This document shows positions 1 to 64,000 of a stretch of 64,000 bases of DNA, piece by piece (positions within the stretch are counted from its first letter, which is position 1; each line of letters opens with the position of its first letter). The notes below the pieces were generated by a model. It ran no database searches, was not told the origin of the DNA, and worked only from the letters and a program-made list of their open reading frames with translations. Location: assembly GCA_963803145.1 (NCBI GenBank), contig CAWDLW010000008.1, positions 32,001 through 96,000 on the forward strand. The letters run 5' to 3'. The position numbers and the translations under genes are program-made. This stretch comes from Methanotrichaceae archaeon (GTDB lineage Archaea > Halobacteriota > Methanosarcinia > Methanotrichales > Methanotrichaceae).

Positions 1-325
1 GTGTGATAGGTGTTGGTATTGGTGTAATAGGTGTGGGTGTTGGCGTAATCGGTGTAGGTGTTGGCGTAATTGGAGTGGGCGTCACAATTGGGTAGACTCG
101 CTGTGGAACCACTGCCGCATGCTGACAAGTTTTTTCACCGCAGCTTTGTTCGCATATCATCTGGTGCGGGCCATAGGTTATAGCTGGGCAGAATTTCCAA
201 GGATCAAGGTTTACGGGAGGATAGTAATCTTTATCGTAGCTGTATGATGTACATGTCGCTACTGCCCATGAGGTCAGTAACAATAGCGGTATAATTATTA
301 ATGCTAAGGTTGTTCTGTTTTTCAT
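1..325 (-). CDS. Secreted Cys-containing protein with Pro/Thr-rich linker (partial, runs off the window edge)
   Basis: Manual translation from ATG 325: MKNRTTLALIIIPLLLLTSWAVATCT... (signal peptide), several Cys, then VTPTPITPTPTPITPTPTPITP repeats up to base 1. Confidence 0.8.
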   Translation of the reverse strand, partial: MKNRTTLALIIIPLLLLTSWAVATCTSYSYDKDYYPPVNLDPWKFCPAITYGPHQMICEQSCGEKTCQHAAVVPQRVYPIVTPTPITPTPTPITPTPTPITPIPTPIT

Positions 326-775
326 AGGACACTCTTCCTTAAAGATTTATGGAAGAATATTAAGCATTTATACATTAAAATGGTTACTGTAATATAATTA
401 CTGATGTGATATAATGACGTCAATAAAGCATGCCATGAAGCTACTATTATACATATATCGCCTGAGCATATAGAGCACTAAGTCTCTTCGCCATTTATAC
501 TAGCGGTATTAAGATAACGGCTAGCCTAAATTAAATAGCAGTAACCCGTCAAAATGATCTGCTCTGTTATGCCCATGCCCCTTGAAGCCGATCAGTAACT
601 TAAGCGCTGAGAATATCCCTTTTTCTCGGCGGCCTTTTCTACAATTACAAAAAGTAGATCTCCCACTAAAATACGAGTAACTTCGCACTGCCTTTGACTA
701 TAAAAATGATTTATGTGCCCTCCCTTCCACCTCTACGAGATAAGCTTATTTTCCAGAAAAACATAAACAATTAAG

Positions 776-1291
776 GTGGATAATATGCTGGATATACTAA
801 GAAAAAGGCGGAGCATACGAAAATACAAGGATAAAAAAATCGAACCAGATATTGTAGATCAGCTGAAGGAGGCCGCCTTGCGCTCGCCTTCCTCCCGCGG
901 CATCGGGCCCTGGAGGTTCCTTTTTGTTACAGATAAAGCTAGACTGGATGAGCTCTCCAGGGCAAAAGAACACGGCTCTAGCTTCCTGAAGAGCGCAAGC
1001 TTGGGAGTGGTCGTTTGTGCTGATGAGACCGAGTCGGATGTCTGGATTGAGGACTGTTCCATTGCCTCAATAATTATGCAGCTAACAGGCCAGAGTCTAG
1101 GTTTGGGATCCTGCTGGATCCAGATAAGAAATAGATTGCATAGAGATTCCATGGCCTCGGAGGACTTCATCAGAATGGTGCTCAATTTATCGGATAATAT
1201 AAGGGTTGAATCGATTATTGCCTTTGGGTATCCTGACGAAGAGCTGCCTTCTGTCCCTAAAGAGCAGCTGGAGTATGACAAAATCCTCTAA
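776..1291 (+). CDS. Nitroreductase family protein
   Basis: RRSIRKY FMN-binding start, SPSS...PWRF, GLGSCWI and FGYP motifs. Confidence 0.92.
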   Translation: MDNMLDILRKRRSIRKYKDKKIEPDIVDQLKEAALRSPSSRGIGPWRFLFVTDKARLDELSRAKEHGSSFLKSASLGVVVCADETESDVWIEDCSIASIIMQLTGQSLGLGSCWIQIRNRLHRDSMASEDFIRMVLNLSDNIRVESIIAFGYPDEELPSVPKEQLEYDKIL

Positions 1292-1483
1292 GACAAACAA
1301 TTAGCAAATGGGCCTGTATACTCGTATTATTAACAATACTAGAAAGTTATGGGCAGAGTCTACATTATTGAGGGCTAAAAGCGTTTACATTTTTTACTTT
1401 TACTTTAATCGACTATTTTATATTTTAACGCATGAAAGGTTGATATACGAAGAACGAACGTGTATCATCAGGAATGATTAATT

Positions 1484-1751
1484 ATGGATGATACCACAAT
1501 TGCTAATCTGAATAATTTTAGGCAATTGGTAGAACTGATGGAGACAAGTTGCTTTTCTAAGGTTCCTCCTCATCAAATGGTACCACCTATATACTTGGCA
1601 AGTCTGAGCTTGCTCGAGAAATCCGAAGATATAATAATAATTTTTGATACTGATGGAAGATACCTATATTATAATGGGTCGAGTAAATATAATCTTACAG
1701 CAAATGATGGACATAACCGAATACAAGCATACGGAGATGGAGCTGAGGTAG
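1484..1751 (+). pseudogene. Disrupted N-terminal PAS region of the downstream sensor kinase
   Basis: The 1484 frame encodes a PAS start (SEDIIIIFDTDGRYLYYN). The kinase frame from 1707 reads MDITEYKHTEMELR-TAG(1749-1751)-VRSGLEQKV, a PAS C-terminal DITE motif interrupted by a stop. Confidence 0.6.
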
Positions 1752-3902
1752 GTGCGGAGCGGGCTAGAGCAGAAGGTTAATGGTAGAACCGAAGACCTCC
1801 TAATTGCTTACGAATCGCTGAATGCTATGATTGAAGGGCATAAGAGGGCTGAAGGATTATTAAGGCGGCAGCGCGATTTGGCAGTCGCCTTAAGCTCTGC
1901 TAGCGATCTGAAGTTAGCGTTGAGCCTTATCTTGGATGCTGCTCTCCAAATTGATGGTTTAGATGGCGGCGTCGTCTATATCGTAAATGAATCTAATGGT
2001 GAATTGGATCTAATACTGCATAAGGGTCTATCAGAGCATTTTATAGAGAGTTTCTCTCATTGCGATGCTGATTCGCCCCGAGCTCGAATTATTAAATCTG
2101 GTGAATTAATCTATTGGGATTATACAGATATTTCCAGATACCCTTGCAGAGATCTCTATGAAGAGGGATTAAAGTCATTAGCAGTTCTTCCAGTGAAGTA
2201 TAAAGCCGGAGTCATAGCCGCCCTAAATCTGGCTTCTCGCAGTTACAGCCAAATACCGTTAGGTGTTCGAAATACTCTAGAAGCCTTTGCTGCGGATATT
2301 GCAGGAATTATTGCCAGGATCAAGATAGATGAGGAGATCAAACAGAGTGAAGAGAGATTCAGAGCAATCTTCGATACTGCCAAGGACTCGATTTTTATCA
2401 AGGATGAATCTCTTTGTTACATCCAGGCCAACCCTACTATGGAGAGGCTTTTCAATCTACCAACATCGGAGCTCATAGGAAAAACCGATATGGATCTCTT
2501 TGGCAATGAGGCGGCTGAGAAAATACGGGAATCCGATCTTAAAGTGTTGAGCGGCGAGATCGTTGAAGAAAAGCGCACTAAGCCTGTAAATGGTATGTCT
2601 ATGACATTTCATACAATCAAGGCGCCTATGAGGGATAGATCAGGGAAAATCATAGGTCTGTGCGGGATTGCCAGGGATATCACCGACTTAAAGCTGGTTG
2701 AGAATGAGCTAAAGCGGGCAAAAGGAGAGGCTGAGGCTGCAACTAAGGCTAAATCCGAATTCCTGGCAAATATGAGCCACGAGATACGCACACCCATGAA
2801 TGCAGTTATAGGCATAACAGGTTTGCTTCTAGATACAAATCCTACCTCTGAGCAGCGGATGCTTATTGAGACTATTCAGACCAGCGGAAATGCATTGATC
2901 TCTATTATAAACGATATTCTTGACCTCTCAAAGATAGATAGCGGTAAGCTAAAGCTTGAAGGCAGGATCTTTGATCTTGAGTCCTGTATAGACGATTCTC
3001 TTGAGTTAGTGGCTCAAAGTGCATCGGAAAAAAGTTTGAACCTATCCTATAGGATAGATGAAAGCACTCCTAGGATAATCTCTGGCGATCCGACGAGGCT
3101 GCGCCAGGTTATGGTCAATCTCTTAAATAATGCAGTTAAGTTCACAGAAACTGGGGAGATACATCTCTTTGTGGACAGCAAGAATTATGGTAAAGGATAC
3201 GAGATTTATTTTGAGGTCAAAGATACAGGGATTGGAATCCCTGAGGATAAAATTAAAAATCTCTTTCAATCCTTCAGCCAAGTTGATGCATCGACTACTC
3301 GGAGATATGGCGGGACTGGTCTTGGGCTCGCCATTAGCAAGAGATTGGTAGAGCTAATGGGAGGAAGAATCTGGGTTGAAAGCATCCCCGGAATGGGTTC
3401 TACCTTCTGTTTCACAATTCTGTCCGATCAAATTGTTAACAGTCTTTCAGAGGCCAAAGAGCCATCCTGCCGCTTTGAGACTCATTTGGATAGGGGGCAA
3501 GATCGAACATTAAAAGATCGGACATTAAATATACTGCTCGCAGAAGATAATTCGGTTAACCAGATGGTAATGCTGCGAATGCTGAAGAAGATAGGGCATA
3601 AAGCAGACATAGCTGCTAATGGTCTGGAGGTACTGCGTGCTCTAGAGAATTCTTCATATGATGTCATACTTATGGATATACAAATGCCAGAGATGGATGG
3701 GCTCGAGGCTACAAGGATTATTCGTCAGCGCTGGCCTGATCACAAGCCAAAGATAATAGCCATAACAGCCTACGCTCTTAATGGTGATCGGGAGAGATGT
3801 CTGAAAGCAGGTATGGATGACTATATCAGCAAGCCTGTGCAGTGCAGTGAGCTTGAAAATGCATTGAAACGGCATCAATATGTGGGATCAAAGAACGGTT
3901 AG
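1752..3902 (+). CDS. Hybrid sensor histidine kinase/response regulator (GAF-PAS-HisKA-HATPase-REC)
   Basis: [15 protein letters not shown]-box, [11 protein letters not shown]-box, DTGIGI and GGTGLGL G-boxes, REC domain [12 protein letters not shown]...KP. Confidence 0.93.
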
Positions 3903-4018
3903 GAGATGGCTAATAAACTGTAGCTAACAAATTATGGCCGATAAACTATAGTACATAAATATAGCATAACAAGTCTTGATTTTACTATATTGATATCCAA
4001 TAGCTAAAAATCAAAAGT

Positions 4019-4939
4019 TCAGGCCTCATCGATCTCCCAGCCAAGTCTCTCTTTTATTATCAGATAGCTCATTTCAGGTGAGATCGCACCCACCTCTGTG
4101 CAGATCAAATCGATATATTGATGAGGCGTTACATCAAAGGCTGGATTGCGGACATGAACATGCTTGTACTTTTGGAAATCGGGCAGGATCTCCTTGGGAT
4201 TCCGCTCCTCGATTGGCACCAGCTCACCAAGGATGGTCATGGGGCTGAATTTGTATGTCTCTGCAGCCACCATAAAGCTAGTCCTTGCCTCATGAGCGCA
4301 AAGGGCGATCTGGGCAGTGCCTATTTTATTTACAAGAGTACCGTTAGCCGTAACCACGTCAGCTCCTACTACCACAAGATCGACCTCATTCATTACGCTT
4401 CTGACTGCAGAATCAACTATAAGCTCCGTCTCAATACCCAGCTCATCCAGGATTCCAATCGTCAGGATGCCCTGATACCTCGGCCTCGATTCGGTGGCAA
4501 TGACCTTAATCATCTTGCCCGCTTTGTGGGCTGTGCCAATGACGGAGAGCGCCGCCATTGAGTTACAATGTGTGAGAACAGTATCGCCGTCTCTAATTCG
4601 GCGGCTGCCTATTTCGCCGATCCTCTCGACCGCCCTTTCAGAGCTCTCAATGAACTTTTCGGCATTGGATATAACAGCTCTGCGGGCTGACTCGATATTA
4701 TCGGCTTTATAGTTCATGACCATCCTGATAGCGTTAGAAAGGGATACGGCGGTCGGCCTGGTATTAAGAAGAACGTCTGCTGCATTTTTCATCTCCGAAT
4801 TGAACTCGTCGAGACTTTTTACATCCAGGCTAATAGCAAAATCCTTCAGTGCCTTAGCAGCAGCCCTGGCGATCTTTCCAGCACCACGAATCTCCATGCT
4901 GCTTATCTTCTCTGCAGTTTCAAGCACTTGATTTATCAT
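4019..4939 (-). CDS. Ribose-1,5-bisphosphate isomerase (eIF-2B alpha/beta/delta family)
   Basis: IRGAGKIA, TRPTAVSL, LTHCNS (catalytic Cys), ESRP, VGAD, NKIGT and NPAFDVTP motifs. Confidence 0.88.
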   Translation of the reverse strand: MINQVLETAEKISSMEIRGAGKIARAAAKALKDFAISLDVKSLDEFNSEMKNAADVLLNTRPTAVSLSNAIRMVMNYKADNIESARRAVISNAEKFIESSERAVERIGEIGSRRIRDGDTVLTHCNSMAALSVIGTAHKAGKMIKVIATESRPRYQGILTIGILDELGIETELIVDSAVRSVMNEVDLVVVGADVVTANGTLVNKIGTAQIALCAHEARTSFMVAAETYKFSPMTILGELVPIEERNPKEILPDFQKYKHVHVRNPAFDVTPHQYIDLICTEVGAISPEMSYLIIKERLGWEIDEA

Positions 4940-4993
4940 GATTGGGCTTTTCCGCTAATTAAGGATATATCGGTTTTCAATTGAACTACGGGT

Positions 4994-5473
4994 TCAAGCT
5001 GCCAGTTTTTTTGCGAGGTTAGCGACCCTCGATCCTATCTGTCTACAGGCCTCAAGTGCGCTTTTGTTCGGCTCGCCAACAGCAATTGCGCCATAATGGC
5101 CGCCGGACGCCATTGGATCTCCCACTACTATCATCGAGTGGATGAGCATTGCTTGGAGAATTGAAAGCAATGTTGTCTGGTTTCCGCCATCGCAGCTGCC
5201 TGAGGATGTGAATGCTGCACCAACTTTATTTTCCAATTGGCCGCGAACGTCCGTTGATCTATCAAAGATCTGCTTTATCTCCGCCGCCATCTGACCGTAG
5301 TAAGTAGGAGACCCTATGATTATGCCATCGGCTGCCTTGAGATCCGCCGAAGTAACTTCTGGGGCTTTCTTCACTGTAACATCAGCACCTGCAGATTTAG
5401 CACCATCTGCCACTGCTCTGGCCATTTTCTCTGTGTTGCCAGTCATTGAATGATAAGCTATCAGTATTTTCAT
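4994..5473 (-). CDS. Flavodoxin / WrbA-like NAD(P)H-dependent FMN protein
   Basis: YHSMTGNTEKMA, GSPTYYG and KVGAAFTSSG...GGNQTT motifs. Confidence 0.9.
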   Translation of the reverse strand: MKILIAYHSMTGNTEKMARAVADGAKSAGADVTVKKAPEVTSADLKAADGIIIGSPTYYGQMAAEIKQIFDRSTDVRGQLENKVGAAFTSSGSCDGGNQTTLLSILQAMLIHSMIVVGDPMASGGHYGAIAVGEPNKSALEACRQIGSRVANLAKKLAA

Positions 5474-5518
5474 GATAATACCTCACTAAACCTTCATAAA
5501 AGTTTTTTAGAATACGTT

Positions 5519-5872
5519 TCATATTCTATTTAACACTATCTTATCTCCAGCATTTACATTTTTGAATATTTCTATTCCTTGAGTTACGCTTCCCAAATGG
5601 TTTACGGGCGAGTAAGGTTGGGTTTCGCCAAAAAATATACAGAGTGCACATCCAGGAGACCAGTACGATACATCCCCTTTGATGGCTGAGGGGGATGCGT
5701 TCTCATCGGTGGCCTTTAGGGGGATCTCAAAGTAGATCTCTTCGCCCCAGAGGTTCCCCCTTGCCTCAATCGGAAGCATCTGATAAAGCTCTTGTGAAAT
5801 TTGCGGATTCCTCTCATCCAGCTCTATAGTTGCTTTCCCAATGCCAGGAATATTGATCTCTATACGTTTCAT
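5519..5872 (-). CDS. Cyclophilin-like fold protein (DUF369-type)
   Basis: WGEEIYF and GDVSYWSPGCALCIFFG motifs; likely start is MKRIEI at 5872 rather than the longer ORF start. Confidence 0.8.
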   Translation of the reverse strand: MKRIEINIPGIGKATIELDERNPQISQELYQMLPIEARGNLWGEEIYFEIPLKATDENASPSAIKGDVSYWSPGCALCIFFGETQPYSPVNHLGSVTQGIEIFKNVNAGDKIVLNRI

Positions 5873-6244
5873 GCTTACCACATCGCTTGATAATATTGAA
5901 AAGGGCTTCTTAAGCCATAATACTTTTCGGAAATCTCCAAAATACATGTACCCAATGGTAATTAATGCGGAGAATACTTTCGCCCTACGCTCGGATAAGA
6001 TATTCATAGCTAATATTACTACTATGGCTTGGTCCGCTCGCTAGAACTCTTTTGCTACTCCCTGCGAGCGGTTTCATCCCCCTAGGTGGATATTGGTACA
6101 CTTCCTATACTGATTATAAACAATTGGAAAATTTATATACATGACACATTGATACTCTATTTTGCTTAACGCTGAAATAGTCCAGCTCTTGATATCGCGA
6201 GCCTGGATAATCGCTGGATTCTCCTAATTTGGAAGTGCGCTAAC

Positions 6245-6925
6245 ATGATTGGTAAGTGTGAGCTGGTCGGCATCGAGGGTGTAAAAGGTATAATCTTCGA
6301 CTGCTATAATACTTTGATAGAGATAAGGACCGATGAGGACGATATTGCTACGTACCAGCCTGTCAGCAGGTGGCTGATGTATAAGGGTGTCAGGATTATG
6401 CCTGAAGATCTGATGAGGGAATACAAGAGCTCAATAGATGCAGAGATGAAGGTAAGATGGGAAAAGTACCCTGAAGTTCGTGTGGAGCTAGTGCTGGGGC
6501 ATATCTGCAAACAGCATGAGCTTTGGGATATCGACGAGGATGCGATTGGGGTTGAGGCAGCACGCGCATTCAGAGCGGTGTCCCTTAGGAAGATAGATGT
6601 CTTTCATCAGAGTGAACGGCTCCTAAAGGAGCTTGAGGACTATCCAAAAGTTATACTTTCCAACGGCCAGAGGGTGTTTTCTGAGCTGGAGCTGAAGTAT
6701 TTCGGCCTTTACGATAAGTTTAAAAGCGTTATCTTCTCCTCAGATTTCGGTTATAAGAAGCCCGATCCAAGGATTTTCCTGGAGGCTGCTAAGGCGCTCG
6801 GGTTTGAACCTGAGAATATACTGTGCATAGGGGATAACTTCGAGAACGATATCGTCCCCTCCGCGAAGCTGGGGATGAAGGCATTACATATAGAGGAGGC
6901 CTGGAAGCTTTTCAATGTATACTAA
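6245..6925 (+). CDS. HAD-superfamily hydrolase
   Basis: IIFDCYNTL motif I, LSNG motif II, KKPDPRIF and IGDNFENDI motifs III/IV. Confidence 0.88.
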   Translation: MIGKCELVGIEGVKGIIFDCYNTLIEIRTDEDDIATYQPVSRWLMYKGVRIMPEDLMREYKSSIDAEMKVRWEKYPEVRVELVLGHICKQHELWDIDEDAIGVEAARAFRAVSLRKIDVFHQSERLLKELEDYPKVILSNGQRVFSELELKYFGLYDKFKSVIFSSDFGYKKPDPRIFLEAAKALGFEPENILCIGDNFENDIVPSAKLGMKALHIEEAWKLFNVY

Positions 6926-7282
6926 AGAATAAATGGGTATTATTAATATAAATTAATCTTATTTTAATATAGGGCACTTCCATTACACCCTTATTTTTGC
7001 CTCCTGATTCAATAATTTTATATACTTTCTGTAGTCTCCAAGTTTTTGATTTTGCATACAAAATATAAACAATCGGCTGATAAAATAATACTATATTTTA
7101 TGATGATAGCACGAAATAGGTATACAACATTATCTAATTATGTTAAAATTAAATTCGGTTTATAAAGTTGGCGGTTGCAGCTAAAAACTTGGAAACTACA
7201 GTACTTTGTAGAAATTTATATTAAACTGCAATATATCGGGAATTGTTTACGGCAATCTATCCTGCCAAGAGAGCAGAGGATC

Positions 7283-8242
7283 ATGAGTTCAGAAAAAAGG
7301 GTAAGCACTTTGAAGCCAGGAGACGTTTTCAGAGACTGGCTGTTGAATATCCTGGGGGACAGAATACATAATAAGAATTGTAAAGTAGGGGTTTATAAAT
7401 TTCGCCCAGCCTCTCATACAGTTTGCAGATATGAGTTCGACGGTGAGGGATATAGCGTAGTTGCAAAGTTCTTCGCAGAGCCGATCGGCTGGAAGAGAGA
7501 CTATAATCCAGTCAGGTCTCTTGAGAGGGAGTTTGGTATACTCAAGAACGTCGAGCAAATTATCGATATCCCTAAGCCCATCGCGATGAAAAGGAGGTTT
7601 AACTGCGCTCTAGTGACAGAGTATGTCGAGGGGAGTCCCCTCTATAGATACATAAAGACTGAAGATGGCCTGTACGATAGGCTCACTGCAGTAGCCCAAA
7701 CCCTCCGTAGGCTCCACGACAATACCAGATCTGACTACAGGAAGGATCGGGAATTTGCCATGTTCCATAAGATCTTAGACCAGCTCGGGCTTGATCAAAC
7801 GACAAGGTCAAAGTATAATCATCTGCTTGGCGAGTGGTGGTATAGTCCCCTGATAAACCAGCCATATGGCTGTAGGATTCATAATGATCCCAATCCAGTC
7901 AACTACCTATTCAACCACAGAAAGCTCTACGCCATAGACTTCGAAAGCTCGTGGGAGCATGCCAACTTCGTGCATGACTTGGGGATTGTTGCTGCAGAGC
8001 TGAAGCATTACTTTGCTATACATAGGGGCGATGATCAGTTGGCTGAACCCTATATTGGCCACTTTCTCTGGCACTACAGCAGGAACGAGGCTGAGTTCTA
8101 TAGAATAACGCGGGCGCTTCCATTCTTCATGAGCCTGGGACTTCTCAGGATGGCTAGAATTGGGCTGGGACAGAGGCACAGTGCCTACGTATACAGGGAG
8201 GCTATGGCCTGCCTAAGTGCAGCAAGAGCAAATGGATATTAG
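7283..8242 (+). CDS. Aminoglycoside phosphotransferase/choline-kinase-like (APH family) protein
   Basis: VVAKFF, LVTEYVEG, IHNDPNPVNY (Brenner-type motif) and AIDFE; start refined to ATG 7283. Confidence 0.8.
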   Translation: MSSEKRVSTLKPGDVFRDWLLNILGDRIHNKNCKVGVYKFRPASHTVCRYEFDGEGYSVVAKFFAEPIGWKRDYNPVRSLEREFGILKNVEQIIDIPKPIAMKRRFNCALVTEYVEGSPLYRYIKTEDGLYDRLTAVAQTLRRLHDNTRSDYRKDREFAMFHKILDQLGLDQTTRSKYNHLLGEWWYSPLINQPYGCRIHNDPNPVNYLFNHRKLYAIDFESSWEHANFVHDLGIVAAELKHYFAIHRGDDQLAEPYIGHFLWHYSRNEAEFYRITRALPFFMSLGLLRMARIGLGQRHSAYVYREAMACLSAARANGY

Positions 8243-8258
8243 CCCTATATTTTAGACT

Positions 8259-8858
8259 TTATCTGCATCTTAATCTTATGTGCAGCCGATCAGAGTAGTT
8301 CATGCCCAGCATCAGTGCGAGGTTCCAGGCATCTTCTGCATATCTCAGTCCAGGATCAGTCCCAAACGGCATCAGCCAAATTCTCTCACAGGGAAGTGTT
8401 GGAGCTAGCTTTTCTAAGGTTTCCTGAGGCCAGCACCAAACTTTCGGGCCTATAACGAACTTCAAATGAACGTTCTCCTTTGAGGACCAGTATGCGAGAT
8501 CCACTTTTGAGCCATACTTAGGGCTGATAACTACACAATGAAGCTTCATCAGATCCTCATCAGGTATAGGATTGGTCCCATTGGCCTCAATGTGAGCTTC
8601 TTTGCCCTCTTTGGAGAGCATACAAAGCAGCTCGGATAGCTCAGTCATCTGTAGAGTCGGCTCACCCCCAGTAATGACTGCGCGTTTACAATTGATCTGG
8701 CTTAGAATCTCCTTGGGCGTTAGCTCTACCCAATCTTTGAAGTAAGTATCGCACCCCTCGCACCTCAAATTACAGCCTGCAAGTCTGACGAATGTTGCAG
8801 GCCTACCCATTGCAGGGCCCTCTCCCTGGATAGAGTCGAAGATCTCAGCTACACGCAT
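8259..8858 (-). CDS. queE: 7-carboxy-7-deazaguanine synthase (radical SAM)
   Basis: EIFDSIQGEG, FVRLAGCNLRCEGCDT, ITGGEP, ISPK and RLH motifs. Confidence 0.9.
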   Translation of the reverse strand: MRVAEIFDSIQGEGPAMGRPATFVRLAGCNLRCEGCDTYFKDWVELTPKEILSQINCKRAVITGGEPTLQMTELSELLCMLSKEGKEAHIEANGTNPIPDEDLMKLHCVVISPKYGSKVDLAYWSSKENVHLKFVIGPKVWCWPQETLEKLAPTLPCERIWLMPFGTDPGLRYAEDAWNLALMLGMNYSDRLHIRLRCR

Positions 8859-9043
8859 TAGATCTCAGGATGTGGTTCTTAGTAATAATATGATCCCTTG
8901 ATCTTAATATTATATGCTATTCCGAGTATCCTATACGATTTTCGATATCTTCGTAGAAATAGATGATCGATTAAAAGAAATTATTTCATCGATAAATTAT
9001 ATATATGGTAATGACATATATGGCAAGCTAAAGGGTGAGTAGC

Positions 9044-9430
9044 ATGGCAACAAAGAAATTTATATGCAATAACTGTGGGGCTGTGAACATGGCAGAGATA
9101 ACCGCACAGGACCTGTCGGATCCTAGTGATGATGACTGGCTTCCTTGTGTACTTCCCACCGGCTTTGAGTGGTCTCTGCCTGCAGGGAAGATAACACCTG
9201 TAGTGGGAGATCCAATATATATCTCAGGTAACGGCGAGCAAATGAGTAGGGATGATTATATCCTGAAATACAATATCGATCCTGAGATCGCATATCAGCT
9301 GATGAGAGGAAGGATCACCAAAAGCTCTGCATACACGGCAATGAGCTCACAAATGAAAGAGCGTGCAAAGGCTAGCGTTAGCCGAGTATTAAAATTAAAT
9401 ACGGCGGATGATGACGACTGGACTGCATAA
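9044..9430 (+). CDS. Hypothetical protein with N-terminal CxxC
   Basis: Clean ORF with FICNNCG; AT-rich TATA-like upstream region. Confidence 0.65.
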   Translation: MATKKFICNNCGAVNMAEITAQDLSDPSDDDWLPCVLPTGFEWSLPAGKITPVVGDPIYISGNGEQMSRDDYILKYNIDPEIAYQLMRGRITKSSAYTAMSSQMKERAKASVSRVLKLNTADDDDWTA

Positions 9431-9717
9431 AGCAGTCCAAGCTGTCTTCACCATTACCTTTTCTTGTGTATTTATTGCCGCAGATACGATGGCAATATTC
9501 TTTTCAATATCAATCTATTATATTGATGTTATATAACTGTATGCACATCTATTCGATACAGCATTAACTTATTATCTAAGTTTTCTGGTTCATAAATTTC
9601 ATAAAGATAAGATTTTCGGGAGATACATTCAAATATGGGGTCTCTGGAGTTCATTCGCAAAGGTTATTCCTCGATAACCATGTAGGATCGAATGCGAGTA
9701 TAAGCTAAGGGATTAAG

Positions 9718-10278
9718 ATGAAGGAAACGCTGGAAGAGATTGGGGCACGTCTTCGAGAGCTGCGGGAGCTGTCGAAGGTTACAGTCGGGGAGATGTCAAA
9801 TTATCTGAAGATACCTGAGGGGACGTATAACTGCTACGAGGAGGGAAAGCTGGACATCCCTGCAAGTGTCCTGATTGAGGCCGCGCGAAGGCTGGATGTC
9901 GATGTAGGACTTCTGCTGACGGGCCAAGAGCCAAAGATGAATATATACACAGTAACTCGGAGTGGCGAAGGGACTGAGGCAGAGCGCAGGAAGCAGTATA
10001 GATACCAGAGCCTCGCGGGGAAGTTCATGCATAAAAAGGCTGAGATCTTCATCGTGACTGTCGAGCCGAGGATTGGCATGGCGGTTGATAAGCCGTCTAT
10101 TTACAGCCATAAAGGGCAGGAATTCGATTACGTCCTGGAAGGAACTATTAAGATACATATCCGAGATCAAGAGGTAGTATTGAACGAGGGAGATTCCATA
10201 TTCTTCGATTCTTCATACGGCCATATAATGGAAGCCCTCGATAATAAACCGGTCAAGATGTTGGCTGTTGTCATGTAG
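9718..10278 (+). CDS. XRE-family HTH plus cupin transcriptional regulator
   Basis: N-terminal HTH (IGARLRELR...YEEG) and cupin motif [12 protein letters not shown]...[10 protein letters not shown]. Confidence 0.92.
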
Positions 10279-10294
10279 AAGAAAGGGATATAAA

Positions 10295-12205
10295 ATGTCA
10301 ACATTGCTAAGTAGATTCGTCTCAAGGGTAGATTTCGAATCATACGATGATTTCGAAAACAATTTCAAGATAATTGTACCGGAGAACTTCAATTTCGCCT
10401 ATGATGTTGTGGATGTATATGCAAAAGAACACCCTGAAAAGATCGCACTCGTATGGTGTAATGATAATAATGAAGAGAAAATCCTCAACTTCAAGGAATT
10501 GAAGCTTCTGAGCGATAAAGCTGCAAATCTATTCAAAAAATACGGAATAAAGAAGGGCGACACTGTAATGCTCACCCTGAAGAGCCGATGGGAGTTCTGG
10601 GTATGCATGGTCGGCCTGAACAAAATTGGAGCAATATCAATTCCTTCCACCCACATGCTGAAACAGAAGGATTTTGTCTATCGCATCAAGAAGGCAGACT
10701 TGAAGATGATCGTTTGTATTGCGGGAGACGGGGTGCCGGAGGAGTTTGATGCTGCATATAACCAGCTGGGCAGACCGGCCTTGACCCGCGCCTTAGTTGG
10801 AAGTCCTGATCTGTTGAGAGATGGCTGGATTAACTTCAATGCCGAGCTTGAAGAGATGTCCTCCGATTTCCCGAGGCCTACAGGCGAAGAGGCCACTAAG
10901 AACAGCGATATAATTCTCGCCTACTTCACATCAGGCACGACTGGCTATCCCAAGATGGTAAGGCATGATCAGACCTATCCTCTGGGACATATCCTCACCG
11001 CAAAATACTGGCAGAACGTAGGCGATGACGGCCTGCATTACACCGTAGCAGATACCGGCTGGGCAAAATGCGCCTGGGGAAAGATCTATGGACAATGGAT
11101 CGCAGGATCGGCAGTCTTCACATATGATTACGACAGGTTCGATGCCGGAAGGATGATGGATATGATGGCCAAATACGGGGTCACAACCTTCTGTGCGCCG
11201 CCGACGATCTTTAGATTCATGATCAAAAGCGATATGTCAAAGTATGATTTCTCTACCCTAAAGTATGCTGTGACTGCAGGAGAACCTCTGAATCCGACGG
11301 TCTATGAAAAGTTCCTTGAGACTACGGGCTTAAAGCTGATGGAGGGTTTCGGCCAGACAGAGACCGTCGTCTTCATAGCAAATTATCCCTGGGTCAATCC
11401 CAGGCCTGGATCGATGGGCAGGTCCGCTCCCGGATTCGATATAGTCTTAGTTGGCAAGAACGATAAAGTCTGTGAGGTGGGCGAAGAGGGCGAGATAGTC
11501 ATTAAAACCGACAAAGGAAAGCCCGTCGGCGTATTCACAGATTACCATTTAGATCCCGATAAGACAAAGAATACCTGGCATGATGATTACTATCATACCG
11601 GCGATACAGCATGGAAGGACGAGGATGGTTATTTCTGGTTTGTCGGCCGGACAGACGATATGATAAAGACCTCAGGCTATCGTGTAGGGCCCTTTGAGGT
11701 TGAGAGCGCTCTAATGTCGCATCCCGCTGTTTTGGAGGTAGCCATAACTGGGGTTCCAGATTCTGTAAGGGGGCAGGTAGTCAAGGCAACTGTAGTCCTT
11801 ACCAAGGGCTATACACCCTCAGAGGAGCTGAAGAAGGAGCTTCAGAATCACGTTAAAAGTGTGACTGCCCCATACAAATATCCACGAATTATTGAATTCG
11901 TTGAAGAGCTGCCGAAGACAATCAGCGGAAAAATAAGACGTGTTGAGATCAGAGAGAAAGATAAGCCCTATCCTTTGATCAACGTGAAAGAGTGCAAAGC
12001 ATGCGAGAGATGTATCGTAGATTGTCCTGCGAACGTTCTGAAGCTTAGCAATGAGTTAAACGAGAGGGGCTACCGCTATGCTGTCTACTCCGGGGATGGC
12101 TGCATAGGCTGCGGCGCTTGCTTCTATACATGTCCTGAGCCGCTAGCTATACAGGTCCATATCCCACAGAAGGAGAGAGTCGAAGCTCTGGAGAAGGCGA
12201 GTTGA
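10295..12205 (+). CDS. AMP-forming acyl-CoA synthetase fused to a C-terminal 2x[4Fe-4S] ferredoxin (VorC-like)
   Basis: [24 protein letters not shown] and PKTISGKI motifs, then in frame [12 protein letters not shown] and [12 protein letters not shown]. Confidence 0.9.
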
Positions 12206-12206
12206 A

Positions 12207-13250
12207 ATGGCTTCCAAGTTAGTTGCAGGAAACAGCGCAGTAATAATCGGAGCAATGTATGCTGGCTGTGATTGCTTCTTCGGCTATCCAATAACCCCGG
12301 CGAGCGAGATATTGCAGGATGCATCCCGCTACTTTCCGCTGGCAGGCAGGAAGTTTGTGCAAGCGGAATCTGAAGAGGCAGCGATAAATATGGTCTATGG
12401 CGCAGCTGGCACAGGCCACAGAGTCCTGGCCGCTTCGTCTGGGCCCGGCATGAGCCTGAAACAGGAAGGCATAACTTACATAGCGGGAGCTGAGCTGCCC
12501 TGTGTTATCGTAGATATTTGCCGTGCTGGTCCAGGTCTCGGAAATATTGGGCCGGAGCAATCGGACTACAATCAGGCATGTAAAGGTGGAGGACATGGCT
12601 GTTATAATAATATCGTTCTAGCTCCGAACAGCGTTCAAGAGATGTGCGACATCACAATGAAAGCGTTTGATCTGGCCTTTAAGTATCGCAATCCGACCGT
12701 AGTCCTTGCAGATGGCGTCTTAGGCCATATGGTCGAGCCCCTCAGGTTCCCGGAGATTGCTGTAGAGCCGACCATTGATACCTCCTGGGCTGTGAGCGGT
12801 AACGCCAGTACCCGCAAGAACCTCATTACATCTATTGCGTTGGACTTCGATGAGCTGGAGGCGCATAACCTCAAGCTCCAAAAAAAGTATGAGGAGATAA
12901 AAAAGAATGAGGTTGCCTATGAGGGCTATAGATTGGACGATGCAGAAGTAGTGCTCGTGTCCTATGGAATCAGCAGCCGCATCGCTCGATCTGCAGTGGA
13001 TGCTGCAAGACGCGAAGGCATCAAGGCTGGCCTCTTCCGGCCAATTACGCTTTTCCCATTCCCGGAGAATGAGATTGAAGCTCTCGCGAATAAAGGCTGC
13101 AAATTCATATCTGTAGAGATGAGCAACGGAATGATGCGGGATGATATCCGATTAGCTGCAGCCTGTGCCCCAGTAGAATTAATAAACCGCTACGGAGGGC
13201 GTCTCGTTCAGATTGACAAGCTTATGGATAAGATAAGGGAGGTGGCCTGA
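12207..13250 (+). CDS. vorB: 2-oxoacid (ketoisovalerate):ferredoxin oxidoreductase, alpha-type subunit
   Basis: [36 protein letters not shown] and VEMS motifs. Confidence 0.88.
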
Positions 13251-14696
13251 ATGGCGGCCAAAGAAAAGCTTATCGGAGGACCTCGCGGAATTTATGAGGA
13301 GTTTTCCAGGAAAGGTGGGGCAGCGCCCACTGCTACTCATTACTGTCCTGGATGTGGACATGGTGTACTGCATAAGCTTATCGGCGAAGCCATGACTGAT
13401 CTGGGCATACAGGATCGCTGTATAGTCTTAAGCCCAGTGGGCTGTGCGGTGTTCGCATACTATTACTTGGATTGCGGTCATATGCAGTGCGCCCACGGCA
13501 GAGCTCCGGCAATAGCCACAGGCATATCCAGGGCAGAGGATAATGCAATAGTCATGTCCTATCAGGGAGACGGCGATTTGGCATCGATTGGACTTAACGA
13601 AACGATACAAGCTGCCAACAGGGGAGAGAAGCTGGCTGTCTTCTTCATAAATAACACCGTCTACGGTATGACTGGCGGCCAGATGGCGCCTACAACTCTG
13701 ATAGGCGAGGTGACAGCCACAACGCCTGTTGGGCGTAATCCCCAGGACATGGGCTATCCTATCCATATCTGTGAGATTCTAGATACGTTAAAAGCGCCTG
13801 TTTTCATTGAGCGAGTGTCGCTTTCAGACATTGAGCACGTTCGGAAGGCCAGGCGCGCAGTCAGAAAGGCATTAGAAATCCAGAAGGATAAAAGGGGCTA
13901 CGCGTTTGTGGAGTTCCTCTCGCCATGTCCGACTATTCTGAGGATGGATGTTAGAGGTGTCCGGAAGTTCATCAATGAGCAGATGGAAAAGGAGTTCCCG
14001 CTCAAGAAATTTAGAGATAGATCGTCAGAGGCCCAACCAATCGTGAGACAGCAGAGCGATTTCTCTAAGGAATCCCTGGACAAGGTCTTTGGATCTAAAG
14101 AGCATTTATCTGTGGACTTTGCGAACGACCCGGACTTTGAGCTGAAGGGTGTGAAGATTGCCGGCTTCGGCGGTCAGGGAGTGCTCAGCATGGGCCTGGC
14201 TCTAGCGCAGGCAGCTTTTGGGACAGGCAGATATGTCTCATGGTACCCCGACTACGGCCCTGAGCAGCGAGGTGGCACGTCTAACTGCTCTGTCACCATT
14301 TCAGGCCAGCCAATCGGCTCTCCCGTGATTGATCATCCAGACGTGCTTGTGGCATTCAATCGGCCTTCGCTGGATAAGTTTGCCTCAACTGTTAAGAAGG
14401 GTGGTCTGATCCTTTACGATTCATTAGCAGGTGAGTTCAGGCCGCCAGAAGGAATTAGAGCCATATCGGTCCCTGCAACTCAGATTGCGACAGAGAAGGG
14501 AATTCAGCAGGCAGCAAATACTGCCATGTTTGGCGCTCTGATGCAGGCAGGAAATCTGGGGCTGCCGCGTGAGGCATACGGCAACGCCTTTAAGGTGACC
14601 TTTGCTAAGAAGCCCGAGCTTATATCTCTGAACTTGGAGATAATGGAGGCAGGTGCCCAGGCAGTGAAGGTGCTGGAAATGGTTGCCCGCAGATGA
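13251..14696 (+). CDS. vorA: 2-oxoacid:ferredoxin oxidoreductase, fused beta(TPP)+gamma subunit
   Basis: [12 protein letters not shown]...NN..YGMTGGQ and SPCP (beta); [15 protein letters not shown] and ANTAM (gamma). Confidence 0.88.
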
Positions 14697-14697
14697 G

Positions 14698-14735
14698 AAA
14701 GTATATCTACTCCTGAAAGGGAGTGAATATACTTT
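14698..14735 (+). terminator. Hairpin plus T-rich tail after vorA
   Basis: AAAGTATAT-CT-ACTCCT-GAAA-GGGAGT-GA-ATATACTTT immediately after the stop codon. Confidence 0.6.
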
Positions 14736-15068
14736 TAATAATTTTAATTTAATGCTAAGAGTACTTTATCGTAATACTCCGATGCTATGCAGTGAGGATA
14801 AAATGCTCATAGTGCAATTTGAGGTTTGATAAGTTAGCTTGTTTGCATCATTACTATCTTAATACTATTAAATTAATAGTTGCTAGAGTTATCTATTGCT
14901 ATACTTACCTCCCTTGAATGAACCATTAATTAGCATTCTATTCAAATCTTTCTTGTGATATTTTCACCAATGTATTAGACATATCTCTTGTTTTTTAGTA
15001 ATACAGTAAAATATTTAACCTAGAACTTTAAACTTATAACTAAAGAATTATCTGAAAGGAGTAGTACT

Positions 15069-18000
15069 ATGTCAATGAAAGAGGCTTTGAAGGGGGGAGC
15101 TATTACGGTCTTGGTATTGCTGGCCTTGGTTGGGGTCACTTTGGCTCAGCAAGACCTATCCGTGACAAGCATCGCCTCTAAAGATAATGTAAAACCTGGT
15201 GAACAGATAATATATAATATTGGTGTGACGAACAATGGGGTTGGACCAGTTTATGATGTTACTGTGACAGATAAGCTTCCGCCAGAGGCAACCTATGTAT
15301 CAACTACCGCTGAAAAAGTTATAACGACACCTCAAGGCGGAGCACTTCCTACTAATACGCTGGAAGCGATCTTCGATGTAATTCCCGCCGGTCAGACAAA
15401 ATCATTTAATATCACAATTACTGCACCGACGGCAGAAGAGCCTGTGATTCTTTACAATTATGTCCTTGTTAGGGCTAGAAACGTTGATCAGAACATTTTC
15501 AAGGAGACTAAGACTATTGTAATGCCTGACTATAATAAGTTTAGGGCTGTGAGGAGTCTCCAGGATCTGCTTATTAATCAGTCACACCTTCTATTGAGCT
15601 TCGAGGATTTACTGCATATGGTATCTCAGAACAATACTGAACATGTATCGTTCCTTCAGAGCTTCGAGCAATTGCTGAAGACTCAGACCGTTTTGATATC
15701 TGGCTTCCAGAACCTGCTCTATTCACCTGATCAGAGCGGATGGACTAACGCATTCACGAATGAGCAGAAGATCGAATTCCTCATGTGCTATGAGGAGATG
15801 CTCAAGAAAGAAGCCTTCCTCTTCTCCAGCTTCGAGGATATCTTAAAGAAGAACTGGTGCAGTGCGGGCGATATAAACACTAAGAAGGAGTTTCTTGCCA
15901 GCTTTGAAGATCTGCTTCATAAACAAGTGACACTTTACAGCAGCTTTGAGACACTACTGCAGAGGCTAGGATTGAACGATAGCAGTGTGTATACATACGG
16001 CGGTGTTACAAAGACGGGAACCGCATGGAAGGTGCAGTTCCTTGGCAGCTTCGAGGCGCTTCTCAGGCTTCAGTCTGATCTGCTGCTGAGCTTCCAGGAA
16101 CTAATGAATGCCCCCCCATGTGACCCGGGAATTACGATAAATAAGACAGCAATTTGGAGCAAGTGTGATGATTGCAACCAATGGGTAATCTATACAATCA
16201 CAGTCACTAATACGGGCCCCAACAACATTACAGGAGCCAATCTTACCGATTATTACCCGGATGGTGCTCATTTCTCAAAGAAATATAATCCTAACTGGAT
16301 AAATAACGGAGACGGCACTCTGAGTTACAGTATCGGAACTATTGAAGTAAATAGAACCATGGTAGTGAGCCTGAATCTCTTTATGCCTCCTGGTTTGGGT
16401 CTAGGGCCATTTGTGAACAATGTCTGTGTTGATTCAAACGAGCGTGTGAGGGTTTGCAGTTCAGTGAGCATTAGCAGAAATAAGACATGTCCAGGAATTG
16501 TAGTGAACAAGACTGCCATTTGGGGCACGTGCAACAATGGTTTCCAGAATGCAATCTATACAATTAAAGTAGCCAATAAGGGATTATGTAACGCCACCGG
16601 GGTTAGGCTCATCGACACATATCCAGCCGGTGCAGGGTTCTCAGCGGCCGAGAATCCAGACTGGACAGATAATATGAATGGAACACTAACTTACAACCGT
16701 ACAGTTATACCTGTAAATACCAGTATTGCTGTACAATTAGTTCTCAACTTCTCCAATAGTATGGGACTTGGGCCATTCAATAACACAGTTTGTGCCTATA
16801 CAAATGAGTTTCCGAGAGTCTGCAGCTCAGTGAATATTAGAAGAGACAATGTATGTCCAGTTCCGGGAATTCAAGTGACCAAGACAGGTCAGTGGGGCGA
16901 TTGCAAGAATGGAGTCCAGAATGCGACCTATACAATCAAAGTCATCAACACGGGCAACACTACTATAACAGGAGTTAAGCTCCTCGATACATATCCAGCA
17001 GGTGCTACGTTCGACTCTGTACAGAACCCCCTCTGGACGAAGAATGTGAATGGCACATTGACTTACAGCCATGGAGATATAATAGCTCCAAGCAATACTC
17101 TTACTGTACCATTGATTCTCGGCTTCTCCAATAGTATGGGACTCGGGCCATTTGTGAACAAGGTCTGTGCCTATACGAACGAGATCCCTGGAGTTTGCGC
17201 CTTTGGAAACATCAGCAGAGATCAGTTATGCCCAGTTTCGAAGATTGAAGTTACCAAGACAGGTCAGTGGGGCAATTGTAAGAATGGAATCCAGAATGCG
17301 ACCTATACAATCAAAGTCATCAACACGGGCACCACTACCATAACAGGAGTTAAGCTCCTCGATACATATCCAGCAGGTGCTACGTTCGACTCTGTACAGA
17401 ACCCCCTCTGGACGAAGAATGTGAATGGCACATTGACTTACAGCCATGGAGATATAATAGCTCCAAGCAATACTCTTACTGTACCATTGATTCTCGGCTT
17501 CTCCAATAGTATGGGTCTCGGGCCATTTGTGAACAGGGTTTGTGCCTATACGAACGAGATTCCGGGAGTTTGCACCTTTGGAAACATCAGCAGAGATCAG
17601 TTATGCCCAATAATTGAAGTAACAAAGACAGCTGTTTGGAGCGATTGTAAGAATGGAGTCCAGAATGCGACCTATACAATCAAAGTCAGTAATATGGGCT
17701 CTACAACTGTAACAGGAGTTAAGCTCCTCGATACATATCCAGTTGGTGCTATGTTCGATTCTGTACAGAACCCCCTCTGGACGAAGAATGTAAATGACAC
17801 ACTGACTTACAGCCATGGAGATATAATAGCTCCAAGCAACACTCTGACTGTATCACTGATTCTCGGCTTCTCTAATAGTATGGGTCTCGGGCCATTTGTG
17901 AACAGGGTTTGTGCCTATACAAACGAGGTTCCGGGAGTTTGCGCCTTTGGAAACATCAGCAGAGATCAGTTATGCCCAGTTTCGAAGATTGGAGTTACCA

Positions 18001-18743
18001 AGACGGGTCAGTGGGGCGATTGTAAGAATGGAATCCAGAACGCGACCTATACAATCAAAGTCAGTAATACGGGCACCACTACCATAACAGGAGTTAAGCT
18101 CCTCGATACATATCCAGTTGGTGCTACATTCGATTCTGTACAGAACCCCCTCTGGACGAAGAATATAAATGGTACACTGACTTACAGCCATGGAGATATA
18201 ATAGCTCCAAGCAATACTCTTACTGTACCATTGATTCTCGGCTTCTCCAATAGTATGGGACTAGGGCCATTTGTGAACAGGGTTTGTGCCTATACGAACG
18301 AGGTTCCGGGAGTTTGCACCTTTGGAAACATCAGCAGAGATCAGTTATGCCCAGTCTCAGGAATTCAAGTGATTAAGACAGGTCAGTGGGTCCTATGTGA
18401 TAATTATACAGGGTATTGGATCACCGTCAGTAATCATGGCGATAAAGATGCAACCGGGGTAAAGCTCACAGATTATCCTCCAGCTGTTGCGGAGTTCGAT
18501 GGAGTTCAGAACCCTGGCTGGACAAAAAATAACACAGACGGCACGCTAACCTACAATCTATCAGACTTGCGTTCAAAAACGGATAGCTTCCCAGTGCCTT
18601 TGACACTCTTTATAAGCAAGATCTACGGACCTGGGCCTTTTATGAACAAAGTTTGTGTTGATACACATGAGTATGCTAGGAATTGCACTACATATAATCT
18701 CAGCAGGGTTGTTAGTTCCACAGGTGAATGCATAGATGGCTAA
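15069..18743 (+). CDS. Large secreted/surface protein: DUF11-like Ig domains plus a helical SFEDLL-repeat domain
   Basis: Signal peptide; repeated K-T...Y-T-I-x-V-x-N-x-G...L-x-D-x-Y-P...F-x-N-x-V-C modules (about 8); five xSFExLLxxQxxLxxSFExLL helices. Confidence 0.85.
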   Translation: MSMKEALKGGAITVLVLLALVGVTLAQQDLSVTSIASKDNVKPGEQIIYNIGVTNNGVGPVYDVTVTDKLPPEATYVSTTAEKVITTPQGGALPTNTLEAIFDVIPAGQTKSFNITITAPTAEEPVILYNYVLVRARNVDQNIFKETKTIVMPDYNKFRAVRSLQDLLINQSHLLLSFEDLLHMVSQNNTEHVSFLQSFEQLLKTQTVLISGFQNLLYSPDQSGWTNAFTNEQKIEFLMCYEEMLKKEAFLFSSFEDILKKNWCSAGDINTKKEFLASFEDLLHKQVTLYSSFETLLQRLGLNDSSVYTYGGVTKTGTAWKVQFLGSFEALLRLQSDLLLSFQELMNAPPCDPGITINKTAIWSKCDDCNQWVIYTITVTNTGPNNITGANLTDYYPDGAHFSKKYNPNWINNGDGTLSYSIGTIEVNRTMVVSLNLFMPPGLGLGPFVNNVCVDSNERVRVCSSVSISRNKTCPGIVVNKTAIWGTCNNGFQNAIYTIKVANKGLCNATGVRLIDTYPAGAGFSAAENPDWTDNMNGTLTYNRTVIPVNTSIAVQLVLNFSNSMGLGPFNNTVCAYTNEFPRVCSSVNIRRDNVCPVPGIQVTKTGQWGDCKNGVQNATYTIKVINTGNTTITGVKLLDTYPAGATFDSVQNPLWTKNVNGTLTYSHGDIIAPSNTLTVPLILGFSNSMGLGPFVNKVCAYTNEIPGVCAFGNISRDQLCPVSKIEVTKTGQWGNCKNGIQNATYTIKVINTGTTTITGVKLLDTYPAGATFDSVQNPLWTKNVNGTLTYSHGDIIAPSNTLTVPLILGFSNSMGLGPFVNRVCAYTNEIPGVCTFGNISRDQLCPIIEVTKTAVWSDCKNGVQNATYTIKVSNMGSTTVTGVKLLDTYPVGAMFDSVQNPLWTKNVNDTLTYSHGDIIAPSNTLTVSLILGFSNSMGLGPFVNRVCAYTNEVPGVCAFGNISRDQLCPVSKIGVTKTGQWGDCKNGIQNATYTIKVSNTGTTTITGVKLLDTYPVGATFDSVQNPLWTKNINGTLTYSHGDIIAPSNTLTVPLILGFSNSMGLGPFVNRVCAYTNEVPGVCTFGNISRDQLCPVSGIQVIKTGQWVLCDNYTGYWITVSNHGDKDATGVKLTDYPPAVAEFDGVQNPGWTKNNTDGTLTYNLSDLRSKTDSFPVPLTLFISKIYGPGPFMNKVCVDTHEYARNCTTYNLSRVVSSTGECIDG
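16866..18390 (+). repeat. Intragenic tandem repeat, four near-identical 369-375 bp units
   Basis: CTGTACAGAACCCCCTCTGGACGAAGAAT and flanking sequence recur at spacings of 375, 369 and 375 bp. Confidence 0.95.
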
Positions 18744-18774
18744 ATCCATATAGCTATAGACGATAAAAGGTTAG

Positions 18775-18810
18775 GTTATCACTCTTCGGAGTGGTAACTT
18801 ATATTTTATT
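18775..18810 (+). terminator. Stable hairpin with UUCG loop and T-rich tail
   Basis: GTTATCACTC-TTCG-GAGTGGTAAC followed by TTATATTTTATT. Confidence 0.65.
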
Positions 18811-19292
18811 ATTAACTAGTATTCGAGACTGCCAAGACACAAACAAAGCCCGAACGCCAGAGAGATGTTAATATGGTATCCAAAAGAGACAATGGTAAAT
18901 TGATTTCCCTTATCTTAAATTCATTGTTCATAAATGGCATTCTCACTATCTCTCAATCATATTTCGCTCTATTTATCGAAAGGTGTGAACTAGTTCTGAA
19001 ATTGCTCTTTCATTCTTTTGGGAATATACTCGTTAGGAATATACTGGTTGATTTGTCCGTTTTGATTCGTTACAGGTATCTTAGAATCGATGATCGCGAT
19101 ATTATGCCAAATTCTATATCAGATTACAATTTAGATCGCTCCATAACGTATGTATTAGCTATCTTAAATCCTCCTCAAAATGGATTGAATAACTCTTCAA
19201 AATCATATTTATATCAAGTTAAAAGTTTGAGGAATTTGCATGAACAATTATTACGGCCATCGCCTTTAGAAGCAATCATAGAAAGCCATTAT

Positions 19293-20771
19293 ATGCTGTA
19301 TAAAGCATTTTGTGATGTTATAAAATTCACCTTGATATTAGGGATATCAACAGCTGTATTCAGCCAGAATATGATCATTCAAGATGCGAGTGCTGCCTCA
19401 GTCGATTCTTCTTTTATGGACAGTCTTGGGGATCTGCTGAACGATGAGGCAAATCTTTTGTCCAGTTTCGACTACCTCATTCATAATACTACGACAACTA
19501 CTGAGGAGAGGGTAGGATTCATTGATAGCTTCGATGATCTGCTCAGGAGACAGGCTACGCTTTTCAGCGGGTTCGATGATCTTTTAAAGACGCACTGGAA
19601 CAGCATGGATATCGAAGAGCAAGAAAAATTTCTAAATAACTTCAAGGATCTCCTGAAGAGGGAATCAACCCTTTATTACAAATTAGAGAGTTTAAATGAA
19701 GAAAGCTGGCAGGATATATCTTCTGAAAAGCGTGTAGAATTGCTTGCAAGCTTTGGAGATTTACTGAAAAAGCAGGCCGATCTATTGATAGCTTATGAGG
19801 AGCTGTTGAAAAATAAAGTTGGCGGGCTAACAATAGCTAATTCTGTAAATAAGCCAATAATTGATCAAGGAGAGAAGGTAACTTATACTTATGTCATAAA
19901 GAACTGGTATAAAAAGGCTGTAAAGGATGTAGTTATCATTGATGATAAACTTGGGACAGTTGCAGATAAAGTCTCCCTGAACCCTGGAGAATCAAAGTCC
20001 TTTACAAAAAGTGTTAATATTTATGATGATGCCTGTAATACTGCTACCGTTTTAGGAAAAGATCCCGACGGCAATATCACTGCGGATGACAGCGGTTTAG
20101 TTTATGTGCGCGTGAGAGGTGGAGGACTATCTGAACCTGCACAATACGGCCAATATTGCGATTCTCAGAAGATTGTAGGAACCGGCACCGTTGATGTAAA
20201 TACGGCTATAGTTGATAAAGATATAGCTCTGGAATATCGCAACAACATGGCAGGAGATGGCGATATTGAGTATAATTCAGAACATGTCCTATCCGAGAAT
20301 GCCAGCAAGCTTCAGAGACCAGTTAATGGTAAAACTGTGCCCTTAAATTTCTTTGAAGAAAACAAATTATCCTACGCTGGATCCCATCCTTTAGCTGGCC
20401 AAAAGCAGATCAACTCCAGGGAGTTTGATGGAGGAATCGGGGCAAACGTAGAAGAGAATTTCCTAGCGAACCAGATAGACAAAGATCAAACAACCTTCTT
20501 TGCATCGACTGATCCTGCAGGCCATATTTCAAATTATACTCAGGCCAAAAAAATAGATAGGATCACTCCAGTGTATTTAATCGGCACGAATATTTCAAGC
20601 CAATTCAACGGAACCTGGGGAACTGGAACTACTTGGTATAATGTACTGAAGAAGAAAATATTTGATCGCCAGAGTTTCACAGGCAACTTCGAAGCTCAAA
20701 AGCTGATAGAGATTCATGAAAGCCCCAGACCTGAGCCTCAGGCTACGCAATGTGAAGGCATCGACTGCTAA
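19293..20771 (+). CDS. Secreted protein with SFEDLL helical repeats, one DUF11/DUF7507-like domain and a beta-rich C-terminal domain
   Basis: Hydrophobic leader ending ASAA; four helical repeats; GEKVTYTYVIKN...DDKLG...LNPGES module. Start refined from 18873 to ATG 19293 (uncertain). Confidence 0.78.
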   Translation: MLYKAFCDVIKFTLILGISTAVFSQNMIIQDASAASVDSSFMDSLGDLLNDEANLLSSFDYLIHNTTTTTEERVGFIDSFDDLLRRQATLFSGFDDLLKTHWNSMDIEEQEKFLNNFKDLLKRESTLYYKLESLNEESWQDISSEKRVELLASFGDLLKKQADLLIAYEELLKNKVGGLTIANSVNKPIIDQGEKVTYTYVIKNWYKKAVKDVVIIDDKLGTVADKVSLNPGESKSFTKSVNIYDDACNTATVLGKDPDGNITADDSGLVYVRVRGGGLSEPAQYGQYCDSQKIVGTGTVDVNTAIVDKDIALEYRNNMAGDGDIEYNSEHVLSENASKLQRPVNGKTVPLNFFEENKLSYAGSHPLAGQKQINSREFDGGIGANVEENFLANQIDKDQTTFFASTDPAGHISNYTQAKKIDRITPVYLIGTNISSQFNGTWGTGTTWYNVLKKKIFDRQSFTGNFEAQKLIEIHESPRPEPQATQCEGIDC

Positions 20772-20825
20772 ACTAGGCAAATCAGTATGAACTTCGGCTG
20801 ATTATCGATGATTATCGATGATATC

Positions 20826-22856
20826 TTATAAAGAGAGTGGCGCCGATTTTCGTGGCCTTAAGCCCTCTGTGGTGGGCTTGGTCCTCGCTAGCGCGAGAGC
20901 AATAATGCTGGCGAATGCCTCCAATAATCTTCTCTGCTCCGGTCGCAAGGGGTGGCCTGATTGCCCTAGGCGCACACCCATGACTCCGAGTGGTATCTCT
21001 TCAGCCTTAAGGGGTAGATAGAACATAGATGCAGATGAGAGGGTTTCTGTTCCGCATCCAGCAGGCTTGCCGTGCTGAAACACCCAGGTAGCCACACCAA
21101 GTTTGCGCTCATCGAATATCAGAGTTTCACCCATCTGGGCTCGTGGGATAAGCTGTCCAGATTCATTGGGGAGCAGAATCAATACCTCGCACTGAAATGC
21201 TCCGGCAATCTCTTTGGTAGCATAACGCAGAAGCTCCTCCAAACCTTCAACCGCCATAAGGTCACGGCTGAATTCATAAAGGGACGAAACAAAACGCTCC
21301 CTTTCACGGGCATTCTCTCCCTGCCATCTGACCATATCTGCCAAAATGCTTGTCACCATTCCTACAACAATGAAAACCAAGAATACAGGCAGATAGCGAA
21401 TATCCCCAAGTGTCATACCGAGCCTCGGCGGCACGAAGAAGAAGTCGAGCGCTATTACTGCCACAAGGGACGTCACCAGACCGGAGCTTCTTCCCCAGGT
21501 CATGGCGCTGTATACTACTGGCAGAAGCAGTATCATGGCAACGTTGATTAAGCCCATATAGTCATGCAATATCCAGCAAAAACAAACTGTGACAGCCAGG
21601 CTCATAAGGCCGCCATAGAACGGTTTTAAGTTCTTTACTCCTTTTTCTTCTTCCTCAGATCCAGGTGAAACAATCGGTTTTTCTATCTTCTGGTCTGCTT
21701 CAGTACCGCCTATAACGAGGACGTGAATTGGGCCGCTTCTGCTGATGACTTCATTAATAACTGATCCTCTGAACCATCTGTTCCAGAAACTTTTTCGCGG
21801 CAGACCAGCGATAATGAGTGTTACGTTATGCTCTCTTGCGAAAGAGATTATTTCATCCGATATTTTGCGTCCGCTTAGAACCTCGACCTTGGCTCCCAGC
21901 TCCTCTGCAAGCATGGTGTTTCGAGCTAGCTGGTCGCGGGCAGCCTCTGTTGGAGGTCTTTCCTGGGGAGATTCGACGTAGACTGCAAACCATTCGGCAT
22001 CCAGATCTGCAGCCATTCTCTGCCCTATTCTCACTAGTCGCTCGGATAATGGGCTGGCGCTGACGCACACCATCAGTGTAGATCCTGCTGGCCAAGGTCC
22101 CAGGATGCCTTGCATCTCCATATAGGAGCGCATATCCTCGTCAACTTTATGGGCCGCGTGCCTTAGCGCCAACTCCCTCAAGCCGAGAAGATTGCCTTTG
22201 CGGAAGAAGCGGCGCATGGCAAGCTCAGCCTGTGCCGGGACATACACCTTGCCCTCCTTAAATCTTTGAATCAATTCTTCGGGAGGCAGATCTACAACTT
22301 CGATCTCGTCTGCAAGCTCCAGCACTTTGTCCGGAAGAGTTTCGCTAACATGGACACCTGTGATCTGATAGACGATATCATTGAGGCTCTCAATGTGCTG
22401 GATGTTCAGAGTAGTGTAAACGCTGATGCCTGCATCGAGAAGCTCTTCGACATCCTGATACCTTTTGGTATGCCGCAGTCCAGCGGCATTTGTATGTGCC
22501 AGCTCGTCTACCAATGCTATCGTCGGATGGCGTGCGAGGACTGCATCAAGATCCATCTCATCGAGCACTATGCCGCCACGATCTATGTGAAGACGAGGAA
22601 TTGTTTCCAGGCCGTTCAGCAGAGCCATGGTTTCAGGCCGACCGTGGGTCTCAGCTATGGCTAAAACAACATCAACACAGGCTTTTTTTAGTGACTGGGC
22701 CTCTTCAAGCATCTGATAAGTTTTGCCGACGCCTGCTGCCGCGCCCAGAAATATTTTGAGATGGCCTCGGCTGCTGCTGGCCTCCTGCTCTTCCTGCTCT
22801 ATATGCTGTATTCTCCGAAGCAGCGCGTCAGGGTCGGGTTGGCACTTATCTATCAA
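20826..22856 (-). CDS. kdpD: KdpD-like sensor lacking the histidine kinase domain (KdpD-N, Usp, 4 TM, GAF)
   Basis: KIFLGAAAGVGKTY, ETHGR, LVDELAHTN, TTLNIQHIESLND and FFRKGNLLGLRELALR; ends right after GAF with no H-box or ATPase boxes. Confidence 0.9.
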   Translation of the reverse strand: MIDKCQPDPDALLRRIQHIEQEEQEASSSRGHLKIFLGAAAGVGKTYQMLEEAQSLKKACVDVVLAIAETHGRPETMALLNGLETIPRLHIDRGGIVLDEMDLDAVLARHPTIALVDELAHTNAAGLRHTKRYQDVEELLDAGISVYTTLNIQHIESLNDIVYQITGVHVSETLPDKVLELADEIEVVDLPPEELIQRFKEGKVYVPAQAELAMRRFFRKGNLLGLRELALRHAAHKVDEDMRSYMEMQGILGPWPAGSTLMVCVSASPLSERLVRIGQRMAADLDAEWFAVYVESPQERPPTEAARDQLARNTMLAEELGAKVEVLSGRKISDEIISFAREHNVTLIIAGLPRKSFWNRWFRGSVINEVISRSGPIHVLVIGGTEADQKIEKPIVSPGSEEEEKGVKNLKPFYGGLMSLAVTVCFCWILHDYMGLINVAMILLLPVVYSAMTWGRSSGLVTSLVAVIALDFFFVPPRLGMTLGDIRYLPVFLVFIVVGMVTSILADMVRWQGENARERERFVSSLYEFSRDLMAVEGLEELLRYATKEIAGAFQCEVLILLPNESGQLIPRAQMGETLIFDERKLGVATWVFQHGKPAGCGTETLSSASMFYLPLKAEEIPLGVMGVRLGQSGHPLRPEQRRLLEAFASIIALALARTKPTTEGLRPRKSAPLSL

Positions 22857-22941
22857 TGCTGGCTTCTCCTTACAGGATCACTTAGTGTAATAGAGCGTGC
22901 TTGATGCATTTCTTCTCATCACAACTGAAATGGCATGGCTA

Positions 22942-23046
22942 TTATCTTTTGTGTTTAACTTTGGCGAGGTCATCAAGGAGTTTCTCCGAGAAGAAAGTCT
23001 TGACGCAAATCAGGCATTTGAACTCTTCCTGATTCGCTTTAGCCAT
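22942..23046 (-). CDS. Putative 34-aa C2H2-zinc-finger-like microprotein (first His replaced by Leu)
   Basis: Manual translation MAKANQEEFKCLICVKTFFSEKLLDDLAKVKHKR; GGAG 8 nt upstream of the ATG. Confidence 0.4.
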   Translation of the reverse strand: MAKANQEEFKCLICVKTFFSEKLLDDLAKVKHKR

Positions 23047-23131
23047 TGACTTTACTCCATCGCCATTGTCTAAACGGAATTTAAGAGTGATATTAAGGGT
23101 AATAGGGAATCTCTGGGTAACGCTTCCCTAT

Positions 23132-23731
23132 TCATCTTTTGCTTTTAGCCAGATCATCCAGCGCAATATTGAGTTTGAGCACATTCACTCTATCTTGACC
23201 AAATATGCCGAATTGAGGATGCTCAATATGTCGGTCTACCAATGCTTGCACTTCTGATTCCGGTAGCCCTCTCGCTTTAGCAACGCGTGATATCTGAATC
23301 TGTGCACCCTGTGGACTGATGTCCGGATCAAGGCCACTACCAGAGGCGAGCACTAGATCTGCGGGCACAGATGCATCTGCAGATAGATTATCTTCGCTCC
23401 TAACTTTTTGAACTCTCTCGCGTACCTCCTCCATGAGCTTGGCACTGGTTGGCCCCAGGTTGCTGCCGCCGGAGTTGCTGCCGTTGTAATCTACAGCAGA
23501 AGGCCGCCCGTGGAAGTAGCCTGGGCTCGTGAAGTTCTGACCAAATAGTTCAGATCCAACTACTGTGCCATTCACATAAATCAGGCTTCCATGGGCCTGA
23601 TAGGGCATTGTTGTATCGGCCACCAAGCTTACGAAAAATGGATAGGCCAGGCTGAGCAAACAAACCATCGCAAACAGCGATACACAGGTCTTCGTCTCCT
23701 TGATAATCTCTCTTTTATCCATTTTTCTCAC
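23132..23731 (-). CDS. kdpC: Kdp ATPase subunit C
   Basis: [44 protein letters not shown] and VNVLKLN motifs. Confidence 0.95.
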
Positions 23732-25764
23732 TCCAGATGCAGCATTACTACCAGTATATCGATCAGCTTGATGCCAATGAAAGGAATAATCAATCCGCCA
23801 AGGCCGTAAACTACAAGGTTATAGCGCAGCAATGATTCAGTTGTAGCCGGCCTATAGCTGACTCCTCTCAAGGCCAGAGGTATAAGTGCAGGTATGATAA
23901 GGGCGTTGAAGATTACTGCCGATAGAACTGCGCTTGTGGGCGTTGATAGGCCCATGATGTTCAATGCTTCCAGCTGAGGATATGTGGCTGCGAACATTGC
24001 AGGCAATATGGCGAAGTATTTTGAGACATCGTTTGCCACGCTGAAGGTTGTAAGGGCGCCTCTGGTCATCAAAAGCTGCTTTCCGATCTCCACTATGTCC
24101 AGGAGCTTTGCGGGATTGGAATCAAGGTCAACCATGTTTGCGGCCTCTCTGGCTGCCTGAGTGCCGGCGTTCATAGCCACTGCCAGATCTGCCTGGGCAA
24201 GAGCAGGGGCATCATTGGTTCCATCTCCTATCATCGCCACCATGTGGCCATCCTTCTGGTATCTTCGAATGACATCCAGCTTGACTTCGGGTCGGGCCTG
24301 TGCCAGGAAGTCATCAATGCCCGCCTCGGCAGCTATAGCTGCAGCTGTTACTGGGTTATCGCCGGTAATCATGACGAAGCGTATACCCAGCTTGCGCATA
24401 TTGTTTAGTCGCTCTTTTATGCCCTCTTTTATTATATCCTTTAATCGAATGGCGCCCAGCATTTTTGGGCCAACGGCCACGACCAGCGGTGTTCCGCCAT
24501 CCCTGGATATTCTGTCTACTGCAGCTTTAATATCCTCTGGAGTACTCCCACCTTTTAATTTCACATAATTATACATTGAATCGGCGGCTCCTTTTCTGAT
24601 CTCCCGACCATCCATGTCTATCCCGCTCATGCGCGTCACTGCGCTGAAGGGTATGAATGTTGAATTCTCAGGAGGTCGAATATCCCTTCCCCGAACACCT
24701 AGAACCTGCTTACACAGATCCACGATGCTTCTTCCCTCAGGGGTATCATCAGCCAGAGAGGAGAGCATTGATGCATCTGCCAACTCTTCATTGGTTACTC
24801 CCTGTGCGGGGATAAACTCTGTTGCCATTCGGTTTCCGAGGGTGATGGTGCCAGTCTTATCCATCAATACCAGATCCACATTTCCTGAAGCCTCTACACC
24901 TCTTCCTGAGAGGGCAAGGACATTATTCTGAAGAAGCCTTTCCATGCCGGCTATTCCTATTGCAGGCAAGAGGCCGCCAATTGTAGTTGGAATTAGGCAG
25001 ACCAGAAGCGATATCAGCACAACTAAGCCTAGGCTCACGCCTATATAGTTAGAAAAGGGCACCATAGTAATAACCACAATAAGAAATATTGCAGTCATTC
25101 CTATGAGAAGTATCTCCAGGGCCCGCTCATTAGGCGTCTTCTGGCGTTTGGCATTCTCAACCATTGATATCATCTGGTCCAGGAAGGTCTCGCCTGGATT
25201 TGCAGTGATATAGATCTTGATCTGCCCTGAGATGACGCGGGTTCCGCCTGTAACCCCACATAAGGTGCCGGTTGGCTCACGAACCACAGGAGCCGACTCA
25301 CCTGTTATAGCTGACTCATCCACAAGTGCAGTTCCTTCTGCGATCTCGCCATCTCCGGGTATTATCTCGCCATCCCTCACTAAGACCAGGTCGCCCTTAC
25401 GAAGTCCCGTTGCAAAGATCTGCTCTATTCTTCCATCGTTCAGCAGTTTGTTCGCCATGGCTTCGCTTCTGGCTTGACGCAAGCTTTCGGCCTGGGCGCG
25501 GCCTCTGCCTTCAGCAAGGCCCTCAGAGAAATTGGCGAAGAGCACTGTGAACCAGAGCCAGATGCTGATCTGTATGTCGAACTTGAAGTTTCTGCCTGTG
25601 AATAAATCGCCTATGGCTATTAGAGTGGTCAGTGCAGCGCCGAGCTCCACCACGAACATAACTACGTTTCGTCGCTGGATGATGGGGTTCAGCTTCAGGA
25701 AGGAGTCTTTGACCGCCTGCTTTACTATATCTGATTGCCAGAGATTTGTAGTCTTGCCTCGCAT
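23728..25764 (-). CDS. kdpB: Kdp P-type ATPase subunit B
   Basis: [22 protein letters not shown] phosphorylation site, [15 protein letters not shown] and ANDVSKYF all intact. Confidence 0.97.
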
Positions 25765-25777
25765 ATGTCATCCCCCT

Positions 25778-27478
25778 TTAGAACGTCCTTCCTGCCGTCA
25801 TCAGCAGATGCTCCAGAATTGGTCCGATCGTCGCTACAGGGAAGAATGCGAGAGCGCTCAATATGAAGACCACGAAGACCACTGTGATTATGAATAGCGG
25901 GCTTGCAACAGGCAGCGTGGCTGCGCTGACTGCTATCTGTCCCTTGCGAGCCATGGACCCGGCAATGGCAATGCCCACGAGTAGGGTGGAATACCTTCCT
26001 AGAAGCATACAGGGCGGGGTCATCAAACATATATATGTACTCAGGACGTTCAAACCTCCCATATATGAACCGTTGTTAATCGATGCCGAAGTGAAAGCAA
26101 AAAGCATCTCCGTTAGCCCGTGGGGGCCTGAGTTGCCTAGAGTTGCAAGACCTGCCACTGATATAATGGCAATGGCAGTAGTAACCAGCGATGAGAAAGA
26201 TGAAAATAGGAATGAAGCTCCGGCCAATATGATTTCACGTAGCTCGAGCTTCTTGCCTATAAGTTCTGGCGTCCTTCCTGTCATGAGCCCTGCCACAAAC
26301 ATGGCTACAATGAAGTAATGCATCATGGCTAGCGGCCCTTCTCCGATGCATCCGAATATCGGCGCTCCAATCACTATGAAAAAGATAATTTGCAATATGC
26401 TGAGGGGCATTAAACTGTCATGCTGAGAGATTGTTGAGCCATTCGCAGGAGCCATTCCAACTAAAATATACATTATATGCTCGAACATGGAAAAGCGCAT
26501 CTCTTTGCCCTCCAGGTTTACGCCGCCCTGAACTCCTAGCTTCTCTAGCAATGGGTTCGGCTGATTCTCAGCATAGAATGGAAGAGGCATGCAAAGCAGG
26601 AACATCACTATCATAACAGAGAAGAGCGCAATTGTTGTATCACGGCTGCGAGACAACTTTCCTATCATGACCACTATTGAAGCTGGCACGAACAATATGT
26701 AGCCCATGGTAAGCCAGCTGTTGAAAGGTGTAGGGTTTTCAAATGGATGTGCCATGCTATTGCCAAAATAGTTAGACCCATCTTCGCAAAACAGCTGATA
26801 TACTATTACCGAAGCAGCAGGCCCTCCCGGTATAAGCTGCACTCCTCCTTCGAGCGTGTGAGCTACAGTATAAGGATCGAAGTTCTGTACAACGCCTTGT
26901 GAGATGAGTGGAAACACTAAGATTAACGAGAGTGGTATCCAGACATATAGGATAACCCTTATCAGATCAACCCAGAAGTTGCCTATAGTTGGGGAGTGCC
27001 TGCGGCTGAAGGATCGTGCCAAGACTATAATAGCCGAAAAACCAACCGCAGGACTGATGTACTCCTGAACATGCGTCCCAAGCATCTGCGACATATAGCT
27101 GAATTCATGCTCACCAGTGTAAGCAATCCAATTGGTATTCGTGATATAGGAGAATGCTATATTCACAGCTAAATCCCATCTAATTGCGCCAAGGCCTTGA
27201 GGATTGAGGGGAAGCACGCCCTGTAGCGATAAAATCACAAATGTAAATATAACACCGATAAACTCAAAGCCCATCAGCGTCCCAATATATTTCTTCCATG
27301 TCATCTCACTCTTCTCATCGATGCCGCATATCTTGTGGATACCTTTCTCGACGGGCCGTAAGATTGGCGAAAGAAGAGTGCGCTCTCCACTGAAGACCTT
27401 GGCCAGGTACCCTCCAAAAGGCACCGCCAATATTATAGTGGCTATAATAATAAAAGCATATGCCAATTCCTGTAACAT
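25778..27478 (-). CDS. kdpA: Kdp subunit A with divergent selectivity filter
   Basis: LPLNP, TNTNW, GNFWVD, HPFENPT, EGKEMRF, GRTPE..GKK, GPHGLTE and GPILEHL scaffold motifs; filter segments altered. Confidence 0.92.
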   Translation of the reverse strand: MLQELAYAFIIIATIILAVPFGGYLAKVFSGERTLLSPILRPVEKGIHKICGIDEKSEMTWKKYIGTLMGFEFIGVIFTFVILSLQGVLPLNPQGLGAIRWDLAVNIAFSYITNTNWIAYTGEHEFSYMSQMLGTHVQEYISPAVGFSAIIVLARSFSRRHSPTIGNFWVDLIRVILYVWIPLSLILVFPLISQGVVQNFDPYTVAHTLEGGVQLIPGGPAASVIVYQLFCEDGSNYFGNSMAHPFENPTPFNSWLTMGYILFVPASIVVMIGKLSRSRDTTIALFSVMIVMFLLCMPLPFYAENQPNPLLEKLGVQGGVNLEGKEMRFSMFEHIMYILVGMAPANGSTISQHDSLMPLSILQIIFFIVIGAPIFGCIGEGPLAMMHYFIVAMFVAGLMTGRTPELIGKKLELREIILAGASFLFSSFSSLVTTAIAIISVAGLATLGNSGPHGLTEMLFAFTSASINNGSYMGGLNVLSTYICLMTPPCMLLGRYSTLLVGIAIAGSMARKGQIAVSAATLPVASPLFIITVVFVVFILSALAFFPVATIGPILEHLLMTAGRTF

Positions 27479-27624
27479 TTTATTCCTCCCTCACGGGTAA
27501 TTGCCAGGTGAATTAGTTTCATTTTGCGAGCTTGATCCAAGAAATGAATCAATGCTTCGATATCCGATGCTCTGGATCTTCGGTTCAGGACCCCCTTTTG
27601 AATTGAAACAAAGCAGCCATATTT

Positions 27625-27789
27625 TCAAGATGCTATCCCTCCTCCGAAGAAAATTGCCACTATCGTCCACCATACAATAAAGAAAGATACAATTATAAAT
27701 ATAGCTCTTATTATTTCTTTACCTTCTGCTTCCGAGATTTCTCGCAGTTCTGCGATAATTCTCGCGTCTTCCTCACTCGAACTAGGCAT
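27625..27789 (-). CDS. 54-aa single-TM protein in the kdpF position
   Basis: Manual translation MPSSSEEDARIIAELREISEAEGKEIIRAIFIIVSFFIVWWTIVAIFFGGGIAS; GGAGTGAGG RBS-like element upstream. Confidence 0.65.
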   Translation of the reverse strand: MPSSSEEDARIIAELREISEAEGKEIIRAIFIIVSFFIVWWTIVAIFFGGGIAS

Positions 27790-27905
27790 TTGCCTCACTC
27801 CTTTTATTCAGCATCAGATAGTCCTTCCTTCTATAATATAATCATAAACAAATAATTTAATAGCCTTGTTAAAATCAGGCATAAGAAGTTTATCGTAAAA
27901 TACGC

Positions 27906-28025
27906 CTTGGATATTGCGCTTCTTTAACCTTGATATCCAAGCCACATAGAAAGGCAATGCTCTTTGAATGTTCTATTGCCGTGGCGGGATTGATGCAAAC
28001 ACTGGTTGCAGTCATCTGAGCCCGC
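27906..28025 (-). promoter_or_regulatory. Candidate structured 5' leader (three abutting stem-loops) of the kdp operon
   Basis: Inverted repeats 27984-27988/28021-28025, 27941-27945/27981-27985, 27953-27958/27975-27980 and 27906-27914/27933-27941; TTAAATAT TATA-like box at 28049-28042. Confidence 0.45.
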
Positions 28026-28050
28026 TTCATAAAAGCTCATAATATTTAAG

Positions 28051-28154
28051 AATATCCCTTAAACTTTAAGAACACTTAAGAATATCCCTTAAACTTTAAG
28101 AACACTTAAGAATATCCCTTAAACTTTAAGAACACTTAAGAATATCCCTTAAAC
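28051..28154. repeat. 30-bp perfect tandem repeat, about 3.5 copies
   Basis: AATATCCCTTAAACTTTAAGAACACTTAAG at 28051, 28081 and 28111, partial at 28141. Confidence 0.97.
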
Positions 28155-28195
28155 GCAAGAATACCTAATGATAGTTCACTGAAGAGAAGCATGTT

Positions 28196-28753
28196 ATGAA
28201 GGAGGAAAAAAGGATGGACAAAAAACTGATGTTCGTGTTGGCAGCAATCCTTGCTACCAGTTTGAACTGTTGCATGGCAGCGACGTATACTGCCAATGTA
28301 GGCAACTTCAATATACAGGTAACGAGCGATGAGGCCGTACAAATTAATGATAAATTCGCCCCAAGTTTTTACCCCGACTTCACAGCTTATCTTGTTGATT
28401 TGTGGATAGGCAATGATTTGTTTGAGGCGATTATCCAGGATTATGGCACCAGCACGAATGTGTCGGAAGATGCGCTAAAACGTGCAAACCAAATAAGTTA
28501 TCCAATGGAGAATCCCAACGCAAAATCCTGGGTCTATACGGACATTGGAGGCCAGAAGGGATTAATTGCTAATGTCCAGATACCTGCAAGCATCCCCCAG
28601 TTTGAGGCTGTTTATTCGCCTGATGCCTCTGGCAATCAGGGAACAATAATCGTAACAATTACAGCTTATACAGCGGATGAGAAGAAGGTTCGAGGATGTG
28701 CTAAAGACCCTCAAGATTCATCGAATTACCCAGTAATGCTTAAGATAAGGTAG
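28196..28753 (+). CDS. Secreted hypothetical protein, probable 3' frameshift
   Basis: Signal peptide (MDKKLMFVLAAILATSLNCCMA); the +1 frame from 28689 reads FEDVLKTLKIHRITQ*, a more natural amphipathic ending. Confidence 0.65.
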   Translation: MKEEKRMDKKLMFVLAAILATSLNCCMAATYTANVGNFNIQVTSDEAVQINDKFAPSFYPDFTAYLVDLWIGNDLFEAIIQDYGTSTNVSEDALKRANQISYPMENPNAKSWVYTDIGGQKGLIANVQIPASIPQFEAVYSPDASGNQGTIIVTITAYTADEKKVRGCAKDPQDSSNYPVMLKIR

Positions 28754-28951
28754 TCGAGATAATTCAACTTCGAATGGAGGCATAAAGAGGGATTGGCGGA
28801 GGATGTAGTGGATGTTAAATCCGCTACCCAGGGGCCGACACTATTTTCGCCATGGAGTGCCGAGGCAAAGGACTCCGCCAAGCCTTCAACGATAATCCCT
28901 CGAAGCCTGATAGGATATCCTTTGACTTTCAGGCTATAAATCTTGATCATT

Positions 28952-29122
28952 TTATTCTTGATCCTTCTCCATTTTCGATAAAATCCTGCATACATCCATC
29001 ACGGCTGTTGCAATCAGGCGAATATCCTCTGGGCTATTCTTATTGATGATCCTATCCTTTATCTGCTCTTGCACGAAATAGAGTCTTGCCCTCTCCTGTT
29101 CATTCAAACAATATGCCATCAT
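28952..29122 (-). CDS. Small hypothetical helical protein (56 aa)
   Basis: Manual translation MMAYCLNEQERARLYFVQEQIKDRIINKNSPEDIRLIATAVMDVCRILSKMEKDQE. Confidence 0.35.
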   Translation of the reverse strand: MMAYCLNEQERARLYFVQEQIKDRIINKNSPEDIRLIATAVMDVCRILSKMEKDQE

Positions 29123-29218
29123 TGGTCACAGATATCCCGTAAGCAGCCCGAATTAATAATTCTATTTGTGTGAAGATCTAATCTGTGCATTTGCTATAAA
29201 AACATGTTAATATATCTT

Positions 29219-29536
29219 TCAATCCAGCCTCTCCTCAAAATTGATTTCGCCGTCCATTAATTGTCTCAAAATCTTGCATTGATATCTTCGGCAGGCGCTC
29301 GGACGATTCAGGTATATGGAGCATTTATCATTGCTATACTTTGGGCAAGGCAAACTGAATGCAAAGTCCCTCTTTCCAAATGTGAAATATCGAAGCCCAA
29401 TACTCTTTGCAAGGCTTATCTCATCAGAATCACGTGAAGCACGATGAAATATTGCTCCCCTACAGCATAGCCCGCAGGATACACATAATTTGTTGCACTT
29501 TATGCTTGAATGCCCAATCTCAATCGAGCTGGACAT
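29219..29536 (-). CDS. YkgJ-family (CxxCxxCC) cysteine cluster protein
   Basis: CVSCGLCC...PC......CSIY..RP.ACRRY.C pattern. Confidence 0.82.
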   Translation of the reverse strand: MSSSIEIGHSSIKCNKLCVSCGLCCRGAIFHRASRDSDEISLAKSIGLRYFTFGKRDFAFSLPCPKYSNDKCSIYLNRPSACRRYQCKILRQLMDGEINFEERLD

Positions 29537-29771
29537 AACTTGTGGATCAAGAATTTTAATATTTAGGCCTTTCTGTTTATATAGAGCTCAACAATCTAAA
29601 TTTTAGCAATGATCTTGCTGGAATTAAATTTTTCCATTAGTTTTTGGTAAATAGTATTCAATTACATTGGATTATTTCACTGGCTTTTGGAAAGCTTTAT
29701 CTTCAAGAAGCTGATTGTTGTTTAAGATCCGGGATGTGACCATTGGTCGAACCGGCTTTGGGTGAAACTAA

Positions 29772-30359
29772 ATGAGATCTTTTTACGGCTACATAGGCGA
29801 TGCCTGGAATGCTCCAAAGGAGAGCTATGTAGGTGCGCTGAGACAAGATAGGCTCAGATCCTGGAGGCAAGAGCTGACAGTGCAGAGGATCGAGAGGCCT
29901 ACTCGCCTCGATAGAGCGCGGGAGCTCGGCTATAAGGCCAAGCAGGGCATAGCAGTCGCTCGCGTCAAGGTAAGGCGCGGCGGACGCAGAAAGTCCAGAT
30001 ATGAAAGGAACCGAAAGACAAGCAAGATGGGCACCAACATGATGACCATGGCCAAGTCCATCCAGAGAATTGCTGAAGAGAGAGCAGGAAGAAGGTTCCG
30101 CAATATGGAGGTCCTCAACTCCTACTGGGTTGGAGAGGATGGAAAGCATAAGTGGTATGAGGTCATACTCATTGATCCCTGCCATCCTGCAATACAGAAT
30201 GATAAACAGCTCAGTTGGGTAGTTGATGATGTTCACAGGGGACGAGCTGTAAGAGGCAAGACAAGCGCTGGCCGCAAGGGCCGCGGAATGAGGCATAAGG
30301 GATTCGGCACGGAGAAGACACGCCCTGGCATCAGGGCACATAATGGCCGAGGAAAGTAA
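29772..30359 (+). CDS. rpl15e: 50S ribosomal protein L15e
   Basis: [38 protein letters not shown] and RGKTSAG motifs. Confidence 0.97.
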
Positions 30360-30365
30360 AGAAAA

Positions 30366-30782
30366 GTGCTCCACAGGATCACTTTTAGGGCTTTTGTTGC
30401 AGCGACGGAGGCTGAGGAGCGAGTATATAAAGCTCTCAGCATCTTCGTCCCCCTTGATAGCATAATTGCTACCGCTGCCAAAGGTCATTTCGATAATGAT
30501 ATCAAGATCCTTGAGGCTACCCTTAGGAAAAAAGACGGCTTAATCTTTTTTAGGATACTAAGAGAGCAGCTTCCTAGAGAGGATTTGCTGAGGTTGCGGA
30601 GAGAATTATCTGCCAGGGTTGATGATTCCTGCCATTTCCACCTGCGTCTGGACAAACAGGCTGCCTATAAGGGCCTGGTACACTTGACCGACTCCAAAGA
30701 TGCGATAGATGTCACAGCCTCCATTGCAACATATCCTGCAAATCGAGCGGAGGCCATGAGGCTCGCTGGAGAACTTTTATGA
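30366..30782 (+). CDS. Exosome-superoperon RNA-binding protein (DUF54-type)
   Basis: ATE...V..AL, GHF.N.I and LRLDKQAA motifs; conserved position between rpl15e and rnp3. Confidence 0.82.
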   Translation: MLHRITFRAFVAATEAEERVYKALSIFVPLDSIIATAAKGHFDNDIKILEATLRKKDGLIFFRILREQLPREDLLRLRRELSARVDDSCHFHLRLDKQAAYKGLVHLTDSKDAIDVTASIATYPANRAEAMRLAGELL

Positions 30783-31459
30783 GCTTCTACGAATGGGACA
30801 TTAAGGCTCTCCCAGAGGGCTCAGACTCAGTGAGCAGATTAGGCTTGGCTGCTAAGCATTTAGGCTATGATGGGATAATCATCTGTAACTTAGAGCCTAG
30901 AAACATCTTCAGGCCCGATGCTTCCAAGAAAATAAAAGGCATCAGCATATCATTTGGTGCTCGGGTGGTTGCGAATACTCCCAGATCCATGATAAATTGT
31001 GTCGAGAACTTACGTGCAAGATATCCATTCATTGCGGTCCATGGGGGCTCTAAGGAGATTAACCGTGCAGCTTGCGAAAATCCAAATGTAGATGTTCTGC
31101 TCCACCCAGAGGATGGAAAGTATATCCTTGAAATCTCATCAGCCAGGGCGGCAAAGCTCAACCAGGTGGCTATAGGCATTGATCTCAGCCCGTTAATTCG
31201 GCTCCGTAGCAGCAGCAGATCAAAATGGCTGGATATCCTCAGGCGTAACCTAGACCTCATCAGGAAGTTCGATCTTGATATTATGATAACTGCAGGGTGT
31301 AGATCGCATCTGGATCTCAGGGCGCCCCGTGATCTCTTGGCCCTTGCTGAGATTGCAGGCTTTGAGCCCTCGGAGGCCGAGAGAGCTATGTGCCTTCCTG
31401 CCAAAATTCTTGATCTAAATATGCGTAGCTGGGCCGGTCCCGGAGTGGAGCTTCTTTGA
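30779..31459 (+). CDS. rnp3: Ribonuclease P protein component 3 (Rpp30)
   Basis: VHGG...NRAACE...VDVL.HP and LRAPRDL motifs; superoperon context. Confidence 0.9.
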   Translation: MSFYEWDIKALPEGSDSVSRLGLAAKHLGYDGIIICNLEPRNIFRPDASKKIKGISISFGARVVANTPRSMINCVENLRARYPFIAVHGGSKEINRAACENPNVDVLLHPEDGKYILEISSARAAKLNQVAIGIDLSPLIRLRSSSRSKWLDILRRNLDLIRKFDLDIMITAGCRSHLDLRAPRDLLALAEIAGFEPSEAERAMCLPAKILDLNMRSWAGPGVELL

Positions 31460-32022
31460 GAAGCAGGCTGCCTGTTCTTCGCATGCGAAGGCGGTATTTG
31501 GCCTTTGAGCTTGATTCCGAGGAGGCAGTACTGCATAAGGAGCTGATGGTGGAGATATATTCATCTCAAGTATCTTTATTCGGGGATTTAGGATCCGCCC
31601 AAAACAGATTGCGGCTGATATCCTTCAACGGCAAATTTGGACTTCTACGCTGTAGCCACAAGCACATAACGGAGACGAGAGTAGTCCTGGCTACAATCTG
31701 TTCGATTGGTGGTATTAGAGCCGCTCTGCGAGTAAAAGGCGTCTCGGGCACCATCAAATCTGCTACAGAAAAGTATATACCGCAACTGAGCCAAATAAGT
31801 GCTGGACAGAACGGAAGAAGAATCGAGCTGGATGAAGTTTCTGGGTGTATTATTCACACCCATGGGCGCGGGATCGATCTTTATCCGGACGATCGCGACA
31901 CGACCAAAGGATCAGATACCAGATACCTGGGACTGACCTCTTTTGATTTATGTGGAGGACATGACGATGCAAATGGCACCCCAGATGGGTTACGACAGGG
32001 CCATAACGGTATTCAGCCCTGA
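31456..32022 (+). CDS. rnp2: Ribonuclease P protein component 2 (Pop5) with C-terminal extension
   Basis: RRRYLAF, SLFGD.G, GLLRC.H and GVSGTIK motifs. Confidence 0.88.
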
Positions 32023-32737
32023 TGGAAGGCTCTTTCAGGTTGAATATGCCCGTGAGGCCGTAAGGCGGGGTACAACAGCCGTAGGGATAAAGGCTGTGGA
32101 TGGAGTGGCTGTGCTGGTGGATAAGAGGATAACCAGCAGGCTGATGGAACCTAAATCGATTGAGAAGATATTTCAGATTGATACGCATATAGGCGCGGCT
32201 ACCTCAGGGTTGGTGGCAGATGCACGTGTTCTAATAGATCGCGCCAGGGTGGAGAGCCAGATTAATAAGCTAATCTATGACGAGCCTATAGGTGTTGAGG
32301 CTCTTGCCAAGAAGATCTGCGATTTCAAGCAGCAATATACCCAATATGGTGGCGTTCGGCCTTTTGGAACGGCATTGCTCATAATCGGTGCAGAGGAAGA
32401 TAAGACACGCCTCTTCGAGACGGATCCAAGTGGAGCGCTTCTTGAGTATAAGGCAACAGGGATTGGTGCTGGCCGCTCTTCTGTAATGGAAGTCTTCGAG
32501 GAAAAGTATAGAGAAGATATCAATATGGATGCCGCCATAATCCTGGGCCTTGAGGCACTCAATAAGGCATCTGAGGGCAAGGTAGAGGCAGCGACTACTG
32601 AAATAGGCGTAATAAAGCTTGCGGATAGAAATTTCCATAAGTTAACTGAGAAGGAAGTCGCAGAATACGTTGAAAGGATGAAGGCGCTTGTGGAGATCAG
32701 CAAAGAAGGCAGCGAGGGCAAGAAAGGAGAATCCTAA
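31967..32737 (+). CDS. psmA: Proteasome alpha subunit
   Basis: [21 protein letters not shown] signature and GGVRPFG. Confidence 0.98.
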
Positions 32738-32739
32738 GA

Positions 32740-33438
32740 ATGGTCAGACTGGATGATGCTGTTCCAGCTAGACTCAAAACTCATGGCATCACATTTGAGG
32801 TACTAGTCGATCCTGATGGCGCTCTTGCCCTGAAAAGAGGGGATGATATCAAGGTTGACGATATCCTGGCTGTAGAGGATGTTTTCGAGAATGCATCAAG
32901 GGGCGACCGTAGTGCAGAGGAGGACCTCAAAAAGGCATTCGGGACAACAGATCCCTTGGCCATAGCCGAGACCATAATTAAGAAGGGCGAGATTAGCCTA
33001 ACGGCAGAGCAGCGCAAGAAGTTCATAGAGAATAAGCGCAGACAGGTAATAGAGGTCATTGCCAGGAACGCTATCAATCCACAAACCAAAACGCCACATC
33101 CTCCAGCAAGGATAGAGCAGGCGATTACTGAGGCACGTGTCAACATAGATCCTGCCAAATCCGTGGATGAGCTGGTAAATATTGCTATGAAGGCCATACG
33201 TCCTCTGATACCGATAAGGTTTGAGGAGGTGGAGGTAGCTGTGAAGATACCAGCCACTTATGCACCCAAGGCATACGGCGAGATATCTGCCTTCGGCAAA
33301 GTGACCAGAGAGTCATGGCAGAATAACGGCTGCTGGATAGGCGTAGTAAAATTCCCGGCAGGAATGCAGGATGACTTCTATTCACTAGTAAACCGGCTGA
33401 CTAAAGGTGAGGCCGAGACGAAACTTCTTAAGCATTGA
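32740..33438 (+). CDS. Ribosome maturation factor SBDS/Sdo1
   Basis: FEVLVDP, FGTTD, IIKKGEI.LT.EQR and NPQTKTPHPP.RIE motifs. Confidence 0.95.
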   Translation: MVRLDDAVPARLKTHGITFEVLVDPDGALALKRGDDIKVDDILAVEDVFENASRGDRSAEEDLKKAFGTTDPLAIAETIIKKGEISLTAEQRKKFIENKRRQVIEVIARNAINPQTKTPHPPARIEQAITEARVNIDPAKSVDELVNIAMKAIRPLIPIRFEEVEVAVKIPATYAPKAYGEISAFGKVTRESWQNNGCWIGVVKFPAGMQDDFYSLVNRLTKGEAETKLLKH

Positions 33439-33457
33439 AGGATCTGGATAGGATCGC

Positions 33458-34123
33458 ATGGATCGCAAGGTGGTTATACCAGGTGATCTTCTCTCTGAGG
33501 ATGCAAAGAGTTCTGGCGAGGGGACGTTTGTAAAAGATGGACGAGTTTACTCCTTGCTATATGGCCTTGCGAACTACAGGGATAAGATAAATGTAATACC
33601 CCTGGCTGGGAAATATATTCCTATCTCCGGGGACAATATTATAGGTATAGTAAAGGACATAACCTTCTCAAACTGGATCGTGGACATAAACTCACCCTAT
33701 GATGGGCTGCTCCATATCTCAGAGTATCCGAAGCGGATCGACGCCGATGAGATGTCTAAACATTTGAGAGTAGGCAGTTCGATAATGACCCGCGTAAAGG
33801 ATGTGGACCCCACAATGAAGGTTGAGCTCACCCTGAATGATAGAAAACTAGGGCCTATCAAGACAGGTAGAATCATAGAGATAAGCCATACAAGAGTCCC
33901 AAGACTGATTGGGAAGGGTGGCTCCATGATCAGCATGCTGAAGAAGGAACTGGCTTGCAATATCTTCGTTGGACAGAATGGAAGGGTCTGGATCAGTGGG
34001 AATGCAGAGGATATGGATCTAGCTCTAAGAACCATTCTTCTAATAGAGAAGGAGGCCCATACCAACGGTCTGACGGATAGGATAGTCGAGTTCCTGAAGA
34101 ATGAGAAAGGGGCCCAAAGTTGA
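33458..34123 (+). CDS. rrp4: Exosome RNA-binding protein Rrp4
   Basis: [30 protein letters not shown] (KH) and VGQNGRVWI motifs. Confidence 0.95.
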
Positions 34124-34875
34124 TCGCTATGGATGGAACTGATATATTATTCTTCAAAGATGGATTACGCCTAGACGGCCGCAGGGCGGATGAAGTTAGG
34201 CCCGTAAAGATAGAGGTAGGAGTCCTGGCGCGCGCAGATGGCTCTTGTTACATTGAAATGGGCGGAAACAAGGTTATAGCAGCGGTGTATGGACCTAGAG
34301 AGGTGCACCCAAGACATCTTCAAGAGGTGACCAGGGCGATTGTGCGATATAGATATAACATGGCATCTTTTTCTGTGGAAGAGAGAAAGCGTCCTGGGCC
34401 TGATCGAAGATCTTATGAGCTATCCAAAGTAAGTCGCGAGGCTCTGGAGCCTGTCATATTCACGTCATACTTCCCAAGATCTGTGATAGACGTCTTCGTC
34501 GAGGTTCTCCAGGCAGATGCAGGAACAAGGACTGCAGGGATTAATGCCGCTGCGGTGGCGCTCGCTGATGCCGGGATACCTATGAAGAGCATGATCAGCG
34601 CCTGTGCTGCAGGAAAAGTAGGCGACACGATTGTCCTTGATCCAATGAAGGAAGAGGACAACTTCGGCCAGGCGGATATGCCTATTGCCATGACTCCAAA
34701 TGGTGAGATTACACTTCTGCAAATGGATGGGCGAATGAGCCGGGATGAGTTTAGACAGGCCATGGAGATGGCGATGAGCGGGTGCAGACAGATTTACGAA
34801 CTTCAGAGAAAGAGCCTGGTGGATAAATATAGCCAGCTTGAGATTGAGCCGGTGCAGGAGGCCCAGACACTATGA
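34120..34875 (+). CDS. rrp41: Exosome exonuclease Rrp41
   Basis: RLDGR, ADGS, VYGPRE, YNMASFS.EERK and QADAGTR motifs. Confidence 0.96.
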
Positions 34876-35648
34876 CCAATGTAATCTCGGAGCTTCGGAA
34901 GGATTATATTTACAACCTAACCCTTAAAGGAGAGCGCGCCGACGGCCGGAAGTTCGATGATTATAGAGAGATAGCCATCACAAAAGATGTGATCAGCAAG
35001 GCAGAAGGATCCGCCTTGGTTAAGCTAGGCTCAAGTCAGGTCATGGTCGGAATAAAGATGCAGCCAGGCGAGCCCTTCCCTGATGCGCCCAATCGTGGAG
35101 TAATAATAACTAACGCAGAGCTTGTTCCTCTTGCATCACCCACATTTGAACCAGGTCCACCGAATGAAGTTGGGATAGAGCTCGCGCGAGTCGTTGATCG
35201 CGGAGTTCGCGAGTCAAAAGCAGTTGACCTTGAGGCGCTCTGCATAGTTCCAGGAAAACAGGTGTGGATAATATTCATAGACGTGCATATCCTTGATGAT
35301 TGCGGGAATATACTGGATGCTTCAAGCCTGGGAGCGATAGCTGCTCTGCTGACGACTAAAGTTCCGGCGAGCAGATTCGGTCTGGGAGACGACTTCCCGC
35401 TGCCAGTAAGGGATATACCCATTGCCACAACTGCTATAGAGTTTAACGATGTCCTGATGTTCGATCCGGATGTCGATGAGGAATCGATAGCGAATACAAA
35501 ATTAACCGTGATCTCCACGGCGGAAGGAAACATATGCGGGATGCAAAAAAGCGGGACAGGAACTCTGAAGGCAGATCAGACCTACCGCATTGTTGATATA
35601 GCATGTGAGAAGGCTAAGGAGATCCGGGAGAAATTTCTGGAAGTATAG
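34872..35648 (+). CDS. rrp42: Exosome subunit Rrp42
   Basis: RADGR, AEGSA.VKLG, PFPD.P, FEPGPP and ARVVDRG.RE motifs. Confidence 0.96.
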
Positions 35649-35651
35649 ATA

Positions 35652-35933
35652 ATGGTTAACCCAACTAGAAAAGGAAGGAAGAGCAGATCTGCAGCCCGGT
35701 TTGGTCCAAGGTACGGTCGCAAGTCGCGAAAGCTTGTAGCCGATATTGAGGAGAAGACCAAGGCTCATTATGATTGCCCGCAATGCGGAAGAACAAAGGT
35801 TCGAAGAATAAGCTCAGCAATCTGGAGCTGCGCCAAGTGCGGTTACACCTTTGCCGGAGGCACGTTTGTACCCGAGACTTCCCTAGGTCGATCTGCTATT
35901 CGGTCACTCAAGAGGAGCTTAGAGGTAGAGTAA
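35652..35933 (+). CDS. rpl37ae: 50S ribosomal protein L37Ae
   Basis: RFGPRYG and CPQC...IWSCAKCG..FAGG motifs. Confidence 0.95.
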   Translation: MVNPTRKGRKSRSAARFGPRYGRKSRKLVADIEEKTKAHYDCPQCGRTKVRRISSAIWSCAKCGYTFAGGTFVPETSLGRSAIRSLKRSLEVE

Positions 35934-35936
35934 AAG

Positions 35937-36074
35937 ATGGCCTACAAATGCACCAGATGCAAGAAGACCGTCGAGATTGATTACGAGTACAGCGGCATAC
36001 GGTGCCCTTATTGCGGTCATAGAATATTGATGAAGGAAAGGCCGACTACGGTCAAGAGGATGAAAGCTGTCTGA
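35937..36074 (+). CDS. rpoP: DNA-directed RNA polymerase subunit P (Rpo12), 45 aa, not in the ORF track
   Basis: Manual translation [45 protein letters not shown]. Confidence 0.95.
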
Positions 36075-36481
36075 TGAAGGTCACGACATCGAGGGACCCA
36101 TCCGCAAAATCCAGGAGGCTAGGAAAGATCCTAGCCAGGTTTCTTTCCATCCCTTACATCAATCGGGGTAAGCTTAGCCTCGATGATGATGAGGAGCCCT
36201 GGCTTGTTGTCGTGGAGGACCACGGCAACCCCACTGGGCTTGTCAAGCGCACCGCAATGGGTGAGGAACTTCTGGCATTTAAGCTTTCATCTGATCCAGA
36301 GACTAGGCAGTTCAAGAAGCTGATACCATCTGTTACAGGCTTAGCAGAGGATGCAAGTCCAATTGCTAGCTTTTTTGAACTGAAGTGGTCACCAGAGCCG
36401 ACGAGACGGTTTATAAATGTAGCACCTGGGCATGTTGATTTCATAAATGAAGGAGAGATCATTCTCAGGCTGAAGACATGA
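36074..36481 (+). CDS. Brix/Imp4-like ribosome biogenesis protein
   Basis: TTSR.PS...R and RGK.SL...GNP motifs; superoperon position. Confidence 0.8.
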   Translation: MKVTTSRDPSAKSRRLGKILARFLSIPYINRGKLSLDDDEEPWLVVVEDHGNPTGLVKRTAMGEELLAFKLSSDPETRQFKKLIPSVTGLAEDASPIASFFELKWSPEPTRRFINVAPGHVDFINEGEIILRLKT

Positions 36482-36705
36482 AGGGCTGTATAGAGCTTCT
36501 CTTCGAGATGGAGGAGCCTGAAAGGATATACCGAGCTCTAACCCCTGAGCTTGAGGATGAGCTTCATAGATCCAGTGTAAATCTGACATTCTGCGACGAT
36601 GGCATTGGACTTACGATGAAGGGTAGCGATATCTCCTCCCTAAGGGCAGCCCTGAACACATGGGTAAGATTGATCAAGATTGCATATGAGATGGTGAATA
36701 TATGA
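36478..36705 (+). CDS. pcc1: KEOPS complex subunit Pcc1
   Basis: IYRAL.PE...RS and D.SSLRAALNTW.RL motifs. Confidence 0.88.
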   Translation: MKGCIELLFEMEEPERIYRALTPELEDELHRSSVNLTFCDDGIGLTMKGSDISSLRAALNTWVRLIKIAYEMVNI

Positions 36706-37064
36706 GTGGTGAATTGCCCCCGCAAGTACAGAACCAGCTCGCTCAGCTCCAACAGCTCCAGCAGCAGGCACAGGCAGTAATGACCCAGAAGGGCCAAATA
36801 GAGGCTCTGACCAGGGAGATAGATGCCGCCTTGAAGGAGCTGGAAAAAAGCAGCGATGATGCGATTATATACAAGAGCGTTGGCGAGCTTCTTTTCAAAG
36901 CTGAAAAGGCAAAGCTTGTAGAGGAACTGAAAGAGAGAAAGGATATGATGGATCTCAGGCTGAAGACTATGGCCAAGCAAGAGGAGAGAATCCAGAGCAG
37001 GTTTACTCAGCTTCAGGACCAGCTTAAGCAGTCTCTCGGCCAGATGCCGCCGAAAGGCGGCTAA
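36702..37064 (+). CDS. pfdB: Prefoldin beta subunit
   Basis: LPPQVQNQLAQLQQLQQQ and IYKSVG motifs; coiled coil. Confidence 0.95.
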   Translation: MSGELPPQVQNQLAQLQQLQQQAQAVMTQKGQIEALTREIDAALKELEKSSDDAIIYKSVGELLFKAEKAKLVEELKERKDMMDLRLKTMAKQEERIQSRFTQLQDQLKQSLGQMPPKGG

Positions 37065-37188
37065 AATCCTAAAATCCTAAATTCAATAATAATCCATCCA
37101 ATAATCCGATTATAGGCGCTAAACTCAATAGCCGAATTATAGGCGCTAGATCCGAACGAAAGCCGGTTGAAAATCAATCATGTTCAGC

Positions 37189-37266
37189 GGGCCCGTGGCT
37201 TAGCCAGGATATAGCACCGGGCTTCTAACCCGGTGGTCGCGGGTTCGAGTCCCGCCGGGCCCGCCA
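37189..37266 (+). tRNA. tRNA-Arg (anticodon TCT), CCA encoded
   Basis: GGGCCCG/CGGGCCC acceptor stem, CCGGG-CTTCTAA-CCCGG anticodon arm, GGTTCGAGTCC T-loop, 3' GCCA. Confidence 0.97.
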
Positions 37267-37317
37267 TAAGATTTTAAGGTAATAATAACTAATAATTATA
37301 AACGATAAAGAGGAGAT

Positions 37318-37506
37318 ATGTGCGAGCTAACGGTCTATACTGTGAGTGGCGTTAAACGTGAGAAGGTTATGGAAAGTGTCGTAAGGCTCCTTTCCCGCGA
37401 TGGAAAGGTGCTGCTCGAAGGAATTCTAGGCGATTCCATGGAGATAACTGGCAAACTCGTGGATGTTGACATCATCGCCCAGGAAGCGAGTATCGTCGTG
37501 GCATAG
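37318..37506 (+). CDS. CooT-family nickel-binding / small Sm-like protein
   Basis: MCE start, VMESV, LLEGILG and VDVD pattern; 62 aa. Confidence 0.75.
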   Translation: MCELTVYTVSGVKREKVMESVVRLLSRDGKVLLEGILGDSMEITGKLVDVDIIAQEASIVVA

Positions 37507-37759
37507 GCATAAGATAGCCTATGTTTATTATTAATCGATCCATAAAATATAAATTTACTATTGGATATCCATAATCCGATATTTCAGTCGGGGCAAAATA
37601 GCATAGCAGGCTGGATTCAATTTCACTTCATTTTCTTTTAAACAGAAGCTCTCTCGCCTGAAGCCTGAAAGTTGACCCATTTTTTGGGGATCAATAGGAA
37701 GTTAAAAATTGAAAAGCATCTGGCCATACGGCTAATACGCCAGGCCATAGCAACTGGGC

Positions 37760-38203
37760 TCAGATCGGTTGGGCCTGATCTGCAGGATAAATGACATGCC
37801 AGACGCCATCAATGCCATCACCATTTGTGTCCCCTGGATGTCTATCCTTGCTATAGAGATAGAGCGGCCAGTTCTTGAAAGTGGTCTGCTTGCTGCCGTC
37901 TGTTCGAGTTATCACTCCAAAATCCGTCGAGTCCAGACCATCAGGTAACGAAACATCTGCAGCATAGAAAGGATGCCATAGGGCAGCACATTCGCCATAG
38001 CATGTGCTGGCATCGAGTTCGGCGGAATCATTCTGGAGGTAGTAGAGTGTGAAACCGCTTTGGTTGACAAGATATGTACCCGTGAACTTATTGGTGGTCG
38101 TCTTTATTGTGTAGCCTTCAGCCCAAGCTAGGGATGAGATAGAAATGAGTGAGAGGACTAGAAGGAAGATTATAAAGCTATTATCTTTTGACAAAGGATT
38201 CAC
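37760..38203 (-). CDS. Secreted repeat protein with Yx(FWY)xxD motifs (COG4315-like)
   Basis: GFTLYY...D, CYGECAALW and WPLYLY..D..PGDTNGDG..GVW motifs. Confidence 0.82.
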   Translation of the reverse strand: MNPLSKDNSFIIFLLVLSLISISSLAWAEGYTIKTTTNKFTGTYLVNQSGFTLYYLQNDSAELDASTCYGECAALWHPFYAADVSLPDGLDSTDFGVITRTDGSKQTTFKNWPLYLYSKDRHPGDTNGDGIDGVWHVIYPADQAQPI

Positions 38204-38385
38204 CTCTGCTTTTCAATGGTGGGATTGGTTAAAAAGGGTTTGCCTGACATCCATCATTGGATCTTGGGCTACTGTAAACGAAGTCTGAGATCAACTGATA
38301 ATAGAGTACGCTATTAAAGTACGGTATTAAGGCTATTTACATGGACCAAAAAGCTTTATGGGCTTAACGTAGTAAAGAGCCAACT

Positions 38386-38937
38386 ATGATATCGAGAAAG
38401 GCAATTTGCGTACTATTCATATCTCTAATGCTCACTGCCATATTAGGCAGTGTGGCTCAGGAGATGACAAGTTCGCTATCTGTGCCCACCAAGAACCTGC
38501 CCGAGGGATTCAAGCTAGCGGCAGTCGAGACTAAATTTACCAAGGGCATAAACATGACCGATGAGATCGAGGACTTTTATGGAGCAAAGGATATTGGCGT
38601 GGTCAACGCCACCCTCGGGAGATACTGGTGGGGCGACCCAGGTACAACTTATGTATCCAAGATTACTCTGATATCCACCAGTGATGAGGAACATGCTCAG
38701 GCTGCGATGTCAAATTACGTATCCCAGCCCGACTTCCAGATGCCGCCGTACAAGGGAATTCCCCGCTTTAGCTATGCACTTGTGAACGGCCACAATACAA
38801 CAGAGATTAGGGATGCAGTTGGCGATAACAGCCTGAGGTATCTATATCTCTGGAATAAGGGAAATATTGTTGTTCTGGTAGAGGGCAATGGAGATAGGAG
38901 CAAGAGCCTGGAGCTTGCGAGCGCCACTGGGCTCTGA
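38386..38937 (+). CDS. Secreted hypothetical protein
   Basis: Signal peptide, LPEGF motif, clean ORF. Confidence 0.7.
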   Translation: MISRKAICVLFISLMLTAILGSVAQEMTSSLSVPTKNLPEGFKLAAVETKFTKGINMTDEIEDFYGAKDIGVVNATLGRYWWGDPGTTYVSKITLISTSDEEHAQAAMSNYVSQPDFQMPPYKGIPRFSYALVNGHNTTEIRDAVGDNSLRYLYLWNKGNIVVLVEGNGDRSKSLELASATGL

Positions 38938-38987
38938 GCTTTAATTTTTAAAGAATACAAGAAAAATATTAGGCAGACTTCTCCAGC

Positions 38988-40025
38988 CTATCGTTTTCCG
39001 TAACTAAGATTCAGTTCCCCGTCACTCCAATCATAAACAGGATAAGTCTTGCGCTTATGCCCGGAATCCTTCAAAGCCTGGACAACGATTGGAACTGTGA
39101 CTGTCGCATCTGAGAATACCTGGACCTTGCTCGCCTCGCTTTTCACCTTGCCCCATGAGACCGCCTCCTCAAAGGTGCAGCCTGACAGTCCTCCCCAGTG
39201 GGGAGCATCTGTGGTATACTGCAGAGCATAGCTGTGGCCGCCGGAGTAAACGCCTATCAGCTCGGCTATGACCTCTGTCTGCTGGATGAAGTTCTTGGGA
39301 ACTCCGCCGCCGATGTATATCACGCCAGTCTTAGATGACTTCTCGACAATCTGCGTTATCTCATCAACGTCTTTGATCTGGTCAACCATGACCTTGTGGC
39401 CATCGCGATACGCCATGACCATTCCTATTCCTATCGAGCTGTCCCCCAGCGCGGGCACGAAGATCGGCACTCCGGCTTTGTGAGCCGCCCCAAGGATTGT
39501 GGTCTCAGGAAGTCCCTCGCCGATCATGTACATCAGCTCCCTAGAGGAGTATCTCTTATCTGCGCTCAGCCCTTTAACGAAGTTGGATATGTGCATGTCA
39601 GCCTTGTGGAGCTCTATCTCAGAGACAAACACATCGTAGATCCTATCTATCTTGCACTCGTTGAGGTAGGCATCGTCCGCACATGCGGAGCCGCGATAGT
39701 GCACAATCCCCAGGCCCTCGCATAAATCGTGGAAGAGGTTCGCGCCGGTGCTGACAAGGCAGTCGATCATTCTCTCGCTGATGAGATATGCTATGAACTC
39801 TCCAAGCCCTGCAGGGACCATTGCGCCTGCCAGGCCGAGGAAGATAGTGACCTCCTCGTCCAGCATGTGCTCCCAGATTCTCATGGACTGGCCAAGCTGT
39901 CCGCCCTGAAATCCCATCTTGCCCATATCCCTTACCAGATCTGACACTCCCCGGGCCCTAACGGGGATAGTTGTCCTTACCTTATCGCCATCGCAGGTGA
40001 AGCCATGATCTTGACCATGATCCAT
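38988..40025 (-). CDS. dys: Deoxyhypusine synthase
   Basis: LAGAMVPAG, STGAN..HD, DRIYD, DSSIG, IGGGVPKNF and GGLSG.TFEEAVSWGK motifs. Confidence 0.94.
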   Translation of the reverse strand: MDHGQDHGFTCDGDKVRTTIPVRARGVSDLVRDMGKMGFQGGQLGQSMRIWEHMLDEEVTIFLGLAGAMVPAGLGEFIAYLISERMIDCLVSTGANLFHDLCEGLGIVHYRGSACADDAYLNECKIDRIYDVFVSEIELHKADMHISNFVKGLSADKRYSSRELMYMIGEGLPETTILGAAHKAGVPIFVPALGDSSIGIGMVMAYRDGHKVMVDQIKDVDEITQIVEKSSKTGVIYIGGGVPKNFIQQTEVIAELIGVYSGGHSYALQYTTDAPHWGGLSGCTFEEAVSWGKVKSEASKVQVFSDATVTVPIVVQALKDSGHKRKTYPVYDWSDGELNLSYGKR

Positions 40026-40342
40026 GTGATCCCTCAAATCAGTCTTAAGCAGGGCAGAATGCTTTTAAGATTATCTTTCTTCCGCTTCTCTGCCGATATG
40101 TGTACCGGTTCTTGGAGAGAAAAAACGAAGATTGCGCGAAGGCTGATGTCTGGCTGATCCCAACGATCCCAACGATCCTAGGCTGATTCTATAGTGATTC
40201 TGTAATCCTTCCCAGTAAAATCGAAAATGCCATTGAACCAAGAGTGCTCCAATGCTCTTAGTGTTTCTCCCAGCCATCATTGGCAGCTCTTATTTTGCTA
40301 CCTTTGCAGCCTTTTAGGATAATCCCATTAATCTCGTCGGCT

Positions 40343-40750
40343 TTACGTAGGCGTATCTTTTTTATCGGTGTTTTCTTCGGAGCATTCTTGGCTTGCCCTA
40401 ATTAAAATCATCCTATCCTCTTGTAGGGTAATATTAACTGGGGCTATCATAAGCCCTTCCATTTCGCTATCCGACTCAATAGCGTCTGCAATAGCCCTTA
40501 AAGATTGGATTATATCCTCTTTAGCTAAACCAGCAGGAACAACGGCCTGGACGTTCGAGTTTTCCGTACATATGATAACTCCGGGCATGCATGGGGATCC
40601 TCCTGCAATCACTTCTCCTGTATCGGCGTTGTAGATAGTGGCTGGCACTTTGCATTTTCCGCAAACAACCGTATTGTTATTGACTTCGCTTTCGTCCACA
40701 TCTTTCTCCAAATAATCATTACAGCCGGGGCATACTATTCTTATCTTCAT
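40343..40750 (-). CDS. Hypothetical Zn-ribbon protein
   Basis: CPGC...CGKC pair; GGAGATG RBS-like sequence upstream. Confidence 0.6.
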   Translation of the reverse strand: MKIRIVCPGCNDYLEKDVDESEVNNNTVVCGKCKVPATIYNADTGEVIAGGSPCMPGVIICTENSNVQAVVPAGLAKEDIIQSLRAIADAIESDSEMEGLMIAPVNITLQEDRMILIRASQECSEENTDKKDTPT

Positions 40751-40932
40751 TTCAATTCATCTCCTGCACTAATCATCGTACCACTCATGGCATTTAAACT
40801 GACCTTACCTTATCTTGTTTGCAGTTACTTATGGTGAGGATATATGCCATGGTATTGGCACACGATGCCTTGTTTCTTGTTATCTCTCACTATTTGCAGC
40901 CCGCCTAGTTTGCCATTATTGGTACACTAATG

Positions 40933-41118
40933 TTAACCTCCTTTCCATGCTTTAATTAAGGTATCTGCATTTGTCTTTTCGCTCACTGTCTCTATGACAC
41001 TCCTACCGCCTTCGATATAGGAGATTACCGAACCATCTTTCACAGCAATCTTTTCCTTGCTGTTTTCATCGATGATATTCCAGCCATCTTGAACTCTCTC
41101 CACTGAATATATACTCAT
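40933..41118 (-). CDS. Small hypothetical protein
   Basis: 61-aa ORF with ordinary composition. Confidence 0.5.
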   Translation of the reverse strand: MSIYSVERVQDGWNIIDENSKEKIAVKDGSVISYIEGGRSVIETVSEKTNADTLIKAWKGG

Positions 41119-41224
41119 ATCTTAGATCCTCAATTGCGGTATATGCGCTAGTTATCTCCATTCTTGGCTCTTTCTTATGAATATAGCTATAGGAGATGAT
41201 GGCCTTATATGAATGGGGGGGGGG

Positions 41225-42466
41225 CGCAGGGGTAGAGAAGACTCCGGTCTTTAGGCCGGAGATGAATCGTACCCCGCTTCTTCTTTATGCGGCAAGGCTA
41301 TATATACTAACACAGCATAAATAAGCATATGCTTAAAGCGTACAAGTTTAGGCTCTATCCCACAAAAGCTCAAAGAACCAGGATGGAACGAACGCTAGAC
41401 TTGTGCCGATGGACATACAACCAAACTTTGGCATATCGAAAGAATGCATGGGAGAAAGAAGGCAAATCCGTATCCAAATATGAAACTCACAACCTTCTTC
41501 CTCAATGGAAAGTCGATAAGCCTGAGCTTAATGAAGTATTCTCTCAGGCTCTTCAGAATGTTCAGGAACGGGTAGATTTAGCTCTGAAAGCCTTTTTTCG
41601 TAGAGTCAAAACAGGAGAGAAATCTGGATATCCCCGATTTAGAGGCAAAGGCTGGTATGATTCTTTCAGCTATCCTCAGATGGGATTCAAAATCGAAGAT
41701 GGTAAGCTTCATCTATCCAAAATCGGAGATATCAAGATCAAGCTACATAGGCCAATTGAGGGAAGAATCAAGCGTCTAACTGTTCGGAGAGCGGCAACGG
41801 GCAAATGGTTTGCTTGCTTCTCAGTTGAACAAGAAGAAGTGCCTGTACCACCTTGGAAAAATGGATCTCACGTCGGTATAGATGTTGGCCTGGAAAGCTT
41901 CGCTACTCTCTCAAACGGAGAGAAGATCGCTAACCCTCGATTCTTCAGAGAAGAGGAACAGGAGCTCGCCAGAGTACAAAGAAAGCTCTCGAAAGCTCCC
42001 AAAGGAACACCCGAAAGAAGGAAAGCTCTCAAGGTAGTTGAAAGAGTCCATGAAAGAATCGCTAACAAGCGATGTGAGTTTGCTCACAAGATCAGTCGTG
42101 ATCTGGTAGACCGATTTGGCTTAATCGCCTTTGAAGATCTCAATATCATAGGCATGATGCATAACCACAATTTGGCTAAAAGCATCGGAGACGTAGCTTG
42201 GAATATGCTGGTGAACATAACATCCTACAAAGCTGCAAACGCTGGTTCGATGGTAATCCTAGTAGATCCAAGGAATACATCTAAGATGTGTTCAAGATGT
42301 GGCATTCTGGTTGAAAAGGCGCTTTCCGATAGAGTCCATAACTGCTCTCAGTGTGGACTTTCCCTGGACAGGGATTGGAATGCTGCTATAAATATACTCA
42401 GATTGGGATTGCAATCTGTTCGTAAAATCGATAGAAGCCCCGCTCTTTAGGGCGGGGAGCAGTCAC
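41225..42466 (+). mobile_element. IS200/IS605-family element, tnpB only (IS1341-like); left boundary approximate
   Basis: Left hairpin CTCCGGT-CTTTAG-GCCGGAG; right hairpin CCCCGCT-CTTTAG-GGCGGGG followed by AGCAGTCAC; no tnpA. Confidence 0.88.
41329..42450 (+). CDS. tnpB: RNA-guided endonuclease TnpB
   Basis: AYKFRLYP, GYPRFR, RuvC motifs GIDVG / AFEDL / DRDWNAAINI, Zn finger CSRC...CSQC. Confidence 0.96.
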   Translation: MLKAYKFRLYPTKAQRTRMERTLDLCRWTYNQTLAYRKNAWEKEGKSVSKYETHNLLPQWKVDKPELNEVFSQALQNVQERVDLALKAFFRRVKTGEKSGYPRFRGKGWYDSFSYPQMGFKIEDGKLHLSKIGDIKIKLHRPIEGRIKRLTVRRAATGKWFACFSVEQEEVPVPPWKNGSHVGIDVGLESFATLSNGEKIANPRFFREEEQELARVQRKLSKAPKGTPERRKALKVVERVHERIANKRCEFAHKISRDLVDRFGLIAFEDLNIIGMMHNHNLAKSIGDVAWNMLVNITSYKAANAGSMVILVDPRNTSKMCSRCGILVEKALSDRVHNCSQCGLSLDRDWNAAINILRLGLQSVRKIDRSPAL

Positions 42467-42703
42467 ATCGGCTATCTGTTTTTAAAATCCAATTTGATCT
42501 AGCAAATTAATCTACCAACCATAAACTAATCACTTACATAGTCTTAGTTGGCATAAAGCTTGCTTTACTATTATATGAGGCAACAGCAGAAATTGAAGTA
42601 GAACCAAAATGTAGGCATATGCACATATAATTTTTGATACCGAAACGAACTTCGCATAAGCCAAAAGCTTTTTACATCATAGATTTTATCCCAATCTGAG
42701 GGA

Positions 42704-43159
42704 TTGACCACGAAGATATTGGCTTTAGTATTTGTAGCAATACTTGCAGCTGCCTCCATATCAGTCTCAATGGGGATGACAAATTCTGACAAAGATGCCC
42801 TAAATGCTTCTGTTGTCCTAGCTTTGGAAAAGACAGGAAACTTTAGTTATATAATGGCTGGAGTCGATTCGAATAATAATTTAACCATATGGTCTACTTC
42901 CAAATCGACAGATCAAAATAGCACTATAACTAACCTTGGCTATATTATTGGCGTTTATTTGGGTGCGGCTAAAAGTTACTCAGACTTATCAGATTTGAAT
43001 ATCATGATTGGTACAAAAGAGAATGTCGTTGAGACAATGTACTGTAAAAGATCTTGGGTCGATGAAGTAAAAATCGATTCCGCCGGGAATATGAATGACA
43101 ACGATCTCGCAGCGTTGGTTCTGAAAGTTCTAAGCACTCTCCAGGTGAAATCCCAATAA
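42704..43159 (+). CDS. Secreted hypothetical protein
   Basis: N-terminal hydrophobic signal and clean ORF. Confidence 0.65.
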   Translation: MTTKILALVFVAILAAASISVSMGMTNSDKDALNASVVLALEKTGNFSYIMAGVDSNNNLTIWSTSKSTDQNSTITNLGYIIGVYLGAAKSYSDLSDLNIMIGTKENVVETMYCKRSWVDEVKIDSAGNMNDNDLAALVLKVLSTLQVKSQ

Positions 43160-43263
43160 TGGCTAAGCATGGGGATCTCCATGTTTAAGTCTCTTTTTAA
43201 ATCAAAGTAAGTTCTCTGACTCCGAAGCCATATGCCGCTTGGGTAATGCTTAAAAGCGGCATT

Positions 43264-44079
43264 TTAAGTATCTCTGTTAATGATCATGGGATAGAATCCA
43301 TGAATGCTATCACGTAGAGCCTTTAAGCGTTCGTATTTGCTGCATTCCTTTCTTATTTTAGAGGCTCTTACTGGCAGGTAATTTCTATATTTTATGAAGT
43401 TAGCTATATACAGATTTCTTATCTTTCCACTATCAAGTAACCCAAGCTCGACATAGTACCTGCAAAGACCAATAGCTCCATACTCTTCAAGTCGTCTTGC
43501 GGAGGTCACTACCTTCCTTTGGACCAGGAATCGAGTCTGTCCCTCTGTTCTCAGCTCCTTATCAAAGGCGGCATCCTCAAGGGCAAACTCCTTGAAGCCT
43601 CCTATTTTCATAAATATCTTCTTCGGCACGCAGATGTTTATCCCAATGAGGCTACCATTACCCATTTTCGAATTGAGCCACCAGTAGTAATCGCTAACAT
43701 ATTCGATTATTCTTATCTTGGGGCCTTTGCCTTCAATTCCAAAACCCATTGTAAGTCCGACTACGCCGTCCTCAAGATATTTGTGAACAACTTCAAGGTA
43801 ATCTTTCTTTATCATTGTGTCAGCATCGATAAACACTAAGTACTTCCCTTTAGCAAATTTTGCACCATAATTCCTACCCCACCAAATTCCCCTTTTCTTA
43901 GATATAACAACGATATCTGCATATTTCTTAGCAATTTCAACTGTTCTATCTTCACTTGCTCCATCAGAGACGATTATCTCATACCTGTTGCGGGGAAAAG
44001 TTTGACTGGAAATTGATCTCACACAATCTTCAATATAATTTTCCTCGTTCAGCGTCGGTATAATGACTGAGAACTCCAT
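43264..44079 (-). CDS. Glycosyltransferase family 2
   Basis: SVIIPTLNEE, VSDG.S.D.T, RNYGA, FIDAD, GGF...ED and TSARR motifs. Confidence 0.93.
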   Translation of the reverse strand: MEFSVIIPTLNEENYIEDCVRSISSQTFPRNRYEIIVSDGASEDRTVEIAKKYADIVVISKKRGIWWGRNYGAKFAKGKYLVFIDADTMIKKDYLEVVHKYLEDGVVGLTMGFGIEGKGPKIRIIEYVSDYYWWLNSKMGNGSLIGINICVPKKIFMKIGGFKEFALEDAAFDKELRTEGQTRFLVQRKVVTSARRLEEYGAIGLCRYYVELGLLDSGKIRNLYIANFIKYRNYLPVRASKIRKECSKYERLKALRDSIHGFYPMIINRDT

Positions 44080-44382
44080 AGATACCGACTCCCTAAATGT
44101 ATAGGTTCATTAATTAAACCTTTTGTGCTATTAAAAATCGTTTTAGATTATTCCCTAATTATTCTTCACCCTACATTTCTCATAGATTACTTTGGGGTAA
44201 TACTTTACTACATTGCTAATTAGTGCCCGGGTAAGCGTCATCCAGGATTTTGGAGTTTAGGTTTTCCTGAATCGTTTTTAATGCTCCTCCCGATGATAGA
44301 TATTGCTCAAATCACCGAGAAGCTATTTTTCCTATACAAAGACCTAGTTTCCTATATAAGGAGCGATCGGTGAAGTATCGAA

Positions 44383-44463
44383 AATCGCTACGTAGAGTGG
44401 GGATAACCAAGCCAGGCCAACGGTGATAGACTCAAGATCTATTCTCGCAGGAGTTCAAGGGTT
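44383..44463 (+). repeat. att site: duplicated leader and 5' portion of tRNA-Leu (truncated in the T-arm)
   Basis: 44399-44463 is identical to 51985-52049 (65 bp); the match extends to 44383/51969 with 2 mismatches. Confidence 0.93.
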
Positions 44464-44552
44464 TGGTCTTTCCTGAACGGCGCTAAACACCGATTTTCGG
44501 AATATTTCTTCCTAAAGGCGAATAGATATTGCACAAATATCCCTAGGAAGAG

Positions 44553-45428
44553 ATGAAGATGGCAAAGATCGCCGTTGATTGGAGTATGGATAAAGAGCAG
44601 GATATTAAACCGGCTTTGACGCGATTTAAGAAATACCTGGATAGAATTGGATTTAAAGAGAATACTATTATACTCTATGTGAAGCTGATTAATGCGTATC
44701 TCCTTGAAGCAAAAACAGGTACGCCGTCTACAAAAGATGCAGAAAAGTTCTATAATTCTCTCCATGAAAGAAAGCTATCAGGTAGTGCTATCAACAATTT
44801 TGCGGCAGCTATTATTAAGTATCATAAGATGATAGACAACCCGGTTAAGCTATCTTTCCTAAAGCTGAATAATTCGCTACCTTATTACTTTGATGAAATG
44901 GATGTTCTTAAGATCTTTGGTGCATGTAATAACCTAAAGCATCATTCTATGCTGAAAGTTCTATTCTTTGGCTGTTTAAGATCAGGTGAGTTATGCAACC
45001 TTGATGTTTCTGATTATGATCCCAAAGATTTAACTCTAAGACTTAGAGAAACCAAGAACAAATCCGATGCTTTAACTTTCATCAATGATGATACTGCTAG
45101 AGTTTTGAACCAGTATTTGAGCTTAAGACCGCCTATTAAGATTGAAGGAAAAGAACCTTCATTTGTTACCGATTACGGGCATAGATACACAAATAAAGAG
45201 GTATATCGCGTATTTATGTATTATAAGAAAAAAGCGGGCATTCAGAAAAAAGGCGGGGTTTATTGTTTTTCAAGGCATTCAAGTGCAACTTTGATGGTAA
45301 CTAAAGGTTGCGATCTTAGGAGCGTACAAGCCATACTGCGCCATCGCGATATTCATACAACTCTAAGATATACCCATCTTTGCGATGCTGTAAAAAGAGA
45401 AAAGCATAGCCAATATCTTACGATTTAA
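44553..45428 (+). CDS. Tyrosine recombinase/integrase (XerC/D-like)
   Basis: GCLRSGEL (R), ETKN (K), YCFSRHS (HxxR-like), LRH and TLRYTH (Y). Confidence 0.92.
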   Translation: MKMAKIAVDWSMDKEQDIKPALTRFKKYLDRIGFKENTIILYVKLINAYLLEAKTGTPSTKDAEKFYNSLHERKLSGSAINNFAAAIIKYHKMIDNPVKLSFLKLNNSLPYYFDEMDVLKIFGACNNLKHHSMLKVLFFGCLRSGELCNLDVSDYDPKDLTLRLRETKNKSDALTFINDDTARVLNQYLSLRPPIKIEGKEPSFVTDYGHRYTNKEVYRVFMYYKKKAGIQKKGGVYCFSRHSSATLMVTKGCDLRSVQAILRHRDIHTTLRYTHLCDAVKREKHSQYLTI

Positions 45429-45512
45429 CCTTTATTTTTATCGACATAAATAATTGGACTTATCATATACACCGCTAGCATAAAGATAAAAATGAAAGCC
45501 ATAAGAGATGAA

Positions 45513-47048
45513 TTACTTTATGGACTTACGATAGTTTCCTTTTTTAAACTCTTTAAGCTTTTTATATTCTATTGATTTTTCAACAGCAGAATAAATTATA
45601 TCAGATCCGCCTAATATCCCTGATGTATCTATTAATTGAATCAGCAGTACTTTTAAAAATACACTTAATTTATAGTTTATTCGAGGAAGATCATCATCGC
45701 TAAACGAGTTTCTTCGATTGTTTTCGTCAAAATGTGTGTAGTAATTCCTTGTAGCTACTAATCTTTGAATGATTTTTTCTTCGCCATCGGGTTCATCATC
45801 TATAAGCATTTTAAACCATTTTAATTCTCCACGTCCACAATTGCTAAGCTCTTTTAATCTTGTAGTCAATGAAAATTCATTACTCATAGAAATTTTACTT
45901 TGGAAATTTTTAACCAAATATTCATATTTTTTTAATAATTCATCTTTTGTTATTGAAACACCATTTTCATTTGTTAGAGCTTTTATCAATTCTTCAGGAA
46001 CTGCATTAATTAGAGCATTTCTTATTGGCTTGAATTCACCTGTTTTTAAATATTTTCCCCCATAAACGCGCCTATGAAATGTCTCTATAGCTTGCATTAA
46101 AGTTAAAAAGTATATATGTGGATTCATTGATGGATTGTAAAAGGTTAAAAAGAACAAATCAATAACTGGTGCGATTATATCAGTTTCCTTAAACCAATTA
46201 TTTAGGTCTTTAGTAACAAGTTTATTTGGAAACCTAATAAGATCCTGAAAAGTTGTCTCTATCATAAAGGGGTGAAGATCTTCAATAACTCTAGGATTAG
46301 GTATAGTGTAATAAATATTAACTAGCTCATCAAAAATATTACGATCAGGTTGATGTTTGATTTGAGCGGATAGTTTAATAGGATAAACTGGATAACCCAT
46401 AAGTAACGTCAATAGATTCCCTAGATCAATGATTCTTTTTTGGAACCATTCCCAACTTTGCTCATCCATCGGTTGAATACTTATATTTGATTGATATCTA
46501 ATTTCAACTTCAGTTTGAAGATCGCCTAGAGAATTATGAATGGAAGAGATATGTAAGGTAGATTTAATAGATTCTAAATCCATTTTATAATCTATTGTTT
46601 TACATTTTATGTTATACTCATCCTTATCCCATTTATACTCAAACTTATTATTTATCCACTTATCTAAATAAGTAAAATTTGCGCTTAGGAAAATAAACCT
46701 AATATCATTCTCTTGCAAGAAATGATTGCCAAAAAAGATATACTCGCAAATGAAAATAGATTTGCCACGTTTATTGTTGTAATTTAGTCCATTAGAAACT
46801 GAGCTTTCTTCGTATATTCTAGATAAACGATAAACTGTTACTTTTTTCCCTATATTAAGACAGCCTAACATTATATCGAATTCTCTAAGATCATAATGAT
46901 GCTTCTTACTAAAAACGCCGTTTAATTCGAGTTCTATATAGTTATGCTTGAATTTAATTATTCCACTTAGTGGTTCTTCATCTTTTCCAGGTAGCCACCA
47001 TGTTCCAGAATACTCAAACTCATCTAAGAGGTTAAATTCAATATCCAT
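45513..47048 (-). CDS. ApeA-like protein: ApeA N-terminal domain plus HEPN RNase (putative antiviral)
   Basis: G.WWLP...G.I start, LLTLLMG, QAIETFHR, and HEPN motif RNYYTH near the C-terminus. Confidence 0.8.
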   Translation of the reverse strand: MDIEFNLLDEFEYSGTWWLPGKDEEPLSGIIKFKHNYIELELNGVFSKKHHYDLREFDIMLGCLNIGKKVTVYRLSRIYEESSVSNGLNYNNKRGKSIFICEYIFFGNHFLQENDIRFIFLSANFTYLDKWINNKFEYKWDKDEYNIKCKTIDYKMDLESIKSTLHISSIHNSLGDLQTEVEIRYQSNISIQPMDEQSWEWFQKRIIDLGNLLTLLMGYPVYPIKLSAQIKHQPDRNIFDELVNIYYTIPNPRVIEDLHPFMIETTFQDLIRFPNKLVTKDLNNWFKETDIIAPVIDLFFLTFYNPSMNPHIYFLTLMQAIETFHRRVYGGKYLKTGEFKPIRNALINAVPEELIKALTNENGVSITKDELLKKYEYLVKNFQSKISMSNEFSLTTRLKELSNCGRGELKWFKMLIDDEPDGEEKIIQRLVATRNYYTHFDENNRRNSFSDDDLPRINYKLSVFLKVLLIQLIDTSGILGGSDIIYSAVEKSIEYKKLKEFKKGNYRKSIK

Positions 47049-47279
47049 GTTATATCGGTTGTAGAGGTATATGTTATATAAACGCTTTAAGGCTTGAAAG
47101 TTTTAAAAAATCCGATTGTTTATGCATTTTTTATCGGCAAAGATATTTATCCCTTATCTATCCCGAAGGGTGAAAAGCTCAAGCTGCAAGGCAACGTAGA
47201 AATCAAAAGCTTAAAGCGATGATGGCGGCGGACATAGTCTAAGGCCCGCTTTCCTCTTTCGTCATTCCATTATATGCAT

Positions 47280-48044
47280 CTAGCAATTTACATACTTTAT
47301 GGGATTTTGCGAATTTGCGGTTAGGTAATGTTTAACCGACTTATTTACATATTTGTCGCGTATTTCCTTTTTTGCGATATTACCATCAAATTCCCACCGT
47401 TGAGGATCATATGTGTAAAGCTCATTTGCATCTGGGCGCGTTTTATAAAGTGTCGCTTGGGTTCCGGCCTTATACCACTGTTTTATTTCATATACTTCTA
47501 CAACAATACCTTTGAAAACTGAAAATGCGTATTCTGCACATTCTCGCTTTGGGCCAATTACCCATACTCCGCGTGTAACATCGTACAATGAATCCGCATC
47601 CATTCCATATCGATATAGCTGGTTAATTCTGATAAGTATTGCACGTTCCGTAATATTGGCTTGGTCTTTTGGATCTATGATTTCCCCAATTGCGTTGGTT
47701 CCCATTCCATCGATGTGCATACGGTTTGGCTCTCCATGTTTCTTCGTGCCGGGTCCACGAATGAGGTTTGTGAGCGGTGGGATTCCGATTAAATCAATCG
47801 CGGCCGCCTCTATCATCTTAGCGGTTTCATCATCTAAGTTATAGCGGAGAAATTCCTTAATTGGTTCTTTCTTTTGCGCGCGGATTTCCTCAATTTTCGC
47901 AAGGGTTTTTGCGTTACGCTCTGTATTGTTATCAATTCGTGATTTTCTTCCTTTTCCTATATAGAAAACATTTCCATCTATCGGATTCCTAAAAAGGTAA
48001 ACATAGTAATCGGAATCCTTGGATACTGTTTCCACGCTAGCCAT
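47280..48044 (-). CDS. GIY-YIG nuclease domain protein (LEM-3-like)
   Basis: YVYLFRNP...FYIGKG..SR, IEAAAIDL...LTN...G; C-terminal LY..TRG.W...RWEF.G...NP..Y domain. Confidence 0.82.
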   Translation of the reverse strand: MASVETVSKDSDYYVYLFRNPIDGNVFYIGKGRKSRIDNNTERNAKTLAKIEEIRAQKKEPIKEFLRYNLDDETAKMIEAAAIDLIGIPPLTNLIRGPGTKKHGEPNRMHIDGMGTNAIGEIIDPKDQANITERAILIRINQLYRYGMDADSLYDVTRGVWVIGPKRECAEYAFSVFKGIVVEVYEIKQWYKAGTQATLYKTRPDANELYTYDPQRWEFDGNIAKKEIRDKYVNKSVKHYLTANSQNPIKYVNC

Positions 48045-48929
48045 TTTGGCACCCCATAGACGCTGAAATTGCAGTCCTATTATATATTATCAGTGGTTCA
48101 TTGATCCGCTGTTATCAATTATATGTAATAGCATCAAAGAGCGAAAGGGTATTGTCTAAGGCCCGCTATCCTTTCATTACCCCTATTGGATTACCTTATT
48201 TAAATCTCCAATTTACCGCTAGCTGTAAGATAACTAACCGGGTGATATTCTCTATATCACCCGTCTATTTTCGGGCCTTAAATCGCATTATAGAGCCTTT
48301 TTATGCTCCATAAACCAACGCGGATTCCGCGCCGGTTTTACCAACCTTCACCGAAAACGCAACGATCGCGTTTTCTGAAGAAACCGCAGAGAAACCCGGC
48401 AATGTGGCAACGCCGGGCGGCGCGATACCAACCTTTTTTTTTTAGCTCACCCTATAATCTATCAAGCCTTTGCCGATCCTCGCTTATAGGGCATCCTACG
48501 CAACCTACTTCTAGACAATTTCTAAAGTGTTAGGCTGCAACCCTACCCTTTCAAAGTTGTACATACAAAACCCGTAAGTTCTATATATTACTTTATACAA
48601 CTTGCAGAGCTCCGCAAAATCGGGTAAACTACCCTTCTTCCTAACCCTTCATTCCAGCGCCTATAGACACAAATTCTGCAGCTCGCCTAATATCAATCGA
48701 TCATGGCGTCAGATGGCGATTTTTACAAAATACTTTCCAGAGCGCAAAGGATGCCTTGGTGATCGGAAAAGGTATTTATAAAATACCGCTTTGATTCGAA
48801 GGTACTCAAAAATGAAATGATTTATCTGTTGGTTGTATATACTCTAGTACAAATGGAGTCTTGATCATGTTACCAATTAGGGAATCATTTGGTGAAATAC
48901 TCAAACTAACTTAATTAACTGTTATTTGC

Positions 48930-49868
48930 CTAACTTTTAATTCTAATAATTTTTGCCATTTTAATTTTATCCATAGGCACTACATATAAGAAAGACTGTG
49001 GTGGCGCTGGCTTATGCTTTTCCACCATATAATAGTTCCCATCTTGCTGAGCAACTAGGATTAAGGTGTTGTTTGAAAGCTCTGTTGATGATTCATTTAG
49101 ATCTAATTTAATCTCATAACTCCCTGGAGCCCCCTCTATCAGCTTTATGGCGTCGTAGGCACCAATTTCATTAAAGATGGATGCGTTAATATAAAATAGA
49201 GAAATTAAGGTAAAGATTATAACAAAAATCATAAACTTACTCTCTTTCATTCTATCTAGTTCTAATGAAAAAATTGTTCCACATATACATAAAATAAGGG
49301 AGACAACAGCTAATAATATCAATATAAAATATGTACTAAAAATTTGTGCGATAACGTTCACAAACGCATTCGGTGTATCCCCCAAATGAAAAATTGCAAA
49401 TATATAATCAGTATAATCAAATATAATATATTTATAACTAGTCATACAATAATAAAAAATGAAATATGATAACATAATACTGAAATACAAAACAGTTTCA
49501 TCAAACATCCGCTCATTACGATAAATTGCTCTCCTTTTTTCCAAAGTAGTAGGGCGCATTTTGCCAAAAACATTCGATTTTATATTTAGAAAAAATTTAT
49601 TAAAATTTATAGGGTTTTTACCATAAATTCTACAAATTAAAATTATAATAGATGAAAATCCTATCATAACCACAATATTTATAATAATAATTGGTATTAA
49701 TCTTAATAAAAACTTTGTGTTCAATAAATCAGAATACTGATATGGGAAGGAAAATCTGCCAAAATAAGCATCACTATAAATTAATCCAAATAAATAGAAA
49801 AAGTAAGCTAACAAAGCAAAAATTATTGCGGGTTCTATTAGCCGGTTAATTGATTTCTGATGTGGCAT
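48930..49868 (-). CDS. Multi-TM hypothetical membrane protein (island cargo)
   Basis: About 5 hydrophobic segments, very AT-rich, soluble C-terminal tail. Confidence 0.7.
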   Translation of the reverse strand: MPHQKSINRLIEPAIIFALLAYFFYLFGLIYSDAYFGRFSFPYQYSDLLNTKFLLRLIPIIIINIVVMIGFSSIIILICRIYGKNPINFNKFFLNIKSNVFGKMRPTTLEKRRAIYRNERMFDETVLYFSIMLSYFIFYYCMTSYKYIIFDYTDYIFAIFHLGDTPNAFVNVIAQIFSTYFILILLAVVSLILCICGTIFSLELDRMKESKFMIFVIIFTLISLFYINASIFNEIGAYDAIKLIEGAPGSYEIKLDLNESSTELSNNTLILVAQQDGNYYMVEKHKPAPPQSFLYVVPMDKIKMAKIIRIKS

Positions 49869-50241
49869 AATACCATTTATCCAAAACTTCGCCTCTATTT
49901 CGAGCTGTTGCTATAAAAAGGTTGAGCTAAATGCGATATATTTGGAGACTTCCAGCTACTGTTCACTTATCACTATGAAGTTTTAGAGCATCGGCCCAAG
50001 TGCATTCATTGGTCTTTCGCCAGATCGACAACTTATTAGATTCTTTCTGGCATAAAGTCCTCAGAATAACCAGCTTAACAAAGTGCGAGAATCTCATCCC
50101 CTGCACATATTGGTAAATACGGAATCGGCATCAATGGACTACGCCTTGAATAGTGCGGCCTGATGGTTACCAGTAAACCTATCATAACGCTCTTTTGGCG
50201 TTAATTTTATCCTGAAGCATCAACCATAGTGTTAAGATGCC

Positions 50242-50499
50242 ATGAACCCTAAGACGACCGTACTGGCAGTTCTTCCTGACAACAAAGACGAAGCAATATC
50301 CATGAAAGAGATTGCCCTCGCGTTGGGCCTGGACATTTCTTCATATACTGCCACGGGCCGAACCAAACGCCAGCTTTCCAGAACACTCAGGGCATTAATA
50401 AAATGGGGCTGGGTGGGTTGCGACCGGAGACAGGGAGAGAACGGACATAAAGCCTGGCATAATGCTTACTGGAAAACTGAGCTGGCAGAGTCAGTATAA
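50242..50499 (+). CDS. Small winged-helix DNA-binding protein
   Basis: ISMKEIALALG...LSRTLRALIKWGWV...YWK pattern. Confidence 0.65.
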   Translation: MNPKTTVLAVLPDNKDEAISMKEIALALGLDISSYTATGRTKRQLSRTLRALIKWGWVGCDRRQGENGHKAWHNAYWKTELAESV

Positions 50500-50850
50500 T
50501 CGATCGGATATCATATTGTCTTTATGGCTCTAGTTCCAAAAAAAATCCATCATAAGTTATAATAATATTTTTGCTCTAAAATTCCTTAGCTGATCGATAG
50601 CCGTGAAATTACCCTAAAAACGCAATCGGTAACCCACCGACTTAAGGTAGGTAGTCTTTTGAGCATACTTTCCAGCTACAATTCGCATGATGGGCGATAA
50701 GTTCAGTCTATTCGTATACCTTATGGAATTGCTAAGTTAACAAAAGCATCCCCCACTCTACACCATAAATCATCCGAATAATAACCTCTATATATCGTGA
50801 AGTATCTAAAAGTTTCCAATAAGTTAAAGCTTTAGAAATTGCCAGAAAAT

Positions 50851-51060
50851 CTTCACGAAGAGCTTAAGCAATCCGAGGAAAACCTGATTAATGCTCGATA
50901 GGAAACCGCCAAATTTGAGCTATCCCTTAAGGGCATAAATGATGAGCTATTATTCCTTCACGACCATGTAAACCAACCTACCCAAAGCTTAGGCCAGATA
51001 GGCTTAAAACACGGCGATGAAGATATCCAGAAATGGGTACAATGGAAATTCTGGAAATAA
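50851..51060 (+). pseudogene. Remnant of a coiled-coil protein ending in an aromatic/basic amphipathic tail
   Basis: LHEELKQSEENLINAR*ETAKFELSLKGINDELLFLHDHVNQ...KWVQWKFWK*, with in-frame TAG at 50899-50901 and no intact start. Confidence 0.5.
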
Positions 51061-51080
51061 TGGGCCGTTAAAATGATTCT

Positions 51081-51302
51081 TTAGATAGCATCTTCATTGA
51101 TTTTCGTAATGGTATCAAGCGCATGGCCTTTAATATTGCCAGAGGTAGAACTATTTCCAATTTCGGCAATTGCAATTATTGCGGGTTTACCATAAGCAGC
51201 TAAAGTATTGATTGCCTTAAACTTTTCGTAATCAATTGTTGCTTCTAGAGCTAATCTTTTTATCTTTTCTATTTCTTTTGTTATTTCTTTTGTTTCATCC
51301 AT
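51081..51302 (-). CDS. Small helical (HEAT-like) hypothetical protein
   Basis: KAINTLAAYGKPAI..I.EI...IKGHALDTI pattern. Confidence 0.55.
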   Translation of the reverse strand: MDETKEITKEIEKIKRLALEATIDYEKFKAINTLAAYGKPAIIAIAEIGNSSTSGNIKGHALDTITKINEDAI

Positions 51303-51471
51303 TGTTTGTCACTATAAGATGGGTTAATATCTACACTTTATAAATCTTTCTACTTAAATTCTGAAACAAATAATATCAAAATGTACTCAAAATAATGAGT
51401 CGTTTAAATCGCTTTTAACGGCCATATCTCCTAAGCTATGAAGGGATTTATACCACCTACTTAGAGCTATC

Positions 51472-51714
51472 ATGATGAAAACATTGCGCTATAAAATCCT
51501 GCTCAGGAAAGAGGAAGACGGTACTTATACCGTGATTGTGCCATCGTTACCGGGATGTTTGACTTATGGGCGTACCGTCGTCGAAGAAGCTCTTGCGATG
51601 GCAAAAGAGGCCATTGAGGGTTTCATAGCCTGTATGATTGAGCGCGGCGAAGAAATCCCCATTGAAACCGACGATTCAATTATATGTACCGTTGCCATCG
51701 AAGCTAACGCTTAG
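51472..51714 (+). CDS. HicB-family antitoxin (orphan)
   Basis: EEDGTY.V.VPSLPGCLTYG.T.EEAL.MA.EAI...GEEIP pattern. Confidence 0.87.
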   Translation: MMKTLRYKILLRKEEDGTYTVIVPSLPGCLTYGRTVVEEALAMAKEAIEGFIACMIERGEEIPIETDDSIICTVAIEANA

Positions 51715-51982
51715 TTTTAACAACTCATTTTTCCCATCAAGGTTCAAAGTGCAACGGAATCGCTTTACCTTTGACATTCGTGGCTAATTCTATTATAGAT
51801 AGATTTATTCTTTACGCTATAATGCATTAATTATATCAAAAAGACATTATGGGTATTTTTAGTTGTTATGAATGCTTTTTCGGGTAATAGATAATGCACA
51901 AATACCCGAAAACCTATTTATATAAGAACTGGTTTCTTGATGTTAGGGATAATAGGAAAATATTCGATAATCGCTACGCAGA

Positions 51983-52067
51983 GCGGGGATAACCAAGCCA
52001 GGCCAACGGTGATAGACTCAAGATCTATTCTCGCAGGAGTTCAAGGGTTCGAATCCCTTTCCCCGCA
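51983..52067 (+). tRNA. tRNA-Leu (anticodon CAA)
   Basis: GCGGGGA/TCCCCGC acceptor stem, ATAGA-CTCAAGA-TCTAT anticodon arm, long variable arm, GGTTCGAATCC. Confidence 0.96.
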
Positions 52068-52209
52068 CTCCAATCAACCAGAGAATAGTGATTCTTTAGT
52101 TTTTAGCCATCTTCGCTTTATATACCGAAAAGGCGTTCTTATATGTGAATTTTAGCGAGAAATAGATGCAATCTATTACAACATAATTCTTACATCTGTT
52201 TAATTAAGG

Positions 52210-52366
52210 ACCTGTCGGCTGAGTCTCTTAAGGCTCATGAGATATTACATAACACTAGATGCAGATGCCTGGGCTGGGAAAGCCCTGGCACCCAAGGCAC
52301 TCGGTCAAACTGCTGAGGCCGATAGCAGCCTTCGCAAAGGCCAGAGCGCTAGGGTATCTGGGATGA
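52210..52366 (+). pseudogene. Frameshifted 3' remnant of a TPR-repeat protein
   Basis: Joined frames read AESLKAHE / ITLDADAWAGKALAPKALGQTAEAD / AAFAKARALGYLG*, matching a TPR consensus and capping helix. Confidence 0.65.
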
Positions 52367-52754
52367 TCCCGATTACTTCGCAATCTTCTGACCGAAAGCT
52401 TTATTTCGACTATAGACGTAATAGTTATAGGCAAAGGTCGGACCACCTATTTTATCTGCGTCCTACATTACTGACTTTTGCCTCCCTCCTAATTCACTCT
52501 TGATTATAGACTCATTTTGCTTGTATGCCTTCATTTGCCCGCGATTCTGTTGAATATTGTGATAGTGGCCGAGGGAGTTGTTAGGCAGGCGTGTTGGGGT
52601 GCTTCGCTCTGAAGGCTACAGGCTAAGGGCTGCATAAGTTATATTGTGAGATTGTCCGGCTCGACCAATTCTCAAGAAGCCCTTGAATAGCGATGCCCTC
52701 CTCAATCAGGGATTTTGCTCAATGCGATCAGGGAGGGCTAACAAACTTTCTAGT

Positions 52755-52955
52755 CTATTTTTTCTCTGCTTTTTTGCCCTCTTCAATTAGATCTTTTACT
52801 CTTTGGCCGCCTTTATGGCCGATCTCCTCGTAGAACTCACGCCCATGAGTCTCAGCAGTCTTCTCTCCTCCCTTGCGTCCAGCCTCAGAAACAGTCATCG
52901 AACCCTTGCTTTCCCTTTCCGTTTTTTTCATAGCAGCCATTAATCTCAACTCCAT
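52755..52955 (-). CDS. KGG-repeat general stress protein (GsiB/Em-like)
   Basis: MTVSEAGRKGGEKTAETHGREFYEEIGHKGG. Confidence 0.9.
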   Translation of the reverse strand: MELRLMAAMKKTERESKGSMTVSEAGRKGGEKTAETHGREFYEEIGHKGGQRVKDLIEEGKKAEKK

Positions 52956-53195
52956 TGTTTTTTCGCTGACCAGAACATATTCATTAATGAAACCGAAGAT
53001 AAGGCTAACATTAACGGCTGTTCTGGTGTTATATCTACCACTTTTTTATGGTAGGGTTATATAATATATCGCATGCATCTATATAAATTTTTTCAATATC
53101 AGTAGTACTATCCCTAAATAAGCCGATGATCAAATAGATGGCTCGTAAGGAGTATATCAGTAATAACCTGCTGTGTGGGCCTCTTTTGGAGGTAA

Positions 53196-53486
53196 TCAAA
53201 GTTGCATTATCTCTCTTTGGATGATCTTTAGGCCCCTCAATATTTCTCGCCCTTTTTCCGTAGTTTCATAAACAGTTAGATCTCCGTTTATTATATGCAG
53301 CAAGCCTTTCATGATCAATTTATCAAGGTATGGGCCTGCCGTCTTAAAATTCATGTTTGTCTTATACACGATTCTTGTCTTGCATGCGCCACCTATGCAG
53401 AGTTCAAGGATTTCAGCAATAATAGTCTCTTTGCTTCGTTTTAAGTACATATAGAGTAAACCCTCCAACCGATAATACGACTTCAA
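53196..53486 (-). CDS. Archaeal winged-helix transcription regulator
   Basis: RS...I.AEIL..C..GA.KTRIVY..N.NF.....YL..L...GL......Y.TT.KG; true start probably MYLKRS. Confidence 0.85.
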   Translation of the reverse strand: MKSYYRLEGLLYMYLKRSKETIIAEILELCIGGACKTRIVYKTNMNFKTAGPYLDKLIMKGLLHIINGDLTVYETTEKGREILRGLKIIQREIMQL

Positions 53487-53588
53487 TTTATAATTTGTTA
53501 TGTATTATCTCTCAATCCATATGTACTTTCTGATCCGATTCGTTAAACGTATTAAAAGTCTTTAGGATGAATATCTGGAGGCATTTTC

Positions 53589-53819
53589 ATGATCTTGTGG
53601 CGTAGACGTGAGGCCAGGCCCCTAGTGCCCAGGAAGATAGTCAACCCTAGGCTTCTGGAGCTTGAGGCCGCCAAGGAGATACTGGCCGAGATATTTCATG
53701 CCTGGCCAGTGGATATCGAGAAGATGGTCCAGAGTAGGCTTGAGGAGAGGAGCTGGGATGTGAAGCAAATGCCGGCATCCGATGGCCTATGGCCTGCATC
53801 CTTTTGCCTGGGTAAATAG
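53589..53819 (+). CDS. Small hypothetical protein
   Basis: GGAGG upstream; helical ORF. Confidence 0.5.
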   Translation: MILWRRREARPLVPRKIVNPRLLELEAAKEILAEIFHAWPVDIEKMVQSRLEERSWDVKQMPASDGLWPASFCLGK

Positions 53820-54449
53820 CCATGGGCAGGAGCTTCGAGAGCGTGAGGATGGCCGTGAAAGAGGTCTCGGCAAGGTGGCTGAAAGGCATCCAAGGCGCTG
53901 AAAAAGGAAGACCCGATCTACGGCTGAGATGTCCAAGAAGCATTCAAGCCAGGCATTTTATTGCCTTGATGATCCTCTAGAGCGGCGGTGTTTTCGGGGA
54001 TGGTGGCGATAGGCGAAGGGATTGGCATCGAAATAGCGCCTCCTAATGGTCTGTTTCGCCCCTTCGCCGCATGTAGCTTCATCGTATTGCTTTCTGTTGT
54101 ACATGTTGTAACATCGAATTAATTTGTATATTTTAAAGTGGGATAAAGAACCAAAGGAAACTACTTGCATAAATGATATACTGGCATTTCCGTCAAGTAT
54201 TCTATCTTTGAAGTTCAGTTTATGATAATTAATTCCTATGAAAGCAATTTTGATTGATATGATTATTTTGCATTAGAATTACAAACAACGGTACTTAATT
54301 CCAGTATTAACTATGTCTACTAAATTCGATTTCGCAACGTTTTATTAGAGATAAATACAAACCTATTGTAAATACAAACTTATTGTAACATTCCCGAAAG
54401 GGCTTGTCCTCCTTGAGGGATGTTGGGGAAAGCTATTCGGAGGCAAGTT

Positions 54450-55268
54450 ATGAATGATTGTATAGCAATACTCATCGTTGGCTCTTTGCTGCTGGTTTCC
54501 GCAGCTGCTGCAACGGGCAGTAACAACCAGATATCTGTTGATATCCATCAAGAGGCAGAAGGAAATTGCATCACTGGGGATGTCTATATTGCCCAGGAGA
54601 CTTATGCGATTGCTAATGTTCAGGGAAACAACAATTATGTCATCCAGCATATAGATGCATATGCCAATGATAATGACTTAACAGGCATAAACAACCCTGC
54701 CGGCATGACTCAAATCTGCAGCATTATAGGCAATATAACTGGTAATGACAACCATCTTGAGCAAAACATTGAAGTAAACTTAATAAATAATAGTATAGTC
54801 GAGAGCAACCTATCTCAGAGTGCAACTCAAATAGCTGAAATTGTCGGCTCCAATAATAGTGTTTATCAGACGACTTCTGTTGATTCATATGATAATCGTC
54901 TCACTCTGAGCAATTTAAGTCAGTTCTCATTCCTTGGAGCTTCCAGCTCAGTTGGCAGCGATAATTGGTTGGATCAACGAGTAAGCCAAAGCACGAATCA
55001 TAGCAGCTTAGTCATGTCAAAATCATGGCAGGTTGCAAGAGGCAGTGCAAACCTCTTCGGCAGCAAAAATAACGTAGATCAGCAGGCTACTATCAGTTCG
55101 GATGATGCTAGACTGACTTATGCCCTAGAATACCAGGAGATCCTCGAGAATGCAAATATTCTTGGGAGTGGCAATTCCTTAACACATGATCTAGCTTTGA
55201 ATGGATCGAACAACGATATAGTTGCAGCTTCACTTATACAGAAGGCAAATATGACAACGAATCTCTAA
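54450..55268 (+). CDS. Secreted Asn/Gln/Ser-rich ~35-aa repeat protein (beta-solenoid, curlin/Fap-like pattern)
   Basis: Signal peptide; six Q-x9-G-x-x-N-x3-Q-x8-N-type repeats; downstream hairpin at 55288-55317. Confidence 0.78.
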   Translation: MNDCIAILIVGSLLLVSAAAATGSNNQISVDIHQEAEGNCITGDVYIAQETYAIANVQGNNNYVIQHIDAYANDNDLTGINNPAGMTQICSIIGNITGNDNHLEQNIEVNLINNSIVESNLSQSATQIAEIVGSNNSVYQTTSVDSYDNRLTLSNLSQFSFLGASSSVGSDNWLDQRVSQSTNHSSLVMSKSWQVARGSANLFGSKNNVDQQATISSDDARLTYALEYQEILENANILGSGNSLTHDLALNGSNNDIVAASLIQKANMTTNL

Positions 55269-55983
55269 GCGCACGCTGCTATATCTAAAGGAAGGGTCAT
55301 AACTCCAATCCTTCCTTATTATATTAATTCGGAAGATTAATATGGAAAGGACAATTTGCTTCTCTTTTTAGGGACCTGTCTACATAAGGGTTATGTTGCA
55401 TATAGGGGTGTTGTAGCAAAAGTGGTGGTTAAAGGGTAGCGATTTTCACTGTCACCACCACCTAATGCAACAGTAAAGCGATCTCTATTGAAATGGCAAA
55501 GGAACGAAAGGCAGATGCTCCTAAATAATAGAGCCTGGCAAAGCGGAAGGTTAATGAGCTTAGAAGACTTCTTGAACATGAAAAGTTGGTGATTGTTATT
55601 GAGAACGGGTTAATATTGAAGAAGTTTATAGAGCAGCCAAAGCCGGTATTTAGAAAATCGATTACATTCGATGTATGGCAAGATGGCTTGATTAATGGAC
55701 GAAGGCGTGCAAGTCGCGCGCGGTAGATTAGAAGTCTTATAAAGTTAATGCTTTGATAGATAACGGTTCCTGTTATCAGCATTTAAATAAAAACATGTGT
55801 AGTAGTTACGCAGTTGAGCATGTGGAGGATAATTATCTTCAGAATAATGACCCAGATGAAGGCAATTATTCTGATTCAAGCTCATAATTATCTACTTTGC
55901 TTCCATAGCTCAACAATGTGAAATTCAACTATATTTAAAAAAGATATGGCTTTATCAATAAGAGCTGATGATAAGGAAAACTC

Positions 55984-56406
55984 ATGAGTCAGAAACAAGT
56001 AAGAGTTGGGGTTGGGGTGTTAGTATGGAAAGAGGGTAAAATTGCACTGATAAAGCGTGAAGGTAATTATGGTTCAGGTACATGGGCGCCACCTGGAGGT
56101 CATATTGAGTTGGGGGAATTTGCCCTTGAGGCAGCGATCCGCGAAACGATGGAAGAAATCGGAGTAAAAATAAAAAACATAGACATCCTGGGGTTCACTG
56201 AAGATCTTTCCGCTATCTATGATACTCATTATATTACTATCTGGACGAGGGCTGACTGGGCATCAGGTGAATTAAAAGAAACAGATTTGGAATTTACCGA
56301 AAGCGGTTTCTTTGATATTAATAATATGCCTAAACCATTATTTATCTCATTTAAGAATCTAGTAGATGGCAAATTACTGCCAAAGAAAGTACGACTTGTT
56401 CCATGA
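55984..56406 (+). CDS. NUDIX hydrolase (NUDT15/MutT-like)
   Basis: RVGVGV and Nudix box GGHIELGE....AAIRETMEEIG; HYITI. Confidence 0.92.
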   Translation: MSQKQVRVGVGVLVWKEGKIALIKREGNYGSGTWAPPGGHIELGEFALEAAIRETMEEIGVKIKNIDILGFTEDLSAIYDTHYITIWTRADWASGELKETDLEFTESGFFDINNMPKPLFISFKNLVDGKLLPKKVRLVP

Positions 56407-56694
56407 GCATGTTCTAAAACCCATCTAACATCCACTAACATCGCGCCTTATAGAAAGCGAGGTATTACTCCGGCTCCAGGCGTTGAGATAAGCTTCATAG
56501 TACACTTTTTTATATACCTTACCCGTACCTGTCTACATTAAAATCTCTGATAGTGGAATCGAGAGGCAAAAAGTGTTCCATTTATCGATTATGGATTAAT
56601 TAGAAAAAGCAAAACTGGAGTTGACTATAGTCAAGGTCACACCCAGCTTTGAGTAAATAGTTTTGCCATTACCATTACTGGTTGCATTGCCTGA

Positions 56695-57273
56695 TTATTT
56701 TACATCTATCTGTAATACATCATTGAATGTTGTGGATTTACCTTGGGCAGATGCTACTAGAGTTGTATTATAGAATCCCGTCGCAATGGGAGCAGTCCAG
56801 GTCCCGATATATTCTCCTCCAGGCGTTTGATCTAGAGTCACATTGTTAACTTCGACGCCAGCGGAGTTTCTGATGATCGCATACGTGGTCATATTCGCCA
56901 TATCTCCAAGGGTCGCGGTAATCTTAACAGGGCTTCCAGGATTTGTCGGGTTGGGACTCGCACCTATATTATTAAGACTGGCGCCAAGCTCTGGCTTTTG
57001 CGCGGCACTGTTAGTCGTATCCGATTTGCTAGCATCCCCATTTTGGGCTGCACCGTTATTGAACTGTGAGTTCGTCGACCTAGCAGCTTGAGCACTAAAG
57101 ATCTGAGTAGCTCCCTGCTGAGCTGCGGGATTTCCTATCTCATCCAACTTCTGCATAGGATCCCAGTTCTCTTCGGCGCCGCAGGCTGTACACCCTGCAC
57201 TCGCTATGGCTGCAAGGCCTCCTAAGGCCACTATAATGCAAACTAAAGCCAGAATGAGTATCGATTTTGACAT
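56695..57273 (-). CDS. Secreted protein with N-terminal CxxC and C-terminal Ig-like domain
   Basis: Signal peptide, AGCTACG, ASPNP..PG..V.ITA...Y.G.W. Confidence 0.7.
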   Translation of the reverse strand: MSKSILILALVCIIVALGGLAAIASAGCTACGAEENWDPMQKLDEIGNPAAQQGATQIFSAQAARSTNSQFNNGAAQNGDASKSDTTNSAAQKPELGASLNNIGASPNPTNPGSPVKITATLGDMANMTTYAIIRNSAGVEVNNVTLDQTPGGEYIGTWTAPIATGFYNTTLVASAQGKSTTFNDVLQIDVK

Positions 57274-57485
57274 AATAATATCTCCTTTAGCACTTCATTG
57301 GACAATGACGAGCGCATTCTATAACGAGGCCGCCTCTGCCATCACCCACAGAAATCGGCATCCTATATATATAATCCTGTGACTGGGATGTTATGACTAC
57401 GGCTCTAGTCGATACAGCCGGAATAGCCCCGACTTAAAGATGTGTGGATGGCCTAAAGCCATCTTTCGTTCCCATTGGGTTTAGC

Positions 57486-57908
57486 CTAAAGCATATTGTT
57501 GTCGAAAATTGTGGAAGCAAGAGTTGATTGTCTCGCATCTTGTGTACCTGTGCCTCCCAATTTCACCGCAATGTTATCCGATGTCTTGTTTTCTAGATTA
57601 TCCATTACATTGTAGGTTGCAGTGTTGTTCAAACTAACATTACCTTTATTGGTTTGATTAAGGGATGAGTTTGTTGATTGAACTTCCGGCGGGATTGATA
57701 GCGTGGATAAAGGAGTTTGACCGAGATTTTCTCTGGCAAAATCATCGAATGTATCCATGTTCGGATTGAAAGATGGGTCGCCCAAGAAGTCATAAGAAGT
57801 ACCACCACTACTGATTGCGCAAGATCCTGAGCAACTCGCGTGACTCAGGCAAATAAAAGCAGGTGCAATAGTAAGAAGCAAAATCGCATGCTTAATACCA
57901 ATTTCCAT
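57486..57908 (-). CDS. Secreted low-complexity protein with N-terminal Cys pair
   Basis: Signal peptide, SCSGSC, N/S/T-rich with many NxS/T sequons. Confidence 0.62.
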   Translation of the reverse strand: MEIGIKHAILLLTIAPAFICLSHASCSGSCAISSGGTSYDFLGDPSFNPNMDTFDDFARENLGQTPLSTLSIPPEVQSTNSSLNQTNKGNVSLNNTATYNVMDNLENKTSDNIAVKLGGTGTQDARQSTLASTIFDNNML

Positions 57909-58172
57909 AAGAGTTCCATTTAGGGTCTGCAGTTAAAAGCTCTTCGATAGAGTTCGCCTACAGAACTAGGAGTCTCTCGTATTCTCTTGATTAACCTTAT
58001 CTACAACATGCAAGTAGCAAGCCGTGGTAGATAGGTTCATATAGCGCATTAGTTTTCTATGATCAGAAATCAGAAGGCAGATGATAGATATGGCTCTTAT
58101 ATTAGCTATTTTACATAAATGAAAAACTTCACTTATTAAAGAGGCATATCTGTGTCTATTATATAACCATTA

Positions 58173-59570
58173 CTGTACTCTCCAAGTTTCTCACCAATTT
58201 ATAATCTCCATTCTATATCAAGTCATATCTTATATCCCTGTTCTTTGATTAGATAGAGTAAACCACTATCAGGAACTGGCAAATTAAAGTATTGTAATAC
58301 ATATATAAAGGCATCAATGAATGCTTGAGCCTTTATACTATCTATCATATCTCCAATCGTTCTATTTTGTTGATTTCTTTCCACTGGTGGGTTTTTGAGT
58401 TCATATAAAACGATAGCTGTCCAGACTGAGAAAACCATCTGAATAAATCTTTCAATTGATCGTTTTCCTCTTAATTGATAATCCTTGAATCCCAATTTTT
58501 GATTTGACTCTCTATGAGCAGTCTCAATATCCCACCTATCCTCATAAATAGAAAGGATTTCTACCAAAGATAGTGAACAATTGGTGCTAATAAAGTAGTT
58601 GGCGTCACCATTTTTCTTTTTCTTTGAGATGACTAGCTTTACTTTGCCAATCTTATCTAAGATGACTTCTTTTTCGATTGCATAATATACCTTCTTCTTG
58701 CCGCGAACTTGGACTGTAGTTCTTCTATAATAAATTTCGTCAATCTGATTTGCCAAGTCCCTGACCTGAAAGGACATATCCTTATTTATCCATACCTTTT
58801 TATCAGACTTAATTTCACAAACGACTTGATGACCTAAGTTCAGGCATTTAGTTATAAAATCAGCAGAAAACCACCAGCTGTCGAAAACAACATAAAGACT
58901 CAAGCCTTTTGGTATTTTTAAGGGCTCGATGATATCTTTATAAGCGATTTCTATTTTAGTCATGAAATCTTCACTGCTGTCTATCTCTTTAGTATACATT
59001 TTTGCTTTATGTGGTATAAATATACCTCTAGATTGGAGGACTGAGGTAACAAAGTTGTTACCCATAATATAGTCATCTTTGCAATGATCGTAAAACTTGC
59101 CCACGCCATCAGTACATTTCCCTTCCTTTTCATTATATGTATCGTCTATAATTAATAATATTTTGTCGCTTGCACTTAACTGAAGAGCTTCTATAAATAG
59201 ATCCGCACTGCGCTGAGCTACTTCGTTCTCATCCCAGATTGCATCACTAAAGAACCAATTATAGGAAGAGCGTGATTTCGTACATTCTCGATCCTTTGCC
59301 ATAGCATCACTAAGGTGTGCGATGGTCTTAGATTTATCACATACGCTCAGTGCTGAAATCATATCACAGAAAGAATTATAGCTCGGTATGGTGAATAAAT
59401 CTTTAAATTCTTTTAGAAATGGCTCTAACTGTAATGGAATCTTAACTAATTTGATCATGACATAGTAAAATACTTTTATAAATAAATCTATTTTGTATCA
59501 AGAATTAATTTTAATGGTAAAAGAAAATATAGCTATAAATATAAAGCTATGAAAAAGTTGGAGAGTACAG
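58173..59570 (-). mobile_element. IS701-like (IS4 clan) insertion sequence, 1398 bp
   Basis: 21-bp TIRs CTGTACTCTCCAAGTTTCTCA / CTGTACTCTCCAACTTTTTCA (19/21); 9-bp TSD TAACCATTA at 58164-58172 and 59571-59579. Confidence 0.93.
58223..59458 (-). CDS. DDE transposase (IS701-like)
   Basis: LIIDDT...K.G, VVFDSWW and Y..RWDIETAHR..NQ.LG..DYQ.R motifs. Confidence 0.92.
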   Translation of the reverse strand: MIKLVKIPLQLEPFLKEFKDLFTIPSYNSFCDMISALSVCDKSKTIAHLSDAMAKDRECTKSRSSYNWFFSDAIWDENEVAQRSADLFIEALQLSASDKILLIIDDTYNEKEGKCTDGVGKFYDHCKDDYIMGNNFVTSVLQSRGIFIPHKAKMYTKEIDSSEDFMTKIEIAYKDIIEPLKIPKGLSLYVVFDSWWFSADFITKCLNLGHQVVCEIKSDKKVWINKDMSFQVRDLANQIDEIYYRRTTVQVRGKKKVYYAIEKEVILDKIGKVKLVISKKKKNGDANYFISTNCSLSLVEILSIYEDRWDIETAHRESNQKLGFKDYQLRGKRSIERFIQMVFSVWTAIVLYELKNPPVERNQQNRTIGDMIDSIKAQAFIDAFIYVLQYFNLPVPDSGLLYLIKEQGYKI

Positions 59571-59740
59571 TAACCATTAAATCGAATATCATACCGCTTA
59601 GCTTAGGGAGGCTGGCTCTATCTCGCTTTAATATTCCTGATTATAGGCAAGAATCAAGTTATGTTCTCTGAAGCTCAATAAATCACCATCTTAAAATTCT
59701 GGCATAAGATATTTACCCGTTGGAAACCTACAGTATTGCT

Positions 59741-60172
59741 ATGATTTATTCAAAAATTACGTTTGCTATTCTTCTGGTGATATCTTTATCATTATCAGCA
59801 TCTATTGCGTCAGCTGTCATCGATAATGGCACTGTACAGTATTATGCAGATATCCATAACAGCATGATCAATAATGCTCCCCAGTTCGTCAAAAACCTTG
59901 CAGGCAATGCGACGATAGATTTGAACGTCACAATGAACAATGGGAGCATATACCATACGGGGTTTGAGATGAAAAACGCCCAGGTCAACAAGATTATTGG
60001 GGGCGGGGTCAGCGATCCCCTCGTTTCAATCAATGCCACTGAAGATGCCGTAAATAAAATCACGAGCTCAAATGATCCCCTAAGCGCTTTCATGCAGGAA
60101 ATGAGTAACGGTGGCATAGCCATTCAAATGCATGATCCTCACAGTGAAGGCAAAGGCTGTCCTTTTCTTTGA
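59741..60172 (+). CDS. Secreted hypothetical protein
   Basis: Signal peptide MIYSKITFAILLVISLSLSASIASA. Confidence 0.6.
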   Translation: MIYSKITFAILLVISLSLSASIASAVIDNGTVQYYADIHNSMINNAPQFVKNLAGNATIDLNVTMNNGSIYHTGFEMKNAQVNKIIGGGVSDPLVSINATEDAVNKITSSNDPLSAFMQEMSNGGIAIQMHDPHSEGKGCPFL

Positions 60173-60367
60173 CTACCTGGTTATCCTCCCTTTCGATCAA
60201 CCATCAATAGTAGGATGCCAATAATTGGGAAGTAGACCCAGCGAAAGTGGCTTCGAAATTTGATGCTGAGTACTGTGGGAGGCTCATGCAGAAAGCTTGG
60301 TTGGATGTTGCGTTTGTATTCAGAAGAAAGAGATAAATTATTTGTGTTAATATGATTATGGGGTATT

Positions 60368-61093
60368 ATGGCAACCAAAAAGAAAGAAATGAGAATTAAG
60401 ATAATCAAAGATGGCCCATATCGGGTTACAGGCGGATTGCCACTATATGAACAGGTAATTGTTACCGATGAAGCAGGCCACACCCGTGAATTAATTGATA
60501 AAAAAGAATACCCACGCCAGGAGACCTATATCTTGTGCCGTTGTGGTGCATCTAAGAACAAGCCTTTCTGTGATGGGACCCACCGGGAGATCGGTTTTAA
60601 TGGTAGTGAAGCAGCCAGTAGGAAGCCCTACTTGGAAAAAGCGGAGACATTTGAAGGCCCCGATCTAAAACTAACCGATGTCCCCGAGTTCTGTGATCAT
60701 TCCCGTTTTTGTCTCCGGTCTGGTGGCATAAGGAATCTCATACAAAAATCAGGCAATCAAGAAGCCAGGCAAACCGCCATTGAAGAGGCTATGATCTGCC
60801 CCTCAGGACGGCTGGTACTTTGGGATAAGAATACTGGCAAACCTTTTGAGAAGGAATTTGAACCATCTCTTGTGCTGGTGCACGATAAACAAAAAGGTTG
60901 TGAAGGCCCCCTCTGGGTTCGGGGCGGTGTTCTCATTGAATCAGCAGATGGCAGCATGTATGAACCCCGCAACAGGGTAACCCTCTGTCGCTGCGGAAAG
61001 TCAGATAATAAGCCCTACTGTGATGGTAGCCATTGGATGAATAGCCAAGAGAAGCTCGAGTTCAGGAAGAAATGGGGACTGGCCGAGATTTGA
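60368..61093 (+). CDS. CDGSH iron-sulfur domain protein (two CDGSH motifs flanking a Cys-rich domain)
   Basis: LCRCGASKNKPFCDGTH, FCDHSRFC...CPSGRL and LCRCGKSDNKPYCDGSH. Confidence 0.93.
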   Translation: MATKKKEMRIKIIKDGPYRVTGGLPLYEQVIVTDEAGHTRELIDKKEYPRQETYILCRCGASKNKPFCDGTHREIGFNGSEAASRKPYLEKAETFEGPDLKLTDVPEFCDHSRFCLRSGGIRNLIQKSGNQEARQTAIEEAMICPSGRLVLWDKNTGKPFEKEFEPSLVLVHDKQKGCEGPLWVRGGVLIESADGSMYEPRNRVTLCRCGKSDNKPYCDGSHWMNSQEKLEFRKKWGLAEI

Positions 61094-61327
61094 ACCATTG
61101 AGCTCAGCAAGATGATGGGCCGGCATAGGATCAAGGTCCAATTGAAGATTGCTATCCATATATCATAGCTAAAACCAGCAAGCGCTTCTGTAGTTATCAC
61201 CTACTATTAATACGAATAGGCGATTAGAATAGGTACCCTTTATCCTTTTGTCTAATTTGTGAATTCAAAATAGGAATAATCGTCTATATGGTCTAATGGG
61301 GCCATAGCAGTTTTCATGGTGAGGACG

Positions 61328-61565
61328 ATGAGATATCTGAACTTGGCCCTAATAGCAAGCTTAATAATGCTGTCTTTGAGCGCAGCCTCAGCGGCCAGCG
61401 ATGATATCTCGGATCTCAAGAAACTAATCTCAGCCAGCAATGATCCCAAGATGAGCATCCAGGACCTGGGCATTCTTCCTTGCCACCCATAATTACGATG
61501 TTAGGCCGTTGGAGAACTATGTGGGGCTTAGGCTTAATTGCCAGGTCTACAAATTAATTCTTTAG
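61328..61565 (+). pseudogene. Frameshifted small secreted protein
   Basis: MRYLNLALIASLIMLSLSAASAASDDISDLKKLISASNDPKMSIQDL, then after removing one G at 61468-61470 AFFLATHNYDVRPLENYV...YKLIL*. Confidence 0.55.
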
Positions 61566-61613
61566 CGAGACCCTCTGGGACCTTTATACCCACACCCTCA
61601 GGGATAAAAGATA

Positions 61614-61877
61614 TCATGTAAATTTATTACGAGTCATAGGCCACCTTAACGTTGCAGCAAAATCGCTGTAAGGTCTTCCGATTGCAGCCAGGTAAAGGAA
61701 TATTCCTGCCCACGCCCATACGGCAAAGGCAAACAAGATTGGTATTATCAGGAAGAATGCAAGCATCAGGAATAATCCGATAAGGAGAAGTAGGATGGCT
61801 ATGAAGACATATTTCAGACGGGTAAGGCTGCTGATTTTATTATACATATGACTCCTATAATGGCTAATTGATCTCAT
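61614..61877 (-). CDS. Small membrane protein
   Basis: Long hydrophobic stretch (about 2 TM). Confidence 0.5.
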   Translation of the reverse strand: MRSISHYRSHMYNKISSLTRLKYVFIAILLLLIGLFLMLAFFLIIPILFAFAVWAWAGIFLYLAAIGRPYSDFAATLRWPMTRNKFT

Positions 61878-62189
61878 TTGCTCTGATATAAACCATAGCC
61901 TACCATCAAGGGGAAACCTTGATTGAACTTTATTCTTTTATTCCTTTCCAACTGTCTTAGCACGATAAAATATGGATTGCATTGATTATTTCTACTCCTG
62001 TTATTTAGATCAGCCGAATTAATAGATAGTGTGGCGTAATAGATCTCTGCTTAATAGAAGCGATTCTGAGTGACAGTGCTAAAATAATATTTTCTTGTGT
62101 TTAGACTCCACTAATATCGTTTTATACAGAAGTGTATAGTGCAAGTGTCTATTAATAATAGGACTGCGTTGTATAAGATGGAGATTATA

Positions 62190-62597
62190 ATGAGAATTAG
62201 AGTTGTAAGCGGAAGAAATGAGATACCAAATCTCAACCCCAATGAAAAAGTGATCCATCTGGCCTTCAGGGCATCTAACGTAGATTTCCTCAACCTAATG
62301 CAGAGATGTCCAAGGCTTCGAGCAATACAGACACCGTCATCCTACACAAAGACCATGTCCAACGCCATTGGTGTATTTCTAGAGATGCAAGGCGTTCAAC
62401 TTCTTGAGGGCGATGTTTGGGGCCACAGAAAGGATCTTGATGAGTACTTCACAGTTGAGGACGCGACGATGGAAGAGATTCGTACCCTTGCGGCCAGCGG
62501 TGTAAGCGCCGATGATGTTGCAGCCCAGGTCAAAAAAAATGCCCGGATTGGCTCTGATCTGATCAAGTACATAGCCAATACCAAGGTAACTGCCTGA
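62190..62597 (+). CDS. DUF1699-family protein
   Basis: MRIRVVS...EI..L..NE..IHLAFR.SN...CP...LLEGDVWGHRKD..EY pattern. Confidence 0.88.
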   Translation: MRIRVVSGRNEIPNLNPNEKVIHLAFRASNVDFLNLMQRCPRLRAIQTPSSYTKTMSNAIGVFLEMQGVQLLEGDVWGHRKDLDEYFTVEDATMEEIRTLAASGVSADDVAAQVKKNARIGSDLIKYIANTKVTA

Positions 62598-62975
62598 GCC
62601 AGACTTCGAACTGGCTCATTTTGCCATCATCCATTGATGGTATTCTTATGATTATTATCAGAGTTCTTTAAAGTGCAATTTAAACCTTTTCAAAGAGCAT
62701 TGAGCCTTATATGCTAGCTATTTTAGAATTAGTATCACCCTTTATATAAGACTCAGCCATTTGAAAATGCATGGCCTTAATTGAGAAATCACATCACCAT
62801 ATAAACTACCGTCATAAAATTCTGAATAGAGGTATCCTTGGTACGAAAATGATGGCTAGGATGTGTTATATGTGCTCAAAGCATTTGGTTAGTCTATAAG
62901 GGATAAGATTATAGCATGGATGTGAAATGCACAAAGTATTATCTGATGTATATCGGATGCACTAAGGTGGCAGAT

Positions 62976-63899
62976 ATGAAAAAATGGCTGGAGCTAATAG
63001 CGGTAATCTTGTTGTTGAGTTCGGCGGTTCTTGTAATGCAGTCGGCTCTGGCAAAAGAGACTTCCACATCCATGACAAATACTTCACTACACACATCAAT
63101 CAATAAGACAGGACTCGTTTCATTTGTTGAATCCGCTATGACCTATGTGCAAAGGGACGGCAAAGACAAAGCCCTCAAGGAGTTTAGCAATAAGACAGGC
63201 TCATTTGTCCACGGAGACCTCTATATCTACGCCTATGACTTCAATGGAACTTGCATTGCACATCCATTTAAATCCGATTGGATCGGCAAAAATAAGATGG
63301 ACGTGACTGACTCCAATGGCGTGCCAATGCTCAAGAACATGATTGATATTGCCAAGGGGGGAAAAGGTTATGGTTACTTCATCTTTCCGAATCCAGCTCA
63401 TGGTAACAGGAATGAGTTCAAGGTTGCTTACGTAATGAAAGTGGATGACAACTGGTTCCTAGGATCTGGAATCTATTTATCCAATATGTCAGCTAACTTT
63501 AGCCAGACAGCCAGGAGCAATCTAACCAGCTTCGTTGATTCTGCTGTCAAATATGCTAACGAGAACGGGAAAGACAGAGCTCTGAGAGAATTCAATGATA
63601 AGAACGGCGCATTCTTCAAGGGAGATCTATATGTGTTCGCCTATGACATTAATGGCAATACCCTTGCACTCCCAACTCAGCCGAATCTAATAGGCACTAA
63701 TAGAATTAATATAACGGATCCCAATGGCGTTAAAATCGTTCGAAATATGGTGGATCAGGCCAAAGCCAAAGAGGGAAGCGGATTCACATATTACATCTAT
63801 CCAGATCCGGCAGAGAATATGACGGATAGGCTCAAGCTAAGTTATATCGAGAAGGTGGACGATAGCTGGTGGCTGGGTGCAGGCCTATATGCCCAATGA
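62976..63899 (+). CDS. Secreted tandem Cache-domain protein with no signalling output domain
   Basis: Signal peptide; two repeats of FV..A..Y....GKD.AL.EF....G.F..GDLY..AYD.NG...D.NG....G.G...Y..P.P......K..Y..KVD..W.LG.G.Y. Confidence 0.88.
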   Translation: MKKWLELIAVILLLSSAVLVMQSALAKETSTSMTNTSLHTSINKTGLVSFVESAMTYVQRDGKDKALKEFSNKTGSFVHGDLYIYAYDFNGTCIAHPFKSDWIGKNKMDVTDSNGVPMLKNMIDIAKGGKGYGYFIFPNPAHGNRNEFKVAYVMKVDDNWFLGSGIYLSNMSANFSQTARSNLTSFVDSAVKYANENGKDRALREFNDKNGAFFKGDLYVFAYDINGNTLALPTQPNLIGTNRINITDPNGVKIVRNMVDQAKAKEGSGFTYYIYPDPAENMTDRLKLSYIEKVDDSWWLGAGLYAQ

Positions 63900-64000
63900 A
63901 TAATATCTAAAGCAGATAGATATGGGCGTTGTACTGCTACCTTTTTTATTGTAATTCTATGAAGGCTCTCGCGCCTGGCTTTAAGTCTCCGAAGGGGTAG

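Follow-up and report, generated by a model that had tools for sequence, protein, structure and literature searches.

A kdp operon in a member of the Methanotrichaceae encodes a KdpA with a rewritten selectivity filter, and this rewriting is shared by a whole subfamily of KdpA proteins, which we call ED-type. The operon lies in what we call the window, the whole stretch of 64,000 nucleotides of contig CAWDLW010000008.1 that we analyzed. Decay can be excluded, and there is good support for functional divergence of this pump. As to what it pumps, we lean, with slightly better than even confidence, toward a complete and functional ATP-driven importer of the Kdp type whose diverged pore likely carries K+, or a monovalent cation of about that size, with altered affinity or selectivity. 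Judging from the sequences, K+ carried with altered affinity or selectivity ranks as most likely, and NH4+ ranks second.

All of the genes of the proposed operon are on the reverse strand. It would consist of a small membrane protein of 54 amino acids (27625..27789), KdpA (ED-type, subtype a; 566 amino acids, 25778..27478), KdpB (678 amino acids, 23728..25764), KdpC (199 amino acids, 23132..23731; its GTG start overlaps the kdpB stop), and a KdpD-like sensor without a kinase (20826..22856). The kdpA-kdpB-kdpC order is that of E. coli KdpFABC. The window kdpA is an intact open reading frame, free of frameshifts as had been claimed from the sequence, and its partner genes are all intact as well. 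KdpA matches positions 2-548 of the 548 in the Pfam KdpA family (PF03814; 559.5 bits, cut-off 22.6) and also TIGR00680 (503.5 bits, cut-off 387.7). KdpA was the only family returned by the Pfam scan of this protein, and the Trk, Ktr, and HKT families turned up in no family scan. KdpB is a canonical P-type ATPase subunit (1001.7 bits against TIGR01497, cut-off 527.9; 868 bits against E. coli KdpB, 6hra_B), and KdpC matches PF02669 (245.5 bits) and NF001454 (223.6 bits, cut-off 178).

The KdpD-like gene encodes the KdpD N-terminal, Usp, and GAF domains and the DUF4118 membrane part, as identified with Pfam. Unlike E. coli KdpD, it contains neither of the histidine kinase domains (HisKA and HATPase) in the Pfam scan, and there is no kdpE adjacent to it. 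Its match to PRK10490 is partial (positions 5-647 of 895; 588.9 bits, below the cut-off of 1123), and its score against the non-kinase sensor model NF038185 is also below the cut-off (358.5 versus 550). The same KdpD-like gene terminates type-a, type-d, and canonical operons in relatives. No riboswitch was identified near any kdp operon when the window and three related loci were scanned against Rfam; two tRNAs were the only matches within the window. A neighboring secreted protein, modeled with a pLDDT of 80.6, has no match in the PDB at E<=0.001 (the best TM score was 0.39). We also considered whether the locus might be an assembly chimera and rejected this, as 7 genomes of the family share the same collinear arrangement of the operon.

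To compare filters, we used a phmmer alignment to E. coli KdpA (PDB 5mrw_A), in which the window numbering at the filter is the E. coli numbering plus 2; changes are given here by E. coli position. The P1 loop reads TNTNWI (27125..27142), with Q116 replaced by isoleucine at the mouth of the filter. The P2 loop reads CEDGSN (26771..26788) versus GTNGGG in E. coli (G229C, T230E, N231D, G233S, and G234N, with G232 kept). The P3 loop reads PANGS (26435..26449; A342P, S343A, and C344N, with G345 kept), and according to the ligand lists in the available part of bioRxiv 10.1101/2025.03.04.641403, these changes are at S3/S4 ligand positions. The inner helix and loop of repeat 3 reads GAPIFGCIGEG (26336..26368; E370A, V371P, G375C, and S378E). 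This region forms the vestibule and the entrance to the tunnel and includes one S4 ligand; roles for E370 and S378 are described in the accessible sections of PMC12629597 and of the same preprint. The P4 loop, NNGS (26066..26077), is unchanged, and R495, the equivalent of E. coli R493, is kept (25994..25996). In summary, the window protein lacks the P2 motif G-[TS]-N-G-G-G, Q116, E370, and G375 of canonical K+-selective KdpAs, and it retains G232, G345, G468, the P4 loop, and the R493 equivalent.

These filter changes are the signature of a clade, not a private allele. Among the best 120 database matches to the window KdpA, 44 (49-89% identity) have [E/L]DG, ANGS, and GAPxxGC in common, and the other 76 (at most 48% identity) are canonical. 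We counted residues in 41 full-length clade members and in 187 KdpAs from outside the clade. The filter residues of the window protein recur in the 41 members, down to 49% identity, which is far beyond chance. Three changes in the P2 loop define the clade. Position 231 is aspartate in all 41 members (asparagine in 174/187 outside); position 230 is glutamate in 39 and leucine in 2 (threonine or serine in 166/187 outside), with leucine also at locus L123; and position 229 is cysteine or alanine (glycine in 181/187 outside). A370, P371, and C375 are each present in 41/41 members; C375 occurs in none of the 187 other proteins, of which 169 have G375. N137D is found in 38/41. Position 116 varies within the clade (Q in 18, I in 13, T in 4, V in 4, and F in 2) and is Q in 179/187 proteins outside it. 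On the other hand, G232, G345, G468, and the NNGS of P4 are kept in every member, and the R493 position is arginine in 38 and lysine in 3.

The clade divides into subtypes with distinct motifs: CEDG[SAG]N in type a, AEDGLAWS in type b, CEDGNAWSG with TNSNYQ in type c, and TNTEWQ with CEDGGG in type d. The outer glycines of P2 are missing in types a, b, and c. Glutamate at the S4 ligand position 378 is found in subtype a (13/41), and N114E, the third added acid of subtype d, in 11/41. In a tree of 80 rows, the 32 ED rows lie on one side of a single branch (SH-aLRT 100, stem 0.39), and they are nested in a group, also with support of 100, with canonical methanogen-type KdpAs. Similarly, among 1.84 billion representatives clustered at 50% identity, the clade corresponds to just one (P0046, 981 bits; the next has 623.5 bits), and P0046 is the only one of 127 representatives of at least 500 amino acids that has the signature. 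The tree, the matches, and the dN/dS ratios below support the original prediction on this point: the filter changes define a conserved, monophyletic KdpA subfamily under purifying selection. The nearest relatives in the tree are canonical Methanothrix-type KdpAs whose hosts belong to the same family (G010 and G056 copies, for example; P0047-P0123). Their operons have the same form, with a kinase-less KdpD, and in some genomes they are in tandem with ED-type operons, but they have the motifs TNTNWQ, GTNGGG, and GEVIFGG. These KdpAs are 45-48% identical to the window KdpA, and the KdpBs are 74-75% identical.

In every database we examined, ED-type proteins have ordinary K+-transporting KdpA labels ("K+-transporting ATPase A chain"). 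We found no publication on a KdpA clade with these filter residues in a literature search that mainly covered the main text of openly available papers; alignments in the supplements to the structural papers could contain such sequences. PMC9128505 contains neither "kdp" nor "potassium," and PMC13304083 mentions kdpA/B only as abundant genes. With P0030 as the query (E<=1e-150), we searched 401 genomes of the class to which a Chloroflexota genome belongs and obtained no match, but this set had no positive control and is uninformative about distribution. Among the sequencing runs listed for this DNA, none was of RNA and the DNA runs contained it in small shares, which is uninformative about expression and habitat.

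Given these counts, most of what had been read from the sequence by eye stands. The four pore motifs and the downstream motif are where they were reported to be; the alignment to 5mrw_A bears out Q116I, TNGGG to EDGSN, SCG to ANG, and E370A; and the R493 equivalent and the DKTGT, TGES, PTTIGG, and NDVSKY motifs of KdpB (residues 302, 154, 259, and 578) were all located. Some of the changes are less telling than was claimed. SCG to ANG is a real substitution, but S343A occurs in 20/187 non-clade KdpAs, and asparagine is the commonest residue at position 344 outside the clade (59/187). E370A is also real, but position 370 varies across the family: it is glutamate in 139/187 non-clade KdpAs, and residue 370 is neutral in about 50% of organisms according to the portion of PMC12629597 available. 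Two P2 glycines are indeed lost from the window KdpA but not from the entire clade, as the type-d paralogue retains GGG. Also, the list of changes was incomplete, as V371P, G375C, S378E, N137D, and T340M were overlooked. Nevertheless, the changes are concentrated in the filter: of the fourteen signature positions that differ in a fixed fashion between the clade and canonical KdpAs, 7 lie within the motif windows, which total 54 residues (p = 1e-4, hypergeometric test).

The window kdpA is under purifying selection, with a dN/dS of 0.10 relative to its closest orthologue (at dS of 0.71). The closest homologues do not combine canonical filters with relaxed selection, which would have spoken for a private, drifting allele: the best matches bear the signature, and for 7 type-a pairs the dN/dS of kdpA ranged from 0.07 to 0.15, with no ratio obtainable from an eighth pair of identical sequences. 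A comparison of canonical kdpA genes (one pair) gave 0.11.

The rates of change of KdpA and KdpB were strikingly different on the stem of the clade. As controls we used the 80 canonical KdpA loci (at most 47% identity to the window KdpA) among the contig-scan matches listed. For pairs of canonical operons whose KdpBs are 70-75% identical, the KdpAs averaged 63.5% identity, with a minimum of 55.6% (n=270), and if the KdpBs are 75-80% identical, the KdpAs averaged 68.5%, with a minimum of 62.1% (n=168). For ED-versus-canonical pairs, whose KdpBs are 71-77% identical, the KdpAs are only 45-55% identical. Within type a the ratio is normal (84% for KdpB paired with 80% for KdpA). Thus, on the stem KdpA changed at a much higher rate than the KdpB it partners, as would be expected if its function diverged.

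KdpB itself is conserved at the residues that matter for catalysis and coupling. The equivalents of D583, K586, P264, T265, and S162 are kept in 11/11 ED-linked KdpBs, and DKTGT, TGES, and PTT are also retained in 11/11. F232, in the narrow hydrophobic part of the tunnel (as the tunnel is described in section 8 of PMC12629597, a source available to us in part), is kept in the window KdpB, based on the alignment to 6hra_B. For KdpA, an AlphaFold model built from a clade-only alignment had a pTM of 0.73 and a mean pLDDT of 65.7. The model has the KdpA fold, with four M1-P-M2 repeats, although all of its filter loops have pLDDT below 50. It matches 7nnp_A, 5mrw_A, and 6hra_A with TM scores of 0.83-0.85 (7nnp_A: TM 0.84 at 37% identity). 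Trk, Ktr, and HKT proteins share the four-repeat M1-P-M2 architecture, with TM scores of 0.44-0.48 between KtrB and the model, but they are uncoupled from any P-type ATPase. The HKT proteins also provide a precedent in which changes in filter residues switch the selectivity from K+ to Na+.

Where E. coli has KdpF, the window has no Pfam KdpF and instead has the 54-amino-acid protein upstream of kdpA. Its N-terminal part is charged (LREISExEGK), it has a single transmembrane helix, and its tail reads GGGxAS; ten copies share 20 invariant columns. The LREISE reading frame is present in the window and in 16/16 other type-a locus rows searched (some rows represent the same organism twice), at 60-135 nt upstream of kdpA, and there is none upstream of type-b, type-d, or canonical kdpA. 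Neither the 54- nor the 62-amino-acid small protein matches any Pfam family at E<=10, and hence neither matches KdpF. The predicted complex of the small protein with KdpA had an ipSAE of 0.65, versus 0.00 for the best control; the mark for this score is reached by 58/80 solved complexes and 2/110 mismatched pairs. Three runs agreed in at least 96% of contacts, and the pLDDT of the partner was at least 76. The modeling supports binding of the small protein to KdpA, but the score may reflect likeness to solved KdpF-KdpA complexes. We consider the protein to be a candidate small subunit, specific to type-a operons, with a KdpF-like role.

The source genome has two other kdp operons. One is a second filter variant (type-d, on contig C12), and the other is orthologous to the canonical operon of a relative. 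Contig C12 begins with the last 15 codons of a kdpA; 14/15 are identical to the C-terminus of the canonical KdpA of G010, and the KdpB next to it shares 97% identity with the KdpB that accompanies the canonical KdpA in G010. From this fragment and the KdpB, the source genome probably has a canonical kdpA, with the gene itself unassembled. So a canonical operon is found beside ED-type operons in related genomes, and in the source genome it is probable, with kdpA seen as its last 15 codons. In G010, a canonical kdpABC is immediately upstream of a type-d kdpABC-kdpD', and in another relative (G072), type-d and then type-a operons are in tandem.

If the preferred reading of a K+ or K+-like importer is correct, then the cation would take the same path as in KdpFABC, from the filter of KdpA through the vestibule and the inter-subunit tunnel to the unchanged site in KdpB (D583/K586), and ATP hydrolysis would power its inward movement. 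The main S3 cage of backbone carbonyls is probably kept, with G232, G345, G468, N112, T113, N466, and N467 conserved. The inner S4 site and the entrance to the vestibule are rebuilt by A342P, S343A, S378E, E370A, V371P, and G375C, and the P2 loop gains two acids (T230E and N231D). Subtype a is altered further at the mouth (Q116I) and at the outer P2 glycines. Based on the alignment to E. coli and the published ligand lists, negative charge would be relocated from E370 to the filter and the S4 ring, which would be expected to change both the strength of ion binding and the choice of ion that is passed along. The pump would then be a sub- or neofunctionalized paralogue that acts alongside the canonical Kdp of the same lineage, rather than a duplicate.

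Mutants of E. coli KdpA offer some guide, as G232D, Q116R, and the E370 mutations affect the same loop, mouth, and vestibule that are altered in the window KdpA. In the part of PMC12629597 available, selectivity is relaxed to include Rb+ and NH4+ when P2 gains an acid, and the Km rises when residue 116 is changed or residue 370 is neutral. With E370Q, for example, the ATPase Km goes from 0.023 to 0.76 mM. The window protein differs in that it keeps G232, its acids are at positions 230 and 231, and position 116 is hydrophobic rather than cationic. Furthermore, the mutants are single laboratory lesions, while the ED-type changes are natural, combined, and conserved under selection.

The original prediction inferred neofunctionalization with an altered ion specificity. 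The conserved subfamily, the purifying selection, and the fast divergence of KdpA favor functional divergence, but a changed ion is a hypothesis. The three glycines at the core of the filter are unchanged, as are the P4 loop, R493, and the entire binding site of KdpB, and the operon ends in a KdpD-like gene as canonical ones do. Still, the preferred reading leaves some observations hard to fit. Leucine in place of E230 in a few proteins implies that glutamate is not an indispensable ligand everywhere. The acidic filter of subtype d, with N114E, would suit another ion better. And if two or three pumps with very different filters carry the same ion, then this needs explaining.

Perhaps the ED-type clade is a natural Kdp family whose substrate is not K+, with ammonium as the likeliest alternative and with at least four subtypes that have diversified in their ion preference. 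We view this only as a tentative possibility. The narrower proposal, in which the ED-type pump uses ATP to import ammonium or has NH4+ as its main physiological substrate, strikes us as rather unlikely. The new carboxylates would act as hydrogen-bond acceptors that favor NH4+, and a promiscuous KdpB would carry it inward. Indeed, E. coli G232D, with one acid added to the same loop, has coupled transport of NH4+ and Rb+, and the authors describe KdpB as relatively promiscuous (in the available text of PMC12629597). The D231 and E230 of the clade and, in subtype a, E378 speak for the proposal as well; that G232 itself is unchanged speaks against it. Also, at loci L128, L124, and L136, the gene immediately after type-a kdpC belongs to the Amt family (Pfam Ammonium_transp, 324 bits), which hints at NH4+, and relatives that keep a canonical Kdp have their K+ supply covered. 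But the adjacency is confined to one lineage, in which the Amt proteins are 97-98% identical. The window operon has no amt neighbor; the amt genes of the source genome are on contigs C25 and C26. The KdpD-like gene that closes the operon is of the potassium-sensor type, and active accumulation of NH4+ risks futile cycling by leakage of NH3.

It seems improbable that the ED-type pumps are equivalent in function to canonical Kdp, with neutral drift that has been compensated and with the extra operons serving as gene-dosage or condition-specific duplicates. The retained core glycines, P4 loop, and R493, the shared KdpD-like gene, and the frequent occurrence of N344 and of an uncharged residue 370 in other KdpAs would all fit equivalence. 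But the KdpA identities are below the minimum for any canonical pair at equal KdpB identity, and 14 positions are fixed differently, half of them in the filter windows. Near-invariant residues (N231, G229, G375, and Q116) have been replaced, and in E. coli the E370Q change raises the Km of the ATPase.

In P-loop channels, rings of acids confer selectivity for Ca2+ or Na+, and the acidic filter could likewise be a high-field-strength site in a pump whose substrate is a small cation or one with more than one charge (Na+, Mg2+, Ca2+, or a transition metal). The two new P2 acids in all subtypes, N114E in subtype d, N137D in most members, and the loss of the outer P2 glycines from subtypes a, b, and c would be consistent with this. 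Nevertheless, we consider it very improbable. A divalent cation looks unlikely because KdpB retains D583 and the positively charged K586, as do all of the ED-linked KdpBs; the hydrophobic tunnel residue F232 is also kept. There is no obvious use for ATP-driven import of Na+, and G232D has very little activity with Na+ (PMC12629597, in the part available). Finally, a decaying or non-functional copy is close to refuted, as was originally argued. The kdp paralogues of this lineage are not immune to decay, as the type-d kdpA on C12 lacks 2 nt near codon 30 in comparison with two orthologues, but the window kdpA and its partners are intact, its low dN/dS led us to reject a pseudogene, and its filter residues recur across the clade.

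To our knowledge, no pump other than KdpFABC couples a filter of the K+-channel kind to a P-type ATPase, and the work on its selectivity known to us has so far used only laboratory mutants. The ED-type proteins are a natural, selected subfamily in which G229, T230, N231, Q116, G375, and ligands of the S4 site and vestibule have been replaced together, with KdpB left untouched. These pumps are a test case for which positions set affinity and selectivity, for the promiscuity of the tunnel and KdpB, and for whether there are Kdp pumps for ions other than K+. If the substrate is not K+, then this would be the first chimera of a P-type ATPase and a channel with a new specificity, and a natural experiment in which a K+-channel-type filter was retuned by carboxylates moved into the S4 ring. 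Because ED-type proteins are labeled as ordinary KdpA, claims of "high-affinity K+ uptake" made from metagenomes for acetoclastic methanogens and for neighboring bacteria may be partly wrong. And in a few genera of Methanotrichaceae, which are methane producers, the arrangement of canonical, type-d, and type-a operons in tandem suggests that they share out the work of cation homeostasis.

The kdp genes of the window form one cluster on the minus strand (20826-27789) with all genes intact: a small ORF of 54 aa comes first (27625-27789), followed by kdpA (25778-27478, 566 aa), kdpB (23728-25764, 678 aa), kdpC (23132-23731, 199 aa), and a KdpD-like gene (20826-22856, 676 aa). KdpA, KdpB, and KdpC score above the curated cut-offs of Pfam and NCBIfam. 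The KdpD-like gene has KdpD N-terminal, Usp, DUF4118, and GAF domains, and a scan with Pfam and NCBIfam found no kinase core in it. The original prediction was that this KdpA has a rewritten selectivity filter beside an intact KdpB. In a phmmer alignment to E. coli KdpA (5mrw_A, E = 8e-119; the query is E. coli numbering plus 2 at the filter), the substitutions that it listed (Q116I, GTNGGG to CEDGSN, SCG to ANG, and E370A) are all where it placed them, and NNGS and R493 are indeed kept. The catalytic and coupling motifs of KdpB (DKTGT, TGES, PTTIGG, and NDVSKY) are also present, and the protein scores 868 bits to E. coli KdpB. The KdpA alignment reveals further changes (A342P, V371P, G375C, and S378E), and G232 itself is retained.

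The altered filter defines a conserved clade and is not a private allele. Among the 120 best database matches, 44 have [E/L]DG, ANGS, and GAPxxGC (the query's own record and 43 others, 49-89% identical); the other 76 are canonical (i.e., they have ordinary K+ filter motifs) and at most 48% identical, and several are named Methanothrix or Methanomethylovorans. In a maximum-likelihood tree (IQ-TREE, quick search, LG+G4) with 80 rows (32 from the clade, 15 near canonical, and 33 representatives), the clade is one branch (SH-aLRT 100, stem length 0.39), nested in a 100-supported group with canonical methanogen-type KdpAs. Four subtypes can be told apart. Subtype a (CEDG[SAG]N[YF]F) includes the window's KdpA and a member named Methanotrichaceae; subtype b has AEDGLAWS; subtype c, with one member named Chloroflexota, has CEDGNAWSG with TNSNYQ; and subtype d has TNTEWQ and CEDGGGFFNV. 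A search of 1.84 billion representatives (clustered at 50% identity) with a profile built from 40 clade sequences gave a single member of the clade, at 981 bits, and the next match was at 623.5 bits; of the 127 representatives with 500 aa or more, only this one has the signature. The single changes GENGG, GDNGGG, and SSDGGG are sporadic outside the clade. Database sources label clade members as ordinary KdpA, and our full-text searches of the literature, apart from supplements and most subscription journals, turned up no account of a clade like this.

Signature positions, defined as fixed in the clade (at least 90%) and rare elsewhere, come from a comparison of 41 full-length members of the clade with 76 near canonical proteins and 111 representatives. 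In E. coli numbering, there are 14: N137D, V216G, T230E, N231D, L257G, 296P, T340M, 342P, E370A, V371P, G375C, A387F, I398T, and 420S, where a bare number marks a position at which residues outside the clade vary too much for one to be given. Seven of the 14 fall inside the 54 residues of the motif windows that were singled out originally (hypergeometric p = 1e-4). Residue counts for 41 clade members vs. 187 non-clade KdpAs are as follows: position 229 is C or A (36/41) vs. G (181/187), position 230 is E (39/41) or L (2/41) vs. T or S (166/187), position 231 is D (41/41) vs. N (174/187), position 370 is A (41/41) vs. E (139/187), and position 375 is C in 41/41 vs. 0/187. A343 is found in 41/41 vs. 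20/187, and N344 in 41/41 vs. 59/187, where it is the commonest residue. Q116 is kept in only 18/41 vs. 179/187; position 378 is E (13/41, subtype a) or T (25/41) vs. V (88/187) or S (42/187); and position 114 is E in 11/41 (subtype d) vs. N in 148/187. In neither group do G232, G345, G468, N467, or S469 vary.

According to excerpts of an MD preprint (10.1101/2025.03.04.641403), the ligands of S3 are backbone carbonyls of N112, T113, T230, S343, C344, N466, and N467, and those of S4 are oxygens of A342, S343, G374, S378, and N466. Part of another paper (PMC12629597) places E370 and R493 on the flanks of S4, with E370 at the tunnel entrance, and gives a change in ATPase Km from 0.023 to 0.76 mM in E370Q. 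Given these ligands and placements, the S3 carbonyl cage is plausibly intact in the clade, and S4 (via A342P, S343A, and S378T/E) and the vestibule entrance (via E370A, V371P, and G375C) have been rebuilt. The P2 loop of the clade has gained two acids, and, to judge by the alignment, the carboxylate of E370 may have been moved into the S4 ring via E230, plus E378 in subtype a. This reading leans on an analogy, which we assume, between position 230 of KdpA and Thr75 of KcsA. An AlphaFold model of the window's KdpA, made with the alignment of the clade, adopts the KdpA fold (TM 0.84 to 7nnp_A). All of its filter loops have a pLDDT below 50, and the model is therefore no test of the charge relocation.

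Of 105 genomes searched in the family, 35 have a KdpA match, and in 7 genomes the motifs confirm clade genes: G000 (the window's own), G001, and G002 from its genus, G009-G011 from a second genus, and G072 from a large genus, where a single canonical copy is found in most genomes. Among 401 sampled genomes of the phylum, the only clade-level match was in the window's genome; the other match (G885) is canonical. Metagenomic loci of subtype b adjoin a gene that resembles bacterial DnaE (by eye, from the first residues), which speaks for bacterial hosts and for transfer between domains. On a 2181-bp metagenome contig (L134), a clade-type kdpA (ANGS, GAPIFGCIGTG) is broken up into four ORF fragments, which may point to a pseudogene or to a poor contig.

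The original prediction also raised the question of a second, canonical kdp operon in the genome. Another contig of the assembly, C12, starts (1-2694) with the last 15 codons of a kdpA, then kdpB and kdpC. This stub is identical at 14/15 residues to the C-terminus of the canonical KdpA of the relative G010, and the adjacent KdpB is 97% identical to the canonical-linked KdpB of G010. A second kdpA on C12 is of subtype d and is followed by kdpB, kdpC, and kdpD' (a kinase-less KdpD-like sensor gene). In G010, canonical kdpABC precedes type-d kdpABC-kdpD', and in G072, type-d kdpABC precedes type-a kdpABC-kdpD'. Because of the likeness to G010 and the order of operons in these relatives, all three kinds of operon (canonical, type-d, and type-a) are very probably present in the window's genome, with the canonical kdpA, which was not seen, in an assembly gap. 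Both G000 C12 and the start of G002 contig C2 (L115) break within about 100 bp of the presumed canonical kdpA/kdpB junction, which leaves two genomes of the genus without the canonical kdpA; the breaks might stem from a repeat, a mobile element, or strain variation. The type-d kdpA (L001/L120, C12:3384-5045) lacks 2 nt near codon 30 that its orthologues in G002 and G010 have. Its protein is only 75-77% identical to those orthologues, which share 89%; the KdpBs are 94-95% identical. This copy may be decaying, or there may be an assembly error. The genome also has a TrkH-family gene, and Kup was not found in it.

The small ORF has the features LREISExEGK, one transmembrane helix, and GGGxAS. It is upstream of kdpA in every type-a locus row examined and absent upstream of type-b, type-d, and canonical kdpA, and its protein has no Pfam match. 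A complex model places the small protein on KdpA helices 412-444 and 481-511 with an ipSAE of 0.65 vs. 0.00 for the best control (58/80 solved complexes and 2/110 mismatched pairs reach the ipSAE mark); at least 96% of contacts recur across the runs, and the partner's pLDDT is at least 76. The model supports a predicted binding to KdpA, and its score may reflect likeness to solved KdpF complexes.

Between the small ORF and a divergent gene for a putative secreted protein (28196-28753, plus strand) is a perfect tandem repeat (28046-28154; 30 bp unit, 3.6 copies, 100% matches), which might serve as an array of regulator-binding sites or might simply be a variable repeat. The divergent gene encodes about 175-185 aa with an N-terminal hydrophobic segment that is signal-peptide-like by eye; it has no Pfam family, and nothing in the PDB significantly matches its AlphaFold model (pLDDT 80.6). 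It adjoins type-a operons (divergent upstream in G000, G001, and G002; after amt in loci L128 and L136), was not found in the G072 locus, and belongs to a narrow family (46 clusters, mostly at least 64% identical). Farther along the window, an ORF at 41311-42450 (plus strand) has TnpB/OrfB-like first residues (IS200/IS605-type, by eye) and is followed by a low-GC stretch with several ORFs (44000-50000, GC 0.35 vs. about 0.45 elsewhere); together these may be a mobile island. In G001, the type-a kdpC is separated from the KdpD-like gene by an extra gene for a membrane protein (L135:6033-7031, 332 aa).

In one lineage, an Amt-family ammonium transporter gene lies directly 3' of the type-a kdpC and replaces the KdpD-like gene (L128:14541-15794, L124:8649-8786, and L136:6751-8004; the Amt proteins are mutually 97-98% identical). 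This could mean that NH4+ is the pump's main substrate: the new acids might act as hydrogen-bond acceptors, and there is a precedent in E. coli KdpA, as G232D lets in Rb+ and NH4+ (PMC12629597, in part). We consider this possible but rather unlikely.

We also compared rates of change, using operon pairs from 71 canonical bacterial loci and from archaeal loci. For canonical pairs whose KdpBs are 70-75% identical, KdpA averages 63.5% identity (minimum 55.6, n = 270), and at 75-80% it averages 68.5% (minimum 62.1, n = 168). Clade-vs.-canonical pairs have KdpBs that are 71-77% identical and KdpAs that are only 45-55% identical, and type a vs. type d gives 71-74% and 50-55%; pairs within type a show the normal relation (84% and 80%). 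By the Nei-Gojobori method, dN/dS for gene pairs is 0.07-0.15 for type-a kdpA, 0.13-0.22 for types d and b, 0.11 for a single canonical kdpA pair, and 0.05-0.17 for kdpB. KdpA thus changed fast on the stem of the clade, and again between subtypes, and then settled under ordinary constraint. That the pump does not differ in function from the canonical one seems improbable to us.

For KdpB, we set 11 clade-linked proteins against 76 canonical-linked ones. The equivalents of D583, K586, P264, T265, and S162 are kept in 11/11. The clade-specific changes are at other positions: A82S at the end of M2, L to M before GDGTND, and D300N, which is seven residues ahead of the phosphorylated Asp (N in 11/11 vs. 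D in 76/76; residue 295 of the window's protein). KdpB has been termed "relatively promiscuous" (PMC12629597, in part). Its unchanged site argues, by a step of inference, for a K+-like monovalent ion. Na+ or a divalent would be a very improbable substrate. Least credible of all is decay, as the gene is intact and dN/dS between the window's kdpA and its closest orthologue is 0.10 at dS 0.71, which bears out the original view that the filter changes do not reflect decay.

Most likely, then, the window's operon encodes a functioning Kdp-type importer whose pore has been retuned. Judging from the sequences, we lean, by a little, toward K+ or a K+-sized monovalent ion as its substrate, with altered affinity or selectivity.
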